In this document: piece after piece, positions 1 through 64,000 of the stretch
How positions within the stretch are numbered: position 1 is the first letter of the stretch
How the letters are laid out: each line of letters opens with the position of its first letter
Assembly (NCBI GenBank): GCA_965220895.1
Contig: OZ244850.1
Span: forward strand, 1,897,506 to 1,961,505
Direction of reading: 5' to 3'
Length of the DNA stretch: 64,000 nt
Source: Gammaproteobacteria bacterium
Lineage (GTDB): Bacteria > Pseudomonadota > Gammaproteobacteria > UBA4575
Program-made: the position numbers and the translations under genes
Notes under the pieces: generated by a model
What the model was told of the DNA's origin: nothing
Seen by the model: the letters and a program-made list of their open reading frames with translations, nothing else
The model's database searches: none

Positions 1-81
1 TGTCAGCAAAAACTCATTCCAGTCGGAGATTTTTCCCGTGGCAAACCTGAGTCTCTACCAAACGAGCCAGACTTATTCAGT

Positions 82-849
82 ATGAGGGTACCAGTCTCCT
101 CGCCGGAACATGCTGCACAGTATATTGCTGGTGTTTATCAGGGTTTTTCTGAGATTCGTTGCAAAGCTAATGACCTCCCCCCAGGAACATCAAGCATCTC
201 AGCTGCGGCAGCGTGGATACTAGGGCGCCCAGAACTGGAGCCCGGTTTGTCGTTGTACTTTTCCCGGCTTGCCACCTCAAACCCATGGCTTCGTGAACGG
301 TTGCAGTCTTCGGCAACATCTCAAGAAGAAAACCGTCAGCAGACTATGATTAAACTTTTGTCTTATATGGTTGGCCATGTAATTCAAAATCTTGTGCTTG
401 CATTTCCGGGTCCTTTGATAAATGTGTCGGTACTGGCTGCGTATTTGGCAGTTTCTGAAACGGATGCGAGGGAATTTGCGGGAGAAGCTGAGCTTGCTGC
501 ATATACAGGCCCATTCTGCGCTTTAGGGCCCTATTATTGGCGAAGCGATGTTGATGCCATCGTCGATAGGGCTATCGAGTTGATGAATGGAGATTTACCC
601 GACGAAGAAAGCGAGCTGAATCGATTCGTGGTGGAAAGAGTAATCAATCATCCACTTGGTGCTCACAACTGTGATAGGGATGGCTGCAATGGTATGCGGG
701 GTGGATTCTGGTGTCCGTTTTCGAAGCGGCCAGTTTGTTCGCTAAATGAGTGTTCCGAAGCATCTACAGCTTGGATTCCTGATGGTGCTGACCTTTGCAG
801 AGTCGAGAAAGATTTTTTTGATGAATTTGCACCACTGTTAGGTCTTTGA
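82..849 (+). CDS. hypothetical protein with Cys-rich C-terminal cluster (CDRDGC..WCPFSKRPVC..NEC). The frame has no stop back to position 1, so the gene may be 5'-truncated by the window edge
   Basis: 255-aa ORF in visibly AT-rich DNA, where long chance ORFs are rare. No family recognised. Stop lies 15 nt before the next co-directional ORF. Confidence 0.5.
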   Translation: MRVPVSSPEHAAQYIAGVYQGFSEIRCKANDLPPGTSSISAAAAWILGRPELEPGLSLYFSRLATSNPWLRERLQSSATSQEENRQQTMIKLLSYMVGHVIQNLVLAFPGPLINVSVLAAYLAVSETDAREFAGEAELAAYTGPFCALGPYYWRSDVDAIVDRAIELMNGDLPDEESELNRFVVERVINHPLGAHNCDRDGCNGMRGGFWCPFSKRPVCSLNECSEASTAWIPDGADLCRVEKDFFDEFAPLLGL

Positions 850-864
850 GTGGCGATCTGCACC

Positions 865-1584
865 ATGGCTAAAAGATCGATAGCTCAAGTGGCAAAACAA
901 CAGCTGGTTGACCTATGGAAGGATTTTCGAGTCAATTTGCGACAAATCAATCGAGAAGTAAGACTGCCCGATTCAAACGTGATTGCCATCCTGGATAAGG
1001 CAGATGATTATGCAACTTTTGATTTAGGCCCCATAGTTCTTTATTTACCTGAAAAGGCTTCTTCAAGGAAAAACTCAAAGGTTTACGCTGTGATTGGTGG
1101 TCAGCTAAAGCTCGGACGTGACGCAGGCTGCAATGACAGCCTGCGAACACAAAGCTATGCTACAAAAATTGGATATTTTCGAGAACGGGAAGGCTGCCTC
1201 AAACATATTTTTGGGGCACACTACGATCATGATTTGACTATTGCCCATCCAGTGTTTCATGCTCAAATTTCAACGCAAGCTGAATTGGCAGAAGTAGTCT
1301 TCAATAAGTTCAGTTTTATTAATAGTCTATGCGAGGATGGGGATAAAGTAGTAGGAATGCTTGGCAATGTACGCGTACCAACATCTCAGATGGATTTCTT
1401 TGCTGTTCTGCTTCAAGTTTTTTCTGATCATCTAGTTAACGAAAGTTCTCCAGCACTCGCAAAGGAGTTTTATAAGAAGCTATATGAAAATTGTCGTTCC
1501 TTTTCTTCTTACTGTGATCATGCTGGTTTAACGGAATCCATAGAAAATAATTGTTTTCGGGCACCCTACTGGTATGAACATTAA
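865..1584 (+). CDS. hypothetical protein (240 aa; alternative GTG start at 850)
   Basis: ORF track 850..1584. ATG at 865 gives MAKRSIAQ.... Same low-GC block, apparently co-transcribed with the upstream ORF. No recognisable domain; contains an HYDHD..HPVFH His-rich stretch. Confidence 0.5.
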   Translation: MAKRSIAQVAKQQLVDLWKDFRVNLRQINREVRLPDSNVIAILDKADDYATFDLGPIVLYLPEKASSRKNSKVYAVIGGQLKLGRDAGCNDSLRTQSYATKIGYFREREGCLKHIFGAHYDHDLTIAHPVFHAQISTQAELAEVVFNKFSFINSLCEDGDKVVGMLGNVRVPTSQMDFFAVLLQVFSDHLVNESSPALAKEFYKKLYENCRSFSSYCDHAGLTESIENNCFRAPYWYEH

Positions 1585-1885
1585 CTCTCGTGTTTTAAGA
1601 TACAGCTAATTAAATTTCATTTAATTTTAATGAGTGAACAAAAATCTCTTCTTCTACACGTCTGAACGGAGACTACTTTTGGCACGCAAGCCTTATTGAA
1701 GGGGACAAGCAATTGATCCCTAGGGGAGAAGAAATTTTAGGGAATTAAATACAAGACAGATTTTAATTTATCTCTGTTGCTCTAACTCAGAACATCGTCT
1801 TTAACAGGGAGATTTGGTTTTTAGTTGCCTGCTGTGCCGCCCGCTTATTTTTGGCACAGACAGGTCGAATCGGTGTACCCAAGCA

Positions 1886-2980
1886 ATGAATCTCGAACAC
1901 ACACTGAAAATAGTGATCAGCCGTCTTATTTCCAATGACTTGGAAAATGAAGCACAAGTTAAGCAGTCTGTTATTCTGCCGGTCCTGCGCGAATTGGGGT
2001 GGGACGATACAGACCCCAAGATGTTTAAGCCGGAGTATTCAGTAGATCGTGGCCTGGTGGATTACGCGTTATTGAGTCATGGCAAGCCACAGGTCTTTAT
2101 TGAAGCTAAGCGAATTGGCGCCCTGGATTCTGGCGGCGAGGAGCAATTGTTTGGATATGCATCTAACAGGGGTGTTCCATTGCTTGTCCTGACGGACGGT
2201 GACCGTTGGGATTTTTATCTCAGCATGGCACCTGGAGTCCTGTCAGAGCAGCGGTTCTACCGGTTGGAGCTGCAGCTGGAACACAAAGTTCGAGAGTATG
2301 CAGAATTCCTGGCCGAGCATCTTCAGAAGGATCATGTTGTTTCTGGAGAAGCAAGACGCAATGCGGAGAAGCGTCTTGCCAGCAACCTAGAGCGAACCAG
2401 AGCTCGCGAAGCTATCCCGGAAGCCTGGCGGTCTTTGTTAAAGGAACCCGATGAGATACTTCGGGACTTGCTTGCTGAAAAGGTGGAGCGAGAATGCGGC
2501 ACCAAGCCAGAGCTCGATGATGTTGAATTATTTTTACGGAAACTCTTAATTTCGCCATCACAATCAAAGCCCACTACCCAAAAACCACCACGCTCTCCCA
2601 GGCTGAATCCATCACGCCCAAAATCATCGCAGTCTAAAGGGAATAAGCTTGTTGGGTTTCTGTTTAAAGGAGAGAAAGTTGAGCCCGGAACTGCCAGAGG
2701 AACTTTGGTAGAGATATTAGAAATTTTTGGACACCAAGATCCGGAGTTTATGCGGCGTTTTGCTGCACAAACGGCCAGCAAAAATCGGAATTTGGTGGCG
2801 AAGAATCGCTCGGACTTGTATAAAAAATCCCACTTAATTGACAAACATTCCAAAAAATTGAGAAACGGCTGGTGGTTGGGGACTAACCTCAGCACAACAC
2901 AAATCCAAAAGCATATCCAAACTGCATGTGGTATAGCGAGGGTAAGGGTTTCTTCCCAATTAAAACTGATCTGGCGCTAA
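1886..2980 (+). CDS. PD-(D/E)xK nuclease-fold protein: N-terminal type I restriction enzyme R-subunit N-terminal-like (HsdR_N) domain, Pro/Ser/Lys-rich linker, uncharacterised C-terminal domain
   Basis: ATG at 1886 (MNLEHTLKIV...) inside track ORF 1814..2980. Residues ~15-130 match the HsdR_N pattern (QVKQSVILPVLRELGW...GLVDYALL...KPQVFIEAKRIG...EQLFGYA...LLVLTDGDRWDFY). The C-terminal ~200 aa are unrecognised. Confidence 0.65.
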   Translation: MNLEHTLKIVISRLISNDLENEAQVKQSVILPVLRELGWDDTDPKMFKPEYSVDRGLVDYALLSHGKPQVFIEAKRIGALDSGGEEQLFGYASNRGVPLLVLTDGDRWDFYLSMAPGVLSEQRFYRLELQLEHKVREYAEFLAEHLQKDHVVSGEARRNAEKRLASNLERTRAREAIPEAWRSLLKEPDEILRDLLAEKVERECGTKPELDDVELFLRKLLISPSQSKPTTQKPPRSPRLNPSRPKSSQSKGNKLVGFLFKGEKVEPGTARGTLVEILEIFGHQDPEFMRRFAAQTASKNRNLVAKNRSDLYKKSHLIDKHSKKLRNGWWLGTNLSTTQIQKHIQTACGIARVRVSSQLKLIWR

Positions 2981-3132
2981 CCTTCAGGATCGGTAGAGAT
3001 GCCTATTCAAAAATCTTCAATATGAAGCATGTAGAGTGTTTGTTCAGGTCATGACCTGGTTCAGCCATTTCACCAGATCTTCTGCACGTAGGTGCGTATA
3101 GAGCAAAATAAATTTTTGAGGATGCTGTAGAT

Positions 3133-3319
3133 TTGGTCCAAGGTTGACTGTACCAGTTTTGTACACCTTCCAAATTCTTACAAGGTGTAAGTGATTGATT
3201 ATTCAACTTCAGTATTGGGCGGGCAAGTGCCTCAAGCAACTGATTAATAAAGATAATTTATGGTTACATACTGCCTACGAACCAGGCGGTCGGGAGTTCG
3301 AATCTCTCCGGGCGCGCCA
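3133..3319 (+). repeat. Direct repeat copy 1 (~189 bp). The last ~50 nt are the 3' half of a tRNA-Arg (anticodon-loop region through CCA, loop reads CTACGAA, i.e. ACG). attR-like junction of an integrated element
   Basis: Near-identical copy at 4347..4532. The 3' segment ctacgaaccaggcggtcgggagttcgaatctctccgggcgcgcca differs at only 2 positions from the intact tRNA at 10109..10185. Contains a small hairpin, cttaca-agg-tgtaag. Confidence 0.8.
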
Positions 3320-3536
3320 CTGATTCCTTTTTGCATCAAGCGGTTACTGCACTATGCGGTCGCCGCTTGCTGTCTCAGTAACACCAGTGCGGGACTTTTG
3401 CGGGAGTTTTCTCCGCACACCCGGTTGGTGGCCTCGATCAGGTTCTCCAACTCGGCCCCCGAGTACGCTTTATATGGAGCTCCACATTGGATATAAATCC
3501 CTTTCGTTACGTGAGCCTTGAAAAGCTGTCATTTGG

Positions 3537-3851
3537 CTATGCAGCACTCACATGCAAATGAACACCTTCATGTTCCCGCACAGCTGCCAGCACTTGCGAA
3601 ATATTATCCAAGCTAGGGTTGCCTTTGTCGCTGAGCATTCGCATCAGGCTAGTGGGTTTTTTGTCCACAATTTCAGCCAAGCCCTGAAAGCCGATAGTTG
3701 CATTCACATAATCGCGCAGCATCGTTTTGGCCACATCAGGTTCGTTATTCAGCAAACACTCAGCAGCTTCAGTAAGCAGGCCCACACGGAATTCAGGATC
3801 AGCCTGCGCCCGCTCCAAAATGGTGGTTCTAAAATCGCGTGTTAATACCAT
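3537..3851 (-). CDS. HTH antitoxin (addiction module antidote protein, HigA family)
   Basis: Internal start MVLTRDFRTTILERAQADPEFRVGLLTEAAE...NATIGFQGLAE...MLSDKGNPSLDNISQVLAAV lies 5 nt after the toxin stop. The track ORF 3537..3911 overextends. Confidence 0.8.
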   Translation of the reverse strand: MVLTRDFRTTILERAQADPEFRVGLLTEAAECLLNNEPDVAKTMLRDYVNATIGFQGLAEIVDKKPTSLMRMLSDKGNPSLDNISQVLAAVREHEGVHLHVSAA

Positions 3852-3855
3852 ATTA

Positions 3856-4182
3856 CTACCTTTGTTTTTTGCGCCGCTTGTAGCCTTTCCACAAGGCTTG
3901 CGCGAATTCAATATCGCGGTTTTGCCGCTTTTTGGTACCGCCGCCCAGCAAGATCACCAGTTCCTCACCATCGTGTCCGAAGTAAATCCGGTAGCCTGGG
4001 CCGAAATCCAGTTTATATTCGCTGACACCTTGCCCAACCCCTCTGACGTTGGAGAAATTGCCTGACTCCATGCGCGCAATGGCTGTGCGTACCTTCAATG
4101 CCGCTTGAACATTAAGCGAAGCAAACCATTTTGAGTAAGGATAGTTACCAGTTTCATCCTCATATTCAACAATGTTAATCAT
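3856..4182 (-). CDS. RelE/ParE-superfamily toxin (addiction module killer protein family, HigB-like)
   Basis: 108 aa; ...YSKWFASL...GNFSNVRGVGQGVSEYKLDFGPGYRIYFGHDGEELVILLGGGTKKRQNRDIEFAQ... is the hallmark of this toxin family. Sits immediately upstream of its HTH antitoxin on the same strand. Confidence 0.85.
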   Translation of the reverse strand: MINIVEYEDETGNYPYSKWFASLNVQAALKVRTAIARMESGNFSNVRGVGQGVSEYKLDFGPGYRIYFGHDGEELVILLGGGTKKRQNRDIEFAQALWKGYKRRKKQR

Positions 4183-4346
4183 AATCCTTTACTAACATTT
4201 ATGCTATCATTGAAATCTGGAAAAATCCACCTTGAGAGCACCTTGGAATCAATCATTTCACCGCCGGCTCCTGATGCTAAGCGGCAAGCTCAGCAGGTAG
4301 CCGATGAATGAAGATAATCGATTTTTGCATCAGGTGCAGGTGGTCG

Positions 4347-4532
4347 TTGATCCAAGGTTGACTGTACCAGTTTTGTACACCTCGCAAATTCTTACAAGGT
4401 GTAAGTGATTGATTATCGAACTTCAGTATTGAGCGGGAAAGTGCTTCAAGTAACTGATTAATAATGATAATTTATGGTTGCATACTGCCTACGAACCAGG
4501 CGGTCGGGAGTTCGAATCTCTCCGGGCCGCCA
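4347..4532 (+). repeat. Direct repeat copy 2 (~188 bp, ~94% identical to copy 1) ending in a tRNA-Arg 3'-half fragment, followed by a T8 run
   Basis: Direct comparison with 3133..3319 gives ~11 mismatches. The tRNA-like end gggccgcca has a 1-nt difference from copy 1. Confidence 0.8.
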
Positions 4533-4619
4533 TTTTTTTTGACCTGTCATCACAGCGAGTGGGTGACTATCCTGCAGTAGGCGGATTGTCCAATTGATTC
4601 CAGCTTTCCTTTTGTTGCG

Positions 4620-6656
4620 ATGAGCCATTGCCTGCGGGGTGATTCGCGATGGTTGGTGGGATTATTGCTGCTGGCGGTTTTCCCAGCGACTCTATCTGCC
4701 ACCAATCCCATTGGGGAGATCGTCGTCACCGGGACCATCGGCGAGCGCCTCGGTAGCGCAGGCAGTGCCAGCCGCATCGATGGGGATGTGCTGGCAGAGA
4801 TCCGGTACAACCACATTCACGAAGCCCTGAGCCGGGTCCCCAGCGTCTGGGTCACCCGGGGGTCTGGCCAGGAGCACCTGACTGCCATCCGCTCGGCGGT
4901 CTTTACTGGACCCGGCGCCTGCGGGAAATTTCTCTATCTTGAGGATGGCTTGCCCATTCGCCCCGCGGGGTTTTGCAACATCAACAACCTCTTCGAGGTC
5001 AATGGCGAGCAGGCAGGGGGCATCGAGGTCTGGCGTGGACCGTCAAGTGCCGTGCTGGGCGGCAATGCAATGCACGGGGTGATCAACGTGCTCACGGCCA
5101 ATCCCGAAGATGCCAGCCTGAGCTTGGAGAGCGGCTCCTACGGTTACAACCAGGCTCGTGCCACATGGGGCGGGCACACTGGCGGGCACTACGTTGGCCT
5201 GAGTGCCCACGGGAGCCAGACCGACGGCTATCGGGACGCCACAGGGTATGACCAGCAGAAGTTCTCCCTGGTCCATGCCACTGATCTTGGCACCTGGCGG
5301 GTGCGCAATACCCTGAGCGCCACCCACCTCAACCAGGAAACCGGCAGCTACGTGCAGGGCTTTGAAGCCTACAAGGACCGTGAACTGCGCCGCTCCAACC
5401 CCAACCCCGAGGCCTATCGGGACGCCTGGTCCTTGCGCGCCGCGAGTCACTGGCAGCGCGGGCCAACCCAAATTTCCGCTTACCTGCGCCGCTCGCACAT
5501 GGAGTTCCTGCAGCACTTCCTGCCCGGACAGCCGACCGAGACCAACGAGCAGACCAGTGCAGGCATGCTGGTCCGCCAAGGGTTTGAAGCCGGGGCCTGG
5601 GCCGGGCAGTTCGGCACGCAAGTCGAGGCCATGCAGGGCAGCCTGCTCGAGATTCAGGATGTACCGGCGACCGGGTCGGCCTTCCTGGTGGCCACTCGCC
5701 CCACAGGGCGACACTACGACTACGACGTCGATTCGTTCATGGCTGCGGGCTTCTACGATCTGAGCCGACCCTTGGGTGGGAAGCTGCGCCTGTTGCACAG
5801 CCTGCGCCTCGAGCACCTGCGCTACGATTATGAAAACCGGCACCTGACGGGCAACAGCCGCGACGACGGCACAGCCTGCGGCTTCGACGGCTGCTTGTAC
5901 ACCCGGCCCGCCTCCAGGGAAGACCGGTTCACCGAAGTAGCCGGGCGCTTAGGGGTCGAGCGCGATTTTGGTGCCCGCCGTTCCGGCTATGTGATGCTCA
6001 GCAGCGGATTTCGACCGCCGCAAGCTACCGAACTCTACCGCCTGCAGCAGGGGCAAACCGTGGCAGACCTGGACAGCGAACGCCTGCTGTCGGTGGAGAC
6101 CGGCTTTCGCAGCGGGGCTTGGTCGGTGTCGGCCTTCGGCCAGTGGAGCCGCGACTTCATTTTCCGTGATGCCAGTGGCTTCAACGTCAGCGACGGCAAA
6201 ACCCGGTCCGCCGGGCTCGAGTTTTCAGGCGACTGGCATCTGGGTGACCATGCCTTGAGCCTCGCCATCGGCTATGCCGTGCACAAGTACGATTTTACCC
6301 GTGATGTCGGACGAGGCGAACGGATCGAAGAAGGCAACCTGATGGATTCGGCACCGCGCTGGCTCACCCATGCCCGCTGGCGCTACCAGCCGGATGAGCG
6401 CTGGTATTCCGAGTTTGAACTGAACCAGGTGGGCGAGCACTACATTAACGCCGCCAACACTGCCAAGTATGAAGGCCACGTCGTGCTCAACTGGCGTGGT
6501 GGTTACAGGCTGAGCGAGCATATCGACCTGTTTGCCCGGGTCATCAATCTGTTCGATGAGCACTATGCCGACCGCGCCGACCATGCCTTCGGTACCTACC
6601 GCTACTTCCCGGCCATGCCGTTGCAGGGCTATGTGGGGATCAATCTGGCACTGTAA
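4620..6656 (+). CDS. TonB-dependent outer-membrane receptor
   Basis: Signal peptide followed by a plug domain (EIVVTGT...VPSVWVTRGSG...GLPIRPAGFCNINNLFEVN...VWRGPSSAVLGGNAMHGVINV) and a ~600-aa barrel. Confidence 0.85.
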   Translation: MSHCLRGDSRWLVGLLLLAVFPATLSATNPIGEIVVTGTIGERLGSAGSASRIDGDVLAEIRYNHIHEALSRVPSVWVTRGSGQEHLTAIRSAVFTGPGACGKFLYLEDGLPIRPAGFCNINNLFEVNGEQAGGIEVWRGPSSAVLGGNAMHGVINVLTANPEDASLSLESGSYGYNQARATWGGHTGGHYVGLSAHGSQTDGYRDATGYDQQKFSLVHATDLGTWRVRNTLSATHLNQETGSYVQGFEAYKDRELRRSNPNPEAYRDAWSLRAASHWQRGPTQISAYLRRSHMEFLQHFLPGQPTETNEQTSAGMLVRQGFEAGAWAGQFGTQVEAMQGSLLEIQDVPATGSAFLVATRPTGRHYDYDVDSFMAAGFYDLSRPLGGKLRLLHSLRLEHLRYDYENRHLTGNSRDDGTACGFDGCLYTRPASREDRFTEVAGRLGVERDFGARRSGYVMLSSGFRPPQATELYRLQQGQTVADLDSERLLSVETGFRSGAWSVSAFGQWSRDFIFRDASGFNVSDGKTRSAGLEFSGDWHLGDHALSLAIGYAVHKYDFTRDVGRGERIEEGNLMDSAPRWLTHARWRYQPDERWYSEFELNQVGEHYINAANTAKYEGHVVLNWRGGYRLSEHIDLFARVINLFDEHYADRADHAFGTYRYFPAMPLQGYVGINLAL

Positions 6657-6866
6657 TTTGTTATAGGTTATCGTTTCCATTCGATTCCGGCTCTACCTGG
6701 ACGCCTCACCTTCTGGTGTAGCGTCCCCGCTGCCGTTGGGGTCTGAAAATTGGCGGTTATCAAGTCTCCAGGCTGTCCGCTGGCAGGAACAAGGACAGCA
6801 TGGGCGTCTGATCATTGAGGCTGGATTACAGGAGATCGGTAAACTAGAAAATCTGGAGGAAGAACA

Positions 6867-7352
6867 ATGCGAAAAATTTTGACGGCAATCAGCCTTGGTA
6901 CTTGCCTCATGTTTGCTGGAGCGGCTTTGGCCGGGAATACACTGTCCGCAGAAGAGGCTACCTCGAAACACATGGTGGCCGAAGCCAGGCTGGCAGCCCA
7001 CTTCATCGATGCTGCCATCAGGGCGGGAATGAGCGCGGAGGCCATCAATTCCGTACTGGCCGATGTGGCACAGCATTCGGTGATTACTGAATTCTGGATC
7101 AGTGACGAGCACGGCCAGATCGCATTCACCAACATTCCCGGCACATCCTTCAGTTTTCCGACCGACCCGAACAGTGGCACGCAGGCGGCTCCCTTTGCCG
7201 CACTTTTGCACGGCAGTGAATCCGTGGTTGTCCAGGCCCTGGAAAAACGTGAGCTCGATGGCGCACCGTTCAAGTATGTCGGCGTGGCAGGTGTGGACAA
7301 GGCGCGAATCGTGCAGGTCGGGATTTCTGCTGCTGAACTGCACGGACACTGA
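6867..7352 (+). CDS. secreted hypothetical protein (signal peptide MRKILTAISLGTCLMFAGAALA)
   Basis: RBS ggagg 8 nt upstream; 161 aa; no family recognised. Confidence 0.55.
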   Translation: MRKILTAISLGTCLMFAGAALAGNTLSAEEATSKHMVAEARLAAHFIDAAIRAGMSAEAINSVLADVAQHSVITEFWISDEHGQIAFTNIPGTSFSFPTDPNSGTQAAPFAALLHGSESVVVQALEKRELDGAPFKYVGVAGVDKARIVQVGISAAELHGH

Positions 7353-7479
7353 ATGCGTTGGGTGCGCCTGGGAGCCAGGCCAATGGCTATCCCAGGCATT
7401 CCCTGAACGATAGCCGTACATCGCCATCATCCTGGACGGGCCGGTCTGGTGGCATCGTCTTAGCCAGGAGGCAGGGGGC

Positions 7480-7827
7480 TCAGAGGGGCTTGCTTTTGTC
7501 GGCCTCGTTTTCGGCCTGGAGGTTCACCGACCGGATCGCCTTGATGATTTCCTCGTGCTTGCTGTCCACATACTTTTTCTGTGTGCGCACGGACTTGTTG
7601 TAGGACATCACGATCAGCGGTGCAAACAGGGCACAGAGTATCCAGATGATGATCGGAACGAAGATGGTCCAGAGGGTGGCCACGGCGAGGATGATCGCAA
7701 GCAGCCCACCGATCAGGTTCGTGTAGGTGAACCCCAGTGGTCCAAGCAAGGTGGCCAGCAAAAATGCGATTAACGGCGATCTTTGTTGCTGCATCACCAT
7801 CCCGAATAGTTGAGCATGTCCAATCAT
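7480..7827 (-). CDS. small integral membrane protein (two hydrophobic helices), hypothetical
   Basis: Internal start MIGHAQLFGMVMQQQRSPLIAFLLATLLGPLGF...LLAIILAVATLWTIFVPIIIWILCALFAPLIV. The track ORF 7480..8073 likely overextends, and an alternative start at 7878 is possible. Confidence 0.4.
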   Translation of the reverse strand: MIGHAQLFGMVMQQQRSPLIAFLLATLLGPLGFTYTNLIGGLLAIILAVATLWTIFVPIIIWILCALFAPLIVMSYNKSVRTQKKYVDSKHEEIIKAIRSVNLQAENEADKSKPL

Positions 7828-8023
7828 AGCATTATTTGAACTGAACTCTGGAAGCCGCTCCGCTGTCTGATAGAGCATGAAGTACCCGGGATCCGGTGCA
7901 CAGGCTTTACACCGTGAAACCTGCCTGCTTGCAATCGACTGGCATCCGCTGTAGAAGCAATGGTTGCGTGAACGGTATCCCTCGTACCCCGTTGACCGGA
8001 AACCCTGAAAGGATCTGTTGACC

Positions 8024-8980
8024 ATGTTGCTGAAAACCACCCGGGCTTGCGATATCCGCGAATCCCAGGTCACCGATGAATCGCTTTACATCGAGCGGCG
8101 AAAGTTCATGCAGGGTACCGCCGCCCTGGCAGGGGCATCCCTGCTCCCGGCATCCTCCCTGTGGCCACAACCCGCACATGCTGCCATTAGCATCGGGGCT
8201 GTCGAAAAAAGCGTATTCTCGACCGCCGAGGAACTCAACTCGTTCGAGGATATTACGAGCTACAACAACTTCTACGAGCTCGGTCTGAAAAAAGGCGATC
8301 CGAAGCGAAACGCGGACCGCCTCATTACCGAACCGTGGAGCATCCGGGTGGAAGGCGAATGCGACAAGCCGGGCGACTATGACCTGGAAGACTTCATTCC
8401 TGCCCCACGGCTTGAGGAACGGATCTATCGCCTGCGCTGTGTGGAGGCCTGGTCGATGGTCATCCCCTGGGTAGGCGTTGAACTGGGACCCGTGCTGAAG
8501 CGTTTCGAGCCCACGTCCAAGGCCAAGTACGTACAGTTCTTCACCCTGTACGATCCGAAGAACCTGCCGGGCCAAAGGCGTTCGGTGCTGGACTGGCCGT
8601 ACCGCGAGGGCCTGAGAATGGATGAGGCCATGCATCCCCTGACCATACTGGCCGTGGGGCTGTACGGGAAAGTATTGCCGAACCAGAACGGTGCGCCGCT
8701 GCGCCTGGTCGTGCCATGGAAATACGGTTTCAAGAGTATCAAGTCGATCGTTCGCATACGCTTTTCCCAGTCCGAGCCTGCGACCAGCTGGAATCAGTCA
8801 GCGCCCCGTGAGTACGGCTTTTACTCGAACGTCAACCCGGCGGTGAACCACCCGCGCTGGAGCCAGAAAAGGGAGCGCAGGATCGGGGAGATCCTGAAGC
8901 GAAAGACCCTGCCGTTCAACGGCTATGCGGAGCAGGTGGCCGACCTGTATGCAGGCATGGACCTCAAAAAGCATTTCTGA
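8024..8980 (+). CDS. msrP: protein-methionine-sulfoxide reductase catalytic subunit MsrP (YedY), molybdopterin oxidoreductase with Tat signal
   Basis: Tat motif [17 protein letters not shown]. Conserved YedY core (ITSYNNFYE...[17 protein letters not shown]...[19 protein letters not shown]). Confidence 0.9.
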
Positions 8981-8993
8981 GCAGGGCCTTCAC

Positions 8994-9581
8994 ATGCGCC
9001 TTGGCAAGCCCCTGGTCTTTATTGCTTGCCTGGTCCCGCTGGCCTGCTACGGCTACTGGTTCTTTACAGATTCACTGGGGGCGAACCCCATCGAGGCCAT
9101 CACCCGAAGGGCCGGTGACTGGGCACTGCGGTTTTTACTGATCACTTTGGCCATCTCGCCGCTGAGAAAACTGACGGGCTGGCACGCGCTTGTGCGCTAC
9201 AGAAGGATGCTCGGCCTGTTCACCTTCTTTTACGTGTGCGTGCACCTGTTGCTGTATGTCACCCTGGACAAGTTTTTTGATCTCGCCGAGATCATCGAGG
9301 ATGTCATCGACCGACCCTTTATCACCGTGGGATTCACCGCCTTTGTGCTGCTGCTGCCGCTGGCAGCGACTTCGACCGACAGGATGGTCGAGGTGCTGCA
9401 GCACCGATGGACGCAGCTGCACCGCCTGGTCTACGTGGTGGCCATGCTGGCCGTTCTGCATTTCTGGTGGATGGTCAAGATCGACACCAGAGAGCCTGCC
9501 ATCTATGCGGCCATTCTCGCCGTCCTTCTCGGCTTCAGGCTGACGTTCTACCTGAAGAGGAAATTGCGGCCCGCAGCCTAG
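8994..9581 (+). CDS. msrQ: MsrQ (YedZ) heme-binding membrane subunit
   Basis: Start MRLGKPLVFIACLVPLA overlaps the msrP end. Multi-helix membrane protein with conserved His residues; canonical msrPQ pairing. Confidence 0.85.
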   Translation: MRLGKPLVFIACLVPLACYGYWFFTDSLGANPIEAITRRAGDWALRFLLITLAISPLRKLTGWHALVRYRRMLGLFTFFYVCVHLLLYVTLDKFFDLAEIIEDVIDRPFITVGFTAFVLLLPLAATSTDRMVEVLQHRWTQLHRLVYVVAMLAVLHFWWMVKIDTREPAIYAAILAVLLGFRLTFYLKRKLRPAA

Positions 9582-10054
9582 AGGTGCACGGACACCAGGT
9601 ACCGGGAATAGCTTTCGCGCATGGATGTGCGTTCGTCCACGGAGGTTTTCAGGATGTTCTCGAGCACCACCTCGAACTCGCGCTGGATGATCTTGAAAAA
9701 GATCTCGGTGAGCGGGCGTTTTCCCGTCGGCAGGGCAATGACCTTTTGCTGGAATCGCAATGGAAAGATGGTATCCCCGCGAAACAGGATCTTGACGGCA
9801 AATACCCAGCGCCAGTCCCAGGAATATATGGTCAGTGCAGCGTTTCCTGCGTAGATTTCAAAGGACTCGCCGTCCTTCATGACGCCTTCGCTGAACACGA
9901 CCGCCTGATAGGCGCTGGTGTTGTTGGAGCTGATGAGGTTGGCCCCGACGATGTCAGCCTTCTCCGAGTAAGGGCGGAGCCGTTCATACAGGGCAGGGTA
10001 GAATAGCTGCAGGAAGGCCAGCAGCATCGGGTAGTGGTCATGCGTGGCAACCAT
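9578..10054 (-). CDS. hypothetical protein (~158 aa)
   Basis: Internal start MVATHDHYPMLLAF.... The track ORF 9578..10213 runs into the antisense of the tRNA (MARPERFELPTTWFE is reverse-translated tRNA) and is trimmed accordingly. Confidence 0.5.
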   Translation of the reverse strand: MVATHDHYPMLLAFLQLFYPALYERLRPYSEKADIVGANLISSNNTSAYQAVVFSEGVMKDGESFEIYAGNAALTIYSWDWRWVFAVKILFRGDTIFPLRFQQKVIALPTGKRPLTEIFFKIIQREFEVVLENILKTSVDERTSMRESYSRYLVSVHL

Positions 10055-10108
10055 CGTTGAATAGTGTTCTAATTCGAATCCTCGTTCAATCCCCAATCGA
10101 TTGATCAT

Positions 10109-10185
10109 GCGCCCGTAGCTCAGCTGGATAGAGTACCTGGCTTCGAACCAGGTGGTCGGGAGTTCGAATCTCTCCGGGCGCGCCA
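10109..10185 (+). tRNA. tRNA-Arg (anticodon TCG), intact, 77 nt with encoded CCA
   Basis: Manual fold: acceptor GCGCCCG/CGGGCGC, D-arm GCTC-AGCTGGATA-GAGT, anticodon stem CCTGG/CCAGG with loop CTTCGAA, T-arm GGGAG-TTCGAAT-CTCTC, discriminator G. Confidence 0.85.
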
Positions 10186-10198
10186 TTTTGATTTCGGT

Positions 10199-11491
10199 CC
10201 GTACCGGGGACATGGTATACGTTTTATACCGGAGACATGGTTAACACTTTTTCGGTATAAACGGGTTCTCTGCGGGTTCGACCCGTCCGGCTTCTTCGTC
10301 GAAGAAGCCTAAATCATATTGCATGAAGCTGACAAGCCAGATGCGGTCTTCGACCTCCCGTATGCCCACGACCTGGCCGGCGAAGACGGTGCTGAGGTTG
10401 ATCTTTCGTCGTCCGATACAGATGCGCCCGCACTGGGTGACCTTGAGGGTGCGGTCGTGGAAGGGGTATTGCGGGGGTTGCGGCGGGGCATAGGGGCGTG
10501 TGGAGGGTGTATAGACATCTGCGGGATACAGGCCGCCGAGGGCCTGGTGCGGTCGTTCATGGTTGTATACCCGGATAAAGTCGTCGAAGCGGCTTTGCTG
10601 TTGCAGGGAGTTGAAGGAAGCGGGTCGGGTGGCTTCTTTCTTGAGGGTCAGGTGCATGCGTTCATGGCGCCCGTTCTGCTGGGGCTGTCCGGGCTGGATG
10701 CGTTCGATGCGGATGCCCAGGCGCAGCCACCAGACCGACAGGGAACTGAGGCCGAACAGGGCATTGGGCGAGGCGAAGGGGACGCCGTGATCGGTGCGGA
10801 TGGCCTGGGGCAGCCCATAGGCGTTGAAGGCCTGCTCGAAGACCGTGCGTGCGAAGGGGGATTTTGTCGAGTCCAGGGCCTCACAGGCAAGCAGGTAGCG
10901 GGAGTGATAGTCGGTGAGAGTAAGGGGATAGCAGTAGGCCTGGTTGCCGAGGCGGAACTGGCCCTTGTAGTCGGCACACCACAGGGCGTTGGGGGCTTGT
11001 GCATCGCTTAAAGCGGTGCCTTGGGCACGCCGGCGCCGGCGTTTGCGCCGTTTCACCAGGCCGTGACGGTCCAGCACCGCGTGGATCGTGCTCTTGGCCG
11101 GAGGATGGACCAGGGCATAGGCCCGCATCAGCTTCTCGCGGATCTTCGGCGCCCCCCAGCTCGGATGGTCACGCTTGATGCGCAGGATCGTTCGCTCCAC
11201 CGGGTACGGCAGGCGGTTGGCATGACGATAGGGCCTGCGGCTGCGATCGTCCAGCCCCTGCAGACCGCAGTCGCGATAGCGATTGAAGATCTTGTATCCG
11301 GTCACCCGGGAGATGCCGAACTCCCGGCACACCACCGCCATCTTCTCGCCCTCCAGCAACCGGGCTATAAATCGTATACGTTCATCCATCGGCTTACACT
11401 CTCTCCAAGGCATTCCAAGGTCTCCCTCAAATGCTCTATTGTGTAAACCATGTCTCCGGTATTTGCTGTAAGCTATGTCTCGGGTACTACA
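10199..11491 (-). mobile_element. IS481-family insertion sequence (~1.29 kb) inserted 8 nt downstream of tRNA-Arg, apparently flanked by a 6-bp TTCGGT duplication (10193..10198 and 11492..11497)
   Basis: Outer imperfect IRs: GTACCGGGGACATGGTATAC at 10201 and GTAAGCTATGTCTCGGGTAC at 11468 on the opposite strand. A better-matched inner IR pair, CCGGAGACATGGTT(A/T)ACAC, sits at 10229..10247 and 11441..11459. Single DDE transposase ORF inside. Confidence 0.75.
10241..11389 (-). CDS. IS481-family DDE transposase (integrase catalytic core)
   Basis: N-terminus MDERIRFIARLLEGEKMAVVCREFGISRVTGYKIFNRYRDCGLQGL, an rve-type core (...WCADYKG...TDHGVPF...) and C-terminal ...YNHERPHQALGG.... The track ORF start at 11503 overextends past the IR. 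Confidence 0.85.
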   Translation of the reverse strand: MDERIRFIARLLEGEKMAVVCREFGISRVTGYKIFNRYRDCGLQGLDDRSRRPYRHANRLPYPVERTILRIKRDHPSWGAPKIREKLMRAYALVHPPAKSTIHAVLDRHGLVKRRKRRRRRAQGTALSDAQAPNALWCADYKGQFRLGNQAYCYPLTLTDYHSRYLLACEALDSTKSPFARTVFEQAFNAYGLPQAIRTDHGVPFASPNALFGLSSLSVWWLRLGIRIERIQPGQPQQNGRHERMHLTLKKEATRPASFNSLQQQSRFDDFIRVYNHERPHQALGGLYPADVYTPSTRPYAPPQPPQYPFHDRTLKVTQCGRICIGRRKINLSTVFAGQVVGIREVEDRIWLVSFMQYDLGFFDEEAGRVEPAENPFIPKKC

Positions 11492-11741
11492 TTCGGTTGT
11501 CATCTTTTGCAGGGCAGCAGAATACGCTTGTCTTGTATGAAGTCTGGAACCCCCACTTCAGGGCTGCATGTCGCAGCCCTTGTTATTGTTTAGACCATAT
11601 CTTTAGAAGTTACTGATCCCAAGGGGCGCATTTGCCTTTGAATTAATATTCATATTAATAATAATTACTATTAACACTATGATTCGTTTTCATAAAAATG
11701 TAATATGCGCACCAGAATGTGACAGTTTCTTGGAGATACCG

Positions 11742-12983
11742 ATGATTTTATATGTGTCAAAGTTGAGATTTTGGCTCGGCCTGTTGGTGATGGCCTTGGC
11801 CCTGCCTGGCCATGCCGAAATGATTATGGTGGACAAAGCCGAATACGAGAGCCTGAAAAAGGCGGTTGAATTCTTGATGTCCGAACAGAAAAAGGCCATG
11901 GATGCGGCAGCCCGTGCTGAAGAAAAGGCGGATGAAGCTACAGAGATCGCCGTGGCGACTGCCGAAGTTGTTGAAGAAGGCCCGATGGCCGTGTTTGAAG
12001 GGATCTCGCTGGGTGGCTACGGCGAAGTGCACTACAACAACTATGATGCAAAAGACAGTTCGAGGGACGAGGATGATGCCGATCTCCACCGTTTCGTCAT
12101 CTTTTTGAACAAGGATTTCAGCGACAATCTGCGCATGGTATCCGAGTTCGAGATCGAGCATGGTGGGGTAGAGCCGGATGGTGATCCACTGGGCGGTGAG
12201 GTCGAGATGGAGCAGGCGTACCTCGAGTACGATATGAGCGATCACACCCAGGTGCGTGCCGGTGTATTCCTGGTACCGGCCGGTATCCTCAATGAAACCC
12301 ATGAGCCGCCGACATTCTATGGTGTCGAGCGAAACGTTGTGGAAAATATCCTTATCCCGTCTACCTGGTGGGAAATCGGTGCCGGCATGACCCATCGTTG
12401 GGACAACGGATTCAGTGCAGATGTGGCGTTTCACAGCGGACTGGAGATTCCCGATAGTGGCCGTATCCGAAGCGGGCGGCAAAAAGCTTCCAATGTCGAA
12501 GCGGAAGATCTGGCCACCACGGTGCGCCTGCGCTATACGGGTATGCCGGGGCTGGAGCTGGCTGGCTCTGTACAGTTCCAGAAAGATGCCAACCAGGAAG
12601 GTGGTGACATGATCGAGGATGCGCAGCTTTACACTGCCCATGCGGTCCTCAGCAAAGGTCCGTTCGGGCTGACGGCGCTGTATGCAAAGTGGGAACTCGA
12701 TGGTGATATTGAGGATGATCCCAGCGGTGCAGATGACCAGGATGGCTGGTACATTACGCCGAGTTTCAAGCCGGTCGACTGGCTCGGTCTGTATGCGAGT
12801 TACCAAGAGGTGGAAGGCGCCCGTTCGCAAGACCAGTTCGAGCAGTGGGAATTGGGTTTCAACTGGTGGTTGCACCCCAACGCTGTAGTCAAGGCCAACT
12901 ACAAGGATCGCGAGCATGACAACAGTGACGACAGAGGAAGGGATTTCGACGGCTTTGATCTGGGCGTCGGCTGGATGTTCTGA
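11742..12983 (+). CDS. outer-membrane porin-like beta-barrel protein with N-terminal coiled-coil segment
   Basis: Signal peptide MILYVSKLRFWLGLLVMALALPGHA, alternating beta-strand pattern and C-terminal ...GFDLGVGWMF. The 424-aa antisense ORF 11757..13031 is rejected. Confidence 0.7.
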   Translation: MILYVSKLRFWLGLLVMALALPGHAEMIMVDKAEYESLKKAVEFLMSEQKKAMDAAARAEEKADEATEIAVATAEVVEEGPMAVFEGISLGGYGEVHYNNYDAKDSSRDEDDADLHRFVIFLNKDFSDNLRMVSEFEIEHGGVEPDGDPLGGEVEMEQAYLEYDMSDHTQVRAGVFLVPAGILNETHEPPTFYGVERNVVENILIPSTWWEIGAGMTHRWDNGFSADVAFHSGLEIPDSGRIRSGRQKASNVEAEDLATTVRLRYTGMPGLELAGSVQFQKDANQEGGDMIEDAQLYTAHAVLSKGPFGLTALYAKWELDGDIEDDPSGADDQDGWYITPSFKPVDWLGLYASYQEVEGARSQDQFEQWELGFNWWLHPNAVVKANYKDREHDNSDDRGRDFDGFDLGVGWMF

Positions 12984-13061
12984 TCGCAGGCGATTCCTAT
13001 CAAGTGAGCAGGGCGACAGTGCCGGGAGCATCCCTTAATTTTCATGGACTAAGGCATCAGC

Positions 13062-13574
13062 TTGGAAAGATTTCTCCTCGTCGCCCTACTCATAGGGTTG
13101 TCTGGTACGCTGCAGGCCAAGGGGGTGTACCAGACTCCTGAAAAGTTCCTGTCACTTACGTTCAGTGAGGTTCCTGAGGCCCAGCGCATTCTCCTGACCG
13201 GCGACCTGTCCAAGCGCGTCAAGACCATTCTCGCGCATCGCTACAAGAAAATTCGGGTTCCTTACTGGCAAACAGGGTGTCGCAGCGCCTGGATTCTGGA
13301 AGAAATCGGCAAGGAGCGTTTCATTACCACAGGATTCGTGGTCAACTCCGGAGGCCTCGAAAAGGTCAAGGTCCTGATTTTCCGGGAAAGCCGGGGCTGG
13401 GAGGTGAAACATGACTACTTTGGCGAACAGTTCATCGATGCTAGGCTATCCGACAACCGCCTCACCAAAAGGATCGATAACATTTCCGGAGCGACACTGT
13501 CGGTTCGGGCCGTGACCAAACTTTCCAAAATGGCCTTGATGCTTCACGCCCACGTGACCGAGGGCACCTGCTGA
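13062..13574 (+). CDS. periplasmic FMN-binding domain protein
   Basis: Signal peptide plus FMN_bind signature (...ISGATLSVRAVT...). Confidence 0.7.
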   Translation: MERFLLVALLIGLSGTLQAKGVYQTPEKFLSLTFSEVPEAQRILLTGDLSKRVKTILAHRYKKIRVPYWQTGCRSAWILEEIGKERFITTGFVVNSGGLEKVKVLIFRESRGWEVKHDYFGEQFIDARLSDNRLTKRIDNISGATLSVRAVTKLSKMALMLHAHVTEGTC

Positions 13575-13588
13575 GCTAGCCCGCATCC

Positions 13589-14305
13589 ATGCAGAGTGAC
13601 CTGTTTGTATGGCACCGCAGTATCGGGCTGGTGGCTGCGCTGTTTATCTTTTTCCTGGTGGTGACCGGCATCGTGATCCAGCACAGCGATGGCCTGAATC
13701 TGCCGAGCAAGTACCTGTCGAATACCTGGCTGCTTCGGTATTACGGCATCAAACCGAACCCCATCACCAGCTTCAACGTCGGCGAGCAGGTGATCTCGCA
13801 TGCCGGCGAGACCCTTTACCTGTCTGGAAAGCCGATACCCGTCAAGGCCGGGGAGATGCATGGCGCGGTCACTCTCCACGATGTCATTGTCATTGCCACC
13901 TCCGACACGGTTCTTGTCTGTGATTCCACCGGTCAGGTGATCGATGAAATCACGGTACAGGATGGTTTGTATGAGTTTCCGCTGGGGATTGCCTTGACTG
14001 CACATGACACAGTGGTGATTCGCGGCACGAATGCTCATTGGGAAGCCGGCAACGGCTTTACAGTTTGGCAGGAAGTTCGCCGGGACGATCCAGCATGGGT
14101 GACCCCGTCTGTGACACCCCCCGATCTCAAAGACTTGATCGAAGCCCAGGACATGAGTTCACAAATCAGCTGGGAGCGTTTCCTGCTGGACCTGCACAGC
14201 GGGCGGGTTTTCGGCAAGTACGGGGTGTACGTAATTGATGCGGCAGGTATCTTGATACTGGTGCTTTCGATTACGGGAATCGTTCTATGGGTCACCCGGC
14301 GCTGA
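13589..14305 (+). CDS. PepSY-associated TM helix domain protein
   Basis: N-terminal WHRSIGLVAALFIFFLVVTGIVIQH and C-terminal LHSGRVFGKYGVYVIDAAGILILVLSITGIVLW, typical of the PepSY_TM family. Starts 14 nt after the FMN-binding gene. Confidence 0.75.
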   Translation: MQSDLFVWHRSIGLVAALFIFFLVVTGIVIQHSDGLNLPSKYLSNTWLLRYYGIKPNPITSFNVGEQVISHAGETLYLSGKPIPVKAGEMHGAVTLHDVIVIATSDTVLVCDSTGQVIDEITVQDGLYEFPLGIALTAHDTVVIRGTNAHWEAGNGFTVWQEVRRDDPAWVTPSVTPPDLKDLIEAQDMSSQISWERFLLDLHSGRVFGKYGVYVIDAAGILILVLSITGIVLWVTRR

Positions 14306-14365
14306 GCTGACCGATTTGATAGTGGCAGGGCAGCAGTCCCGGGATTTCAGCCGGCACGATTGCGT

Positions 14366-15331
14366 TCAGGGCCCGGCCTCGAAGCGCTCCGAATAGTGGA
14401 GCTTTCCCTCGCGGTCGATGATGACCGCCTCTGCTGCATCCAGGCCATTGATCAGCATCAGGCCCTTTTCGACACCCAGTACAAACACGCTGGTGGAAAG
14501 CGCATCGGTCATGATCGCATCAGGGCCAAGGACCGAGACGCTGGTCACCTCCCGGGCCGAGGCACCGGTGAGTGGATCGAGAATGTGATGGTACAGCGTG
14601 CCGTCTTTTGAAAAGGATCGCTCATAGTCCCCGGAAGTGGACAGGGCCTGGTCCTGGAGGGACAAGGTCATGGCAATGTACCCCGGTTCTCGAGGGTCGC
14701 GGATTCCGATCCTCCATGGACGGTCCAAACGGTTGCCCAGCATTCGCATGTCCCCGCCTGCAGTGACCTGGGCATGCCGGATCCCAAGCTCCGTCAGGTC
14801 CTGAACGGCCCGGTCCACGGCGTGCCCCTTGGCAATTCCGCCGAGGTCGATTTTCATGCCGGGTTTCAAAAAGGAGACGGTCTGCATTTCTGGATCCAGA
14901 ACAATGTTTCTGTAATCGATGAGCGCCTTGGCCTGGCGGATTTTGTCGTCGTCGGGTTTGACCTGCTTTTGATAGTTGTACAAGTGTCCGACGCTTGCAT
15001 AGGTGATGTCGAAAGCGCCTTTCGTCAATACGGACACATCCACTGATTTTCGGATCACTTCAAACAGTTCAGGACTGACGGAGACGGGTTTCTCGTGTGC
15101 AAATTGGTTGATTTCTGACAACTGGCTTTCTTCGATATAGGGGCTCATCAGGCGGTTCACCCGCTCCATGGTCTGCATCGCCTGGTCAATTCCCTGTCGG
15201 CGTATTCGAGCCTCCGGATGCCAAACCTCGACGCGGACAGTGGTTCCCATGGTGGTCGTTTCTTCGACCTCCCATTCCCCGAGTACCAGGCCGGTTGCAC
15301 AGGACAGGCATATGAGAGTCAGCCACTTCAT
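14366..15331 (-). CDS. apbE: FAD:protein FMN transferase (ApbE family), lipoprotein-type signal
   Basis: 321 aa; ApbE-family motifs (...GGIAKGHAVDRA..., ...ALSTSGDYERSF..., ...HHILDP.TG...). Confidence 0.85.
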   Translation of the reverse strand: MKWLTLICLSCATGLVLGEWEVEETTTMGTTVRVEVWHPEARIRRQGIDQAMQTMERVNRLMSPYIEESQLSEINQFAHEKPVSVSPELFEVIRKSVDVSVLTKGAFDITYASVGHLYNYQKQVKPDDDKIRQAKALIDYRNIVLDPEMQTVSFLKPGMKIDLGGIAKGHAVDRAVQDLTELGIRHAQVTAGGDMRMLGNRLDRPWRIGIRDPREPGYIAMTLSLQDQALSTSGDYERSFSKDGTLYHHILDPLTGASAREVTSVSVLGPDAIMTDALSTSVFVLGVEKGLMLINGLDAAEAVIIDREGKLHYSERFEAGP

Positions 15332-15501
15332 CCGATTACGAAATCCCTTGAAAAAATGATGAAAGGCCCCATCTTATAATTGAGTGCTGCGGGTTGCCGG
15401 GCCTTGAAAATCTGGCAGGTGTGCAGCATTCCATGTATTGATGGATTTTGAATGCATGCACCATTTTACAAACTGGACATGTTTACAGGGAGGGTAGCGA
15501 A

Positions 15502-16857
15502 ATGGAAATCAAGAAAGTCATCATACTACTGGTATTTTTGCTAATCCCGGCCTTGTCCCAGGCCACCAATGGCTATTTCTCGCATGGCTCAGGACTCAAG
15601 AACCGTGCCCTGGCAGGGGCCGGTGTCGCCTTTCCGCAAGATGCGATGGCGGGTGCCACCAACCCGGCCGGCATGGCCTTTGTCGGTAATCGCTACGATA
15701 TAGGCGCGGTGCTGTTCAAGCCCGATCGCGGGTACTCACCCAGCGCCAGCCTGGCCAATGGCAGCGGTGGTGCATTCACCATGGGAGCAGGATCCGAGAC
15801 GAGCCGCAACCGCGGTTTCATCATCCCGAGTTTCGGGCTCAACTACATGCTGAGTGAACAGGATGCCGTGGGATTTTCCGTGTACGGCAACGGCGGCATG
15901 AACACCTCCTACAAATCGGGCAGTGCCTCATTTGATCCGTTCGGGATGCGGGGTCAAGGCGTTTCCTTTCCTGGTGCACTGGGCGCAGGGACTGCGGGTG
16001 TGGATCTGATGCAGGTGTTCTTCAATCTTTCGTACGCGCGTCAATTCTCGGACCGATTCTCGGTCGGGGTCAGCCCGTTGCTGACGATGCAGACGTTTCG
16101 AAGTAACGGCCTGGATGCATTTGCGCCCTTTACGAAAACCTTCGTGTCAAGCCAGGGGACCCGGATGCCGAATCACCTGACCCAAAATGGTACCGACCGT
16201 GCCTACGGCTGGGGCCTGCAGGTGGGCATGCTGGCCAGGGATATCGCCGATGCAGCGGACCTGGGCATCTCGTATCGCACGAAGATCGACATGGAACGAT
16301 GGGAGGACTACGCGGACCTGTTTGCAGAAGACGGCACCTTTGACATTCCCTCCACCCTGTGGGCGGGCGTGGCCATCGAGGTCGCTGAAAACATGACGCT
16401 TGTGGCGGATTATCAGCGTATCTGGTACGGGGACAGCGATGCGATCAGCAATGGGGTGCAGAACCTGTTTGACTGCCCGGCTCTGGGCGGACAGGATCTT
16501 GAAAGCTGTCTCGGCGGTGATCGCGGGGCCGGGTTCGGATGGGATGATATGGATATCTTCAAGGTCGGGCTGCAGTGGCAGGCCAGACCCCGCATCATCG
16601 GGCGGATCGGTTACAGTCATGCCAGCCAGCCCATCGGCCGCGACCAGGTACTGTTCAACCTCCTGGCCCCGGCCGTGGTTGAAGACCACATCACCCTGGG
16701 TGCAACAGTCACTACCCGGGTCGGTGATATCACGCTTGAGGCCATGCATACCTTTGGCAATTCCGTGAAGGGGCCCAATCCTTTTGACCCCACGCAGACG
16801 GTACGGCTCAGCATGGAGCAGTTTGAAATCGGAGCCGGCTGGTCCGTGAAATTCTGA
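15502..16857 (+). CDS. fadL: FadL/OmpP1/TodX-family outer-membrane transporter for hydrophobic compounds
   Basis: Start MEIKKVIILLVFLLIPALSQA followed by NGYFSHGSGLKNRALAGAGVAFPQDAMAGATNPAGMAF; C-terminal ...GWSVKF. Confidence 0.85.
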   Translation: MEIKKVIILLVFLLIPALSQATNGYFSHGSGLKNRALAGAGVAFPQDAMAGATNPAGMAFVGNRYDIGAVLFKPDRGYSPSASLANGSGGAFTMGAGSETSRNRGFIIPSFGLNYMLSEQDAVGFSVYGNGGMNTSYKSGSASFDPFGMRGQGVSFPGALGAGTAGVDLMQVFFNLSYARQFSDRFSVGVSPLLTMQTFRSNGLDAFAPFTKTFVSSQGTRMPNHLTQNGTDRAYGWGLQVGMLARDIADAADLGISYRTKIDMERWEDYADLFAEDGTFDIPSTLWAGVAIEVAENMTLVADYQRIWYGDSDAISNGVQNLFDCPALGGQDLESCLGGDRGAGFGWDDMDIFKVGLQWQARPRIIGRIGYSHASQPIGRDQVLFNLLAPAVVEDHITLGATVTTRVGDITLEAMHTFGNSVKGPNPFDPTQTVRLSMEQFEIGAGWSVKF

Positions 16858-17115
16858 TATGGGCTTTCGCTTGTGCGATAGCCAAGCCTGACAACACCGT
16901 ATCCTGAATCCGGACCCATGATTGAATCGGGTGTGTGCTGCGCAGTCCCGTGCTCTGAAGGGCGCTTTGCACGTATAATGCACTGTAAAGAAGATGACTT
17001 TTGGGAATCACTTCAGTGCACCTGTTCTTTTCGGAGAGGTTCGATGAAGGACGTCAAGCGACAGGTGTCTGCAAGTTTTTTTGGGGGCAGACGAAATTTG
17101 GGAGGCACACAGTGA

Positions 17116-17490
17116 TCCGTCCCGCATCACAACAGGGGCGATCCTGATGGTTCAGGCACAGGGCAGGCATTACCCAACGCGAGTCAGATCCAGGCAAACC
17201 TTGCCGGCACTTCATCTACTGCGGATGCTGAGCTGGACGACACCCTGTTTGGGTACCAGCTGTTGTTCGGGGTCGATTACGCACTGACCGACGCCATGGC
17301 GCTTGGAGTCAAGGGACGCTGGGTGGACTTCGAATCCCTCAAGGACAGTGGTATGGGATCCGTTGCGTGGCCATCCGCCGTATCTGCGTACCCCGGCACA
17401 GGCCGGACAGGGGGGAGGTCGCGACCCGACAATACTACGCTACTGCTCGAGGCTGGCCTGGGGCGGATGGGATGCCGTCAGGACCTGTGA
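17116..17490 (+). pseudogene. remnant of an outer-membrane beta-barrel protein gene (OmpW/OmpA-like C-terminal strands), no start, and truncated
   Basis: The stop-free frame from 17116 reads ...NLAGTSSTADAELDDTLFGYQLLFGVDYALTDAMALGVKGRWVDFESLKD..., typical of terminal OMP beta-strands. No signal peptide or N-terminal domain. Its 3' end is overlapped by the transglutaminase gene on the other strand. Confidence 0.35.
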
Positions 17491-18405
17491 CAGGTTCGCA
17501 GGCTCGGCATGGGGTCTGGTTTCGGATACGGGTTCATCCGCGTTCGTTACGGTGACACACACTTCAAGCCTAGAGTGCCCGCCACTGAAATAGGTCCCTT
17601 GCGTCGGGGCAGCATCGGCGTAGTCGCGGCCGATGGCTATGCGGATGTGGCGGTGATCTGCCGGCGTGTTGTTGGTGGGGTCTATGCCTACCCAGCCGGG
17701 GCCTGGAATCCAGAACTCCGCCCAGGCGTGGCTCGCACCGGACGGCGTCTGTTCATTACCGGTCCCCTCCAGGTGCAGGTAGCCGGACACGTACCGGCTT
17801 GGAATTCCCCAGGAGCGCCCGATGGCAATCAGTACATGCGTGTAGTCCTGGCAGACGCCATGGCGGGTTTCCAGGATGTGTTCGATGGTGGAATCCACGT
17901 GGGTGCTCCCGGGCGTGTAACTGAAGGCCCCGTACAGTTTCGATGCGGCTTGCAGCAGGGATGAGAGCGGAGTACCGCCTGGCTCGATTCCCTGCGCTTC
18001 GATAAATGCCTCGAGAGGCTTGCAAGTGTAGACAAAGCGGCTCGAATTCAGAAACGCCCAGTAGCGCACGCGATCCGTGCTCTCTGCCAAGGCCTCCCAG
18101 CCCCACGTGCCGGAGTCGTCGGGCAACTGCGGGTCCGGGGCGGGGGCGACACGGGCCCGGGCGTGCAACACGGTCTGCCGGTGCATGCGGTGGATGTTGA
18201 TCAGGTGGCAGCGGTTGCCGAAGGCATCTGTACAGGGGACAGGTATGGTCAGCGGATCGACATGCAGGCCAAACTCCAGCACCTGCTGGCCCGCATCCTC
18301 CCTCGGATGCAGCCTCAAGAGCATGACACTACCGTGGGCCACAGTTTCGTAATGGAAATGGCAACGGTGCTCGATCCGGTACTGGCAGGGTTCGGGTGAT
18401 TTCAT
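17440..18405 (-). CDS. transglutaminase-like cysteine-protease-fold protein (third member of the CP-ATP-grasp/alpha-E/transglutaminase cluster)
   Basis: Internal start MKSPEPCQYRIEHRC.... TGase core (...THGVCQDYTHVLIAIGRSWGIPSRYVSGY...SHAWAEFWIPGPGWVGIDPTN...). The 4-nt overlap with the upstream alpha-E gene indicates coupling. The track ORF start at 18774 overextends. Confidence 0.8.
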   Translation of the reverse strand: MKSPEPCQYRIEHRCHFHYETVAHGSVMLLRLHPREDAGQQVLEFGLHVDPLTIPVPCTDAFGNRCHLINIHRMHRQTVLHARARVAPAPDPQLPDDSGTWGWEALAESTDRVRYWAFLNSSRFVYTCKPLEAFIEAQGIEPGGTPLSSLLQAASKLYGAFSYTPGSTHVDSTIEHILETRHGVCQDYTHVLIAIGRSWGIPSRYVSGYLHLEGTGNEQTPSGASHAWAEFWIPGPGWVGIDPTNNTPADHRHIRIAIGRDYADAAPTQGTYFSGGHSRLEVCVTVTNADEPVSETRPHAEPANLSQVLTASHPPQASLEQ

Positions 18406-19379
18406 GCGCCGGGTGTATCCTCGATCTCGTACTTGAAATAGGTGGTCTCGATATTCTCGTGCACCTTGCGGCTGGTACCGCGCAGTTCTTGCAACACCGT
18501 TCGGGTCGCATCGGTATCGTTGAGATTGTGCCTCGGCCAGTCGAAGTCGATGTACGCGGCCATGTGTCCTGCCAGGCGGCGTGCTTCCCGGGCCGGGCGC
18601 TTTTCCGAGACGCGTTCCAGGGCCACGACGATGCGTGCCAGCGCGTACCGGATCGAGCGGGAAAGGCGCAGGTCGCTGACCAGGAAGTTGATCACATTGA
18701 CCGGTTGGTACTCCAGCGAATAGCGGCGGCTGAACGTGCTCCGGGCTTCGCAGACCTGCAGCAGCGAGAGCCATTCGGATTCGATGTGGGCCTCGTCCAG
18801 GGGAAACACGGTGATCTGGGCCTCGATCAGTGCAGCCAGAAGCTGCACCCGCTCGACAAAGCGCCCGAGCTGAATGAAGTGCCAGCCATCATCGCGGTAC
18901 ACCGTGCTGTCGACGATCCCCGAGAATGTCCGGATCGTGTCCTCGGCATGCAGGTAGAAGTCGCCCGGGCGATCATCCCAGATGTTGGCGATGCCGACCT
19001 TGGACAGCTTCAGGTAGGCCACATTCAGGCAGTACCACATGTCCTTGCTGATCACGTTCCTGACCTGGCGGGCATTTTCGCGCGCCGTGGCGATGCAGTT
19101 GAGGATGGAGTCCGGGTTGCTGAACTCGAAGGTCAGGTCGTCGGCCAGCGTGTAGGAGTCGGCCAGCATGAAATTCTCATCATCGAGGTTCGACTCCAGG
19201 CTGCCGCCCACCGGTTCGCAGTCGAGACTGGCGTACAGGCGTCGCCAGGTCTGGTCGATTTCCTCCACCGGACGGTCTTCCAGGGTCTGCAGTTGATCGG
19301 CCAGCAGGCGACAGCCGTGCTGTGCCCTTTCGAGGTAACGGCTGATCCAGTACAGCCCCTGTGCATTGCGTGACAGCAT
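18402..19379 (-). CDS. alpha-E domain protein (DUF403)
   Basis: 325 aa, MLSRNAQGLYWISRYLERA..., characteristic of alpha-E proteins encoded between a CP ATP-grasp and a transglutaminase gene. The overlapping plus-strand ORF 18396..19373 is rejected. Confidence 0.75.
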   Translation of the reverse strand: MLSRNAQGLYWISRYLERAQHGCRLLADQLQTLEDRPVEEIDQTWRRLYASLDCEPVGGSLESNLDDENFMLADSYTLADDLTFEFSNPDSILNCIATARENARQVRNVISKDMWYCLNVAYLKLSKVGIANIWDDRPGDFYLHAEDTIRTFSGIVDSTVYRDDGWHFIQLGRFVERVQLLAALIEAQITVFPLDEAHIESEWLSLLQVCEARSTFSRRYSLEYQPVNVINFLVSDLRLSRSIRYALARIVVALERVSEKRPAREARRLAGHMAAYIDFDWPRHNLNDTDATRTVLQELRGTSRKVHENIETTYFKYEIEDTPGA

Positions 19380-19383
19380 GGCG

Positions 19384-20847
19384 TTACGGGGGCAATACCC
19401 AGAGGTCCTTGCCGCCTCCTCCCTGGCTCGAGTTGACGATCAAGGAGCCGGGGCGCAGCGCCACCCTGCAAAACGCACCCGGAACCAGCCGTGTTTCCTG
19501 GCCGCACAGTACGAACGGGCGAAGGTCCACGTGGCGGGGGGCGGCGCCTTCATCGGTCAGGCAGGGTGCACAGGAAAGGTTGAGGGCAGGCTGCGAGACA
19601 TAGTTGGCCGGGTTTTTGCGAATCTCGGCGGCGTAGGCCGCCCGCTCGTTTGCACTTGCCTGCGGCCCCACCAGCATGCCGTAGCCACCGGAGCCGCCGA
19701 CCACCTTGACAATCAGTTGCTCCAGGTTGTCGAGCGTATACTCCAGGCCTTCGGGCTCGCGGCAAAGATGGGTCTCCACGTTGGCCAGCAGGGGTTCTTC
19801 ATTGAGATAGTACCGGATAATGTCCGGGACATATGCATACAGGCTTTTGTCATCGGCCACCCCGGTCCCCGGGGCATTGGCAATGGCGACGTTTCCCATG
19901 CGATAGGCATAGAACAGGCCCGGCGTGCCAAGCCGGGAGTCCTGCCTGAAGGCCAGCGGGTCGATATAGTCATCGTCGATCCTGCGGTAGATGACGTCTA
20001 CACGCCGTAACCCTTCGGTCGTTCGCATGTAGACAAACCCGTTGTGGACCAGCAGGTCCTTGCCCTGTACCAGCTCCACCCCCATCTCGCGTGCCAGGAA
20101 CATGTGTTCGTAGTAGGCGGAGTTGTAGACGCCCGGTGTGAGGAGGACGATGCAGGGATCGGCGACCCCGGCGGGAGCAAACTCGGCCAGGGTTTTTCGC
20201 AGCAGCTTGCCGTACTGCTCGATGCCACAGACCCTGTGCCGTCGAAACAGGTTGCGCATGCTGGTCTTCAGGGCACGACGGTTGGCCAGCATGTACGAGA
20301 CCCCGGAAGGCACGCGCAGGTTGTCTTCCAGGACCATGAAACCGTCATGGGTGCGAACGAGATCGGTGCCGCAAAGAAAGACGTGGATGCCCAGGGGTAC
20401 CTGCACCCCGCGCATCTGGGTACGGTACTGCGGGCAGCCGTAGACGAGGTCCGCGGGCACGATGCCATCGCCAAGGACTTGTGCAGGCTCCTGCGCATAG
20501 ATGTCCGCAAGAAACAGGTTCAGTGCACGCAGTCTTTGGTGCAGTCCATGCTCGATCAGTTGCCACTCGCCGGCATCCAGCACCCTGGGAAGCAGGTCGA
20601 TCGGGATGATGCGTTCTTGCGCACTTTCGTCCCCGTATACGGAAAAGGTAATGCCCTCGTGCAGAAACGACTGTTCCGTTCTTTCCTGCAGGGCCGCGAT
20701 GTCGGCACCGGACATGGCGCCAAGATGCTCCCAGAGTGCCTTGCAATGTTCGCGCGGCACGCCAGGGGCTGAAAACATCTCGTCATAAAAGGCGGGATTG
20801 ACCTCATAGCCGGAAAAAAGTGAGGCGGATTTCACCGGGTTATACAC
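19384..20847 (-). CDS. circularly permuted type-2 ATP-grasp protein (DUF404/DUF407)
   Basis: 487 aa, conserved with the two downstream genes as a triad of unknown function. Confidence 0.8.
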   Translation of the reverse strand: MYNPVKSASLFSGYEVNPAFYDEMFSAPGVPREHCKALWEHLGAMSGADIAALQERTEQSFLHEGITFSVYGDESAQERIIPIDLLPRVLDAGEWQLIEHGLHQRLRALNLFLADIYAQEPAQVLGDGIVPADLVYGCPQYRTQMRGVQVPLGIHVFLCGTDLVRTHDGFMVLEDNLRVPSGVSYMLANRRALKTSMRNLFRRHRVCGIEQYGKLLRKTLAEFAPAGVADPCIVLLTPGVYNSAYYEHMFLAREMGVELVQGKDLLVHNGFVYMRTTEGLRRVDVIYRRIDDDYIDPLAFRQDSRLGTPGLFYAYRMGNVAIANAPGTGVADDKSLYAYVPDIIRYYLNEEPLLANVETHLCREPEGLEYTLDNLEQLIVKVVGGSGGYGMLVGPQASANERAAYAAEIRKNPANYVSQPALNLSCAPCLTDEGAAPRHVDLRPFVLCGQETRLVPGAFCRVALRPGSLIVNSSQGGGGKDLWVLPP

Positions 20848-21076
20848 CTGGGAGGTTTTTCTCTGTCAGGCTATTATAATTTATCGTGAAAACAGGGGTC
20901 GAAAAACATGCCCTTTTGCCCCGCACCCGAACCCACCTTGAAGCCCTGCCACAGCGGAATCAGTCATGATGCGGCCAAGCGGGTATACTTGCACCTGTAT
21001 GGGTATTCCGTAACGGCCTGGTAGATACACACATTACAGTTCATTTGGCCCGTCATACACAGCTGGATACAAATTG

Positions 21077-22324
21077 ATGCTCCAACCCCTCGAGCTTTTT
21101 ATAGGTTCACGCTACTTGCGTGCAAAAAGGCGAAATCACTTCATTTCATTCATCTCGCTGATTTCCGTGCTCGGGATCGCGCTCAGCATCATCGTGCTGA
21201 TCACCGTGCTGTCGGTCATGAACGGCTTCCAGCATGAGGTCAAGCACCGGATTCTGGGAATGACCTCGCATGCGACCGCCATGGAGATGACCGGGGTCTT
21301 GCGGGACTGGCAGGGGTTGCAGGACAAACTCAGGGACAATGACGAGATCAAGGGTACCGCGCCCTATGTCCAGGCGCAGGGCATGATCGTCAGCGGCAGG
21401 CGCCTGACCGGGGCCATGCTCAACGGGGTGGACCCTGCACTTGAAGGGAACGTCTCCCGGATTGGAGACCTGGTGCTCGACGGTGACCTCGGTGTCCTGC
21501 ATGCCGGTGAATACGGCATCTTGCTGGGCAAGGACCTGGCCGGCTATTTGCGCGTGGCAACGGGCGACAAGGTCTCCGTGCTGACTCCGGAGGCGAATGT
21601 CACCCCGGCAGGCATCGTGCCGCGGCTCAGGCGTTTTACCGTGGTGGGCATCTATTCCGTGGGGGTGCCGCAGTACGATCGCAACACGGCGGTCATGCAC
21701 ATCGAGGATGCCAGGCGCCTGTTTCGCCTGGGCGATGCCGTATCCGGACTGCGTCTCAGGTTCGAGGACCTGTTCAATGCGCCCCCGATCACCCAGGGGC
21801 TGCGTACCCAGCTGGGCGAGGACTACTGGGTCACCGACTGGACCCAGCATAACAGCCAGTTTTTCCGTGCCCTCAGGATCGAGAAGATCATGATGGCCAT
21901 CATCCTGTCCCTGCTGGTGCTGATCGCCGCATTCAATATCGTCTCTGCGCTGGTCATGGTGGTCACCGAGAAGCAAAGCGATATCGCCATCCTGCGCACC
22001 CTAGGCGTCACGCCGAAAGGAATCATGAGCATATTCGTCATCCAGGGAACGGTGATCGGCCTCGTCGGGACTGTCTTAGGGGCCATCTTCGGCCTCTTGC
22101 TAGCCGCCAACCTGGAAACCATTATCGGCAGGATCGAAGCCTATTTCGGGATGAGGTTTTTGTCCGACAACATTTACCCGATCAATGACCTGCCTTCGAA
22201 AATCGACACGGTAGACGTGGCCCTCGTGTGCACGCTGGCCTTCGTGCTCACCGTGCTGGCAACCCTGTACCCGGCATGGAAGGCTTCTCGCACCCAGCCC
22301 GCCGAGGCGTTGCGCTACGAGTAG
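21077..22324 (+). CDS. lolC: lipoprotein-releasing system permease LolC/LolE
   Basis: MLQPLELFIGSRYLRAKRRN...; FtsX-like permease with 4 TM helices and a periplasmic domain; followed by lolD. Confidence 0.85.
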   Translation: MLQPLELFIGSRYLRAKRRNHFISFISLISVLGIALSIIVLITVLSVMNGFQHEVKHRILGMTSHATAMEMTGVLRDWQGLQDKLRDNDEIKGTAPYVQAQGMIVSGRRLTGAMLNGVDPALEGNVSRIGDLVLDGDLGVLHAGEYGILLGKDLAGYLRVATGDKVSVLTPEANVTPAGIVPRLRRFTVVGIYSVGVPQYDRNTAVMHIEDARRLFRLGDAVSGLRLRFEDLFNAPPITQGLRTQLGEDYWVTDWTQHNSQFFRALRIEKIMMAIILSLLVLIAAFNIVSALVMVVTEKQSDIAILRTLGVTPKGIMSIFVIQGTVIGLVGTVLGAIFGLLLAANLETIIGRIEAYFGMRFLSDNIYPINDLPSKIDTVDVALVCTLAFVLTVLATLYPAWKASRTQPAEALRYE

Positions 22325-22329
22325 GCACC

Positions 22330-23025
22330 ATGGCTGAGGTTCTGCAATGCAATTCACTGGTGCGCACGTTCGCGAGCGGCCCGCTGCATGTACAGGTGCT
22401 CAAGGGGGTGGACCTCAGCGTGGAGGCGGGCAGCCGGCAGGCGATCATCGGGGTGTCCGGCAGCGGCAAGAGCACACTGATGCATCTGCTGGGAGGTCTG
22501 GATACCCCGGATTCCGGCACGGTACAGGTGTGCGGGCGGGACATGTCCAGCCTCTCGGATGCGGAGCGCGGGCAGTTGCGAAACCGTGCACTGGGCTTCA
22601 TTTACCAGTTCCATCATCTGTTGCCGGAGTTCACCGCCCTGGAGAACGTCGCCATCCCGTTGCTGTGGCGACGCTGGCCGGTCTCCAGGGCGCTTGGCCA
22701 GGCGCAGGAATTCCTTGCCAAGGTGGGCATGTCCGGGCACATGAAGCACAAACCGGCGGAGCTCTCCGGTGGAGAGAGGCAGCGCGTTGCGATTGCCCGT
22801 GCCCTGGTGACCGAACCGCAGGTGGTGCTTGCCGATGAACCGACGGGAAATCTCGACCAGAAAAATGTCGAACAGGTGCAGGCCCTGATGTTCGAGATGT
22901 GCAGGGAACTGGGCATGGCGCTGGTTGTGGTGACGCATGATCCGGGCGTAGCACAGTCCATGGACGTGACCTACCAACTGACCGACGGGCGGCTGTCCGT
23001 GGCCGAAGCCGTCCATCATTCTTGA
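22330..23025 (+). CDS. lolD: lipoprotein-releasing system ATP-binding protein LolD
   Basis: Start MAEVLQCNSLVRTF.... Walker A GVSGSGKST, ABC signature LSGGERQR, Walker B VVLADEPTGNLD. Confidence 0.9.
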   Translation: MAEVLQCNSLVRTFASGPLHVQVLKGVDLSVEAGSRQAIIGVSGSGKSTLMHLLGGLDTPDSGTVQVCGRDMSSLSDAERGQLRNRALGFIYQFHHLLPEFTALENVAIPLLWRRWPVSRALGQAQEFLAKVGMSGHMKHKPAELSGGERQRVAIARALVTEPQVVLADEPTGNLDQKNVEQVQALMFEMCRELGMALVVVTHDPGVAQSMDVTYQLTDGRLSVAEAVHHS

Positions 23026-23039
23026 ATACCCCGAAGGCC

Positions 23040-24806
23040 ATGTCCACGAGCGCTACTCGCACGACCAGCTGGCAGACCTATTCCCGCTTGCTGGGCTACA
23101 CCTTTTCCAAGTGGCAGTACCTGCTGCTGGGTTCGGTGTCCCTGCTGGTGTTCTCGGGGCTGGATGCCTTGACCGTGTACCTGCTCGGGCCCTTCATCGA
23201 CGGCGCTTTCGTGGACAAGAATTACGATGAGATCAAGTGGATTCCGATGGTGCTGTTGCTGGTCATCGTGCTGCGCGGAGTCGCGAATTTTGCAGGCACC
23301 TACTACATCGGCTATGTGGGCGCGTACGTGATCAAGGCCTTGCGCCAGCAGATGTTTGACCGGCTGCAGTTCCTGCCGGCCCACTACTTCGACTTCCAGG
23401 CGACAGGCAACCTGCTGTCGAAATTTTCCTACGACGTTGAGCATGTGATCGGGGCAGCGGCGAAAAGTCTTCGCAGCCTGGTGGAAGATACGTCCAAGAT
23501 CATCTTCCTGCTGGGCGTGATGATGTACAACAACTGGAAGCTGACCCTGATTTTTCTGGTGGTGGCCCCGGCCATTGCCGCGGTGGTCGGCTATACCAGC
23601 CGCCTGTTCAGAAAGTACAGCACACGCATCCAGCAGTCCGTAGGCAAGATCACCCATATCGTCGAGGAAAGCATTACCGGACACCGCATCGTCAAGCTGT
23701 TCGGCGGGCAGGACTATGAAATCCGCAAGTTCGGGATGGCCAACGAAGGCTATCGCCGCTCCTACCTGAGGAAGGTCATGACCAAGGCGGCCAGTACTCC
23801 GGTGATCCAGATGCTGGTCGGTTTCGTGCTGGTCGTGGTGCTGGCCGTGGCCGCCCGCCCGGTCATGGCATCCGGCGAAAGTGCAGGGGAGTTCGTGGCC
23901 TTCATCGTGGCGATGGTCTGGATCCTGACCCCGGCCAGAAAGCTCACCCTGGTGAACGAGATCCTGCAGACCGGCATTGCCGCAGGCGAAAGCGTGTTTG
24001 AGTTGATCGATACGGAAAAGGAACCCGAAACCATCGGCAAAACGCTCAAGACCTGCCGGGGGGAGATCGAGTACCGCGGGGTAGGCTTCAAGTACACCTC
24101 CCGGGAAGAGCAGGCGCTGTCTGACATCAACCTGAGCATCGAGCCGGGGGAAACCGTGGCATTCGTGGGTCGCTCCGGCAGCGGCAAGAGCACGATCGTG
24201 AACCTGCTGCCGCGCTTTTACGATGCCGACCAGGGCAGCATCCTGGTCGACGGCACCGACATCCGGGAATTCAGCCTGGCCTCCCTGCGGGCACAGATGG
24301 CCTTCGTCCACCAGGAAGTCGTTCTGTTCAACGATACGATTGCGAACAATATTGCCTATGCAAAAAATGTGAAGTCCGACGACGAGCAGGTGCTGCAGGC
24401 CGCCCGGGCCGCCCATGTGCTGGAGTTCACGGACAAGCTGGCGGACGGGCTGGACACCGAGGTCGGCGAGAATGGCGTGCTGCTGTCGGGAGGCCAGCGC
24501 CAGCGAGTCGCACTTGCCAGGGCGCTGCTCAGGGATGCCCCGGTGCTGATCCTAGATGAGGCAACCTCCTCGCTGGATTCCGAGTCAGAGAAATACATCC
24601 AGGCAGCCATTGAGGCCTTGCAGAAGGACAGGACGACACTGATCATTGCGCATCGCCTGTCGACTACGGAAAAAGCGGACCGGGTCGTGGTGATGGACAA
24701 GGGCCGTATCGTAGAGATTGGCCGGCCCCAGGAGTTGCTGGAGCGCGACGGCGTGTACGCCGGATTGTACAGGCTGCAGGCGCGCGACGTTGCCGTGGAC
24801 CTGTAG
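23040..24806 (+). CDS. msbA: lipid A export ATP-binding/permease MsbA
   Basis: 6-TM ABC exporter plus NBD (GRSGSGKST, LSGGQRQR). Part of the msbA-lpxK-ycaR-kdsB operon. A TTG start at 23022 is an alternative. Confidence 0.9.
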   Translation: MSTSATRTTSWQTYSRLLGYTFSKWQYLLLGSVSLLVFSGLDALTVYLLGPFIDGAFVDKNYDEIKWIPMVLLLVIVLRGVANFAGTYYIGYVGAYVIKALRQQMFDRLQFLPAHYFDFQATGNLLSKFSYDVEHVIGAAAKSLRSLVEDTSKIIFLLGVMMYNNWKLTLIFLVVAPAIAAVVGYTSRLFRKYSTRIQQSVGKITHIVEESITGHRIVKLFGGQDYEIRKFGMANEGYRRSYLRKVMTKAASTPVIQMLVGFVLVVVLAVAARPVMASGESAGEFVAFIVAMVWILTPARKLTLVNEILQTGIAAGESVFELIDTEKEPETIGKTLKTCRGEIEYRGVGFKYTSREEQALSDINLSIEPGETVAFVGRSGSGKSTIVNLLPRFYDADQGSILVDGTDIREFSLASLRAQMAFVHQEVVLFNDTIANNIAYAKNVKSDDEQVLQAARAAHVLEFTDKLADGLDTEVGENGVLLSGGQRQRVALARALLRDAPVLILDEATSSLDSESEKYIQAAIEALQKDRTTLIIAHRLSTTEKADRVVVMDKGRIVEIGRPQELLERDGVYAGLYRLQARDVAVDL

Positions 24807-24825
24807 AGGCATCGGGACCTGTTTT

Positions 24826-25830
24826 GTGGCACTGAACATCGATCCAGAAAAGGTCTGGTATTCAAACAGCACGCTTTCCGTCTTGCTGTTGCCCCTGTCC
24901 TGGCTGTTCCGGCTGATCGTTGCCCTCCGGCGGGCTTATTACCAGTTCGCTGGCCGCTCGCACAGCCCATCCCCGGCCTACGTGATCGTGGTGGGCAACA
25001 TCGCGGTAGGTGGTACCGGGAAAACCCCTTTTTTGATCTGGCTGGCCAGGCAGTGCTGCAAGCGGGGACTGAAGACCGGCATCATCACCCGTGGCTACAA
25101 GGGCACCCGCACAGACCGGGTGGTTGAGGTTGGCACGGACAGCCGGGTCGAGGAGGTCGGCGACGAGGCTCTGCTGCTGGCAAGAAAGACTGCCTGTCCG
25201 GTGGTGGCGGCGACCGACCGCAGCCAGGCACTGGCGCGGCTCGTACAATCCGCACAGCCCGATGTGGTGTTATCGGATGACGGGCTGCAGCATTACGCGA
25301 TGGGCCGTGATTTCGAGATCGCGGTCATTGATGGCGTGCGGGAGTTCGGTAACGGCCGATGCCTGCCGGCGGGGCCCCTGCGCGAGCCGCCGTCGCGCCT
25401 TCGAAGCTGCGACCTCGTGGTGCGAAACGGACCGGCCAATCCACAGGGCCTGTATTTTGAAGTGCAGCCGGAAGAACTTCATGCATTGAACCTGCGCGAG
25501 GTGCGAAAGTCGCTGCAGGAGTTTCGCGGGCGCACGGTGCATGCCGTAGCAGGAATAGGAAATCCCGGACGCTTTTTCAGGCTGCTCAAGCAGGCGGGTC
25601 TTGACATCATCGAGCATGCCTTTGCAGACCACCATGCCTACGTGAAAGCGGACCTCGAGTTCGGTGATGATGCGCCGATCCTGATGACTGAAAAAGATGT
25701 CGTAAAGTGCGAGACTTTCCTTGACAGCGACATCTGGTATCTACCCATAATAGTGCAGCCCAATGCGGCCCTGGAACAACGTATCTCGACCCTGATCGAA
25801 GGAATCCCGATTGCAAAAACAACTGCTTGA
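24826..25830 (+). CDS. lpxK: tetraacyldisaccharide 4'-kinase LpxK
   Basis: ...[16 protein letters not shown]...[16 protein letters not shown]... matches the LpxK P-loop. GTG start at 24826 (TTG at 24823 possible). The track ORF 24718 overlaps msbA. Confidence 0.85.
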
Positions 25831-26005
25831 TATTCTGGTCTGCCCGGTCACCAAGGGGCCGTTGAAGTATGACCAGGAAAAGCAGGAGTTGATCTCCACT
25901 TCTGCAAAGCTTGCCTACCCGATTCGTGACGGCATCCCGGTCATGCTCGAAGATGAGGCCAGGTCACTCAGCGAAGAGGAATACGAGAAGTACAAGAGCC
26001 AGTAG
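25811..26005 (+). CDS. ycaR: Trm112/YcaR-family small protein (UPF0434)
   Basis: 64 aa, [29 protein letters not shown]...[18 protein letters not shown] start overlapping the lpxK end. Confidence 0.8.
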
Positions 26006-26046
26006 CGCCTGACGCGGTTCAAGCTGTATCTGTCCGACGCCTGCTT

Positions 26047-26769
26047 ATGGATTTCAAGGTAGTCATCCCTGCACACTATGCATCGACCCGGCTGCCGGGC
26101 AAGGTGTTGCTGGAAGTGCGTGGCAAACCCATCATCGAGTACGTCTACAGGAATGCATGTGCAAGCGGCGCAAAACACGTCTTGGTCGCCACCGACGACT
26201 CGAGAATCGTAGAGGCGGTACAGGCTTTTGGCGCCGAGGCCTGCCTCACTTCGACAGAGCATACATCCGGTTCAGACCGGATTGCGGAGGCCATACAACG
26301 CAATGCCTGGCCTGAGGGCACCATCATCGTGAACCTGCAAGCGGATGAGCCGATGATGCCGGCAGAGAACATCGCGCAGGTCGCAACCAACCTCGGCCGC
26401 CACCCGGCGGTCGACATTGCAACCCTGTGTACCGGACTGGAGGTCGGGCATGAGGCGGGTGACCCGAACGTCGTCAAGGTCGTCCATGATCGTGACAACA
26501 TTGCCACCGGCTTCAGCCGGAGCATGGAAGCCCTTGGAGCATCCGGGGGTCAAACCGTCTATCGTCACTTGGGGATCTATGCCTACCGTGCAGGTTTTCT
26601 GTGCAGGTTCACCCGGTGGCCGAGGTCGCGGCTGGAGAAAGAGGAGTCGCTGGAGCAGATGCGAGCCTTCGAACACGGCAGCCTGATTCATGTGCAGATG
26701 TGTCGCTCGGCACCGGGCATCGGAGTGGACACACAGGAAGACTATGAGGCCTTGCTGCAGGCACTGTAA
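26047..26769 (+). CDS. kdsB: 3-deoxy-manno-octulosonate cytidylyltransferase KdsB
   Basis: MDFKVVIPAHYASTRLPGKVLL... Confidence 0.9.
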   Translation: MDFKVVIPAHYASTRLPGKVLLEVRGKPIIEYVYRNACASGAKHVLVATDDSRIVEAVQAFGAEACLTSTEHTSGSDRIAEAIQRNAWPEGTIIVNLQADEPMMPAENIAQVATNLGRHPAVDIATLCTGLEVGHEAGDPNVVKVVHDRDNIATGFSRSMEALGASGGQTVYRHLGIYAYRAGFLCRFTRWPRSRLEKEESLEQMRAFEHGSLIHVQMCRSAPGIGVDTQEDYEALLQAL

Positions 26770-26971
26770 AGCCTTCTGGCGGACCATTTCGGGTCCCTGA
26801 AAATCGAACAAGCCGGGGTAAAATTCGTCGCCGAATTGATGCAGCAGTCAAAAGGCTTCAGAGATGAAATATCAATATAAGCAAATGGCTACGAAAGGTT
26901 AATAATAATCTAGATCGGGATATTGAAAGTCTGGGAGCGGCGTTGAAATTTCTCAATATTGGGCTCGTGGT

Positions 26972-27580
26972 TCAAAAAACCGGCTCGAGTGACAGAAGCA
27001 ATCGTTCGCCCGCGCCATGGGGAGATCGGTGAACGACACCGGCAAAGCGGTTGTTCCATGCGCCACCCTTCAGCAACGACCAGTGGCCTGTGGTCAATTG
27101 CTGAATCTGCCGGTTGGCCTGGACGGGAGGTTCCATGGTCTCAAGGTCGGCGAAAACCGCCCAATCGACATCGCTGTTGGGAATCCAATCGGTGCCCACT
27201 CCGCTGAGCGTGATCAGCATACGGCAAGGCACATGATCCACATGAAAGCGCGGGCACATGGGTGCGCTCAGTGATTCGAGTCGAACACCGACCTGTTCAC
27301 AGTCCATAAGCTCGCCTAGCATTTCGCTGGCCTCAGCGATTTGATCGAGCAGCGCAGGATGTACATCGGCATCGAGTGTCGCTGGCAGCTTACTCACCGG
27401 GGCTTCAGAATCATCTGCAGGCTGGACCCAGCGTAACTGCGAAACCTGACGTGAACGAATCAATCGCTTTGACAGGGCTTCACAAGTGCGCGCCTGCGGG
27501 CGTGTCACGCTGACGATTTCCACATCTTCATCATAGATCGCTGCAAAGTCGCCCAACTGATCACTGATTACCTGTCGCAT
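26972..27580 (-). CDS. DUF1826-domain protein (commonly co-encoded with COG0523 GTPases)
   Basis: Start MRQVISDQLGDF... at 27580 overlaps the stop of the upstream GTPase gene by 1 nt. Confidence 0.65.
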   Translation of the reverse strand: MRQVISDQLGDFAAIYDEDVEIVSVTRPQARTCEALSKRLIRSRQVSQLRWVQPADDSEAPVSKLPATLDADVHPALLDQIAEASEMLGELMDCEQVGVRLESLSAPMCPRFHVDHVPCRMLITLSGVGTDWIPNSDVDWAVFADLETMEPPVQANRQIQQLTTGHWSLLKGGAWNNRFAGVVHRSPHGAGERLLLSLEPVF

Positions 27581-28797
27581 CAGACGTCTGCCTCCTCGAC
27601 TTCCTGGGTCCATTGCGGGAAAGGGTCCGGGAGCTGTTTCCAGCTATCCGGACCGCCAGCAAGTTCTTTCTCGGTCAGAAGGCATGCATCCAATGCTCGA
27701 CTGGCTTGTTCTTCGTCGAGTGCCTGCCCAATGAAGACGATCTCCTGACGCCGGTCGCCGTAAGGCGGTTCGCACTTGCTCTCGATCGCCGCCCTGTGTT
27801 CCCTGTGGTCCGGCCACTGATCCTTGGGCATGGCGGACCAGAACAGGCCTGCAAATCCGTGATTCATGATGCCGCCTGCCTGAGACCATGAACCCGCCAG
27901 GTCAAAACGCGTAGCCAGCCAGAAGTACCCTTTTGATCGAACCAGGTTGCCGTGGCGCCAACCCTGTACGAGAAAGTCGTAGAGTCGCTGGGGGTGAAAC
28001 GGCTTGCGCGCCCGATAGACGAAGCTGCCGATACCGTATTCCTCGGTCTCCGGCACGTGTTCGCCACGAAGTTCCGCCAGCCACCCAGGGGCGTTTGCGG
28101 CCTCGGCCATGTCAAACTTGCTCGTACCCAGAATGGTTGCAGGCTCGATCTTTCCGTGGTCCGCAATGAGCACCTCGGCTCCGGGATTGAGGCGGCGGAG
28201 TGTGGCGAGCAACTCGTCAGTTTGAGGGCGATCGAGCAAATCGGTTTTTGTCACCACGATGACATTGCTGAACTCGACCTGGTCAATAAGGAGATCGGCA
28301 ATATTGCGTTCGTCGTCCTCGCCGATCTCCATGTTCTTGTCTTTGAGGCTTTCAGCCTCGACCATCAGCCGTGGAAAATTGTAAGCGTCGACGACGGTAA
28401 CCATGGTGTCGAGCCGGGCTACCGAGGACAGCGAGCGGCCCGTTTCATCCTCGAACGTGAATGTTTCCGCGACGGGCAGCGGCTCGGAGACACCGGTCGA
28501 TTCGATGAGGAGGTAATCGAAACGTTGCTCGTCTGCAAGGCGCGCGACCTCGACAAGCAGGTCCTCCCTGAGCGTGCAGCAGATGCAGCCGTTGGTCATC
28601 TCAACGAGCCGCTCATCGACTTGCTGGAGGGACACGTCTTCACGGAGGAGATCCGCATCGATGTTGACCTCTCCCATGTCGTTCACAATGGCCGCAACCC
28701 GCAGGCCCTCGCGGTTGTTGAGAACATGATTCATGAGCGTCGTTTTGCCAGCGCCAAGAAACCCTGACAACACGGTTACGGGTAGAGATGATTCCAT
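27580..28797 (-). CDS. COG0523 / G3E-family metallochaperone GTPase (ZigA/YeiR/CobW-like, putative zinc chaperone)
   Basis: Start MESSLPVTVLSGFLGAGKTTLMNHVL...; CxCC motif (NGCICCTLREDL); C-terminal CobW_C-like domain. Confidence 0.85.
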   Translation of the reverse strand: MESSLPVTVLSGFLGAGKTTLMNHVLNNREGLRVAAIVNDMGEVNIDADLLREDVSLQQVDERLVEMTNGCICCTLREDLLVEVARLADEQRFDYLLIESTGVSEPLPVAETFTFEDETGRSLSSVARLDTMVTVVDAYNFPRLMVEAESLKDKNMEIGEDDERNIADLLIDQVEFSNVIVVTKTDLLDRPQTDELLATLRRLNPGAEVLIADHGKIEPATILGTSKFDMAEAANAPGWLAELRGEHVPETEEYGIGSFVYRARKPFHPQRLYDFLVQGWRHGNLVRSKGYFWLATRFDLAGSWSQAGGIMNHGFAGLFWSAMPKDQWPDHREHRAAIESKCEPPYGDRRQEIVFIGQALDEEQASRALDACLLTEKELAGGPDSWKQLPDPFPQWTQEVEEADV

Positions 28798-28817
28798 GTC
28801 TGCCTCCAAATGGAAGT

Positions 28818-28846
28818 TACAATATAACATATCAATATTTCTGGAC
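28818..28846 (-). promoter_or_regulatory. putative Zur box just upstream of the COG0523 GTPase gene
   Basis: GGAAGTTACAATATAACATATCAAT resembles the gammaproteobacterial Zur operator (GAAATGTTATAATATAACATTTC-like AT-rich palindrome) and sits 20-50 nt 5' of the start codon at 28797. Confidence 0.45.
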
Positions 28847-28943
28847 TGGCACCGGGACGTGCGGGCCGGCTGGAGTGAAACGGGCGCTGTCTCGACCGCG
28901 GCGAAGGGTTCTGGTGGGCGGCTGGGAAAAGCCGCAGGGTCGT

Positions 28944-30314
28944 TCAGGCGTTCTTGGCCAACTCGGAGGCGAGCCCGGTATAATTCGCGGGTGTGAGGGC
29001 CAGCAGCTTGTCCTTTTCATCGGCCGGGAGCTCCAGCGAACGGATGAAATCTTCGATCTGGCGGGGTTCCAGGGACTGGCCACGTGACAGCTCCTTGAGC
29101 TTCTCGTAGGCGCCATCGATCCTGTATTTTCGCATGACCGTCTGGATGGCTTCTGCCAGCACCTGCAGGTTATGGTCGAGATCCTCCAGTACCCGGCGCT
29201 CATCCACCTCGAGTTTTCCCAGCCCCCTTGACAGCGATCGATAGCCGATCTCGCAGTGTGCCGCCGCCACGCCCAGGTTGCGCAGCACCGTCGAGTCACT
29301 GAGGTCACGCTGCCAGCGCGAGATCGGGAGTTTTGAAGAAAAGTGATCCAGCAGGGCATTGGCCACTCCGAAATTGCCCTCTGCGTTTTCAAAATCGATC
29401 GGATTGATCTTGTGCGGCATGGTGGATGAACCTACCTCGCTCTCGATCATTTTCTGGGTGAAGTAGCCAATGGAAATGTAAGCCCATGTATCCCTGCACA
29501 GATCGATCAGGATGGTGTTGATCCGTCGCAGTGCATCGCAGTACTCGGCGATGCAGTCGTGCGGTTCCACCTGGGTGGTGAAGCGGTTCAGGTTAAGGCC
29601 CAGGTTCTCGGCGAAACCGGCCGTAAGGGCTTCCCAGTCGATCTCCGGGTAAGCCGCCCGGTGTGCGTTGTAGTTGCCCGAAGCGCCGTTCATCTTCGCC
29701 AGCAGCCGCACGGTGTTGAAACGCTCCAGCTGCCCCTGCAGGCGGGCATGTACATTGGCAAATTCTTTGCCCAGGGTCGTCGGTGACGCGGGTTGACCGT
29801 GGGTGCGCGAGAGCATCGGCAGGTCGGCGCGTTCATGGGCGAGGGCTTTCAGTGTCGAGGCGATTTCCCGGATGGAGGGTGTCAGGACTTCGACTCGAAT
29901 CTCGTCCAGCATCAACGAGTAGGCTGTGCTGTTGATATCCTCGGACGTGCAGGCAAAGTGGATAAACTCGACCCGGTCGCGCAGTTCCTCGTTCGATTCC
30001 AGCTTGTCCCTCAGGTAATACTCGACGGCCTTGATGTCGTGGTTGGTCTGGGCCTCGATATCCTTGATCGTTTGCGCCTCGTCAATGTCGAAATCCTGGA
30101 CGATGCTGTCGAGGAACGCGCGTGCAGATGAGGACAGCGGCCCCGCTTCCGGGATTTCGGCACGATCCGACAAGTGCTTGAGCCAGCCCACTTCCACTCT
30201 CAGCCGCTGCCTGAGCAGTCCGTACTCGCTGGCAATTTCACTCAGGCGTTCCGTCTTGTTTGCGTAGCGACCGTCAACGGGGGAAATCGCTGTGAGTCGA
30301 CCGGCGGGGTTCAT
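28944..30314 (-). CDS. purB: adenylosuccinate lyase PurB
   Basis: Start MNPAGRLTAISPVDGRYANKTE...; fumarate-lyase family, ~456 aa; purB-hflD-mnmA-nudix synteny as in Enterobacteria. Confidence 0.9.
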   Translation of the reverse strand: MNPAGRLTAISPVDGRYANKTERLSEIASEYGLLRQRLRVEVGWLKHLSDRAEIPEAGPLSSSARAFLDSIVQDFDIDEAQTIKDIEAQTNHDIKAVEYYLRDKLESNEELRDRVEFIHFACTSEDINSTAYSLMLDEIRVEVLTPSIREIASTLKALAHERADLPMLSRTHGQPASPTTLGKEFANVHARLQGQLERFNTVRLLAKMNGASGNYNAHRAAYPEIDWEALTAGFAENLGLNLNRFTTQVEPHDCIAEYCDALRRINTILIDLCRDTWAYISIGYFTQKMIESEVGSSTMPHKINPIDFENAEGNFGVANALLDHFSSKLPISRWQRDLSDSTVLRNLGVAAAHCEIGYRSLSRGLGKLEVDERRVLEDLDHNLQVLAEAIQTVMRKYRIDGAYEKLKELSRGQSLEPRQIEDFIRSLELPADEKDKLLALTPANYTGLASELAKNA

Positions 30315-30453
30315 TTTGGAATTCGCAAATCCATGCATCGGCAGTACAATCATTCAAGTATACTACAATCCCCATGCCGGACCGTCGGAAAACCAACCAG
30401 CCCAAGCCTCCCAGCCGCTACGTATTCAACACCCATCTGACCGGAGATCTTCA

Positions 30454-31842
30454 ATGACTGACTCAAAGTTTCGCACCGAGAAAGACAGCATGGGTGAGCT
30501 CAATGTGCCGGCGGATGCCCTGTACGGCGCACAGACGCAAAGAGCCGTAGAAAATTTTCCGATCAGCGGGCTGACACTTCCAAATTCGTTCATCCACGCG
30601 CTTGGCCTGATCAAGGCCGCCTGTGCCCGTGCCAACGCCGAGCTGGGTCTCCTGGACAAGGGCACGGAATCGGTCATACGCAAGGCGAGCCTGTCGGTGG
30701 CAAACGGAGAGTACGATGCGCATTTCCCGGTGGACGTGTTCCAGACCGGTTCGGGCACCAGTACCAACATGAACGTCAACGAAGTGATCTCCCGGCTGGC
30801 CAGCTCCCTCGCCGACCAATCCGTGCATCCGAATGACCATGTCAACATGAGCCAGAGTTCCAATGACGTCATTCCTACCGCCATTCATGTCAGCGCATGC
30901 CTGCAGACCGAGCAGGTCCTCAAGCCGGCGCTGGTGCATCTCGCCAAGGTGATGCGTGAGAAAGCCTCACAGAATCATGCGCAGGTCAAGACCGGTCGCA
31001 CCCACCTGATGGATGCCATGCCGGTCACCCTGGGGCAGGAGATCGAGGCCTGGGCCCAACAGGTCGAGTACGGCATAGAACGTATCGAGCACACCCTGGG
31101 GCGGCTTCGCCAGCTTGTGCAAGGCGGTACCGCGGTGGGCAGCGGCATCAATGCGGCCCCCGAGTTTGCAGCCGGGGTCGTGCAACAGCTGGTCGAGCTG
31201 ACCGGGTATCCCTTTGAGTCCAAGCCCAACAAGTTCGAAGGGCTGGCCTGTCAGGACGGTGCGGTTGAATTGAGCGGACAGCTGAAAACGCTGGCCGTCA
31301 GCCTGATGAAAATATCCAATGACCTGCGCTGGATGAACTCCGGGCCGCTGGCGGGTCTCGGAGAAATTTCCCTACCCTCCCTGCAGCCTGGCAGCAGCAT
31401 CATGCCGGGCAAGGTGAACCCGGTCATTCCCGAGGCGATGAGCATGGTCTGCGCCCAGGTGATCGGCAACGATGCGACCATCACGGTCGCGGGGCAGTCC
31501 GGCAATTTCCAGTTGAACGTGATGCTCCCGGTGATCGCCCATAATCTCCTGCAGAGCATCGAGCTGCTTACCAGTGCTTCCCGGGTTCTGGCTGACAAGG
31601 CCATCGAGGGATTCAAGGTGAACGAAGCTGCACTGCAGGACGCCCTGTCCAGGAATCCGATCCTCGTGACGGCACTGAACCGTATCGTCGGCTATGAAAA
31701 AGGGGCCGCGATTGCCAAGGCAGCCTACGCCTCGGGCAAGCCGGTACTTGAAGTCGCCAAGGAAATGACAGACCTGGATGAGGCGCAGCTCAAGCGACTG
31801 CTTGACCCGGCGCAACTGACCCGGGGCGGGATCCAGGAATAA
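30454..31842 (+). CDS. fumC: fumarate hydratase class II FumC
   Basis: MTDSKFRTEKDSMGELNVPADALYGAQTQRAVENF...GSSIMPGKVNP... Confidence 0.85.
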   Translation: MTDSKFRTEKDSMGELNVPADALYGAQTQRAVENFPISGLTLPNSFIHALGLIKAACARANAELGLLDKGTESVIRKASLSVANGEYDAHFPVDVFQTGSGTSTNMNVNEVISRLASSLADQSVHPNDHVNMSQSSNDVIPTAIHVSACLQTEQVLKPALVHLAKVMREKASQNHAQVKTGRTHLMDAMPVTLGQEIEAWAQQVEYGIERIEHTLGRLRQLVQGGTAVGSGINAAPEFAAGVVQQLVELTGYPFESKPNKFEGLACQDGAVELSGQLKTLAVSLMKISNDLRWMNSGPLAGLGEISLPSLQPGSSIMPGKVNPVIPEAMSMVCAQVIGNDATITVAGQSGNFQLNVMLPVIAHNLLQSIELLTSASRVLADKAIEGFKVNEAALQDALSRNPILVTALNRIVGYEKGAAIAKAAYASGKPVLEVAKEMTDLDEAQLKRLLDPAQLTRGGIQE

Positions 31843-31874
31843 GCCAGGCTGGGTGCGGTGTCGAAGCGGGCAGC

Positions 31875-34535
<2,661 letters not shown>

Positions 34536-34637
34536 GCAAACTCCTCAATATCCGTCGGCAGGATGAATCCCTGGGGAAAAAGACCGCAATTATCTGGTAT
34601 TTCTGTACCTCGGGTAAACTCAAAACAGGCACAAAAT

Positions 34638-35267
34638 TCAGTGCAGGCTCTCTTTTCTCAGGGTCTTGATGTGCTTGAGCATCGAAGCCCTCCCCAGCAG
34701 GAGGGACCAGCGTTTTCCCTGGGCGTGGCGCCACAGGGCAATGGCCCGTATCGCAGCAAGCAAAAGTGCGCGAATCATGCTCGCATATTCATCGGTACTC
34801 AAGAAGCTCGGGTTTCCCTTGACGATCACCTTGGGCCCCAGCGGGCTGATGTGCGCCTGGTACATGCGGCCAAGATCCTGGGCCAGTTCCTGGATGGGGG
34901 TGTTTTGTGGATCGTACAACGCGGCGATGCAGCGGATCTCGTCGCCAAGTGCACGTGTGGCTTTTGTATCCGTGTGCAACTGGCTTTCCAGGTGCATCAG
35001 GCTGACGGCATGGCGGGTCCGTTCTATGGTGTTTGCGTCATTGCGGTTTATCGCGGTTTCAGACAGCATGCGCAACCCGAGCCTCAGGTTTTGTGCCATG
35101 CCGTAGACCTCCAGGTAATCCTGCGTATCGGTCTTGAGGACGCTTTCCAGGGTTGCAGGCAGGCAGTAGTCGGACACGTCCCCGTCCCGTGCCACCGACT
35201 GGGTCAGGGCCAGCGCCTGGTAAAGACCGGCAAGAGCAATGGTCTGGTCTCGGGTTACTGTAAACAT
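34638..35267 (-). CDS. hflD: high-frequency lysogenization protein HflD (UPF0274)
   Basis: Internal start MFTVTRDQTIALAGLYQALALTQSVARDGDV.... The track ORF start at 35729 overextends into antisense of mnmA. Confidence 0.8.
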   Translation of the reverse strand: MFTVTRDQTIALAGLYQALALTQSVARDGDVSDYCLPATLESVLKTDTQDYLEVYGMAQNLRLGLRMLSETAINRNDANTIERTRHAVSLMHLESQLHTDTKATRALGDEIRCIAALYDPQNTPIQELAQDLGRMYQAHISPLGPKVIVKGNPSFLSTDEYASMIRALLLAAIRAIALWRHAQGKRWSLLLGRASMLKHIKTLRKESLH

Positions 35268-35292
35268 GGGGGCGTCCTGTACGCTACGGGCA

Positions 35293-36375
35293 CTAGGCTT
35301 CGCGCCCGGTGATGATGCCTCCTCCGAGGCACTGGTCCTGCTGGTAGAACACGATGCTCTGTCCCGGGGCGACCGCCCACTGGGGCTCGGCAAAGGAGGC
35401 TTCGTAACTGCCGTCATCACGCTCGCTGATCGAGCAGCCTTGGTCGGCCTGGCGGTATCGTATTTTTGCGGTGAGGTCCTTCGTGTCCGCGGGAGGCTCC
35501 CCCGCAATCCAGTGGATTGTCTGCGCAAGGACGCGCGAGTGCAGCAGGGCAGGGTGTTGTTTGCCCTGGACCACGTACAGGGTGTTGGCGGGGATGTCCT
35601 TGTCGGAGACGTACCAGGCCCCTTCAGGCAAATGTGCCTGTCCTCCGATGCCGAGGCCCTGGCGCTGGCCGATCGTGTAGAACATGGCACCCTCGTGTGT
35701 ACCCAAAGGTTCTCCATCCATTGAGACAATCGGTCCCGGTTTGCCCGGCAGGTACCGCTTCAGGAAATCCCTGAATTTTCGCTCGCCGATGAAGCAGATC
35801 CCGGTGCTGTCTTTCTTGTCGTGCACCTTGAAATCCTGGGCCCTGGCGATCTCGCGCACCTTCGATTTGCCGATGTCGCCCAGGGGGAAAAGTGATTTCC
35901 GCAGCTGGTCTTGCTCCAGGGTATGCAGAAAGTAGCTCTGGTCCTTTTGCCTGTCGCGGGCCTTTCTCAGGCAGGGCTCGGAGGGACCCGTCTCGCAGCG
36001 TGCGTAGTGCCCGGTGGCAATGTAGTCGGTATCGAGTTCCAGGGCGTGGTCCAGGAAGGCGCGGAACTTGATTTCCCGGTTGCAGACGATATCCGGGTTG
36101 GGCGTTCTGCCGGCCCGGTACTCTTCCAGAAAGTACTGGAATACCCGATCCCAGTATTCACTTGAAAAATTGACCGTGTGCAGGTGGATGCCGATCCTCT
36201 TACATACCTGCCGGGCATCCTCGAGGTCGATTGCGGCGGCACAGTATTCCTCCTGGTCATCCTCTTCCCAGTTTTTCATGAACAGGCCTTCAACCTCGAG
36301 GCCCTGTTTGCATAAAAGCCAGGCGGCTACGGAGGAATCGACCCCGCCCGACATGCCCACCATCACCTTGCTCAT
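35293..36375 (-). CDS. mnmA: tRNA-specific 2-thiouridylase MnmA
   Basis: MSKVMVGMSGGVDSSVAAWLL... PP-loop. Confidence 0.9.
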   Translation of the reverse strand: MSKVMVGMSGGVDSSVAAWLLCKQGLEVEGLFMKNWEEDDQEEYCAAAIDLEDARQVCKRIGIHLHTVNFSSEYWDRVFQYFLEEYRAGRTPNPDIVCNREIKFRAFLDHALELDTDYIATGHYARCETGPSEPCLRKARDRQKDQSYFLHTLEQDQLRKSLFPLGDIGKSKVREIARAQDFKVHDKKDSTGICFIGERKFRDFLKRYLPGKPGPIVSMDGEPLGTHEGAMFYTIGQRQGLGIGGQAHLPEGAWYVSDKDIPANTLYVVQGKQHPALLHSRVLAQTIHWIAGEPPADTKDLTAKIRYRQADQGCSISERDDGSYEASFAEPQWAVAPGQSIVFYQQDQCLGGGIITGREA

Positions 36376-36405
36376 GTCACGGCCCGCCAGGCAGGACTGC
36401 TGTGG

Positions 36406-36864
36406 CTACCAGCTCTGCTGAATCGTGTGGATAAGGCCCAGGTCATAACGGTTGCCACTCAGATAATCGCGCAGGCTGTGGGTGACCATGGTGCTTCGCA
36501 GCCTTTGCTCCGGTAAAGCCAGGATGGCCTCGGCACTGTACCAGCCGGCGTGCAAAATGCCTTCGTCGAGGTCTTCATGGACACGTTCGCTGCTGCATTC
36601 ACCGCACAGGGTAAAGCGCAAAAAGGTTTCATCCAGATGCGGATGTTTCCAGCAATATATACCGACCAGTGCGGTTGGATAAAATTCCCACCCGGTCTCT
36701 TCCAGGGTTTCGCGCTGGGCGGCCTCGATCAGGGTTTCACCCAGTTCCCAGTGGCCGGCCGGCTGGTTGAAAACCCGGCATTCCTCGACCTGCTCCTCGA
36801 CCAGAAGGTATTGCTGCTCGCGCTCAATCACGGCTGCGACCGTCACGTGTGGATGCCAGCTCAT
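36406..36864 (-). CDS. NUDIX hydrolase (NudJ-like)
   Basis: Nudix box GHWELGETLIEAAQRETLEETG. Position upstream of mnmA matches E. coli nudJ. Confidence 0.8.
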   Translation of the reverse strand: MSWHPHVTVAAVIEREQQYLLVEEQVEECRVFNQPAGHWELGETLIEAAQRETLEETGWEFYPTALVGIYCWKHPHLDETFLRFTLCGECSSERVHEDLDEGILHAGWYSAEAILALPEQRLRSTMVTHSLRDYLSGNRYDLGLIHTIQQSW

Positions 36865-37151
36865 TGGGGTTCCATTTGAAATAGATTAAAAAGACTAGGA
36901 TATAAATCCTTGATAAATATTCATTAATTTAAAGAACTTTGAATTGCATCTTGGTGCACAGTATAGCAGTGAATTATACTTGGACTGTACTTCGGGGCAG
37001 GCAAACCTGTACAGCCCGGGTGAACCGGAGTATGGCTTGCAGTGTCTCAAATTCAGGTGCAAGGTGATTCAGGCAATGCCTTGGGGACGCGCTTAAGTGC
37101 GGTGCGGCGACTCGATATACTATTCATACTTGGGAGCATTGAAGATCGAGC

Positions 37152-37466
37152 ATGGCTGAACAAGACCAAATTCTACGTGAAGACAAGGCGGCCGTAAAAG
37201 AAGCGAAAACCCGCAAGCCGCCCATGTACAAGGTGGTATTATTGAACGACGATTACACGCCCATGGAATTTGTCGTGCACATCCTCGAGAACTTCTTCAA
37301 GATGAACCGGGAAAAGGCCACGCGCATCATGCTCCACGTGCATACCAGGGGAAAAGGCGTTTGCGGTGTCTATACCCGTGATGTGGCAGAGACCAAGGTG
37401 GCGCAGGTGAACGAGTATTCGCGCATGAATAACCATCCACTGCTGTGTGCGATGGAAGAGACGTAG
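37152..37466 (+). CDS. clpS: ATP-dependent Clp protease adaptor ClpS
   Basis: ...[27 protein letters not shown]... Confidence 0.9.
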
Positions 37467-37475
37467 CTCAAGACC

Positions 37476-39737
37476 ATGCTGAACAAAGAGCTTGAATTCA
37501 CACTGAACCTTGCCTTCAAGGAGGCCCGGGAAAAGCGCCATGAATTCATGACGGTTGAGCACCTGCTGCTTGCGCTGACTCAAAATCCCACGGCGGCCAA
37601 GGTGCTGCGAGCATGCGGGATCGACTTGCCGAAGCTTTCCGAGGAATTGTCCGAGTTCATCCAGAACAACACCCCGCTGCTTCCTGATGAAGACGACCGG
37701 GATACACAGCCGACGCTGGGATTCCAGCGCGTGCTGCAGCGTGCCGTCTTCCATGTCCAGTCCTCCGGGAGGAAAGAGGCCGAGGTGACCGGGGCCAATG
37801 TGCTGGTGGCGATCTTCAGCGAACAGGAGTCCCATGCGGTTTACCTGCTGGGACAGCACGATGTCGCGCGCCTGGATGTCGTGAATTACATTGCGCACGG
37901 CATATCGAAAGTTCCCACGGATTCCGATAACGAGGTTGCCGTCGACCCCGAAGTGGATGTGCGCAGTGACTCACAAAGTCCGAAGCCACTGGATTGCTAT
38001 GCCGTCAACCTGAACAAGCTGGCAACCGAGGGAAAGATTGACCCGTTGATCGGGCGCGACAATGAAATCGAGCGCACGATACAGATCCTGTGTCGGCGCA
38101 GGAAAAACAATCCACTCATGATCGGTGAAGCCGGTGTAGGTAAAACGGCGATCGCCGAGGGGCTGGCCAAGAAGATCGTTGATCAGGAGGTACCGGACAT
38201 CCTCAAGGGGTACACGATCTATGCACTGGACCTGGGAGGACTGGTGGCAGGCACGAAGTACCGCGGGGATTTTGAGAAACGGCTGAAAGGCGTGCTGCGG
38301 CAGCTAAAAGAGGAACAGAACACGATTTTGTTCATCGACGAGATCCACACGGTTATCGGGGCAGGCTCGGCATCCGGGGGCGTGATGGATGCCTCCAACC
38401 TGATCAAGCCGATGCTGGGCTCGGGAGAGCTGAAGTGCATCGGTTCCACCACCTACCAGGAATTTCGCGGTGTATTCGAGAAAGACCGTGCCCTGGCCAG
38501 GCGGTTCCAGACCATCGACATCGAAGAGCCGAGTGTGGAGGAAACCTACCGGATCCTGAAAGGCCTGCGCAGCCGTTTTGAAAAGCACCACGGCGTACGG
38601 TATGCGGAAAAGGCACTGCGGGCTGCCGCCGAGCTGGCGGCGAAATACATCAATGACCGGCACTTGCCGGACAAGGCCATCGACGTCATCGATGAGGCCG
38701 GTGCCAACATGAACCTGAGGCCAAGATCCTTGCGCAAGAAGATGATCACCACCAAGCAGATCGAAAGTATCGTGTCCAAGATCGCACGCATTCCTTCCAA
38801 GCACGTGAACTCCAGTGATACGGAAGTGCTCAGGAATCTGGAACGCAACCTGAAGCTGGTGGTGTTCGGGCAGGATACCGCAATCGGCACCTTGTCCACG
38901 GCGATCAAGATGTCACGTTCGGGCATCGGCAATGAAAACAGGCCCATCGGCTGTTTTCTGTTTGCAGGCCCCACAGGCGTGGGCAAGACGGAAGTCACTC
39001 GCCAGCTGTCCATCATCCTCGGCATCGAACTGCTGCGTTTCGACATGTCCGAATACATGGAGCGGCATACGGTTTCTCGCCTGATCGGGGCACCGCCGGG
39101 CTACGTGGGGTTCGACCAGGGCGGCCTGCTGACGGATGCCGTACTGAAGGCTCCACATAGCGTACTGCTACTGGATGAGGTCGAGAAGGCCCACGCCGAT
39201 GTATTCAACCTTTTGCTGCAGGTCATGGATCATGGTGTATTGACCGATACGAACGGTCGAAAAGTGGATTTTCGCAACGTCATCCTGGTGATGACGACCA
39301 ATGCCGGTGCACAGGAGATGAGCCGCGCCAGTGTGGGCTTCACTACACAGGACCATCAGGCGGATGGCATGGAGATCATCAAGCGGCTGTTTACCCCCGA
39401 GTTCCGAAATCGCCTGGACGCCATCATCCAGTTCGAGTCGCTGGACAGGGATACCGTGCTGCATGTCGTCGACAAGTTCATCGCACAGCTTGAAGCCCAG
39501 CTCGAGACCAAGAAGGTCGAGATCCAGGTTGAGCCCGAGGCCAAGGAATGGATTGCCAAACGCGGCTACGATGTGAAAATGGGTGCACGCCCCATGGAAC
39601 GCGTGATCCAGGAACATGTCAAAAAGCCCCTAGCCGAGGAAATCCTGTTTGGCCGCCTGGAACATGGCGGGAAAGTGATCATTCGGGCCTGTGAGAGTGG
39701 GCTTGAGATTGACTACCCGGAAGAGGCATTAACCTGA
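37476..39737 (+). CDS. clpA: ATP-dependent Clp protease ATP-binding subunit ClpA
   Basis: [34 protein letters not shown]...; two AAA+ modules. Confidence 0.9.
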
Positions 39738-39925
39738 GATTTCCCCGTAGCTGTCCCACGTGTCAAAGACGATTCTTGGGAGTGACTGACCGGGCAGGCC
39801 ATCGGGCGTAACATACCTGTAAAGGCGGCAAGTAGACATCGCTGCCAATCTCCTACCTCCCCATTTCACCGGCTGTGTGATCCACGGCAACTGCAATCGC
39901 GAGAGAGAATCCTGTTCAAGTAGAA

Positions 39926-40594
39926 ATGAAAACCAAACAGATCCAGCTTGTCCTCTTTGACCTGGACGGAACCCTCATTGATACGGCCCCTGACCTGGCC
40001 CACAGCATGGATCTGGTCATGCGCGAGCTGCACCTGCCTGCACAGGGACTCAAAAAAGTTCGCAGGTTCATCGGTCATGGTGTGCGCAGGCTGGTCGAAG
40101 ACATCCTTTCCACAGAACTGGAGGGCCGGCCGGCCCAGGCGACCCTGGAAAAGGCCCTGGGTGCATTCAACGAACACTACCGTGAGCAGCTGGTGCAAAA
40201 AAGCTCCCTCTATCCCGGCGTGCTTGAATGTCTGCGAACGCTTCGATCCCGTGGTGTCAGGCTCGCCTGTGTCACGAACAAGCCAAAAGCCTTTACCGAA
40301 CCCTTGCTGGGGCATTTCCAGATCGACAGGTATTTCGACCTGGTACTTTCCGGGGATTCACTGGCCAAGAAAAAACCGGACCCGTTTCCGCTCGTGCATG
40401 CCTGTCAGCAACTTGCCGTCAAAACAGTGGACAGCATCATGGTGGGGGACTCCAGCAGCGACATACTGGCGGCGCGAAATGCAGGAATCCGGTGCATGTG
40501 CGCAAGCTATGGGTATTCAGAGGCGGAAACGGTAAAGGCTCTCGAGCCCGATGGGGTTCTCCATTCCTTTGCTGAATTGATGGATCACCTGTGA
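39926..40594 (+). CDS. HAD-superfamily hydrolase, phosphoglycolate phosphatase-like
   Basis: Motif I (LVLFDLDGTLIDTAPDL) and motif IV (GDSSSDILAARNAG). Gph-like, ~220 aa. Confidence 0.75.
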   Translation: MKTKQIQLVLFDLDGTLIDTAPDLAHSMDLVMRELHLPAQGLKKVRRFIGHGVRRLVEDILSTELEGRPAQATLEKALGAFNEHYREQLVQKSSLYPGVLECLRTLRSRGVRLACVTNKPKAFTEPLLGHFQIDRYFDLVLSGDSLAKKKPDPFPLVHACQQLAVKTVDSIMVGDSSSDILAARNAGIRCMCASYGYSEAETVKALEPDGVLHSFAELMDHL

Positions 40595-40678
40595 CGCGGT
40601 GAGCGTGGTGTAGAGAGCCTAGGCGGTTTGCGGATCGGGGAACATTGTTGATGCAAATGCGGTCATTATAGATAGGGA

Positions 40679-41170
40679 GTGTCTCGGGAAAGTCAGAAGT
40701 TAATGATGCTGGGTTTACCATTGTTTTTGAAACGGCTGTCAAGGCACGGATCCCATCCGGAACCTGCAAGGCAGACTTCCCGACGGGAACATGAACCCTG
40801 CGGATCGGAAGAGCCTCTTGAGCTGGACAGCAATGACGCGGTCGCGGTGATGGCCTACAGCGAGGCCATCGAAACCATGGCGATCAAGAATGAACTGATC
40901 GATTCACTGCTGGTGGAAGAAATGTCGCACGAAATTGACAGGTACCGGGGAACAGGTGAATCGATCAACTCCACAAGGGTGTCCCAGGCGCTGCTTCCCA
41001 AGGCCAAGGAGGTCATTCACGATTACTATATCTCGATGGCGAAGGACGGCGTCAGTCACGAGGATACCTATCGTGAAACCCACGAGACGTTTGATGTGGA
41101 TCTGCTGCAGTCGCTGACACACATCTATGCGAGAACCTTCATCAGGCAATACTACTGCCCCAGGCATTGA
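40679..41170 (+). CDS. hypothetical protein (start uncertain; could begin at MMLGLPLF...)
   Basis: 163-aa ORF with no recognisable family, between gph-like and infA. Confidence 0.3.
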   Translation: MSRESQKLMMLGLPLFLKRLSRHGSHPEPARQTSRREHEPCGSEEPLELDSNDAVAVMAYSEAIETMAIKNELIDSLLVEEMSHEIDRYRGTGESINSTRVSQALLPKAKEVIHDYYISMAKDGVSHEDTYRETHETFDVDLLQSLTHIYARTFIRQYYCPRH

Positions 41171-41236
41171 GGGACGGGATGTCGAAACTTTTGTGCCGCC
41201 GCCTGCAGACGTTTGCCCGGCGTGCAGTGCCGAAAA

Positions 41237-41455
41237 TCATTTGCCGCGGTAGGTAATCCTTCCCTTGCTCAGGTCGTAGGGGGTCATTTCCACAGTGACT
41301 TTGTCGCCGGTGAGAATCTTGATGTAATGTTTTCGCATGCGACCGGAGATGTGTGCCGTCACGACATGGCCGTTTTCGAGTTCAACACGAAACATCGTAT
41401 TCGGTAAGGTTTCAACAACCGTACCTTCCATCTCGATGTGGTCTTCTTTAGGCAT
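41237..41455 (-). CDS. infA: translation initiation factor IF-1
   Basis: [67 protein letters not shown]... Confidence 0.95.
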
Positions 41456-41568
41456 TCTGCTCCCAGAGAGTCATAGCGGTGACGCCATTATTATGCAAAA
41501 AAAAAATAAAACAAGGTTTGGAGATTATTTAGTACAATCCGGGCACAGGATCTTTCCTGCACGATACT

Positions 41569-42528
41569 ATGGACTTCGCGTACATCTTCCCTGGTCAGGG
41601 ATCACAGTCGATCGGCATGATGAAGGATTTGAGTACGCAGTACCCCGAAATCAAACAGATCTTCGAACAGGGTTCGGATGTCCTGCAACTGGACCTGTGG
41701 AAGCTGGCAACGCTTGGACCGGAGGAAGAACTCAATCGAACCGAGAACACGCAGCCGGTGATGCTGTGCGCCTGCATGGCGGTACACGCAATCTTCCACG
41801 AATGCTTTTCCGCCACGCCACGCATGCTGGCCGGACACAGTTTCGGGGAGTACACGGCTCTGGTCTGTGCCAAGGTTTTTGATTTTGAGACTGCACTTCC
41901 TCTTGCAAAATATCGGGGCCAGGTGATGCAGCAGGCGGTTCCCGAGGGACAGGGTGCGATGGCGGCCGTGCTGGGTCTTGACAACCAGACCCTGAATGAA
42001 ATCTGTGCGCAGTCCGGCTCAGGTGAAGAGATCGTCGAGGCCGTCAATTTCAACGCACCGGGACAAACCGTTATTGCCGGCAGCCAGAAAGCCGTCTCCG
42101 AAGCATCGCAGGCGGCCAAGCAAGCGGGTGCCAAGCGTTGCGTCCTGCTGCCCCTGAGTGTGCCCTCACACAGTACTTTGATGAAACCCGCAGCCGAGCA
42201 ATTGCGTGATTACCTGCAGGACGTCGAAATGCATGCCCCACAGCATGAAGTCATCCAGAATGTCGATGTCTGTTCATACTCGGATGAAGCGCTGATCAGG
42301 GACGCCCTGTATCGGCAGCTGTTCAGCCCGGTACGCTGGGTGGAAACGATCCAGCACATGATCTCCAGCGGCGTGAGGGTGCTGGTCGAACTGGGTCCTG
42401 GCAGGGTGCTGACGGGGTTCAGCAAGCGGATCGATCGCGATGCATCCGGCCATGCTGTCCATGATCTCAAGAGCCTCGACCAGGCGCTTGAACGGCTGGA
42501 AGCATTGGCTTCTGCGGGGCAGGCATGA
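41569..42528 (+). CDS. fabD: malonyl CoA-ACP transacylase FabD
   Basis: FPGQGSQ...GHSFGEY motifs. Confidence 0.9.
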   Translation: MDFAYIFPGQGSQSIGMMKDLSTQYPEIKQIFEQGSDVLQLDLWKLATLGPEEELNRTENTQPVMLCACMAVHAIFHECFSATPRMLAGHSFGEYTALVCAKVFDFETALPLAKYRGQVMQQAVPEGQGAMAAVLGLDNQTLNEICAQSGSGEEIVEAVNFNAPGQTVIAGSQKAVSEASQAAKQAGAKRCVLLPLSVPSHSTLMKPAAEQLRDYLQDVEMHAPQHEVIQNVDVCSYSDEALIRDALYRQLFSPVRWVETIQHMISSGVRVLVELGPGRVLTGFSKRIDRDASGHAVHDLKSLDQALERLEALASAGQA

Positions 42529-43262
42529 ATGACCAGGTAGCCCTGGTGACCGGCGCAAGCCGGGGCATCGGCAAGGCGATCCTGCATGCACTGGCGGCAC
42601 AGGGGCTTGAGGTCGTGGGCACGGCGACGACACCCGTCGGCGCACAGGGCATCGAGGCCGGGCTCAAGCAGGCGAACCTGAACGGAACCGGGCTGCAACT
42701 GGATGTCTCGCAGGCAGATTCCGTGAGCGCCTTGCTGGAAGAGGTCAAGGCCCGCCACTCGCCCCCCAGTATTCTGGTCAACAACGCCGGGATCACCCGG
42801 GACAACCTGCTTGTGCGCATGAAGGACGAGGAGTGGGATGCGGTCATCAATACGAACCTTTCCTCGATCTACCGACTGACCCGTGCCTGTCTCAGGGACA
42901 TGATGAAAATGCGCCACGGACGCATCATCAACATCGCCTCGGTTGCCGCAATGTCCGGTAACGCCGGGCAGTCCAACTATACGGCTTCCAAGGCCGGGAT
43001 GATCGGGTTCACCAAGTCCCTCGCGCGCGAGGTGGCATCCCGTGGGATCACGGTGAATGTCGTCGCCCCGGGATTCATCGAGACGGACATGACCGCGGAG
43101 CTCAATGAGTCGCAGCGCACGCATGCCATTGCGCAGATACCGGCAGGGCACATGGGCGCACCGGAAGATATTGCCCATGCCGTGTGTTTTCTGGTTTCAT
43201 CCGACGCCGCCTATATCACGGGCGAGACGATCCATGTCAATGGCGGGTTGTACATGGGCTGA
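42525..43262 (+). CDS. fabG: 3-oxoacyl-ACP reductase FabG
   Basis: SDR fold with TGASRGIGKAI...NNAGITRD...YTASKAG motifs. 4-nt overlap with fabD. Confidence 0.9.
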   Translation: MNDQVALVTGASRGIGKAILHALAAQGLEVVGTATTPVGAQGIEAGLKQANLNGTGLQLDVSQADSVSALLEEVKARHSPPSILVNNAGITRDNLLVRMKDEEWDAVINTNLSSIYRLTRACLRDMMKMRHGRIINIASVAAMSGNAGQSNYTASKAGMIGFTKSLAREVASRGITVNVVAPGFIETDMTAELNESQRTHAIAQIPAGHMGAPEDIAHAVCFLVSSDAAYITGETIHVNGGLYMG

Positions 43263-43468
43263 CCCGCATCGCAGATGCCGCTATTTTAATTTAATAACTG
43301 TGTCTAAAGTATTGTTATTACTTGACTACAAGTATCTAATTCGATGTGCATCTCCGGCTGGCACGATCGGCCATGCGCTAAAGATGGCACAGGGATATTC
43401 TTTTCAATACAATAATTGCCCGGTCCGGACCTGGGCTGAACAACTTTTGCAAAGGGGAAGCAACCGCT

Positions 43469-43702
43469 ATGAGCAACATTGAAGAACGAGTTAGGAAAAT
43501 TATCGTAGAACAGCTGGGAGTGGGCGAAGACGAAGTCTCGGAAGACGCATCATTTGTGGATGACTTGGGTGCAGACTCTTTGGATACAGTCGAACTCGTG
43601 ATGGCCTTGGAGGAGGAGTTTGAATGTGAAATCCCCGATGAAGAGGCAGAAAAGATCACGACCGTGAAACAGGCCATCGATTACGTCAGCTCCCACCAGT
43701 AA
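43469..43702 (+). CDS. acpP: acyl carrier protein
   Basis: 77 aa with phosphopantetheine site [19 protein letters not shown]. Confidence 0.95.
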
Positions 43703-43765
43703 TCGCCTGCATGCAATTGTGCAAGGCAAACCTTCCTTTCTTTACCTGACCGGATGAGATAAACC

Positions 43766-45010
43766 ATGGTGTCTCGGCGACGTGTTGCAGTGACCGGGTT
43801 GGGTATCGTATCCCCCGTCGGTTCAGCGACCCAGAAGGCATGGGAAAATATCGTTGCCGGCAACAGCGGGATTTCCAGAATCGACGCTTTCGATGCCAGT
43901 GAGTTTTCCGTTCAGATTGCCGGCCAGACCCGGGATTTCAATGCCGACGACTACCTGTCAAAGAAAGACCAGCGCAAGATGGACCCCTTTATCCATTTTG
44001 GAATCGGGGCCGGTGTCCAGGCCGCCGAGGATTCGGGTTTCGAGGTGACCGAAGAAAATGCCGATCGCATCGGAGTCGCCATCGGAAGCGGCATCGGCGG
44101 GTTGCCGGGCATTGAAAAAAGCAACGAAGCCTACCTGGAGTCCGGGCCCAGAAAAATCTCGCCGTTTTTCGTGCCCAGCAACATCATCAACATGGTCTCG
44201 GGAAACCTGTCAATCATGCGCGGTTATCGCGGCCCGAACATTTCGATCGTCTCGGCCTGTTCCACCGGTACACACAACATCGGCGATGCGGCCCGGATGA
44301 TCGCCTACGGTGATGTGGACATCATGGTCGCCGGAGGCGCCGAGATGGCCACCTGTCCGCTGGGGGTTGGCGGGTTTGCCGCGGCCCGGGCACTTTGTGC
44401 TTCGCACAACGAGGACCCCGAGACGGCCAGCCGCCCGTTTGATCTTGACCGTGACGGCTTTGTGCTGGGTGACGGGGCAGGCGTCCTGATCCTGGAAGAG
44501 TTCGAGCACGCCAAGGCGCGCTCTGCGAAAATCTACTGCGAGCTGGTCGGCTACGGTACGAACAGCGATGCATACCACATGACCTCACCGGCAAAAGGAG
44601 GCCTCGGGGCTTCCAAGTGCATGCAGAATGCGCTGCAGGATGCCGAACTCGATCCTGCCGAGGTCGACTATATCAATGCGCACGGCACTTCCACCCCGGC
44701 CGGGGATATTGCCGAGACCGAGGCCATCAAGACCACCTTTGGCGATCATGCCCGCAAGCTGGCGATCAGCTCGACCAAGTCCATGACCGGGCACCTGCTG
44801 GGTGCGGCCGGCGGCGTGGAGGCCCTCTTTACGATCCTGGCGGTCTACCATGGCGTCCTCCCTCCCACGATCAATTACGACACCCCGGACCCGGAATGCG
44901 ATCTGGACTATGTCCCGAACGAGGCGCGTCCCGGCGAACTGGATATTGCACTGTCCAACTCGTTTGGTTTCGGCGGCACCAACGCGACTGTAGTTTTCAA
45001 AAAGGTCTGA
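43766..45010 (+). CDS. fabF: 3-oxoacyl-ACP synthase II FabF
   Basis: Condensing-enzyme family, ~414 aa, directly after acpP. Confidence 0.9.
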
Positions 45011-45076
45011 TGCTTGGAACCTGACAGCGCAGGCAAAGTGGTCACACTTTGAGGGATGCTGTGCCGGGATCTTGAA

Positions 45077-45886
45077 ATGCAGGCACCAACAATCACAGTC
45101 AACGGGCAGGCATGCGAAACGATCACTGTCCTCGACCGGGGCCTGCTTTATGGCGATGGCCTGTTCGAGACCATGGCGGTGCGCGATGGCAGCGTCCGGT
45201 TCCTGGAAGATCACCTGCGTCGCCTTCAGACAGGCTGCCAGGCGCTGGGACTGGAAGGTCTCGACCGCGATGCCTTGAGACAGGAGGTGGCCCAGACCAT
45301 CGGCTCCGACCCGGAATGCATCATCAAGGTGATCATCACGCGGGGCGCCGGTGAACGGGGTTATCGTCCCGTGCAACAGGCATTGACCCGGATCGTGCAG
45401 AAATTTCCCCGGCCGGTATTTCCGCAAGCCTACGAGGACCCGGGGATTGACGTGACGCTGTGCAGCTTCCGCCTGTCCCATCAGCCGAGACTTGCACAGA
45501 TCAAGCATCTGAACCGCCTTGAGCAGGTGCTGGCACGCAGCGAGTGGGAGGATGAATACCAGGAAGGACTGGTTTGCGATACACAGGATCATGTCATCGA
45601 AGCCACGGCAAGCAATGTATTTTTTGAGGCGGACGGTGGTCTGGTTACCCCGGACCTCAGCCAGTGCGGGGTTGCGGGAATATTGCGCGAGCAAGTCATC
45701 CGCTATTGCCATCGCCACCATATCGAGCTCTCGGTCCGGGCTCTCGGCCTCGGGGAGACCGCGGATATGGATGCGATGTTCGTGTGCAACTGCATCATCG
45801 GCATATGGCCGGTGAAACGCTTCGATTCACTCCGGTTTTCCAGGTCTGAACTGACAGGCGCACTGATGTCCGTTTTCAACCATTGA
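45077..45886 (+). CDS. pabC: aminodeoxychorismate lyase PabC (class IV aminotransferase fold)
   Basis: MQAPTITVNGQACETITVLDRGLLYGDGLFETMAVRDG.... Position after fabF as in E. coli. The start could also be 45056. Confidence 0.75.
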   Translation: MQAPTITVNGQACETITVLDRGLLYGDGLFETMAVRDGSVRFLEDHLRRLQTGCQALGLEGLDRDALRQEVAQTIGSDPECIIKVIITRGAGERGYRPVQQALTRIVQKFPRPVFPQAYEDPGIDVTLCSFRLSHQPRLAQIKHLNRLEQVLARSEWEDEYQEGLVCDTQDHVIEATASNVFFEADGGLVTPDLSQCGVAGILREQVIRYCHRHHIELSVRALGLGETADMDAMFVCNCIIGIWPVKRFDSLRFSRSELTGALMSVFNH

Positions 45887-46917
45887 GCGAGCGGCCGGTG
45901 CAAGCACATCACGGGGTCATCGCGATTGTCCTGCTCGCCTTGATCGTGCTGACCGCCTATTTCAAGGACTATGCCCAACGTCCGCTATCCGTTGACTCGG
46001 AGCAAGTGAAACTGGTGATTGTCCCGGGCACGAGCTTTCGGGAAATCACCCGCCAGCTCCACGAGGCCGGCATCCTATCCGACCGCTGGAGCTGGGATAC
46101 CTTTGCACGTATCAGCGGTGCGGCCCACGAGATCAAGGCCGGCGAATATCTGCTCGTGACGACGCTGAGCCCGCGAGAGCTGCTGCACAAACTGGTGCAG
46201 GGGGAGGGCACGCAGTTTGCCGTGACGGTGATTGAGGGCTCCACGTTCGGACAGCTCTGGAAGGCCGTCCAGGAGAATGACAAGATCACCAAGACCGTGA
46301 GTTCACCGGAAGAGTTGCTCACCAGACTGGATCTGAAGAGCAGCCACCCCGAAGGGCGGTTTTTCCCCGATACCTACCGCTTCTCGCCCGGTGTCACCGA
46401 CGTACAGTTTTTCCGACATCTGGCACAACACATGCAGTCGGTGCTCGATGAAGAGTGGGCCAGGAAAAAACCGGGGCTCCCCATCCACACCCAGGACGAA
46501 GCCCTGGTCCTTGCCTCCATTATCGAGAAGGAAACCACGGTGGAGTACGAGCGCTCCATGATATCCGCCGTTTTCACCACCCGCCTGAAGCGCGGCATGC
46601 GACTGCAAGCCGACCCGACGGTGATCTACGGCATGGGAGATGCCTTTGAGGGAAACATCCGCCGCAAGGACCTGAAAATGGACACACCTTACAACACCTA
46701 CATACACAAGGGCCTTCCGCCCACGCCGATCGCACTGCCTGGCCGTGCCTCCATCGCGGCTGCACTGAACCCGGCGGACAGCGAGATGATGTTTTTTGTT
46801 GCCAAGCGAGATGGCACACACCACTTTTCTTCGACCTACTCGGAACACCGCAAGGCGGTCATCCGTTACCAACTCAAGGGCTGCAAGAACTGTTATGGTG
46901 GAGATCCCGGCAACTGA
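45883..46917 (+). CDS. mltG: endolytic murein transglycosylase MltG (YceG)
   Basis: N-terminal TM helix plus YceG-like domain. Conserved pabC-mltG-tmk-holB order. Confidence 0.85.
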   Translation: MSERPVQAHHGVIAIVLLALIVLTAYFKDYAQRPLSVDSEQVKLVIVPGTSFREITRQLHEAGILSDRWSWDTFARISGAAHEIKAGEYLLVTTLSPRELLHKLVQGEGTQFAVTVIEGSTFGQLWKAVQENDKITKTVSSPEELLTRLDLKSSHPEGRFFPDTYRFSPGVTDVQFFRHLAQHMQSVLDEEWARKKPGLPIHTQDEALVLASIIEKETTVEYERSMISAVFTTRLKRGMRLQADPTVIYGMGDAFEGNIRRKDLKMDTPYNTYIHKGLPPTPIALPGRASIAAALNPADSEMMFFVAKRDGTHHFSSTYSEHRKAVIRYQLKGCKNCYGGDPGN

Positions 46918-46949
46918 GAGGTTGGAACAGGGTGAATACCGGTCGAACA

Positions 46950-47573
46950 ATGCGCGGAAAATTCATTACTTTCGAGGGCACGGAAGGCACCGGCAAGACG
47001 ACGCAGACCGGGCTCTTGAAGGAATACCTGCATTCACGGGAACTCGATGTGCGGGTCACGCGAGAGCCTGGCGGCACCCGGGTCGGAGAGCAGGTCCGGG
47101 ACGTGCTGCTGGAGCCAACGGCCGTCCCGCTGGATGCCCGTACGGAGTTGTTGCTGATGTTTTCGGCGCGCGCCCAGCATCTTGCGGAAGTCGTCTACCC
47201 GGCACTGCAGGAGGGTGCCTGGGTCCTGTGTGACCGGTTTACGGATGCCAGCTATGCCTACCAGGGCGGTGGGCGCGGTATACCCGATTCCGACATCAAG
47301 AAAATCGAGTCGGTGGTTCACCCGGGCTTTCAGCCGGACCTGACCTTCGTGCTGACCTGTACACTGGAAACGGCGATGCAACGCGTCAACAGCCGCGGTG
47401 AAAAGGATCGCTTCGAAAGTGAGTCACAGGATTTCTTCGAGCGTGTGCAGGCCGCCTACCACAAGCGTGCCGAGCAGGACCCGGATCGTTTTGCCGTGAT
47501 CGATACCGAACCGGAAATCGAGCGGGTCGCATCGCGCATCCGGCAAACCGTCGATTCAAGGTTTTCCCTGTAA
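46950..47573 (+). CDS. tmk: thymidylate kinase
   Basis: MRGKFITFEGTEGTGKTTQ... Confidence 0.9.
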   Translation: MRGKFITFEGTEGTGKTTQTGLLKEYLHSRELDVRVTREPGGTRVGEQVRDVLLEPTAVPLDARTELLLMFSARAQHLAEVVYPALQEGAWVLCDRFTDASYAYQGGGRGIPDSDIKKIESVVHPGFQPDLTFVLTCTLETAMQRVNSRGEKDRFESESQDFFERVQAAYHKRAEQDPDRFAVIDTEPEIERVASRIRQTVDSRFSL

Positions 47574-47588
47574 GTCGGAGGTAGCGCG

Positions 47589-48596
47589 GTGATGTATCCC
47601 TGGCAGGCGGACGCGTGGCAGCAGTACGTGGACTACCTGGTCAATGAGCGCCTGACCCATGCCATTCTTGTGTCCGGCCCGGCGGCCATTGGCAAGCTGG
47701 AATTTTGCCGGACCTATGTCCAACGGATGAATTGCACAAGACCGGATTCACACGGACATCCCTGCGGGACCTGCGACAACTGCCGCCTGATCCTGGCGAG
47801 GACCCATCCGGATGTGCGCTTTATCAATATGGAGGAAGCCGGGGCAGCGGACAGGTCCGAACAGATCCGGGTCGATGACATCCGCGAGATCAACCGCTTC
47901 ATGGCACTCAGCCGCCAACAGGGGAAGTTCAAGGTGGTGTGCATCAACCACGCACACAGGATGAACATCAACGCGGCCAATGCGTTGCTGAAGACCCTGG
48001 AAGAGCCGCCCCCGGGCTCCGTTCTTTTCCTGGTCAGCCATCGCCCCGAGAGTTTGCCCGCCACCATCCGAAGCCGCTGTCAGACCTGGAGGTTCAGTGT
48101 GCCCGATTCCGCACCGGCCCTGCACTGGCTGCAGGAAAAAGCGCCCGGGCCCGCATGGCAGGACCTGCTCGGCGCTTGCGGGGGACGACCGTTACTCGCA
48201 TGGGAGTCGCACGACAGTGGACTGGGCAAGACACGCACTGCCTTTTATGAACAGCTGCTTGCGTTGATGACGGGCCGGGAAACCGTGACCGGAATATCTT
48301 CCAGGCTCAAAAATGAAGACCCGGAAAGAATCATCGAGTGGCTACAGGCCTGGTGCGGTGATCTGATTCGCTGCTGTTTCAAGGAGCATCCCGAGACCAT
48401 TGAAAATCCGGATGTGCTTGAAGACCTGCAGAACCTGGCGCAGCAGGCGACCCCCCAATGCCTGTTCGATTGCCTGGACCGGCTTGCCGAGTCCAGGCGC
48501 ATCACCAGCGCCTCGATGAACCAGCGCCTGTTTATCGAGAACATGCTGATTCAGTGTCAGCAATCCCTGCAGTCGCCGTCCTTGCAGGGACGGTGA
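47589..48596 (+). CDS. holB: DNA polymerase III delta' subunit HolB
   Basis: AAA+-like fold with GHPCGTCDNCRLI zinc module. Confidence 0.85.
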   Translation: MMYPWQADAWQQYVDYLVNERLTHAILVSGPAAIGKLEFCRTYVQRMNCTRPDSHGHPCGTCDNCRLILARTHPDVRFINMEEAGAADRSEQIRVDDIREINRFMALSRQQGKFKVVCINHAHRMNINAANALLKTLEEPPPGSVLFLVSHRPESLPATIRSRCQTWRFSVPDSAPALHWLQEKAPGPAWQDLLGACGGRPLLAWESHDSGLGKTRTAFYEQLLALMTGRETVTGISSRLKNEDPERIIEWLQAWCGDLIRCCFKEHPETIENPDVLEDLQNLAQQATPQCLFDCLDRLAESRRITSASMNQRLFIENMLIQCQQSLQSPSLQGR

Positions 48597-48687
48597 AGAC
48601 CGCTGCATCCTTTCAGGCATTCGACGATTGTGCAATGCCCGTGCCTGATCTTCTATATAATATGACAGGCGAAACACCGGGTACTTC

Positions 48688-51594
48688 TTGAGGCAAATGA
48701 AAAAAGACTGGCTTTTGTTATCAGGCGGTGAACAACTCAATAGCGGGAGTGTTTCCTACATCGAAAGCCTTTACGAAGAGTATCTGGCCCACCCGGATTC
48801 CGTTCCTGCCTCATGGCAAAAAGTTTTCAGCGCACTCGAGGCTGACCCCCTCCAGGCTTCATCGTCCCCTGCGGATTTTGAGCACGGCGACACGGACTTC
48901 ACGCTGGGATTTGACGAGGACACCTTTGAGCAGTCGGTGGACGTATTCGGCCTGATCGCCGCGGTCGAGCGCATGGCGGAATACCGGGACGAGCTGAACC
49001 GCAAGCAGGTGGACGTGGTCCGCCTGATCAGTGCCTACCGGTATCTCGGTCACCGCCAGGCTGACATCGACCCGCTGAATGCGTCCCTGCGCCCCGACAT
49101 CCCGGAGCTCAGTCCGGAGTTTCATGACCTGAGCCACAAGGACATGGACACAGTCTTTGAAACGGGCGGCCTCGGTGACGTCAAGCATGCCCCGCTGAGA
49201 GAGATCCTCAGCATGCTCTCGGTGACCTACTGCGGTACCATCGGCTCGGAATTCAAGCATATTTCGTCTCTGGAACAGAAGGAATGGATCCAGCGGCGCC
49301 TGGAGCAGTTTCACTTTGCGCCCGAGCTGTCCGACAAGCGCAAAAGAAGAATACTGGAGATCCTGATTTCGGCGAAATCGCTGGAAGTGTACCTGCACAA
49401 GAAGTACGTCGGTCAAAAGCGGTTTTCCCTGGAGGGCGGACTCAGCCTGATTCCCATCATCAATGAGCTGATCAAAAGCGGCGGTCGTCATCACGTACGG
49501 GAAGTCATTCTGGGGATGGCGCACCGCGGGCGTCTCAACATGCTGGTTAACATCCTCGGCAAGAACCCGGAAACGCTGTTCAGGGAATTCGAGGACAAGC
49601 TCGGCCCCGAGCAGGGTTCGGGAGACGTCAAGTACCACAAGGGGTTTTCATCGGACCTTGCCACCGAGCATGGAGCGGTCCATACCGTGCTGTCCTTCAA
49701 TCCCTCCCACCTTGAAGCCATCAATCCCGTGGTCGCGGGTTCGGTACGTGCACGCCAGGAACGCCGTGGCGACACCAGCCGCAAGGAAGTGGTTCCGATC
49801 CTGATCCATGGGGACGCCGCCATCGCAGGCCAGGGCGTGGTGATGGAAACCCTGAACCTGTCCAAGACGCGGGGATACAGTACGGGAGGGACCATTCACG
49901 TCGTGGTGAACAACCAGATCGGGTTCACGACCAGCGACCCCCTGGACTCGAGGTCCACGCTGTACTGTTCGGACGTGGCCAAGGTCGTGCAGGCCCCCGT
50001 GTTTCATGTCAACGGCGACGATCCGGAGGCCGCGGTGTTCACCGCCCAGCTTGCCATGGACTACCGCATGAAGTTCAACTGCGACGTGGTCATCGACATG
50101 GTCTGCTACCGCCAGCACGGACACAACGAGGCGGACGAGCCGGCCGTGACCCAGCCGATCATGTACCGGAGTATCCGCAACCAGCCCGGCGTGACCCGGA
50201 TCTACGCGGACCAGCTGGTGGAAAACGGAACGATTTCCCCGTCCAGGGTCAAGGCGCTGGAAACCAAGTACCTGAACCGCCTTCAGAAAGGGCAGCGCGT
50301 GTGTGGGCCCATCGCCAAGAAAACGGAATCGGACTACCTCGTGGACTACAGGCCCTTTCTCGGCACGGGCTGGCGTGAACCGGCCAGCACCTGTATCAGC
50401 AAAGAGCGCATCCGCACGCTCACGCAACGACTGACCACCGTTCCCGAAGGTTTTGCGCTGCATCGCATTGTGCAGAAGATCGTGCAGTCACGAAAGCAGA
50501 TGGGCGATGGCGAGCTGCCGGCGGACTGGGGCTTTGGCGAGAATCTCGCCTATGCGTCGTTGCTCCAGGACGGTTATCCGGTGCGCCTGTCCGGGCAGGA
50601 CTGCGTGCGCGGTACCTTTTTCCACAGGCACGTCGGCTTTCATGACCAGGACACCGGAGAGGTGTACATCCCCCTGCAGCACATCGCCGAGGATCAGCCG
50701 CTGTTTCTGCCGATCAACTCGCTGCTCTCCGAAGAAGCGGTGCTGGGATTCGAGGTCGGCTACAGCACGACCGAACCGGAGAGCCTGGTGATCTGGGAGG
50801 CGCAGTTCGGTGATTTTGCCAACAATGCGCAGGTCTACGTGGACCAGTTCCTGAGTTCTTCAGAGGCCAAGTGGCAACGCTACTGCGGATTGGTGATGCT
50901 GCTTCCCCATGGTTATGACGGCCAGGGCCCGGAACACTCCTCCGCGCGGCTGGAACGCTACCTGCAGCTGTGCGCCGAAGAAAACATACAGGTCTGCATG
51001 CCGAGCACGCCCGCGCAGATCTTTCATCTCTTGCGCAGGCAAATGATACGGCCCTATCGCAAGCCCCTGATCGTGATGACTCCGAAGAACATCCTGCGGG
51101 ACGTCGATGCATCCTCGCCGATCAGCGAATTCAGCGAGGGCGGGTTCCAGGTGGTGATTGATGCCGCCGGGAACCTGAAGACGAAAAGCGTCCGAAAAAT
51201 CATCTTGTGTGCAGGCAAATTGTATTACGAGTTGCTGCGTGCATACCGGGAGCACAAGATCACCGACACGGCTATCGTGCGGATCGAACAGCTGTATCCG
51301 TTCCCGCTGGAAGAGGTGAAGCAGATCATGGGCAAGTATTCGGGGGTTCGTGAAATCGTCTGGGCCCAGGAGGAACCGCGCAACCAGGGTGCGTGGTACT
51401 ACATGCAGTCCAGGCGTCACCTGAAGGCATGCCTGAAGAAAAACCAGCAGTTGCGTTATGCAGGCAGGTCCTACTCGGCCTCCCCGGCAGCCGGTTCCCT
51501 GCAGGTTCATCGCAGACAGCAGCTCGCACTCATCAACGATGCACTGGGCATTTCGAAACCGGTCGTTCGCAAACCCTCCCTGAGGGCGGTGTGA
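48688..51594 (+). CDS. sucA: 2-oxoglutarate dehydrogenase E1 component SucA
   Basis: 968 aa; TPP-dependent E1o family. Confidence 0.9.
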
Positions 51595-51628
51595 TGGTAC
51601 CGGGTTGCAGGCCAGGCAGGGTGGTGGC

Positions 51629-52918
51629 ATGAAGGTAGACGTGACGGTTCCGGAGCTGGCCGAATCGATCACCGAGGCCGTGGTCGGGACCTGGCTGAAA
51701 CAGCAGGGTGATGCGGTGGAAGAAGGCGAGCAGCTGGTCGATATCGAAACGGACAAGGTGATCCTGGAGATCACGGCACCCCAAAGCGGCCAGCTCGTAT
51801 CCATCGACAAGCAGACCGGTGACGACGTGCAGAGCAACGAAGTCCTGGGCGTGATCGACACCGGAAAGCGCGGCACCAAGTCTTCCAGGGCAACCGCCAA
51901 GCCATCGAGCGAGCCCGCGGCTCCGCCCGCACAGGAGGAGGCGTCTGCAAGTGCCGCGGCAGCTCCCGAGGCTGCCCGTGAACCCGAGAAACCTGCGCCT
52001 TCGAAGACCAGCCCGGCCGTTCGAAAACTGGCCGCAGAACACGGGATCGACCTGCAGGAGGTCAAGAGCACCGGAAAGGGTGGCCGGGTGACCAAGGAAG
52101 ATGTCCAGGCCCATATCCAGGCGAGGCAGGAACAAGACGAAGCGGTTCAGGTGCCGGCGGCCGATCCTGTACCCCGGCCCGACACGGCTCCACTGCCGGA
52201 TGCACCGCCACCGGGCGGTCGGCAGGTCCGGCGGATGCCCATGACCGCGTTACGCAAAAGCATCGCAAGACGCCTAGTGAGTGCCCAGAAGCAAAGTGCC
52301 ATGTTGACGACGTTCAATGAAGTCAACATGAAAAATATCATGGAGTTGCGGAAAAATTATAAGGAGGATTTTCAGAATTCGCACGGGGTCAAGCTGGGCT
52401 TCATGTCCTTTTTCATCAAGGCGGTCATTGACGCCTTGAAGGCCTTTCCCGTCATCAATGCCTCCGTCGACGGGGATGACATCGTCTACCACGAGTACTT
52501 CGACATCGGGGTTGCGGTCAGCACCGAGCGTGGCCTGATTGTTCCGGTGATCCGTGATGCAAGCGGGCTTTCCTTTGCCGGGGTCGAGAGCAGGATCGTG
52601 GATTTCGCCACCCGGGCGCGTGAAAACAAGGTTACCATCGAGGAACTCACCGGTGGGACCTTCACGATCACCAACGGGGGCATATTCGGCTCGATGATGT
52701 CCACGCCCATCGTCAACCCGCCACAAAGTGCCATTCTGGGGATGCATGCCATACAGGACCGCCCGGTGGCACACGACGGCGAGCTCCGGATTGCGCCCAT
52801 GATGTACCTGGCCCTCAGCTACGACCACCGGATCATCGACGGCAGGGAGGCCGTGCAGTTCCTGAACCATGTGAAAAACATCATCGAGGATCCGGTCCGG
52901 CTTCTGCTGCAGGCCTGA
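51629..52918 (+). CDS. sucB: dihydrolipoyllysine-residue succinyltransferase SucB (E2o)
   Basis: Start [19 protein letters not shown]... with a lipoyl domain, an Ala/Pro linker and a catalytic domain (...DHRIIDG...). Confidence 0.9.
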
Positions 52919-52930
52919 TCCGGTTTTGAC

Positions 52931-54346
52931 ATGCCGCAGTATCAAGTCATCGTGATTGGTGCCGGGCCCGCAGGCTACGTGTGCGCGATACGCTGTGCCC
53001 AGATGGGCTTCAAGGTCGCTTGCATCGACAAGTGGGTCAATGCCAGGGGAAAACCGGCACTGGGTGGTACCTGTCTGAACGTGGGCTGCATCCCGTCCAA
53101 GGCCCTGCTCGATTCGACCCACCATGCCTACTTTCTGCGTGAACACGCCGGTCGACACGGCCTGAAGATTTCCGGGCTTGAAGTCGACGTTCCCACCATG
53201 CAGAAGCGCAAGGACAAAGTTGTGCAAACCCTGACCCGGGGAGTCGCGAGCTTGCTCAAAAAGAACAAGGTCGACGTGTATGTCGGCACGGCCCGATTTT
53301 TAGGCGGACAGCAAGTTCACGTCGAACAGCTGGATGGCTCATCCCTGAAGCTGCAGGGTGAGCATATCGTCATTGCCAGCGGGTCGAAGCCAAGCATTTT
53401 GTCGGATATCAACATTGACAATGATCAGGTACTCGATTCGACCGGGGCGCTGAGCCTGCAGGAGATACCGGAGAGGCTGGGCATCATCGGGGCAGGGGTC
53501 ATTGGACTGGAAATGGGCAGTGTGTGGAATCGCCTGGGTTCAGAAGTGATTATCCTCGAAGCGCTGCCGGAATTTTTACCAACCGCCGATCACACGATCA
53601 GCAAGGAGGCATTTAAGATTCTCGGCAAGCAGGGGCTGGATATCCGGTTGAATTGCCGGGTCCAGGAAGTGCAGGTGAGCGGTGACAAGGTTGCGGTCAG
53701 CTACAGCCTGAATGGTGCCGAACAGCTTCTCGAGGTTAGCAAGCTAGTCGTTGCGGTGGGGCGCATGGCCAACACGGAGGATCTGGACCTCGACGCCGTG
53801 AACATCAGCACGGATCAAAAGGGTTTCATCGAGGCGGATGCACGCTGGCAGACGTCAGCGGAAAATATCTACGCGATCGGCGATGTCGTCGGTGGAGCGA
53901 TGCTCGCGCACAAGGGTTCCGAGGAAGGCATGGCGCTTGCGGAGCAACTTGCAGGCCAGCATGCCCACATCAACTATGATGCAGTTCCGTGGGTCGTCTA
54001 CACCTGGCCGGAAATCGCATGGGTCGGGCAAACCGAGCAGCAGTGCAAGAGCGGCGGCATTGCATGTCGCACAGGAGAATTCCCGTTCAGGGCGTTAGGG
54101 CGTGCGCATGCGATGGATGATACCGAAGGTCTGTTCAAGATTGTTTGCGAGCAGGGAAGCGACAGGATCCTGGGAGCCCATATCCTGGGGCCGTATGCAT
54201 CCGAACTGATCTGCGAAGCGGTGGTGGCCATGGAGTCGGAACTTTGTGCCGAGGATCTTGCCCGCATGGTGCATGCCCATCCGAGCTTGTCGGAAGGCAT
54301 GCATGAGGCAGCCCTTGCAACCGATAAGCGTGCGATCCATTTCTAG
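52931..54346 (+). CDS. lpdA: dihydrolipoyl dehydrogenase (E3)
   Basis: VIGAGPAGY...GGTCLNVGCIPSKALL redox-active disulfide motif. Confidence 0.9.
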   Translation: MPQYQVIVIGAGPAGYVCAIRCAQMGFKVACIDKWVNARGKPALGGTCLNVGCIPSKALLDSTHHAYFLREHAGRHGLKISGLEVDVPTMQKRKDKVVQTLTRGVASLLKKNKVDVYVGTARFLGGQQVHVEQLDGSSLKLQGEHIVIASGSKPSILSDINIDNDQVLDSTGALSLQEIPERLGIIGAGVIGLEMGSVWNRLGSEVIILEALPEFLPTADHTISKEAFKILGKQGLDIRLNCRVQEVQVSGDKVAVSYSLNGAEQLLEVSKLVVAVGRMANTEDLDLDAVNISTDQKGFIEADARWQTSAENIYAIGDVVGGAMLAHKGSEEGMALAEQLAGQHAHINYDAVPWVVYTWPEIAWVGQTEQQCKSGGIACRTGEFPFRALGRAHAMDDTEGLFKIVCEQGSDRILGAHILGPYASELICEAVVAMESELCAEDLARMVHAHPSLSEGMHEAALATDKRAIHF

Positions 54347-54753
54347 TGAACACCGTCGAACTTCCGCAGGGTGAGTAGCGCTTTGTGACAGGAAAATGAC
54401 AGCGTCGTAAATGTATAGACACTTTAAAACTTTTCGTGCATTATTGGTGAGCGATCGGTTCCTGCCCACGATCGTTAGAGGCAGGCAGAAGCATTGAATG
54501 TATGGTTTCCAGCTTTCATGAAGGTTATGCACCAGATCTGAAGTAACTTCAGATTTGCGCATCCTGTTCGTATTCACTTCTAAAGCAACTCCCTTGAGTC
54601 TTTGTTTCCCAAAGTTTTTGTATTTTAGTTAGTCATGCGAGTTTCACATGTAGGGCAGTACAGCCAGACAATATTTTGATCATCATCGATTGATTCGTGT
54701 GCTGGTTTCTGGGTGATGTTAATACTAACGGTACACATGCTATAGGAGAAAGA

Positions 54754-55014
54754 ATGAACATTTATATCGGTAATTTGCCTTACAGCATCTCTGAAGATGA
54801 ATTGCGGGAGTTGTTTGCTGCGCATGGCGAAGTGAAGAATGCAAGCATCATCATGGACAGGGAATCAGGCCGTTCCAAAGGGTTTGGTTTTGTCGAAATG
54901 CCGGACAAGGCACAAGGCGAAAGTGCAATCAGTGCACTGAATGAATCCAACGTGCAGGGACGCAATGTCAGGGTCAACGAGGCACGCCCCCGACCGGACA
55001 GAGGTCCGCGTTAA
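54754..55014 (+). CDS. RRM-type RNA-binding protein (RNP-1/RNP-2 motifs)
   Basis: Start MNIYIGNLPYSISEDELRELF...KGFGFVEM. RNP-2 is IYIGNL and RNP-1 is KGFGFVEM; ~86 aa. The track ORF start at 54697 is less likely. Confidence 0.8.
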   Translation: MNIYIGNLPYSISEDELRELFAAHGEVKNASIIMDRESGRSKGFGFVEMPDKAQGESAISALNESNVQGRNVRVNEARPRPDRGPR

Positions 55015-55045
55015 GCCAGAGCCCTGAACAGGGAAGTTTCCCCTT

Positions 55046-57088
55046 TCACCCGGCTTCCGCGATCAGTTCGTGCCAGCCCGGGTCTGGCCGAAAGCGGTCC
55101 CCAAACTGTTTTTGCAATGAACCCAGGGTAGCCAGCAAGTCAGCAGCTCCCCTGGAGTCGATATATTGCATTACCCCGCCTCGAAACGGGGCAAATCCCG
55201 TACCGAAAACAATGCCTGCATCCAGGGAATCCCGGTCCGGGACGACCTCCTCGCGCAGGCATGCGACGGCTTCGTTGACGATCCTCGACACCAGGCGGTT
55301 CTGGATGGATTCAAAGTGCTTGGGTGAGGGCTTGCGAATCGGGGAAACTTTCTTTCCCCGTTTCCACTTGTAAAAGCCCTGTCCGGATTTCCTGCCGAGC
55401 TTGCCGGCCTCGACCATGGACCGGAATGATTCCGGGACCCCGAACCCGTAGGCCAAGTCCAGGCTCTCGGCAACATGCAGACCGATATCGAGCCCGACGG
55501 TATCGGCCAGCTCAAGCGGTCCCATCGGCATGCCAAACCTGACGGCAGCCTGGTCAATTTCACCAGCCGGAAGGCCGGCTTCGCGAAGCAGCCCGGCTTC
55601 CACCATGTAGGGCGTCAGGATCCGGTTCACCAGAAACCCGGGTGCACTTTTCACCGGCAGGGGTAGTTTGTCGATCTGTCGGGAAAAATCGATCGCCTGT
55701 TGCAGAACTTCGCGGCGTGTCTGCACGCCGTTGACGACTTCGATCAGCGGCATCCTCGTAACCGGGTTGAAAAAGTGTACCCCGACCAGGCGGGCGGGCT
55801 CTGCCAATGCATCACAGAGCTTTTCGATTTCGATGCTCGATGTATTGGTGGCCAGCAGTGCATCCTTTCTCAGCTTGGGTTCAATCGAGGCCAGCAGGTC
55901 CTGCTTGATGTTCCTGTCTTCAAATACCGCTTCAATCACGACGTCGGCCTTGCCGAGGCCGCTGCCCTGCATGTCCGGAATAAAGCGGTCCATGGCGTTT
56001 CGGATGAGCAGGCGGTGTTTCAGCCGTTTCCTGAAGTACTGCCAGGCACGTTTCTTGGCCTTCGCCAGGCTTTCCATGCGGATGTCCTGCAAGGTGACGG
56101 TCAATCCCCTGTGTACGCACCATGCAGCAATGTCTGCACCCATCACGCCGGCGCCGATCACATGCACGTGACGTACGAGGGCCGGCTCACGGCTGGCAAG
56201 TCCCTTGAGTTTTTTGGACAGCATGAACGTGCGCACCAGGTTTTTCGCTGTTTGGGTGACGCTCAGCTCCGCGACAGAACTCGCTTCATACTGCAGCATC
56301 TTCTCTTCTTCGCCGTAGTGCTCAGTCCAGTGATTGATCATGGCATGGGGCGCAGGGTAATGCTCCAGCGGTGCTTTCCTGGAAACCTGTCTGCGCATCT
56401 GCGCCGCCAGGACCAGGCGCGCAGGCCGGCTGTTGAGAAACTTCGCGAGTCTGGGAACCTGGTGCACGGGCGGGCGGTTCAGCAGAAGCCGGCGCGCGGC
56501 ATTGCGCAACTGCCGCTCAGGCACGACATGATCGACCAGCCCAATTTTTTTCGCGCGCCTTGCATCGATGCTGCGTCCTGTCAGCATCAGGTCCATGGCC
56601 GTGACAGGGCTCAGGTGTCGCAGGGCCCGTACGGTACCCCCGTATCCGGGATGGATTCCCAGCTTGATCTCCGGAAAAGAAAAGCGCACGCCCGGGTCAT
56701 CCAGTGCGACCCGGTAGTCGCAGCACAGTGCAAGCTCCAGCCCGCCGCCCAGGCAAAAGCCATTGATGACCGCAACCGTGGGACAGAACAGGTGATCCAG
56801 CTGATCCATGATCGAGTGGCCCATGTAGATTTTCTCAAGCGCCTGCTGCACCCGGGTGATTTCGGTAAACTCCTTGATGTCTGCACCGGCAATGAATCCC
56901 CGGGGTTTGCCGGAGATGATGGCGATTCCCGCAGGCGTGTGTTCCTCGAAGCGCTCCAGGATCTGCCGGAATTCGTCGAGAACCGACAGCGACAGGATGT
57001 TCGTGCTGCTGTTGGCCACATCCAGTGTGAGCCAGGCCAGATCCTGGTCATCCTGGTCAAGCGCCCAGTGGGTGTATTGGAGAGCCAT
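55046..57088 (-). CDS. fatty-acid oxidation complex alpha subunit (enoyl-CoA hydratase / 3-hydroxyacyl-CoA dehydrogenase), FadJ/FadB-like
   Basis: Start MALQYTHWAL... with a crotonase domain followed by 3HCDH domains. Gene order thiolase-then-alpha-subunit matches the fadIJ arrangement. Confidence 0.85.
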   Translation of the reverse strand: MALQYTHWALDQDDQDLAWLTLDVANSSTNILSLSVLDEFRQILERFEEHTPAGIAIISGKPRGFIAGADIKEFTEITRVQQALEKIYMGHSIMDQLDHLFCPTVAVINGFCLGGGLELALCCDYRVALDDPGVRFSFPEIKLGIHPGYGGTVRALRHLSPVTAMDLMLTGRSIDARRAKKIGLVDHVVPERQLRNAARRLLLNRPPVHQVPRLAKFLNSRPARLVLAAQMRRQVSRKAPLEHYPAPHAMINHWTEHYGEEEKMLQYEASSVAELSVTQTAKNLVRTFMLSKKLKGLASREPALVRHVHVIGAGVMGADIAAWCVHRGLTVTLQDIRMESLAKAKKRAWQYFRKRLKHRLLIRNAMDRFIPDMQGSGLGKADVVIEAVFEDRNIKQDLLASIEPKLRKDALLATNTSSIEIEKLCDALAEPARLVGVHFFNPVTRMPLIEVVNGVQTRREVLQQAIDFSRQIDKLPLPVKSAPGFLVNRILTPYMVEAGLLREAGLPAGEIDQAAVRFGMPMGPLELADTVGLDIGLHVAESLDLAYGFGVPESFRSMVEAGKLGRKSGQGFYKWKRGKKVSPIRKPSPKHFESIQNRLVSRIVNEAVACLREEVVPDRDSLDAGIVFGTGFAPFRGGVMQYIDSRGAADLLATLGSLQKQFGDRFRPDPGWHELIAEAG

Positions 57089-57098
57089 CCGGTCCTTA

Positions 57099-58385
57099 CT
57101 ACTGGAGGTTCTCCACGAGCACTGCACCGCCCTGGCCACCGCCGATACACAGTGTGGCAACCCCCAGCTTGGCCTGGTTTCGCTGCAGCACCTTCAGAAG
57201 ATGATGCACGATCCGTGTGCCACTGGCCCCTACGGGGTGTCCAATGCTGATCGCCCCTCCGTCCACGTTGAGACACTCATGGGGAATCTCGCCCAATGCG
57301 TGGTCCATGCCCAGCTCGTTCCGGCAATACTCCTCGCTCTGGCACGCAGCGGTGCAGGCAAGCACCTGCCCTGCAAAGGCTTCGTTGATCTCCCAGTAGT
57401 CGATGTCCGCAAGCTTGAGGTTCTGCCCAGTCAACAGGGAGGCCGTGGCATGAACCGGACCGAGTCCCATCTGCGCGGGGTCCAGGGCCGCCCAGGCGGT
57501 GGCAATGATTCTGCCGGCAGGGGAGAGATCGTGTTGTTCAACCGCCGACTCGCTGGCCAGAAGGACCCAGGCCGCCCCGTCGGTGATCTGGGCGCTGTTG
57601 CCCGCAGTGACATTTCCAAACTTCCTGTCAAACACGGGGGCCAGCTTTGCCAGTTTTTCCACGCTGGAGTCCGGTCTTGCACCGTTGTCGTGGTCGTAGT
57701 ACACGCCCTGGTGGTCATAGATGGTGACCACTTCGTCGAGGTGACCGTTTTCCTGGGCATGCAGCAGGCGCTGGTGGCTTTGCACGGCGTAGTGATCCAT
57801 CCGGGTCCTCGGAATACTGAACCGGTGAACCAGGTTCTCGGCCGTCTGTCCCATGGAGATGCCGACCACCGGATCGGTCAGGCCCTTTTTGAGACCGATG
57901 ACCGGCACAAAAAAACCGGGTCTGAGCCGGGCAAGAGTCTGGACTTTCTGCCATGGAGATCTGGAGCGGCCCAGGTCTCCAAGCCAGTTCACCATGTGAT
58001 GGTTGTACAGCACCGGCGTGTGGCTCATCGCCTCCGTGCCTCCGGCCAGGATCAGTTCCGATTTCCCGAGCAGCAGGCTCGTGCAGGCCGAGTCGATGGC
58101 CTGCATTCCGGATGCGCAGTTGCGCTGCACGGTCCAGGCGGGCATGCGGTGCCCGCAGCCCAGTCGCAGGGCAATGATGCGTGCAATGTTGGCCTCATCG
58201 ACCCCGGGGGACACGCTGCCCACGATGACCTCATCCAGCGCATCCGGTGCGAAGGGCTGGCGCATCAGCAGCGGCTGGGCAGAGACTACCGCGAGATCAG
58301 ACGCCTGGAAGGGGGCGGGTCGCCCCTGCACCTTGAGAAACGGTGATCGACTTCCATCGATGATGTAGATGGCCGGCTGGGTCAT
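57099..58385 (-). CDS. acetyl-CoA C-acyltransferase (3-ketoacyl-CoA thiolase), FadI/FadA-like
   Basis: Thiolase family with active-site Cys (RNCASGMQAI) and C-terminal GGGQG motif. Confidence 0.85.
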   Translation of the reverse strand: MTQPAIYIIDGSRSPFLKVQGRPAPFQASDLAVVSAQPLLMRQPFAPDALDEVIVGSVSPGVDEANIARIIALRLGCGHRMPAWTVQRNCASGMQAIDSACTSLLLGKSELILAGGTEAMSHTPVLYNHHMVNWLGDLGRSRSPWQKVQTLARLRPGFFVPVIGLKKGLTDPVVGISMGQTAENLVHRFSIPRTRMDHYAVQSHQRLLHAQENGHLDEVVTIYDHQGVYYDHDNGARPDSSVEKLAKLAPVFDRKFGNVTAGNSAQITDGAAWVLLASESAVEQHDLSPAGRIIATAWAALDPAQMGLGPVHATASLLTGQNLKLADIDYWEINEAFAGQVLACTAACQSEEYCRNELGMDHALGEIPHECLNVDGGAISIGHPVGASGTRIVHHLLKVLQRNQAKLGVATLCIGGGQGGAVLVENLQ

Positions 58386-58423
58386 GCGGCACAAGCCTCA
58401 GGATTGTACGGGACTGAAATTGA

Positions 58424-59572
58424 TTATACATACTCGCAGACCAGCCGGAGTGCGTGGTCCAGGTCGTCTTCTGAGGTATAGAAATGAGGTGAAAAGCGGA
58501 TGCCCTGGCAGCGGTGGGCACAGAGGATCCCGGAGCCGAGCAGGAAGCTGAACAGGGCATGGCTATCGGTGCCCGCCCTGCGCACCGTCACGATGCCAGA
58601 GCGCCGGTCAGGGTCCGTGTTGCTGACGATATCGAGTCCATTACTAATTGACATATCAATCAGATAAGAAATATTTGAAGATACCACATCATGTATGGTT
58701 TCGATTCCGATTTCGAGCAGCATATGCAGGCTTTCCTGCATGGCATGGATACCCACATGGTTCAGGGTGCCGCATTCGAAGCGCGTGGCATCTTTTGCCG
58801 TCTCCCATTGCTGGGATTCGAAATCACCCGGGTTCTCCAGCATGTGCCAGCCGAACTGGTTGAGCTGCAGCAGGTCGCGCCGGTCGGGATTGCAGTAGAA
58901 CAGGCCAATGCCTTCCGGGGCCAGCATCCACTTGTGGCTGTCCGCGATGACGAAGTCCGCCGGGGTCTCGGTCAAATCAAAGGGGATGACCCCCAGCATC
59001 TGGATGGCATCGATGCAGAACAGGATTCCACGGGCCCGACAGAAATCGCTGATCCTCGCAAGATCCATGCGCAGGCCATCGTCATACTGGACCGCACTGA
59101 CCGAGATGAGCCGTGTGTGACGGTCTACCTGGCTGAACAGGGCATCTTCAGGGGTTTGGGCCTGGCTGAGGTCGACGCACCGCGCCTCGACCCCGAAGCG
59201 CGACTGCAGTGATTGCCAGAGGATGCGGTTGGACGGGAATTCCTGTCTTGCAAAAACGACGTTCTCCCCGGCTTTCCACGGGATCCCGTAGGCCACGATG
59301 GAAAGCCCTTCGGAGGTGTTCTTGACCAGTGCGATGTCACTGGTATCTTCGGCATGAATCAGTTGCCGGCATGCGGAGCGCAATGCGGATTCTTTCTGTT
59401 TCCATTGCAGAATTTTTTCGGTACTGTGACGGGTGTTTTCCGTGGCGAATGCAGTGACGGCCCTTGCGGTGCGTGCAGGCCAGGGCGCGACGCCGGCATG
59501 GTTCAGATGCACAAGACCGGCCCGGTGCGGGAATTCATGTGCCCATTCGCGACGCATGCAGTAGAGTAGCAT
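58424..59572 (-). CDS. class V-fold PLP-dependent aminotransferase / cysteine desulfurase-like enzyme
   Basis: Start MLLYCMRREW..HLNHAGVAPWP.... Only the C-terminal ~383 aa of the 712-aa track ORF is used, because its upstream half is antisense to bioA. Confidence 0.7.
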   Translation of the reverse strand: MLLYCMRREWAHEFPHRAGLVHLNHAGVAPWPARTARAVTAFATENTRHSTEKILQWKQKESALRSACRQLIHAEDTSDIALVKNTSEGLSIVAYGIPWKAGENVVFARQEFPSNRILWQSLQSRFGVEARCVDLSQAQTPEDALFSQVDRHTRLISVSAVQYDDGLRMDLARISDFCRARGILFCIDAIQMLGVIPFDLTETPADFVIADSHKWMLAPEGIGLFYCNPDRRDLLQLNQFGWHMLENPGDFESQQWETAKDATRFECGTLNHVGIHAMQESLHMLLEIGIETIHDVVSSNISYLIDMSISNGLDIVSNTDPDRRSGIVTVRRAGTDSHALFSFLLGSGILCAHRCQGIRFSPHFYTSEDDLDHALRLVCEYV

Positions 59573-59599
59573 GAATCTGAAGACGAGCTGAAAGCCGCC

Positions 59600-60961
59600 A
59601 TGACCACACAAACTTCGAAGCTGGGGCAAAGGGACCTTGCCTTGGTATGGCACCCATGCACGCAGATGAAGGACCACGAGTCCCTGCCCATGTTGTTGGT
59701 CAAGAAGGCCAGAGGTGTCTGGCTGGAGGACTTCGACGGCAACCGCTACCTTGATGCCATCAGCTCGTGGTGGGTGAACATCTTCGGGCATTGCAACGAG
59801 AAAATCAGCCAGGCGGTCAGCCGGCAGATGCAGGAACTCGACCATATCTTGCTCGCCGGCTGTTCCCACGAACCCGTCATTCGCCTGTCCGAACAGCTCG
59901 TCGACATCATGCCGGCTTCGTTGACCCGGTGCTTCTACGCGGACAACGGGTCCTCGGCCATCGAAGTGGCCATCAAGATGAGCTTTCACTACTGGAGAAA
60001 CCAGGGCCAGGTGCGCAAGACCCGGTTTGTCAATCTCAGCAACTCGTACCACGGCGAGACCCTGGGCGCCCTTTCCATGGGGGACGTCGCCCTGTTTCGC
60101 GAGACTTACGAGCCGCTGCTGCTCGATACCATCACCGTGCCGAGTCCGGACAGTTTTAACAGCGAGCCCGGGGAGAGCGCACAGGAGTATGCGATTCGCA
60201 TGTTTTTGCACATGGAGGCCGTCTTGCAAAAACACCATGAAGAGGTATGCGCCGTGATCGTTGAGCCGCTCGTTCAGTGCGCAGGGGGAATGCGGATGTA
60301 TTCGCCAAAGTACCTGAGCCTGCTGCGCGAGGCCTGCGATCGTTACGGCGTGCACCTGATCGCCGATGAGATCGCCGTCGGGTTCGGTCGCACCGGCACG
60401 ATGTTTGCCTGCGAACAGGCCGGCATCGCCCCGGATTTCATGTGCCTGTCCAAGGCATTGACCGGCGGGTACCTTCCGATGTCGGCGGTGCTGACCACTG
60501 ACCCGGTCTACGAGGCCTTCTATGACGAGTATGAAAACCTGAATGCCTTCATGCATTCCCACAGCTACACGGGCAGTGCGCTGGGGTGTGCGGCGGCACT
60601 GGCCACACTGGAAATCTTCAAAGAAGGGAATGTCATCGATGCCAACCGCGAACTAAGCCGGGAATTTGCCGAGCAGTGCGAACGGTTCAAGGATCACCCG
60701 AACGTCGCAGAGGTCCGCCAGTGCGGCATGATCGTGGCCATTGAACTGGTCAAGGACAAAGCCACTCGCGAGCCGTTCCCCTGGCAGCAAAGACGCGGCT
60801 TGCAGGTGTATCAATATGCCCTGCAGCACGGAGTCCTGCTCCGGCCCATGGCGAATGTGGTGTACTTCATGCCGCCGTATGTCATCACGAAAGAAGAAAT
60901 CCGCATGCTGGTGGATGTCGCCGAGCGGGGCATCGAGCTGGCCGTGAAATCCGAAGGCTAG
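59600..60961 (+). CDS. bioA: adenosylmethionine-8-amino-7-oxononanoate aminotransferase BioA
   Basis: MTTQTSKLGQRDLALVWHPCTQMKDHESLP...; class III aminotransferase. Confidence 0.9.
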   Translation: MTTQTSKLGQRDLALVWHPCTQMKDHESLPMLLVKKARGVWLEDFDGNRYLDAISSWWVNIFGHCNEKISQAVSRQMQELDHILLAGCSHEPVIRLSEQLVDIMPASLTRCFYADNGSSAIEVAIKMSFHYWRNQGQVRKTRFVNLSNSYHGETLGALSMGDVALFRETYEPLLLDTITVPSPDSFNSEPGESAQEYAIRMFLHMEAVLQKHHEEVCAVIVEPLVQCAGGMRMYSPKYLSLLREACDRYGVHLIADEIAVGFGRTGTMFACEQAGIAPDFMCLSKALTGGYLPMSAVLTTDPVYEAFYDEYENLNAFMHSHSYTGSALGCAAALATLEIFKEGNVIDANRELSREFAEQCERFKDHPNVAEVRQCGMIVAIELVKDKATREPFPWQQRRGLQVYQYALQHGVLLRPMANVVYFMPPYVITKEEIRMLVDVAERGIELAVKSEG

Positions 60962-61043
60962 GGCAGGCGGGGCCTTGGGGCGTTCAATCCGTGCCGGTTC
61001 CCTGTACAATGCGCGCAGGACACACCACCCCGCACTGAACACC

Positions 61044-61970
61044 ATGCCCATGAAAAAACTTGTTGGTCTGGGTTTTCTTTTCCTCGCGCTGGCACTGCCC
61101 GTGCATGCCGAGCGCTATCCGCTTCCGTCAGACGCCAGCCCGATCATCGGCAATCTGACGATCATCAGTACGAGTTTCGAGGACACCTTCATCAAGCTGG
61201 CGAAAAGGTTTGGCGTGGGCTATGAAGAACTGGTCATGGCCAACCCGACGGTGGACCCATGGCTGCCGGGTCAGGGCACGCAGGTGGTGTTGCCCACACA
61301 GTACATTTTGCCTGACAGCAAGCGCGAGGGCATTGTGCTCAATCTGGCCGAGATGCGCCTGTACTACTACCCGAAAAACCCTCACGGTACACCGCAATAC
61401 GTGTACACCTATCCGATCAGTATCGGCCGGCAAGGCTGGGACACTCCCCTGGGTCTCACGCGCATCATCCGGAAAAAACAAAACCCTACCTGGTATCCTC
61501 CGAAGTCCATCCGCGAGGAATACGAACGAAAGGGCAAGCCGCTGGAGAGTGTGGTTCCGCCGGGACCCGACAACCCGCTGGGCAAGTTTGCCCTGTACAT
61601 GGCGCTACCCAGCTATGTCATCCACGGCACCAATGAACCGAGAGGGATCGGCATGCGGGTGACCCACGGCTGTATTCGCCTGCGCCCGGATGACATCAAG
61701 GACCTGTTTCAGAGGATCTCCATTGACACGCCGGTCACCATCGTCAACCAGCCCTACAAGGTGGCCTGGCACCGCAACAAGCTGTATGCGGAAATGCATC
61801 CTGGAACCTGGGAGGACCGCCGGGCGGGCTCGAACCTGACCCAGCTGGTGAGCACCATTACGGGTGCGACGGGGAGCGGCAACGGTTATCGCGTCGACTG
61901 GCAGCTTGCCAGGCGCCTGGCGAAGGGAAAGACTGGCCTGCCCACCGTGGTCGGCGTCATGTCGCCGTAG
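61044..61970 (+). CDS. L,D-transpeptidase (YkuD/ErfK-YbiS-YcfS family) lipoprotein
   Basis: Start MPMKKLVGLGFLFLALALPVHA with catalytic ...HGTNEPRGIGMRVTHGCIRL... Confidence 0.85.
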   Translation: MPMKKLVGLGFLFLALALPVHAERYPLPSDASPIIGNLTIISTSFEDTFIKLAKRFGVGYEELVMANPTVDPWLPGQGTQVVLPTQYILPDSKREGIVLNLAEMRLYYYPKNPHGTPQYVYTYPISIGRQGWDTPLGLTRIIRKKQNPTWYPPKSIREEYERKGKPLESVVPPGPDNPLGKFALYMALPSYVIHGTNEPRGIGMRVTHGCIRLRPDDIKDLFQRISIDTPVTIVNQPYKVAWHRNKLYAEMHPGTWEDRRAGSNLTQLVSTITGATGSGNGYRVDWQLARRLAKGKTGLPTVVGVMSP

Positions 61971-62010
61971 CCACGCAGGGCATGATTGGAAATCGAAAGG
62001 CTGGAAAACA

Positions 62011-62036
62011 GGAAGGGCCCGCTAGCGGGCCCTTCC
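62011..62036. terminator. GC-rich perfect hairpin between convergent genes (GGAAGGGCCCGC-TA-GCGGGCCCTTCC). A T-tract on the minus-strand side (TGTTTTCC) fits a terminator for the Lpp-like gene
   Basis: 12-bp perfect stem read directly from the sequence. Located in the 92-nt gap between the stops of the L,D-transpeptidase (+) and the lipoprotein (-). Confidence 0.6.
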
Positions 62037-62062
62037 TCCGTACGTCATGATCAAGGTACGCA

Positions 62063-62299
62063 CTACTTGCCCTTCATCATGGAGTCATTAAACATGCGGT
62101 CCATGCGCTCAGTGTTTGCATGGCAGCATTCCTTGGCCGCAGCTGCATCCTGTGCGGCAGCTTTAGCAGTGTGTAGTGCCTCTTCTGCCATGGCACGCAC
62201 TTCAGCGAGATCCGCATGGGACGGCGAACTCTGACACCCTGCGGTGACGCCAATCGCCAAAGCAAAGACTGCAGAAAAAAGAAGTTTCTTGGCTAGCAT
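62063..62299 (-). CDS. small alpha-helical lipoprotein ending in Lys, Braun lipoprotein (Lpp)-like
   Basis: Start MLAKKLLFSAVFALAIGVTAGC (lipobox) followed by a heptad-like helical segment and C-terminal ...MMKGK. The track ORF 62063..62458 overextends. Confidence 0.6.
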   Translation of the reverse strand: MLAKKLLFSAVFALAIGVTAGCQSSPSHADLAEVRAMAEEALHTAKAAAQDAAAAKECCHANTERMDRMFNDSMMKGK

Positions 62300-62592
62300 A
62301 TTCTTGACTCCGAAATTTATAAAATGATTTTGTGATTCACAAATTGACGTATGCCACAACCCCTCGCATCTCCCAGTCCTGGGTCCGGAATGCACCCAGC
62401 ACTCCCGCTGCAGCAGCACGAACCACGGTATTGTAAGAAAAAACGTTACAATTACCAAGTCTATTGTAGGCCCCGGTCAACAGACACTGTAGTGTATGGA
62501 TTTCAAGACCTCCGTTACATGTTTATGACAAACCCTGAAATCACGGATGAACCTTTCGATGCCGGCTAGCCGATGCCTGACAGGAATCCGGA

Positions 62593-63678
62593 GTGAATCC
62601 CAGAGATGCCGGGTGCCAGCCTGACATGGACATTTCGTCCAGACCGGCCGGCTTGCCGACACTGATTACCCTGGCGGCATTCGTCGTGGTCGTGGCCGGC
62701 GTTCGGGCTGCCGAAGCCGTCGTCGTTCCCTTTCTGCTGTCCGTATTTATTGCAATCATCAGTGCGCCGACACTGTTCTGGCTGGAAAAAAACCGGGTGC
62801 CGCGCTGGCTGGCCATGCTCACCGTGCTGGGGGCCATCATCACCATCGCCGTGCTGCTGTCGGTGCTGATCGGCTCCTCGGTGAAGAGCTTTTCGCAAGA
62901 CCTGCCTTATTACCAGGAGCGTCTTTCCGGACTGCTTACCCAGGTCAACACCTGGATGAGCCAGCATGGCGCTGACTTGTCCATGGGCACGGTGACCAGC
63001 TACCTGAACCCGGGTGCTGCCATGCAACTGGTCGCTGACATACTGAATGGCCTGGGCTCTGTATTCGGGAACATGTTCCTCATTATCCTGACGGTGGTGT
63101 TCATCCTGTTCGAGGCATCATCCATGCCACGCAAGCTGCAGGCGGGCCTGCCCAATGCGGACGAGTCGCTTCGTGTGTTCTCGGCGATCGCGAACAATGT
63201 CAACCGCTATCTGGCCATCAAGACCCTCACCAGTGTGTTTACCGGCGTTGCCGTCGCAAGCGCACTGGCCCTGATCGGGGTGGACTACCCGCTGCTTTGG
63301 GGCGTGATTGCATTCCTGTTCAACTACATCCCGAGCATCGGCTCCGTCATTGCTGCCGTGCCTGCCATCCTGCTGGCACTCATTCAGCTGGGCACCGGGG
63401 CGGCTCTGGTGTCTGCCGCATTCTACGTGGTCATCAATGTGCTGATCAGCAACGTCATCGAGCCCAAGCTGATGGGACGACAGGTCGGCTTGTCCACCCT
63501 GGTCGTGTTTTTGTCCCTGGTCTTCTGGGGCTGGGTGTTCGGGCCGGTCGGCATGTTCTTGTCCGTGCCCTTGACGGTGACCGCGAAGCTTGCCCTGGAA
63601 AGCGGACCGCGGACACGCTGGATTGCCGTGCTGCTCGGCAACAAGGTCGAACTTCAAAATAGGGGGTCACTTTTTTGA
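62593..63678 (+). CDS. AI-2E family transporter (PerM/YhhT/TqsA-like permease)
   Basis: 8 predicted TM helices and the family-typical ...[19 protein letters not shown]... segment. GTG start at 62593 or ATG at 62626. Confidence 0.8.
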
Positions 63679-64000
63679 GTAACCGAAAGAACCTGTTTCA
63701 CGCATTGAGCTCGCCGTACCTGGCAGAGGACGGAAGCTTTACTGTGGCGTCCTCGCCTACGACACCACCCGCAGGTTCGCAAGGCTCCAACAAGGACTAC
63801 AAGAGGAAGCTGAACAAGATCGTCCGGGAGCTGCAGGCGCTCCAGCCCGTGCTGTACGCAAGCGGCACGCGTGCCGTGCTCCTGATCTTTCAGGCGATGG
63901 ATGCCGCAGGCAAGGATTCCACCATTCGCGCGGTCATGACCGGCATCAACCCGGCGGGCTGCAAGGTGTACTCGTTCAAAAAGCCCTCGGAGCGCGAACT
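63675..64000 (+). CDS. polyphosphate kinase 2 (PPK2) family protein, 3'-truncated by window end
   Basis: ...[69 protein letters not shown] matches the PPK2 N-terminal region and Walker A context. TTG start overlaps the upstream stop. Confidence 0.7.

Follow-up and report, generated by a model that had tools for sequence, protein, structure and literature searches.

The window analyzed here (64,000 nucleotides of contig OZ244850.1, from a gammaproteobacterium) opens with three co-directional genes, A, B, and C, which raise the question of whether they constitute a single, undescribed defense operon, as an earlier sequence-only reading proposed, or whether they belong to different units. The evidence described below makes it likely that positions 1-1584 are the 3' half of a mobile operon of four genes, that C is separate, and that all of these genes lie in a low-GC island remnant. 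A conflict or defense role is plausible for the region, and the cassette is, judging from its genes and domains, of a recently described kind of anti-phage architecture, here with B as the fourth gene. The features discussed are as follows (nucleotide positions within the window):

1..849, plus strand: gene A, 3' 283 codons; receiver-domain protein, 366 aa in full
664..753, plus strand: Cys-rich motif HxCxRxxCxGxxGGFWCPFxxRxVCxxxxC in the output domain of A
850..1584, plus strand: gene B; 244 aa from GTG 850, or 239 aa from ATG 865
1585..1885, no strand: AT-rich spacer between B and C, 301 nt, 39% GC
1886..2980, plus strand: gene C, 364 aa; HSDR_N-type PD-(D/E)xK nuclease domain at the N-terminus
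3133..3319, plus strand: direct repeat copy 1, attR-like; island-end sequence of ~138 nt, then a tRNA-Arg 3' half
3537..4182, minus strand: toxin-antitoxin pair; RelE/ParE-family toxin at 3856-4182, HI1420-type antidote at 3537-3911
4347..4533, plus strand: direct repeat copy 2, sharing 94% identity with copy 1; actual right-hand boundary of the low-GC block

Low-GC Block and Island End

The AT-rich block noted in the sequence-only reading is borne out, with a GC content of 45.1% at 1-3136 versus 58.3% elsewhere in the window (282 equal-sized windows from the rest of the window; standard deviation 1.9, minimum 54.0). The block does not end exactly at the repeat at 3133, as had been stated, since the low GC content runs on to ~4600 (45.8% over 1-4600) and includes a second repeat-bounded segment. 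The att-like repeat near 3133 is itself real: the direct repeat at 3133-3313 is found again at 4347-4527 with 94% identity, and both copies end in a 49-nt tRNA-Arg 3' half (3271-3319 and 4485-4533) that shares 94% identity with the intact tRNA-Arg(TCG) at 10109-10185. No complete tRNA or tmRNA was detected in copy 1 (3133..3319) by ARAGORN or Rfam, and the intact tRNA gene at 10109 is downstream rather than in the attL position. In base composition, the region is foreign, and it lies immediately inside a repeat formed by a tRNA 3' fragment. Both signs of an island integrated at a tRNA gene (a direct repeat of the tRNA 3' end and a deviant base composition) are present, and the low-GC block is an island remnant ending at tandem repeats built on the tRNA-Arg 3' fragment. 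The left end of the island lies outside the window, and the two related contigs that extend in that direction (L001 and L044) both stop inside the gene upstream of A, designated X.

The segment between the repeat copies is probably the remnant of a second, tandem element, because its sole cargo is the toxin-antitoxin pair, which matches TIGR02683 (E 7e-28, over the curated cut-off), TIGR02684 (weakly), and Pfam Gp49.

A Conserved Four-Gene Cassette

The first gene had been placed at 82..849. Frame 1 is open from base 1, so that gene A is truncated by the window edge, and relatives on contigs L044 and L001 give a 366-aa product whose start lies 249 nt to the left of the window. [quoted passage not shown] The coordinates given earlier for B (865-1584) and C (1886-2980) hold, with ATG 865 and ATG 1886 aligning with the starts of homologs, as do the 15-nt gap between A and B and the AT-rich stretch of ~300 nt before C (301 nt, 39% GC).

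Searches with phmmer over 29 genome loci plus loci L005-L007 demonstrate that A and B close a cassette in which an upstream methyltransferase and X are always present. All four genes are inherited together in 28 related loci, which belong to five classes or phyla of bacteria (Alpha-, Beta-, and Gammaproteobacteria, Acidobacteriota, and Actinomycetota). The order methylase-X-A-B, with overlaps or gaps of <20 nt, is the same in ~25 intact loci, and the remaining surveyed loci either show visible decay or are interrupted by the end of a contig. Three cassettes are pseudogenized (L020, L021, and L033), and an annotated plasmid copy adjoins a tyrosine integrase. The flanks of the 28 cassettes display no clear defense-island enrichment, with no family occurring in more than 3 of 150 flanking ORFs, and no conserved ORF was found upstream of the methylase in these loci.

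[quoted passage not shown] The methylase is an Eco57I-type N6-adenine DNA methyltransferase. X comprises ~750 aa, with an N-terminal paraMORC/BbrUII-like GHKL ATPase, a 'HEF' H-box dimerization domain, and a C-terminal histidine-kinase ATPase. In L001, at least 614 aa of X are available (HATPase_c, E 1.2e-16; H-box 'MTHEFG'), and the X proteins of L005, L007, and L032 match both PF13589 (HATPase_c_3; E 1e-19 to 1e-23) and PF02518 (HATPase_c; E 1e-21 to 1e-22). The N-terminal GHKL domain (residues ~24-188) matches the BbrUII/HgiDII family NF050001 (E 2e-17) as well as the PADLOC REase_II models. Matches of X to HEF_HK (PF19191) stay below the cut-off (best 12.0 bits, E 0.31, versus 24.1), the only faint match being in L007 at the expected position (515-564), and no nuclease domain was found in X.

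At the window edge, A loses REC strands beta1-beta3; what is left within the window is the end of the REC domain, followed by a helical domain and then a Cys-rich C-terminus. The predicted structure of A (AF2; pLDDT 87, pTM 0.87) has the REC fold, an acidic pair after beta1, and the phospho-acceptor Asp after beta3; the acidic DD pair and D65 are invariant among 36 homologs, and alignment with an annotated response regulator extends across beta1-beta4 (hhalign E 2.5e-4). The Pfam family Response_reg_2 (PF19192) gave no match to the A proteins of L001, L005, and L032 at E values up to 10. In the output domain, H305, C307, C312, C321, C329, and C334 are invariant in the same number of homologs, and this conservation pattern makes a metal-binding module probable; the sole match of the motif in the PDB is kringle-like and non-significant (E 0.12).

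For A and B alike, no curated family was matched, in agreement with the sequence-only reading. The B family consists of 401 single-domain clusters (~400 at 50% identity) with a median identity of 29% between members, among which the residues H, D, H, H, Q, R, D, D, and H are invariant (site pattern H-x-D...H-P-x-x-H-x-Q...R...D...D-H). On this basis, B, the fourth gene of the cassette, is predicted to be an enzyme. Comparison of its fold with nucleases yielded no match, and B did not classify as a type IV HNH endonuclease. In Bradyrhizobium, B is kept even though the methylase is fused to an Mrr_cat/NA-iREase1 domain; because B persists beside such a methylase, it does not simply occupy a 'nuclease slot'.

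Gene C Is a Separate, Widespread Nuclease

The claim that C begins with an HsdR_N-type nuclease domain is confirmed by matches to Pfam HSDR_N (PF04313; E 2.1e-10) and a PHROG endonuclease (E 4.8e-19), and by the invariance of the catalytic residues D59, E73, and K75 in 38 homologs. After the nuclease domain come a helical region, a linker rich in Pro, Ser, and Lys (nt 2552-2644), and a C-terminal domain of ~110 aa (nt 2645-2977) that is conserved but, as had been noted, unrecognized, with no match in Pfam or the PDB. C has no sequence relatives in the PDB and is not in PADLOC, and its family comprises 884 full-length homologs of 50-70% identity. C is solitary in L002, L004, and L037-L040, and no conserved neighbors were found across these six contexts; it neighbors the cassette solely in the lineage to which the window belongs. 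C is therefore a separate, monocistronic, widespread nuclease that is merely beside the cassette here. The spacer at 1585..1885 presumably holds C's own promoter; a promoter and terminator scan of the spacer returned hits at chance level, and the regions upstream of C homologs contain nothing conserved beyond the close relative.

The closest relatives of C are the type I restriction enzyme HsdR and solitary Mrr-like PD-(D/E)xK nucleases; C has the HSDR_N fold and the conserved D...E-x-K motif but differs in its unique conserved C-terminal domain. Some C homologs are named 'type I restriction endonuclease' by NCBI. Unlike a type I R subunit, C (364 aa) lacks ResIII and helicase/translocase domains, and its loci lack the hsdM or hsdS neighbors of type I restriction, such that the type I label applied by gene callers is wrong. 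C is probably a solitary enzyme, since it has no conserved methylase partner, and is possibly modification-dependent like type IV enzymes.

Comparison with Known Systems

The sequence-only reading could name no system to which these genes belong. However, the arrangement of methylase, GHKL/histidine kinase, REC protein, and fourth gene was reported in 2021 (Bellieny-Rabelo et al., PMC8011034), where only a regulatory link of the two-component-like elements to R-M was proposed and where earlier work on paraMORCs in R-M contexts is cited (Iyer et al. 2008), and the Ambrosia version from Pseudomonas aeruginosa (AbrR-AbrA-AbrB-AbrC-AbrD), with an HNH fourth gene, has been validated as anti-phage (bioRxiv 10.1101/2025.09.30.679545). 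Ambrosia protects strongly against phage and every gene is needed, while its methylase did not protect phage DNA (bioRxiv 10.1101/2025.09.30.679545). As judged by gene order and domains, both Ambrosia and the present cassette combine R-M-like components with a two-component pair that gates them, and they share a core order (N6-adenine methyltransferase, histidine kinase/HSP90-like ATPase, REC protein, and fourth gene), and the essential phospho-acceptor Asp of the Ambrosia REC protein (D60) has its counterpart in the invariant D65. The two differ in several respects. Ambrosia has a HipB-like XRE gene (AbrR) at its head, whereas none is conserved in the 28 loci here and an HTH gene occurs only in a Paraburkholderia plasmid copy (L041). 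The fourth gene of Ambrosia is a type IV HNH endonuclease, in contrast to B, a different protein with no HNH match. The REC protein of Ambrosia has a winged helix-turn-helix output; the output of A is helical and Cys-rich and may differ from it. Ambrosia is found mainly in Pseudomonadales, while the present cassette spans the five groups listed above.

The HEF_HK/Response_reg_2 pair (PMC8011034) is similar in that X is likewise soluble, with HATPase_c_3, H-box, and HATPase_c domains and the H-E-F tripeptide in its H-box; that a REC-like gene without other known domains adjoins it; and that a methyltransferase is directly upstream. However, X and A fail the curated Pfam thresholds, the methylase is of the Eco57I N6-adenine type where C5-cytosine methylases predominate in the published pairs, and B takes the downstream position that is held there by Vsr or HNH_2. 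Because of these differences in thresholds, methylase type, and downstream partner, the X-A cassette is, by the published profiles, best described as a sister clade of HEF_HK/Response_reg_2 and not a member. BbrUII/HgiDII restriction enzymes share the homologous GHKL head and the link to a methyltransferase, but the match of X covers only the ATPase head and is far under the family cut-off (63 versus 550 bits), the rest of X being a histidine-kinase module signaling to a separate REC protein. MADS (mad1-8) has eight genes with mandatory mad6-8, compared with four here; the mad profiles gave a weak mad2 match to the methylase (E 1.3e-6) and none to X, A, or B. Sister cassettes with other fourth genes also exist, including a Hymenobacter plasmid version with an MBL-fold hydrolase.

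Proposed Mechanism and Alternatives

By analogy with Ambrosia and GHKL-containing restriction enzymes, the cassette, read in the order Eco57I-type methyltransferase, X, A, and B with its first half to the left of the window, may work as follows. DNA would be marked by the methylase, and the MORC-like ATPase head of X would watch DNA or an infection cue and switch on the kinase half, which would phosphorylate Asp65 of A. The output domain of phosphorylated A could then either activate transcription of the operon or license B directly. B would be the catalytic effector, probably hydrolyzing nucleic acid in a metal-dependent manner, in the slot filled by the HNH nuclease in Ambrosia and the MBL-fold hydrolase in the Hymenobacter plasmid version. 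A bolder form of this proposal, which we hold only tentatively and would not expect to be correct in full, is phosphorelay-gated, methylation-linked immunity that departs from Ambrosia in two ways: B represents a new enzyme fold and family, and the so far unseen helical and Zn-cluster-like Cys output of A licenses B directly instead of serving solely for transcriptional control. Independently of this, the members of the C family would be restriction-type nucleases that act as single proteins and carry a new DNA-reader domain at the C-terminus.

That A, B, and C instead form one three-gene defense operon, with C as the nuclease effector and A and B as its partners, is highly improbable. The three genes are adjacent and co-directional in the window, L001, and L044, and the catalytic D/E/K residues of C are intact, but A and B travel with the methyltransferase and X, while C was absent from all 29 genome loci, L005-L007, and L041, which have A and B, and five independent C loci have neither A nor B; the co-occurrence of A, B, and C homologs across genomes, suggested as a check in the sequence-only reading, thus breaks down for C. 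The 301-nt gap between B and C also contrasts with the overlaps or gaps of <20 nt within the cassette, and the mosaic nucleotide identity between the window and L001 (87.5% for A, 93.7% for B, and 98.1% for C) suggests separate histories for the three genes.

Two further explanations retain the cassette and reassign its function. The cassette could be an epigenetic regulatory or selfish module rather than an immune system, in which the two-component pair governs an orphan methyltransferase and, through it, host gene expression or addiction, with B as an accessory regulator. Such a role would accord with the lack of a detectable canonical nuclease in most versions, with flanks of mostly ordinary metabolic genes and some recombinases, with the regulatory tie to R-M that was all the 2021 paper proposed (PMC8011034), and with a methylation that is not protective in Ambrosia. 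We nevertheless consider it rather improbable, given the homology of the GHKL head of X to BbrUII/HgiDII restriction enzymes, the HNH or MBL hydrolases in the fourth slot of sister cassettes, the strong anti-phage protection by Ambrosia with all genes required, and a patchy, mobile, and sometimes pseudogenized distribution typical of defense genes. Alternatively, the architecture may be as proposed but with B as a modulator (for example, a phosphatase or anti-activator of A, or a reader of DNA modification), the DNA damage being inflicted by X or an unlinked host nuclease. The fold of B, which matches no nuclease, its retention where the methylase has a fused Mrr-type domain, and the resemblance of the X head to GHKL restriction enzymes all lean this way; against them, X has a kinase module in place of the remaining BbrUII-type domains and no detected nuclease domain, the invariant His/Asp/Arg/Gln set of B at a median identity of 29% looks like an active site, and hydrolases occupy the equivalent position in sister systems, leaving a modulator role unlikely.

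R-M-like modules coupled to a histidine kinase and its receiver joined the known repertoire of bacterial immunity only very recently. Current annotation and defense-finder profiles miss A and B. The clade described here is broad in phylogeny and compact (four genes and no extra regulator), with a conserved B replacing the HNH nuclease, which makes it a comparison case for distinguishing universal parts (MORC-like ATPase, kinase, and REC) from exchangeable output and effector modules, and useful as well for the question of whether B holds a new catalytic domain.

A conserved four-gene cassette

Several elements of the sequence-only reading of the low-GC left end of the window hold up (the base composition, ORFs B and C, and a flanking repeat), while others do not (the extent of ORF A, the end of the low-GC block, and the grouping of A, B and C as a single undescribed three-gene defence system). 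The unit that recurs across genomes consists of a methylase gene, gene X (left of the window edge, encoding a GHKL ATPase plus histidine kinase), A and B, and excludes C. Gene A, described earlier as an ORF at 82..849, is cut by the window edge, with frame 1 open from base 1; the truncation explains why an exact look-up of the 255-aa ORF returned no match. The full gene can be read from two metagenome contigs on which the same element is present, L044 (about 20 differences from the window over 2235 nt, reaching 576 nt further left) and the close relative L001. In both, A is 365-366 aa long, starts 249 nt before the window, and overlaps the stop codon of the large upstream gene X with its own start. 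Nucleotide identity between L001 and the window is 87.5% in A, 93.7% in B, 92.2% in the spacer and 98.1% in C, a mosaic that hints at recombination within the element or at faster divergence of A. ORF B runs from GTG 850 or ATG 865 to 1584, with homolog alignment favoring ATG 865.

A word-indexed search recovered at least 155 homologs of A and 11 of B, the nearest of which sit on shared contigs. Three A homologs on large contigs show the same gene order: a methyltransferase (usually Eco57I-type, about 460 aa, in their gene tables), a ~750-aa protein with HATPase_c_3 and HATPase_c domains, A, and a ~240-aa gene. The survey was extended to 29 loci from species-representative genomes, fetched with an A profile, and phmmer was used to score every ORF in them against the five proteins (methylase, X, A, B and C). 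In about 25 of the 29, the four cassette genes follow one another as methylase-X-A-B and either overlap or lie less than 20 nt apart; their hosts belong to the Alpha-, Beta- and Gammaproteobacteria, the Acidobacteriota (Terriglobia, Thermoanaerobaculia) and the Actinomycetota. Among the other loci, visible decay takes the form of frameshifts (L020, L021, L033) or an insertion (L026), and the rest run into a contig end. In Bradyrhizobium, the downstream gene called as '146-aa' is a homolog of B whose start was placed wrongly. A Paraburkholderia plasmid copy (L041), labeled 'methyltransferase / sensor histidine kinase / hypothetical / hypothetical', adjoins a tyrosine integrase. Co-occurrence fails for C, which is absent from all cassette loci surveyed (the 29 genome loci and L041) and is solitary, without A or B, in every independent context examined (L002, L004, L037-L040). 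These data show that methylase-X-A-B is a self-contained, mobile and tightly coupled operon. The flanks of 28 cassettes are heterogeneous, with some recombinases and isolated defence genes (e.g., DarG, some methylases); defence-island enrichment was not found around them, and no family was common to more than 3 of 150 flanking ORFs, so guilt by association is weak.

Proteins of the cassette

At its N-terminus, protein X has a GHKL domain of the paraMORC type (PF13589, E about 1e-19), and at its C-terminus the ATPase domain of a kinase (PF02518, E about 1e-21); in the window lineage the histidine-kinase ATPase matches HATPase_c at E 1.2e-16 and the H-box reads 'MTHEFG'. The GHKL head matches PADLOC type II REase models and also the BbrUII/HgiDII family of restriction enzymes, the latter at E 2e-17, a score well short of that family's cut-off. 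Two Bradyrhizobium loci (L007 5880-7640; L011 5841-7619) have, in place of the Eco57I-type methylase, a fusion of N6_N4_Mtase with Mrr_cat / 'NACHT-associated inactive REase' (NA-iREase1), and they keep X, A and B.

Protein A has no family in Pfam, NCBIfam, PADLOC or PHROG, and its AF2 model, built from 36 homologs, is confident (pLDDT 87, pTM 0.87). No variation is seen at the acidic pair (D12, D13) or at D65, the phospho-acceptor position within 'ITDYDL', and when the A profile is compared with the annotated response regulator of a Campylobacter plasmid cassette, only the acidic-pair/D65 region aligns (E 2.5e-4). The phospho-acceptor pocket of A and the H-box of X are apparently functional. 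The remaining 250 residues of A are helical, with a Cys-rich module after the helical part (residues about 305-334, window nt 664-753) with the motif HxCxRxxCxGxxGGFWCPFxxRxVCxxxxC, in which H305, C307, C312, C321, C329 and C334 are invariant. This helical and Cys-rich part resembles no solved structure, and no PDB chain was matched significantly when sequence profiles of A, B and C were searched. A kringle was considered for the Cys motif, as the kringle consensus (CRNPxGxxGGPWC...) is superficially alike, and was rejected; the best PDB match, an HGF kringle, has a non-significant E of 0.12.

Protein B has no family in any library searched. Searching 1.84 billion representatives exhaustively with HMMER returned 401 clusters, nearly all of them proteins of about 240 aa with a single domain. 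In 127 diverse members, whose median identity to the window protein is 29%, the residues H124, D126, H133, P134, H137, Q139, R175, D182, D193 and H194 are conserved at 96-100%, an active-site-like signature. The AF2 model of B is of moderate quality (pLDDT 77) and consists of a long antiparallel sheet with helices packed on it. An apparent natural A-B fusion (P0321, 596 aa) was discarded as evidence of physical coupling: the Cys-rich part of A is scrambled in it, which makes an artefact of frameshift or assembly more probable than a genuine fusion. A second apparent fusion (P0301, 376 aa) is likewise partial.

Comparison with known systems and possible mode of action

Comparative genomics published in 2021 described proteins with HATPase_c_3, HEF_HK and HATPase_c domains paired with Response_reg_2 proteins beside methylases, with Vsr or HNH_2 in the fourth slot (PMC8011034). 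The five-gene system Ambrosia (AbrR/A/B/C/D) protects Pseudomonas aeruginosa from phages and requires every gene and the REC Asp; its methylase is not protective, and its fourth slot is occupied by an HNH nuclease (bioRxiv 10.1101/2025.09.30.679545). By analogy, the cassette would work like Ambrosia and the 2021 kinase/receiver elements, but by their defining profiles and components it falls outside both. Of the 2021 profiles, Response_reg_2 (PF19192) gives no match, and HEF_HK (PF19191) gives only a sub-threshold match to X at the expected place (12 bits versus a cut-off of 24.1). Unlike Ambrosia, the cassette has neither an XRE gene nor an HNH nuclease, and the output domain of its receiver protein differs; a conserved XRE or C-protein gene was looked for upstream of the methylase and not found. 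MADS, with eight genes of other composition, was rejected as a match.

Two sister cassettes were observed on plasmids. That of Hymenobacter volaticus (L042, 3658-8792) encodes an N6 methylase, a GHKL-plus-kinase protein, a 227-aa unknown protein and an MBL-fold hydrolase, and that of Campylobacter armoricus (L043, 4974-9424) encodes a GHKL-plus-kinase protein and a 340-aa response regulator beside an opposite-strand C5 methylase. Their kinases and regulators match neither PF19191 nor PF19192, so the published profiles cover only part of the superfamily. The methylase-X-A-B cassette carries two unannotated protein families: B, and the output domain of A.

In the proposed mechanism, the methyltransferase would mark DNA, and the MORC/BbrUII-like ATPase head of X would engage DNA or sense an infection cue and thereby activate the kinase half, which would phosphorylate A at D65. 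Phosphorylated A could then act through its output domain, either inducing the operon (as proposed for AbrC) or licensing B directly. Protein B is placed as the presumed catalytic effector because of its invariant His/Asp set and the positional equivalence of the fourth slot, held elsewhere by an HNH nuclease (Ambrosia), an MBL-fold hydrolase (Hymenobacter) or Vsr or HNH_2 (2021 survey); a caveat is that B is retained in Bradyrhizobium, where the methylase already bears an Mrr-type domain. A defence or exclusion role is modestly favored for the cassette as a whole, the assignment of B as its catalytic effector is evenly balanced, and it is rather unlikely that B is specifically a nuclease.

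A solitary nuclease family

ORF C (1886-2980, with homolog alignment favoring the ATG at 1886) encodes an HSDR_N PD-(D/E)xK domain (Pfam E 2.1e-10; PHROG 'endonuclease' E 4.8e-19) in which D59, E73 and K75 are invariant. The nuclease domain is followed by a helical segment, then by a linker of Pro, Ser and Lys, and finally by a conserved ~110-aa C-terminal domain ('...NGWWLGTNLS...') with no Pfam or PDB relatives. Full-length homologs, at 50-70% identity, number more than 880. Although some homologs are labeled as type I R subunits, C is not one, because it lacks helicase domains and hsdM or hsdS neighbors; solitary copies adjoin transposases, toxin-antitoxin genes or ordinary genes. Protein C most likely acts alone, and our leading guess is a modification-dependent, type IV-like role, given that this PD-(D/E)xK nuclease is solitary and lacks a conserved methylase partner. 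The lasting interest lies in a widespread and compact cassette that resembles Ambrosia and offers, in B, a candidate for an effector of new fold, together with this orphan nuclease family.

The idea that C is preceded by a conserved leader, riboswitch or small ORF was dismissed, as six C loci have nothing in common in that region beyond the close relative. At three loci (L037 5022-5697, L039 165-425, L040 5485-5730), a PhdYeFM-type antitoxin gene, accompanied in L037 by a PIN toxin gene, is oriented divergently from C at a distance of about 270-300 nt on its upstream side; these genes may reflect a shared toxin-antitoxin or defence hotspot.

The low-GC island end

The low GC content of the region is real and well beyond chance (45.1% at 1-3136, versus a mean of 58.3%, sd 1.9 and minimum 54.0, in 282 equal-sized windows of the remainder), and it runs on to about 4600 rather than ending at 3136. 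The att-like repeat is also real, with 3133-3313 recurring at 4347-4527 at 94% identity.

Features of the island ends and the neighboring IS element (window positions)
3271-3319: tRNA-Arg 3' half at the end of repeat copy 1 (49 nt, anticodon stem to CCA)
3537-3911, minus strand: HI1420-type antidote, partner of the RelE/ParE-type toxin
3856-4182, minus strand: RelE/ParE-type toxin (TIGR02683, E 7e-28)
4485-4533: tRNA-Arg 3' half at the end of repeat copy 2 (49 nt, anticodon stem to CCA)
10201-10247 and 11441-11487: imperfect inverted repeats of the IS element (47 nt each)
10241-11503, minus strand: DDE transposase of the IS element (420 aa, HTH plus rve-like)

The 49-nt fragments are 94% identical to the intact tRNA-Arg(TCG) at 10109-10185. 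ARAGORN and Rfam found no complete tRNA or tmRNA in the repeats; a tmRNA or the 3' piece of a permuted tmRNA was ruled out for the 181-nt repeat, which aligns as a tRNA-Arg 3' half plus island-end DNA. The RelE/ParE toxin and its antidote are the sole cargo of the 1.2-kb segment between the repeats (3320-4533). The repeats look like two tandem island ends, and this segment like what is left of a second, related island that integrated in tandem at that tRNA-Arg site. A promoter and terminator scan of 1-4700 stayed at chance level. The IS element (10201-11503) starts 16 nt downstream of the intact tRNA-Arg(TCG).

Follow-up and report, generated by a model that had tools for sequence, protein, structure and literature searches.

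What are two nearly identical direct repeats, each ending in the 3' part of a tRNA-Arg gene, doing 1.2 kb apart beside a TonB-dependent receptor gene, and from which tRNA gene do they come? In the window, by which we mean the whole 64,000-nt stretch of DNA analyzed here, from an uncultured gammaproteobacterium, the repeat search returned one two-copy family (3133-3313 and 4347-4527; 181 nt, 94% identity, 1214 nt spacing), and the complete copies, A (3133-3319) and B (4347-4532), showed a mutual identity of ~94%. Each copy consists of a 138-nt arm that is not tRNA and the final 48-49 nt of tRNA-Arg(ACG): 49 nt in copy A (3271-3319) and 48 nt in copy B (4485-4532) match the part running from the anticodon loop to the CCA end. 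Copy B has a 1-nt deletion within the acceptor-stem part (GGGCGCGCCA to GGGCCGCCA), where copy A is intact. In a global alignment the arms alone are identical at 127 of 138 positions (92%), and the 64 kb contain exactly two occurrences of the 31-nt arm word CCAAGGTTGACTGTACCAGTTTTGTACACCT, against none expected from shuffles. A T-arm word was found three times in the window, in copy A, in copy B and in the intact tRNA-Arg(TCG) gene at 10109-10185; the fragments carry the anticodon ACG and a C in the variable loop, as opposed to TCG and a T in the intact gene. The 5' 138 nt of the repeat gave no Rfam match at E<=1 and the repeat folded no better than shuffled sequence (z = -1.24). As the real tRNA was the only Rfam match at this threshold, and with such a fold score, we rejected the idea that the repeat is an RNA. 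These results agree with the sequence-only reading of the locus, which had described direct repeats ~94% identical at 3133..3319 and 4347..4532, tRNA-Arg-like at their ends but not over the 5' ~135 nt, and had pointed out the ACG and variable-loop C of the fragments versus the TCG and T of the intact gene. The features of the locus are the following, element 1 being the one in which the window starts and the L-numbered sequences being introduced below.

1..3132, plus strand: right-hand part of element 1 (island cargo), from GC content, L005 identity and absence from L002, L094 and L095
up to 849: 3' part of a 365-aa gene that is truncated at the left edge of the window, element 1 cargo
850-1584: 244-aa ORF, element 1 cargo
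1814-2980: HSDR_N-like ORF, element 1 cargo
3133..3270, plus strand: P arm of copy A, the right arm of element 1; not tRNA-like, from the arm alignment
3149..3166, plus strand: tandem arm-type site of the TGTAC class, TGTACCAgtttTGTACAC, within P arm A
3271..3319, plus strand: core of copy A, the 3' 49 nt of tRNA-Arg(ACG), from alignment with the L002 tRNA-Arg(ACG), the L003 attR and TCG genes
3320..3465, minus strand: P' arm and tyrosine integrase stump, 89% nucleotide identity to L003:15056-15201
3355-3465, minus strand: integrase stop codon and last 37 codons (...YSGAELENLIEATNRVCGENSRKSPALVLLRQQAATA*), from translation and tblastn
3388..3405, plus strand: tandem arm-type site of the GCGGGA class, TGCGGGActttTGCGGGA, within the P' arm
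3466..3482, no strand: probable deletion junction between stump and toxin-antitoxin cassette; L003 homology ends at 3465 and L093 homology begins at 3483
3483..4330, minus strand: toxin-antitoxin cassette, from TIGR02683, TIGR02684 and L093 identity
3537-3851, minus strand: antitoxin, 104 aa, weak TIGR02684 match
3856-4182, minus strand: RelE/ParE-family toxin, 108 aa, TIGR02683
4347..4484, plus strand: P arm of copy B, from the repeat search and the arm alignment
4363-4380: TGTAC-class tandem site within P arm B
4485..4532, plus strand: core of copy B, the outer attR core with the 1-nt deletion; L002 homology begins at 4485
4533..6656, plus strand: B' flank and TonB-dependent receptor gene (gene 4620-6656), from Pfam Plug and TonB_dep_Rec_b-barrel
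10109..10185, plus strand: intact tRNA-Arg(TCG), from ARAGORN and Rfam

The right-hand side of the locus was delimited by comparison with relatives. L002, the closest relative found, has an intact tRNA-Arg(ACG) gene (9899-9975) 25 nt ahead of the orthologous TonB-receptor gene (10001). Positions 4485-6840 of the window align with 9927-12284 of L002 at 90% nucleotide identity, and the alignment begins inside the tRNA-Arg(ACG) gene of L002. Since the homology starts exactly at 4485, inside copy B, we assign this copy as the outer attR (P-O-B'). The flank TTTTTTTTGACCTGTCATCAC that follows the core of copy B is the one found downstream of tRNA-Arg(ACG) in L002, and the far end of the island repeats, in direct orientation, the 3' part of its target tRNA gene, over 48-49 nt in the two copies. 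In two further relatives, L094 and L095, a tRNA-Ser(GCT)/tRNA-Arg(ACG) pair lies upstream of the same TonB-receptor gene. GC content is 0.40-0.52 over positions 1-4500 versus 0.54-0.65 in the next 6 kb, with the step at ~4500; the TonB-receptor stretch (4533..6656; GC 0.59-0.65), which lies within the segment aligned with L002, is chromosomal DNA to the right of an array of genomic islands, whose right border is marked by this result. The sequence-only reading had named tRNA-Arg(ACG), and not the TCG gene at 10109, as the target, and had suggested looking for an empty site in related genomes; L002, with tRNA-Arg(ACG) directly before the TonB gene, provides that site, and its alignment and the arrangement in L094 and L095 support the proposed target.

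Copy A is followed by a P' arm and the end of an integrase gene. Positions 3271-3465 are 89% identical to 15007-15201 of L003, where the matching segment adjoins tRNA-Arg(TCG); from 3275 onward the core is identical, over 45 nt, to that of the attR of the L003 island. The 37-aa integrase C-terminus is 94.6% identical to the L003 integrase (tblastn, E = 2e-16), and relatives of the stump integrase adjoin tRNA-Arg genes in ~30 metagenome loci. Because copy A is followed by a P' arm and a stump whose relatives adjoin tRNA-Arg genes, we assign it as an inter-element P-O-P' junction. In the JGI integrase set (80 loci), the loci that are at least 70% identical to the L003 integrase and reach a tRNA have tRNA-Arg(ACG) 30-45 nt past the stop codon, the exception being L033 (tRNA-Thr). 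Two att-type junctions in direct orientation, A (P-O-P') and B (P-O-B'), are found to delimit adjacent segments at one target, and beyond the stump at 3355-3465 no further integrase of either of the classes described below was detected in the window.

Next to the cores, both att arms of this integrase family carry an arm site made of paired direct half-sites 11 nt apart. Only three TGN5-NTTT-TGN4-5 sites with matched half-sites exist in the 64-kb window, namely TGTAC at 3149 and 4363 and GCGGGA at 3388. The first (3149-3166) lies ~125 nt to the left of the 45-nt identity block, and elsewhere the P-arm site was found at 114 nt (L003) and ~108-111 nt (two phages). The GCGGGA site (3388-3405) begins 69 nt past the end of the core, and in the JGI loci the same site is found 67-70 nt past tRNA-Arg. 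A perfect 7-mer tandem was detected at the integrase 3' end in 58 of 73 loci, compared with 9% of random 220-nt windows; across the loci of the family the half-sites co-vary (GCGGGA, GTGGGG, GCCGGA, GCCGAA, GCGTGA), and the site starts 66-72 nt past the 3' end of tRNA-Arg in all loci but one. Half-site sequence varies widely among close integrase relatives, and when site class was crudely compared with identity at the integrase N-terminus, no clear signal emerged. The P and P' half-sites agree in L003 (GCGGGA), L094 (TGTAC) and the phages CF418P1 (GTGGGGAC) and phiPSA1 (AGTGAC), a rule of matching arms within one element that is based on four elements only. With its fixed distance from the tRNA in a widespread integrase family, the paired, co-varying site can serve to match the att arms of one element when composite islands are dissected.

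The TGTAC class is also present in the relatives: in L094 and L095, integrase stumps and P' arms of the TGTAC or TGTGC class lie 67 nt after tRNA-Arg(ACG). At the same chromosomal position as copy B, L094 harbors a homologous arm and core (77.5% identity), with a degenerate P-arm site; the TGTAC site of the Logan contig L005 has two substitutions. The L094 arm is equally distant from the arms of copies A and B (77.5% in both cases), so this comparison does not rank the two junctions by age. By analogy with lambda and P22, we infer that the integrase binds the arm sites; the P-arm site could instead belong to another protein, for instance an excisionase, and one hybrid element with two arms would then be enough. 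The only match among genomes, a Nitrospirota MAG (L001), shares just the 22-mer in a different context, and this match is best accounted for by an arm site, again of the TGTAC class, in the P' arm of that element. An integrase coding fragment common to L001 and the arm was discarded, as the site is read in a frame other than that of the L003 GCGGGA site, and two 17-mer matches in IMG/VR, both within structural genes of phages and away from any tRNA, were attributed to chance.

The two site classes go with two integrase clades. Among sequenced integrases, the closest to that of the GCGGGA class come from Pseudomonas phage phiPSA1 and from Achromobacter phage CF418P1 (48-51% amino acid identity), and the closest to the TGTAC-class stump from Shigella phages SfII/SfV/SfI (~51%, C-terminus). 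The catalytic domain of the L003 integrase matches PF00589; its N-terminus gave no match to an arm-binding Pfam domain. By analogy, these integrases would be of the heterobivalent lambda/P22 kind, in which, likewise, attP and the 3' end of int overlap, a tRNA gene supplies its 3' part as the core and both arms have tandem direct sites spaced by about one turn of the helix; here the arm sites are recognized by covariation only. As for the crossover, which lies within the core, the attL of L003 at the TCG gene keeps TCG-type bases up to the variable loop, which would fit either a crossover 3' of this point or an attP adapted to the TCG gene.

Between the stump and P arm B lies a toxin-antitoxin cassette. 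Its toxin scored 96.9 bits against TIGR02683 (cut-off 62.85) and the adjacent 104-aa antitoxin only 17.8 bits against TIGR02684, a weak match; a weak Gp49 match was obtained as well. The cassette is 93.8% identical at the nucleotide level, over 855 nt, to L093, where it follows an unrelated P4-type integrase; it is a separate mobile module. As in the type II modules of RelE/ParE (HI1419-like) and HI1420-like proteins on islands, a toxin above the TIGR02683 cut-off has a small antidote gene after it. As in L003 and L093, the two genes are located beside an island end, and they may stabilize the array. The segment 3320-4532 has no integrase other than the stump, both of its arms are full length, its site classes differ (GCGGGA versus TGTAC) and its core B has the 1-nt deletion. 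Since the P' GCGGGA site disagrees with the adjacent TGTAC P arm, this 1.2-kb piece (stump, toxin-antitoxin cassette and P arm) is probably a composite from at least three integrations and one deletion.

To the left of copy A, positions 1-3304 are 93% identical to L005. This contig runs 2.1 kb further left, adding a 614-aa HATPase_c protein, so the window must start inside element 1, as the sequence-only reading had supposed. L005 has both element 1 and the arm that goes with it: P arm A is 97.8% identical to the L005 arm and 92% to the arm of copy B. No element 1 DNA was found in the relatives L002, L094 and L095. The HSDR_N-like ORF probably starts later than the TTG at 1814, given that its called homolog P0121 has 364 aa and covers 94% of the ORF; homologs of the gene at ~67% identity (L006, L007) lie in unrelated contexts with no tRNA or arm. 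Neither the cargo of element 1 nor the toxin-antitoxin pair had a PADLOC match. The elements at this locus are small islands, with no conjugation genes visible.

We consider the repeats to be the right-end attachment junctions (P arm plus core) of islands inserted serially into a tRNA-Arg(ACG) gene to the left of the window, within its 3'-terminal 45 nt, with a composite middle piece, a reading to which we assign a probability of roughly 0.6. Tyrosine integrases would have inserted the islands successively into these 45 nt, each insertion rebuilding the tRNA from the core copy of the element and displacing the older core rightward. From left to right, the array would comprise tRNA-Arg(ACG) (off the window), element 1, P(TGTAC)-core A, P'(GCGGGA) with the stump, the toxin-antitoxin cassette, P(TGTAC)-core B and the TonB-receptor gene. 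One deletion would have fused two older islands, joining a GCGGGA-class left end to a TGTAC-class right end with the toxin-antitoxin cassette, and element 1, a second TGTAC-class island, would have arrived last. We infer this order of events, together with the upstream tRNA-Arg(ACG) gene and the integrase of element 1; the latter, predicted to the left of the window, is probably of the TGTAC class. The model of the sequence-only reading, two elements with homologous integrases integrated one after the other, holds as to successive integration into tRNA-Arg(ACG), given the empty site and the P-O-P' and P-O-B' junctions, but is too simple as to the elements: the sole integrase trace is of the GCGGGA class and the P arms of the TGTAC class. 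Because the class of the trace at 3355-3465 mismatches the TGTAC sites of both P arms, at least three integration events or a hybrid element are suggested.

It is possible, though on the whole doubtful, that exactly two elements were involved, 3320-4532 being one decayed island whose integrase was cut to 37 codons and whose TGTAC P-arm site is bound by another protein or tolerated. This requires the fewest events and agrees with the full-length att arms on either side of the cassette, with the 8.6-kb single island of L003, where a toxin-antitoxin pair likewise lies directly beside the P arm, and with the missing N-terminal signal of arm specificity. However, the arms carry the same half-site in all four elements in which both could be read, and TGTAC-class P' arms do exist in the lineage, with an integrase of the different clade (~51% C-terminal identity to SfII/SfV). 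Two direct copies just 1.2 kb apart might also suggest a local duplication of arm and core, by unequal crossing-over or replication slippage and with no second integration. We find this very unlikely: neither flank is duplicated, as a tandem duplication would require, since the integrase P' arm comes after copy A and chromosomal DNA (the B' flank) after copy B; the copies differ by 6-8%, and the L005 arm is 97.8% identical to copy A but only 91.3% to copy B, from which it follows that the copies have separate lineages.

The two remaining alternatives can hardly be maintained. A tRNA-derived dispersed repeat (MITE/SINE-like) would explain why the copies terminate in tRNA-like sequence, but there are only two of them in 64 kb, and among the genomes of 185,579 species the one match is the 22-mer in a different context. 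The arm words had no match in the JGI metagenomes or in IMG/VR, the plasmid search with the repeat matched the tRNA part only and no arm, and the only other arm copies found occupy this very chromosomal site in L094 or terminate this same island in L005. Many unrelated copies, which the sequence-only reading would have taken as the mark of such a repeat, turned up in none of the window, genome, metagenome, viral and plasmid searches. Integration at 10109, in the tRNA-Arg(TCG) gene, with a later rearrangement has a precedent in the related integrases that target tRNA-Arg(TCG) in L003, L053, L055, L058 and L080. Nevertheless, the fragments share the orientation of that gene and are located upstream of it, a geometry that the sequence-only reading judged incompatible with integration there, and they bear ACG-type bases, the gene at 10109 differing at 3 positions; the empty site of L002, which puts tRNA-Arg(ACG) exactly at copy B, refutes this target.

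Serial insertion into tRNA-Arg(ACG) makes the locus a well-known kind of structure, here partly decayed, produced by ordinary tandem accretion and decay of islands. Tandem accretion and cis-mobilizable elements (CIMEs) have been described for the ICESt1/ICESt3 family of Streptococcus thermophilus (reviewed in PMC5704250), and Dehalococcoides offers another case of accretion in its tandem ssrA islands (PMC3146451). In those arrays, as here, serial site-specific integrations leave segments separated by direct repeats of the target 3' end, and internal junctions are chimeric; older members decay, losing the integrase and keeping their att sites, as the middle piece may have done here. In the window, the target is tRNA-Arg(ACG), the host an uncultured gammaproteobacterium and the islands small and known from sequence. 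In contrast to a CIME, the middle piece has two arm-site classes and is probably two fused remnants. We regard as unlikely, but worth stating, that the 1.2-kb piece is a maintained minimal cis-mobilisable cassette that rides with either island class, the toxin-antitoxin pair locking the array and the co-varying half-sites acting as an arm-recognition code for co-excision; if true, this code would set which islands of the phiPSA1/P22-like integrase family excise together. In this gammaproteobacterial lineage, elements have repeatedly integrated at the tRNA-Arg(ACG)/TonB-receptor locus, which is a hotspot: five genomes show five different states of it, from an empty site through a scar of 1 kb, a remnant of 5 kb and an island of 8.6 kb to the array of the window.

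A repeat search of the window returned a direct repeat in two copies, at 3133-3313 and 4347-4527 (181 nt, 94% identity, 1214 nt spacing). The 3' end of each copy consists of 48-49 nt matching tRNA-Arg from the anticodon loop to the CCA end, and the 138-nt 5' parts (the arm) are 92% identical between copy A and copy B. This arm has no further occurrence in the window, where 0 matches are expected by chance; congruently with the earlier claim that it is not tRNA-like, it matches no RNA family and does not fold better than shuffled sequence. The first anticodon base of the tRNA fragments is A and their variable loop has C, versus T and T in the TCG gene, and copy B lacks one base in its acceptor-stem part. 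The sequence-only reading had described the repeats correctly throughout (two direct copies, 94% identity, tRNA-Arg 3' ends), and our alignment confirmed its ACG and C against TCG and T in the intact gene. The features concerned are:

3133-3319, copy A: non-tRNA arm and 3' part of tRNA-Arg(ACG)
3537-3851, minus strand, antidote-like gene (104 aa) between copies A and B
3856-4182, minus strand, RelE/ParE-family toxin gene (TIGR02683, 96.9 bits, above cut-off)
4347-4532, copy B: non-tRNA arm and 3' part of tRNA-Arg(ACG)
10109-10185, tRNA-Arg(TCG), the sole intact tRNA in the window

The GC content is 0.40-0.52 up to ~4500 and 0.54-0.65 over the next 6 kb. Three ORFs lie left of copy A, without informative domains except for an HSDR_N-like nuclease fold. 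Rightward of copy B follow a TonB-dependent receptor gene, MsrP/MsrQ-like genes (named from Pfam Oxidored_molyb and Ferric_reduct on the L002 homologs), tRNA-Arg(TCG) and then an IS481-family insertion sequence.

Homologs of the TonB receptor, of which the close ones are listed in the sources as Gammaproteobacteria MAG proteins, led us to related genomes. The closest relative found, L002 (receptor 91% identical in amino acids), has an intact tRNA-Arg(ACG) at 9899-9975, 25 nt ahead of the receptor gene and preceded by tRNA-Ser(GCT) on the opposite strand. Window 4485-6840 and L002 9927-12284 are 90% identical, therefore homology begins within the tRNA, at the anticodon arm. The T-rich flank past copy B also matches the flank past the L002 tRNA. 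This empty site and the shared flank identify copy B as a P-O-B' junction (arm, core, chromosomal flank), the outer attR of DNA inserted in tRNA-Arg(ACG), the target that had been proposed. The tRNA-Arg(TCG) at 10109 is not the target, integration there being excluded by the L002 empty site. We thus read the locus as an island array at tRNA-Arg(ACG), with a probability of about 0.95. A dispersed tRNA-derived repeat, which would place the arm at many unrelated loci, is excluded by the count in the window and by scans of genome, metagenome, viral and plasmid collections.

At 3320-3465, the 146 nt past copy A match, with 89% identity, the DNA past tRNA-Arg(TCG) in L003, another relative. The matching L003 DNA comprises a P' arm and the 3' end of a gene for a 362-aa tyrosine integrase (PF00589 domain), of which the window keeps the last 37 codons (94.6% amino acid identity). 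Since a P' arm and an integrase stump follow it, copy A is a P-O-P' junction that joins two elements. L003 has two copies of this integrase, 97.8% identical, one at tRNA-Arg(TCG) and a second, truncated where the contig begins, in an ~8.6-kb island at the tRNA-Arg(ACG) site that terminates in a 45-nt core directly ahead of the TonB gene; therefore one integrase can use both paralogous tRNA-Arg genes. The 3' 45 nt of these genes differ at 2 positions, and L003 has near-identical islands in both (L003:1-8489 at ACG, L003:15056-21041 at TCG).

The leftmost island, element 1, was recognized in a 5.4-kb Logan contig, L005, which shares 93% identity with window 1-3304 and breaks off within the core. 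The L005 arm has 97.8% identity with that of copy A and 91.3% with that of copy B. Because L005 carries the island together with a copy-A-like arm, the arm is part of element 1 and the window starts within this element, as had been supposed; L005 continues 2.1 kb leftward, including a gene for a 614-aa HATPase_c protein. The cargo (window 1-2980; L005:1-5070) is a four-gene block encoding the 614-aa HATPase_c protein, proteins of 365 and 245 aa with no domain match and an HSDR_N-like protein of 364 aa. PADLOC gave no match for any of the four genes; the cargo may be an undescribed defence module. The HSDR_N-like gene is also found alone in variable regions of two other genomes (L006, L007).

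We also compared the att arms. In the window, the P' arm holds at 3388 TGCGGGActttTGCGGGA, which consists of two half-sites in direct orientation, 11 nt apart, and the P arms of copies A and B hold TGTACCAgtttTGTACAC, at 3149 and 4363. A strict pattern, TG-N5-NTTT-TG-N4/5 with matched half-sites, has only these three matches in the 64-kb window. A JGI metagenome scan for relatives of the L003 integrase gave 80 loci (L011-L090). Those with at least 70% identity that reach a tRNA have tRNA-Arg(ACG) 30-45 nt past the stop codon, with one exception (L033, tRNA-Thr), and more distant relatives occupy the TCG gene or tRNA genes for Thr, Pro, Lys, Phe, Asn or Met. Throughout these loci, matches to the strict pattern with identical half-sites are confined to the 3' end of the integrase gene, in one place per locus except in L066, where three half-sites follow one another. 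When the criterion was relaxed to a perfect 7-mer tandem with a period of 10-12 nt, 58 of 73 loci had a site there, compared with 9% of random 220-nt windows. The site starts 66-72 nt past the tRNA-Arg 3' end in all loci but one, and 42-58 nt past non-Arg tRNAs, with three exceptions at 68-69 nt. The half-sites co-vary pairwise (GCGGGA, GTGGGG, GCCGGA, GCCGAA, GCGTGA). In some loci the site lies within codons, in others past the stop codon, and reading frames differ, which indicates that it is conserved as DNA and not as coding sequence.

Two phages with related integrases (48-51% amino acid identity) retain an intact attP, with a half-site pair ~110 nt left of the tRNA 3' core and an identical pair ~50 nt right of it; Achromobacter phage CF418P1 has the half-site GTGGGGAC, whereas that of Pseudomonas phage phiPSA1 is AGTGAC. 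L003 likewise has GCGGGA-type pairs in both arms. In L094, a further relative, the tRNA-Arg(ACG) site is occupied by a 5-kb element. Besides TGTACTGaattTGTACTA, 67 nt past the tRNA, this element carries an integrase stump, and its far end has an arm plus core with homology to the window's arm. In L095 a 1-kb scar contains TGTGCCAgtttTGTGCTA, also 67 nt past the tRNA. Both stumps belong to another integrase clade, with a C-terminus ~51% identical to the Shigella phage SfII and SfV integrases. Lambda and P22 integrases have arm-type binding sites in their att arms, and by analogy we infer binding at these half-site pairs, as putative arm-type sites.

Where both arms are readable, in four elements, they agree. 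The segment 3320-4532 combines a P' arm of the GCGGGA class with a P arm of the TGTAC class. Between them, the toxin-antitoxin cassette (3483-4330), 17 nt from the stump and 16 nt from the P arm, shares 93.8% nucleotide identity over 855 nt with L093:3975-4828, on another metagenome contig, where an unrelated integrase of the P4 type (Arm-DNA-bind_3 domain) directly precedes it. A near-identical ~850-bp cassette beside an unrelated integrase argues that the pair moves between islands as a unit, and the cassette is a module of its own.

The sequence-only reading had proposed successive integrations at tRNA-Arg(ACG), which the P-O-P' and P-O-B' junctions support, and just two elements, with which the disagreeing arm classes of 3320-4532 conflict. 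Two elements would suffice if the P-arm site were bound by some other protein, a reading we consider less likely given the agreement in the four readable elements. A local duplication of arm and core is unlikely, as the flanks are not duplicated and the two copies have separate closest relatives. We lean towards three integration events with a composite middle piece. The most economical history that respects arm matching would have four steps: an old TGTAC-class island integrates with the cassette at its right end; a GCGGGA-class island inserts into the tRNA; one deletion removes the stretch between codon ~325 of the GCGGGA-class integrase and the edge of the antitoxin gene, where it would stop because going further would kill the cell; and element 1, of the TGTAC class, inserts last into the tRNA. 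This order would follow from each newcomer using the intact tRNA gene, and the intact core A and damaged core B fit it; the L094 arm does not resemble copy B more closely than copy A, which counts against a firm order. The earlier observation is confirmed, and its interpretation is supported with the composite middle piece as a refinement.

Under the names of tandem accretion and cis-mobilisable elements, there is good documentation of island arrays split by repeats of the target 3' end in which decayed members keep att sites (PMC5704250, PMC3146451). The array is a new example from an uncultured gammaproteobacterium. The arm-site covariation, a useful by-product, fits the standard model of heterobivalent integrases.

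The wider, widespread family (L011-L090 and phages phiPSA1, L096, and CF418P1, L097) shows half-site covariation over at least 7 sequence classes, and the pair keeps a near-constant distance of ~67-70 nt from the tRNA end at almost every tRNA-Arg site and of ~42-58 nt at most of the other targets. An exact 22-nt match to the window P-arm site occurs in a MAG of another phylum, Nitrospirota (L001:7824-7845; ~0.07 chance hits expected in the whole genome collection), 43 nt past tRNA-Ala(GGC) and overlapping the final codons of an integrase gene, with only 155 nt readable past it. Past tRNA-Arg(TCG), ~40 nt of L094 (15663-15701) resemble a GCGGGA-class P' arm with no island behind, probably the scar of an excised or deleted island.

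Between the receptor and MsrP-like genes, ~1 kb (6841-7905; ORFs of 161 and 197 aa, no Pfam match) is shared by the window, L003, L094 and L095, with no L002 counterpart. In L002 the urease accessory gene ureD follows tRNA-Arg(TCG), and the window sequence past 10186 has no match there. The IS481-family insertion sequence (10201-11487) begins 16 nt past tRNA-Arg(TCG), with 47-nt imperfect inverted repeats, and its transposase gene (10241-11503, minus strand) encodes rve/rve_3, HTH and LZ_Tnp_IS481 domains.

Follow-up and report, generated by a model that had tools for sequence, protein, structure and literature searches.

The closest described systems are the Anbu operons of Yersinia bercovieri, Pseudomonas aeruginosa and P. 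putida (PP_2685-2688), in which genes for a circularly permuted ATP-grasp protein, an Alpha-E protein and a transglutaminase-like protein lie in this order on one strand (PMC6376114, PMC3235984), with Anbu following them in the canonical operon, for which a role in tagging has been proposed (PMC6376114, PMC5666114, PMC3235984). The two Anbu structure papers of 2017 left the role of the operon unconfirmed, the release of orthophosphate from ATP by the Yersinia ATP-grasp protein being the sole activity reported (PMC6376114, PMC5666114). The Yersinia operon proteins were not pulled down together, and Anbu displayed neither peptidase activity nor a stable complex with them (PMC6376114), while the ATP-grasp gene is also present in genomes devoid of Anbu (Valas and Bourne, PMC3235984). 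In a preprint of April 2026, Rv2411c and Rv2567 of Mycobacterium tuberculosis appear as uncharacterised homologues, neither of which makes GABA-trehalose. The biochemistry had been called unresolved in the sequence-only reading of the present locus, and indeed the papers searched (mostly outside subscription journals) and PDB entries up to 2026 hold no assigned function for the family.

As to regulation, loss of ntrC lowers expression of the Burkholderia cenocepacia cluster 6- to 9-fold (PMC5491218), nitrogen limitation or nitrate induces PP_2685-2688 of P. putida (PMC3325844, PMC8050072), a sigma-54 site was predicted for a Bradyrhizobium homologue, and in marine metagenomes the abundance of the domain co-varies with urea genes. 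The Pseudomonas and Burkholderia homologues, and probably the Bradyrhizobium one, belong to a nitrogen-limitation/sigma-54 regulon.

The locus analyzed here lies on the minus strand of the window, i.e., the whole stretch of 64,000 nucleotides under study, and comprises the genes of the ATP-grasp protein (19384..20847; the longest open reading frame, 487 aa, starts with GTG at 20847), the all-helical Alpha-E protein (18402..19379; 325 aa) and the transglutaminase-like protein (17440..18405; 321 aa), the latter built of a Bact_transglu_N domain, a papain-like transglutaminase core and a variable C-terminal tail. The families proposed from the sequence alone were confirmed by Pfam, and the proposed coupling holds as well: the TAA stop of the ATP-grasp gene stands 4 nt ahead of the Alpha-E ATG, and the Alpha-E TGA shares the motif ATGA with the transglutaminase ATG, making a 4-nt overlap. 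Homologues numbering from hundreds to thousands per gene, together with a gene order that recurs in 56 of the 77 informative loci, show that the operon is not a chance arrangement; it is a real, intact and ordinary copy of a very widespread bacterial family.

All three genes are free of internal stops and frameshifts, are intact in four genomes and evolve under purifying selection, with dN/dS values against three related genomes of 0.09-0.11 for ATP-grasp, 0.09-0.10 for Alpha-E and 0.19-0.26 for the transglutaminase-like gene (0.09-0.26 overall). A non-functional relic in a shrinking symbiont genome might nevertheless be suspected, as a stretch of 47 nt immediately ahead of the ATP-grasp start, which in the three relatives holds the start codon and 12-16 N-terminal codons, is missing from the window, and as the neighbouring outer-membrane-protein gene is a pseudogene. 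The selection, the absence of stops and frameshifts and the intact catalytic residues (see below) make this suspicion extremely improbable. Moreover, the shortened N-terminus is common to a 96%-identical protein (P0001), the representative of 13 member sequences, and the missing part precedes the region to which homologues from other phyla align. Since P0001 begins at the corresponding position and AGGTG lies 9 nt upstream, the true start is probably the GTG at 20835 (483 aa) rather than that at 20847.

The flanks were as the sequence-only reading had it. The operon is situated between a gene for an outer-membrane protein of the FadL/Toluene_X family (15448-16857, plus strand; Pfam E 1.8e-13, above cut-off) and lolC/E (21074-22324, plus strand) followed by a lolD-like gene (22228-23025, plus strand). 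The decayed outer-membrane-protein gene, which is outside the operon and convergent with the transglutaminase gene, was traced by tblastn at 17096-17425 on the plus strand as a frameshifted C-terminal part of a beta-barrel, with residues ~198-300 of the L001 protein left in two frames. Among the relatives, this gene encodes an intact 324-aa beta-barrel in L001, is reduced to a shorter remnant in L010 and is missing from L002. The wider neighbours are envelope genes too (lolC-lolD-msbA-lpxK, kdsB and outer-membrane-protein genes), so a role in the cell envelope, such as modification of lipoproteins or of envelope precursors, was considered on account of the position between the outer-membrane-protein genes and the lolC-lolD-msbA-lpxK group. 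Yet this synteny is confined, among related loci, to the three closest genomes, in relatives the triad remains intact where the outer-membrane-protein gene next to it decays or is missing, and no export signals were evident when the translations of the three proteins were read by eye. Since neither lolC, nor FadL, nor a close msbA stands beside the triad in the other related loci (the msbA match in L032 is 35%), an envelope role is largely refuted and appears highly improbable.

In the divergent lolC/ATP-grasp intergenic region, a sigma-70-like promoter candidate was found on the minus strand at 20873..20902 (TCGACC, an 18-nt spacer, TATAAT). It matches the consensus at 10 of 12 positions, though one such site against a mean of 1.3 in shuffled sequences is no excess; its -10 region is partly shared by L010, L001 and L002. 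No sigma-54 motif (TGGCAC-N5-TTGCW, up to two mismatches allowed) occurs in 20848-21073. Judging by sequence, the operon appears to be expressed here from an ordinary promoter.

The claim of wide distribution was borne out by the related loci, as the order ATP-grasp, Alpha-E, transglutaminase is found in 56/77 informative loci of many phyla; this three-gene form without Anbu is the dominant one among the fetched loci. ATP-grasp and Alpha-E genes are adjacent in 76 of the 77, thus being the constant core of the operon, and in Ralstonia (L083) they are fused in frame into one CDS of 871 aa. The transglutaminase gene is missing from 20 of these loci. The search for ATP-grasp homologues yielded at least 8,000 candidates, and Alpha-E is represented by 3,906 cluster representatives at 50% identity. 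None of the three proteins matched a PADLOC model of anti-phage defence at E<=0.01.

The ATP-grasp protein matched CP_ATPgrasp_2 over the full 374-position model (E 3.8e-152) as well as CP_ATPgrasp_1 (E 1e-141). It is ~50% identical between phyla, with 135 of 487 positions conserved at >=95% in 81 sequences. The only solved relative is the structural-genomics entry 3N6X, presumably a Methylobacillus flagellatus protein, which is homologous over the full length (E 1.3e-162; 6e-195 in the profile search). The AlphaFold2 model of the protein (pLDDT 49.6) was too poor for fold comparison with glutathionylspermidine synthetase. By its family, the protein is a probable ATP-dependent carboxylate-amine (amide) ligase, and its conservation fits a small universal metabolite equally as well as a protein substrate.

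The Alpha-E protein covers positions 1-294 of the 294-position Pfam model (E 9.9e-66). Its conserved residues are R14, E17-R18, R24, R100-E101-N102, R104 and E176-R177, of which the Glu-Arg motifs E17-R18 and E176-R177 are conserved at >=95% in 78 sequences. The AlphaFold2 model (pLDDT 88) consists of 15 helices and matched nothing in the PDB beyond generic helical bundles, Alpha-E itself having no relative there. The transglutaminase-like protein scored above the cut-offs with both Bact_transglu_N (E 8.2e-18) and Transglut_core (E 1.5e-22), its core has relatives in the PDB (6G49/6G4H, 3ISR), and its catalytic triad of Cys185 (in GVCQD), His226 and Asp242 is conserved at >=95% in 55 sequences.

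We propose, with a probability of roughly 0.45, that the triad functions in the cytoplasm as a member of the COG2308/COG2307/COG1305 family, in which an ATP-dependent amide ligase works with Alpha-E and a thiol amidase or transferase on a substrate encoded elsewhere. Family membership, intactness, selection, catalytic residues, gene order and the fusion have been shown and argue for it; the reaction itself, the part taken by Alpha-E, the type of substrate and the role in the cell are inferred. The ATP-grasp protein would turn a carboxylate into an acyl-phosphate and couple it to an amine, producing an amide or isopeptide bond. Alpha-E, a protein without known catalytic fold, may act as an obligatory partner subunit which binds or positions the substrate via its conserved Arg and Glu clusters. 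The Cys-His-Asp enzyme would form a thioester with the same kind of bond and then hydrolyse or transfer it. As it would attack the kind of bond that the ligase makes, the two may be regarded as a writer and an eraser or processor, although the 20 loci without the transglutaminase gene indicate that this pairing is not obligatory. Peptidase genes recurring beside homologues also count for this reading: apart from Anbu, examples are gamma-glutamyltranspeptidase in L015 and, in Caballeronia, a putative zinc metallopeptidase, of which Kozakia has a 153-nt fragment. The phosphate release by the Yersinia ATP-grasp protein speaks for it as well; the unsuccessful pull-down of the Yersinia proteins and the inactivity of Anbu speak against it.

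A cognate substrate gene, suggested as something to look for in homologous loci, did not emerge. Across 84 loci, no ORF of >=25 aa that runs up to the start of the ATP-grasp gene is conserved, no same-strand gene is conserved downstream of the triad in 80 related loci, the recurrent flank families include no small tag-like or peptide-like protein, and neither a transporter nor a tailoring gene consistently accompanies the triad in related loci. Probably, the substrate is a conserved cellular component that is not encoded beside the operon. We see about an even chance that it is a peptide or protein carboxylate; a small nitrogen-rich metabolite is a somewhat weaker candidate.

These same negative results bear on the idea that the operon makes a peptide natural product, ribosomal or non-ribosomal, for which the ATP-grasp protein would act as macrocyclase or ligase, as in microviridins. 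ATP-grasp ligases of other families do make peptide natural products, and a 'specific peptide-synthesis system' was considered by Iyer et al. (2009), at least in the words quoted in PMC5666114. But neither a precursor-peptide ORF, nor an exporter, nor a tailoring gene is conserved near the triad, ~50% identity across phyla is unlike the fast divergence of natural-product enzymes, and the operon is retained in a small genome, the chromosome of the close relative L002 measuring 1.87 Mb. We consider this idea very improbable.

A cycle of small-molecule conjugation, in which the ATP-grasp protein joins the carboxylate of a small peptide or amino acid to a polyamine or another amine and the transglutaminase-like enzyme hydrolyses the product, thereby buffering a nitrogen-rich pool, is the more serious competitor, possible though on balance unlikely. 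E. coli Gss likewise pairs a synthetase of the ATP-grasp type with a thiol amidase, the extreme cross-phylum conservation of the ATP-grasp protein suits a universal small substrate, no peptide is co-encoded at the loci, and gamma-glutamyltranspeptidase and Amt are encoded in related clusters. The one homologue with a solved structure, 3N6X, carries in its PDB entry the name 'putative glutathionylspermidine synthase', which is a guess. Against the cycle, neither GSP_synth nor a solved GspS chain was hit (Pfam at E<=0.01 listed only CP_ATPgrasp_1/2, and the PDB profile search at E<=10 only 3N6X), Gss possesses no counterpart of Alpha-E, the triad has no conserved transporter or tailoring gene, and its recurrent partners are peptidases, not metabolic enzymes.

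The published tagging proposal would take the form of pupylation-like degradation: ATP-grasp and Alpha-E would mark proteins, the transglutaminase-like enzyme would prepare or remove the mark, and degradation of the marked proteins would fall to an Anbu particle whose gene lies elsewhere in the genome. The canonical operon speaks for it, as does the co-induction of P. putida Anbu (PP_2685) and ATP-grasp (PP_2688) on nitrate (PMC8050072). However, a scan of ten neighbouring ORFs yielded no Anbu or proteasome domain, the 80 related loci share no same-strand gene downstream, and a small gene resembling that of Pup is absent. The reported inactivity of Anbu and the Anbu-less genomes mentioned above weigh in the same direction. 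This reading is, in our estimation, improbable. The core is kept and under selection here without an adjacent Anbu or a sigma-54 promoter, which suggests that it needs no Anbu.

Within the reading we prefer, that of an amide ligase with its partner and processing enzyme, the module may, by analogy, serve nitrogen economy. Around the operon in the window we found envelope genes and no nitrogen genes; lacking these, a sigma-54 promoter and an adjacent Anbu, the locus borrows its nitrogen link from distant homologues. An Amt ammonium transporter gene lies within 8 kb of ATP-grasp/Alpha-E in 9/80 loci of several phyla, a count concentrated in related MAGs and not phylogenetically independent. In clusters of other phyla, ATP-grasp/Alpha-E occur with Amt and a partner-switching module of the RsbU/RsbW/RsbV type.

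More speculatively, and rather improbably, the operon of this lineage might be a constitutive housekeeping modification system, its target being a universal component tied to nitrogen status. This thought proceeds from the apparent shedding of Anbu and sigma-54 control and from the small complete chromosome of a relative (1.87 Mb, OZ243969.1), yet with strong purifying selection; a nitrogen-tied target would fit the clusters with Amt and the partner-switching module. In that case the operon would perform a new ATP-dependent covalent modification of a core protein or metabolite of nitrogen metabolism, with Alpha-E as a novel type of ligase subunit. Among bacterial operons to which no reaction has been assigned, the triad is one of the most widespread; solving it would probably uncover a new amide-forming modification, or a new metabolite, with a link to nitrogen stress, and would make sense of the Anbu particle, a long-standing puzzle. 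The copy described here, from an uncultured gammaproteobacterium, offers no substrate clue beyond the better-studied homologues and adds little to that solution.

Compared with known systems, two resemble the triad in the way of working only. In E. coli Gss, an ATP-dependent amide synthetase is paired with a papain-like thiol amidase for one and the same bond, but in one polypeptide, without Alpha-E and with a CHAP domain, not a transglutaminase core, as the amidase. The Pup/PafA/Dop system couples ATP-dependent isopeptide ligation with a reversing enzyme and is sometimes linked to a proteasome-type particle, but PafA and Dop have a glutamine-synthetase-like fold, not ATP-grasp, and the window has no Pup-like or proteasome gene beside the operon. 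The variant of Burkholderia, Caballeronia and Kozakia (B. cenocepacia I35_5080-83) shares the ATP-grasp (52% identity) and Alpha-E core, while its small transglutaminase is replaced or supplemented by a transglutaminase family protein of ~1140 aa and a putative zinc metallopeptidase; that cluster depends on NtrC/sigma-54 (PMC5491218), whereas the window holds the small transglutaminase only. The Anbu operons agree in families, order and strand, but where they carry Anbu as the fourth gene, the window has the convergent outer-membrane-protein remnant downstream of 17440, and the nitrogen/NtrC control of the Pseudomonas and Burkholderia clusters contrasts with the lack of a sigma-54 motif here. 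M. tuberculosis Rv2411c-Rv2409c, which we take to be an Anbu-less triad, is likewise of the three-gene form and differs in phylum and context. The locus of the window is thus another copy of the already known triad, in its three-gene form.

Three consecutive minus-strand genes form a closely coupled operon in the window: an ATP-grasp gene (19384-20847), whose product matched the Pfam models CP_ATPgrasp_2 and CP_ATPgrasp_1 (3.8e-152 and 1e-141, respectively), an Alpha-E gene (18402-19379), the product of which covered the whole Alpha-E model (9.9e-66), and a transglutaminase-like gene (17440-18405), encoding Bact_transglu_N (8.2e-18) and Transglut_core (1.5e-22) domains. None of the three proteins was matched by an NCBIfam model. 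The ATP-grasp stop codon lies 4 nt from the ATG of Alpha-E, whose own stop (TGA) overlaps the transglutaminase start codon (ATG); by these features and the Pfam matches, the coordinates, families and coupling proposed in the sequence-only reading were borne out. Each gene is single-copy within the window, where neither a second triad nor a large transglutaminase paralogue was found. The true ATP-grasp start is most likely GTG 20835 rather than 20847, because database protein P0001 (96% identical, 483 aa, representing 13 member sequences) begins there and AGGTG is located 9 nt upstream. This shorter N-terminus is common to P0001 and the window, being 12-16 residues longer in the three closest related genomes (L010, L001 and L002). 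Compared with them, the window lacks 47 nt between the TATAAT box and the ATP-grasp start (window ~20848-20872 versus ~7940-7995 in the relatives), and the deletion removed the ATG used by the relatives.

The operon is alive. None of the three genes is interrupted in the window or in its three closest relatives; against these relatives, dN/dS amounted to 0.09-0.11 for the ATP-grasp gene and 0.09-0.10 for Alpha-E, and the transglutaminase-like gene showed 0.19-0.26. Residue conservation was taken from 55-81 sequences of many phyla: 135 of the 487 ATP-grasp positions were conserved at ≥95%, along with R14, E17-R18, R24, R100-E101-N102, R104 and E176-R177 in Alpha-E, and Cys185 (GVCQD), His226 and Asp242 in the transglutaminase-like protein. 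Relatives in the PDB were represented by 3N6X only for the ATP-grasp protein and by 6G49/6G4H and 3ISR for the transglutaminase core, and none was detected for Alpha-E. The AlphaFold2 model of the ATP-grasp protein was poor (pLDDT 49.6), since the alignment, with all rows at least 70% identical, was too shallow. No PADLOC match was obtained among the three proteins, and membership in a defence system was accordingly rejected.

The closest relatives share 91% (L010, an uncultured Gammaproteobacteria MAG, over 9.5 kb), 87% (L001) and 84% (L002, a complete 1.87-Mb chromosome) DNA identity with the window. Many of the next-closest ATP-grasp homologues come from MAGs that carry the labels Candidatus Poriferihabitaceae, Alphaproteobacteria or Dehalococcoidia. 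Upstream, lolC/E, a lolD-like gene, msbA and lpxK are divergent from the triad, and a FadL/Toluene_X-family gene converges on it from downstream, in agreement with the previously noted placement between FadL and lolCD. The decayed OMP gene, also noted from the sequence, proved to be a partial copy in two reading frames (17096-17425, residues ~198-300) between the transglutaminase and FadL-like genes; an intact 324-aa beta-barrel gene occupies this position in L001, L010 keeps less of it and L002 nothing. Only the three closest genomes share the lol/FadL synteny, and therefore the envelope context is treated as incidental and an envelope function inferred from the neighbours was rejected. Farther off, the stretch 10109-15477 begins with tRNA-Arg(TCG) (10109-10185), after which come an IS481-family transposase gene (10241-11503, minus strand) and then a ~5.3-kb block with genes for a porin, FMN_bind and PepSY_TM proteins, and ApbE. 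The block is present in L010 but not at this position in L001, where window position 10188 abuts 15478, and resembles a strain-variable insertion next to a tRNA gene. A 211-aa ORF (9578-10213, minus strand) runs antisense over the same tRNA gene and has no Pfam match; its N-terminus (ARPERFELPTTWFEA...) also occurs in an L001 ORF, and it is probably spurious, a product of conserved tRNA sequence. Beyond the tRNA, an MsrP/MsrQ-like pair (8018-9581), comprising a molybdopterin oxidoreductase domain protein and a ferric-reductase-like membrane protein, looks ordinary.

Gene order was counted in the 80 best related loci, 77 of which extended far enough downstream for a judgement. Of these 77, 56 had all three genes in order, 20 had ATP-grasp and Alpha-E without the transglutaminase gene, and one had ATP-grasp with neither partner adjacent; ATP-grasp and Alpha-E therefore constitute the constant core. 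In Ralstonia solanacearum a single in-frame CDS of 871 aa, with a transglutaminase gene after it, encodes both, which argues for the two acting as one unit. At 50% identity, the Alpha-E family comprised 3,906 representatives. In that R. solanacearum locus (L083, from CP047139.1; locus positions 2443-9422), an 1144-aa 'IMP dehydrogenase' precedes the 871-aa fusion and a small transglutaminase gene; this annotation is probably wrong, because the protein has a tblastn match to the transglutaminase core and its ORF start resembles Bact_transglu_N. Six loci, L048, L050, L054, L057, L068 (Planctomycetota/Phycisphaerae) and L075, contain two tandem ATP-grasp/Alpha-E sets within ~8 kb, the second ATP-grasp being only ~30% identical to the query. 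These sets represent anciently duplicated paralogous modules.

The operon was linked to Anbu in 2008 (PMC3235984), and a role in peptide synthesis or tagging was proposed in 2009, as quoted in later works (PMC5666114; PMC6376114). These 2017 Anbu structure papers detected no peptidase activity and no stable complex among the operon proteins. In the window and the 80 related loci alike, the triad is followed by no conserved gene on the same strand, Anbu included; Anbu was likewise missing from four inspected plasmid/chromid regions, and no small ORF upstream of the triad is conserved across the 80 loci. Thus, both Anbu and a candidate substrate peptide are missing from this branch of the triad. 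A co-encoded substrate peptide was rejected on this ground, the cognate substrate gene suggested for homologous loci not being conserved in the flanks of any of the 80. Anbu-dependent degradation tagging, which the 2008 association and the tagging proposal would favour, is unlikely in this lineage, except if the Anbu gene lies elsewhere in the genome.

Transcriptomes place triad homologues in the nitrogen-limitation regulon (PMC5491218; PMC3325844; PMC8050072): I35_5080-83 of B. cenocepacia were 6- to 9-fold lower in an ntrC mutant (PMC5491218), PP2685-2687 of P. putida rose 7- to 11-fold on N limitation (PMC3325844), and PP_2685 and PP_2688 were up by log2 ~4 on nitrate (PMC8050072). A sigma-54 site was predicted for Bradyrhizobium homologues, and triad domains co-vary in abundance with urea-metabolism domains in marine metagenomes. 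When flank ORFs from the 80 loci were clustered without bias, a single recurrent gene set emerged, found in 9-14 phylogenetically non-independent loci: an Amt ammonium transporter, a Peripla_BP_6 binding protein, a HAMP histidine kinase, a response-regulator-SpoIIE (PP2C) phosphatase, an RsbW-like HATPase_c_2 protein and, judged by sequence alone, a probable STAS protein. The loci (e.g., L024 10421-17298, L015 1223-7977 and L003 145-2712) belong to Chloroflexota and to MAGs of Pseudomonadales, Alphaproteobacteria, Poriferihabitaceae (two), Vicinamibacteria and Phycisphaeraceae, and often have no transglutaminase gene. This set, none of whose genes occurs in the window, would couple a partner-switching signalling module to the ATP-grasp/Alpha-E ligase pair and agrees with the nitrogen link in the literature.

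In the 226-nt divergent intergenic region upstream of the ATP-grasp gene, no sigma-54 -24/-12 motif was found, and matches across the window were below chance (32 observed versus 42 expected), so a sigma-54 promoter was rejected there. A sigma-70-like candidate, TCGACC-18-TATAAT, which agrees with the consensus at 10 of 12 positions and is no more frequent than in shuffled sequence, lies 26 nt upstream of the ATP-grasp ORF, its -10 region being partly conserved in relatives. Consequently, nitrogen control as in free-living Proteobacteria is not transferable to this organism from sequence alone. Between lolC and the ATP-grasp gene, a block at ~20956-21041 is near-invariant across four genomes only 84-91% identical overall, being conserved above the flanking coding DNA, and may be a shared regulatory element of the divergent promoters. 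An Rfam scan of this block returned nothing, and in and around the operon gave one sub-threshold match, at chance.

From family chemistry, the most likely mechanism is an amide ligase with a paired thiol enzyme: ATP-grasp with Alpha-E would act as an ATP-dependent amide ligase, the transglutaminase-like thiol enzyme would cleave or transfer the same type of bond, and the pair would work on a conserved substrate encoded elsewhere. A peptide or protein carboxylate is our tentative choice of substrate, because peptidases recur beside homologues. Nearly as likely, by analogy with glutathionylspermidine synthetase/amidase, would be a small nitrogen-rich conjugate. Pfam and PDB profile searches gave no link between the ATP-grasp protein and glutathionylspermidine synthetase, and membership in that family by sequence was rejected; in a single case (L015, Dehalococcoidia; 12548-14188, minus strand) a gamma-glutamyltranspeptidase gene ~2 kb downstream of ATP-grasp/Alpha-E may hint at gamma-glutamyl chemistry.

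No assigned function for the triad was found in the literature searched, most subscription journals lying outside it, so that this absence is not proof; as of April 2026, Rv2411c and Rv2567 were still 'candidates', GABA-trehalose being made by neither. The earlier view that the triad biochemistry remains unresolved thus held, and overall the sequence-only observation was confirmed and its interpretation supported. The locus is of a long-unassigned, already known kind and gives no special handle on the chemistry. Among the known variants, those of Caballeronia and Burkholderia sp. YI23 possess an extra putative zinc metallopeptidase and a ~1140-aa transglutaminase protein, and that of Kozakia only a metallopeptidase gene fragment and two small transglutaminase genes; next to the best-studied version, from Yersinia and Pseudomonas, with Anbu as its fourth gene, the locus described here represents a three-gene core under selection without Anbu.
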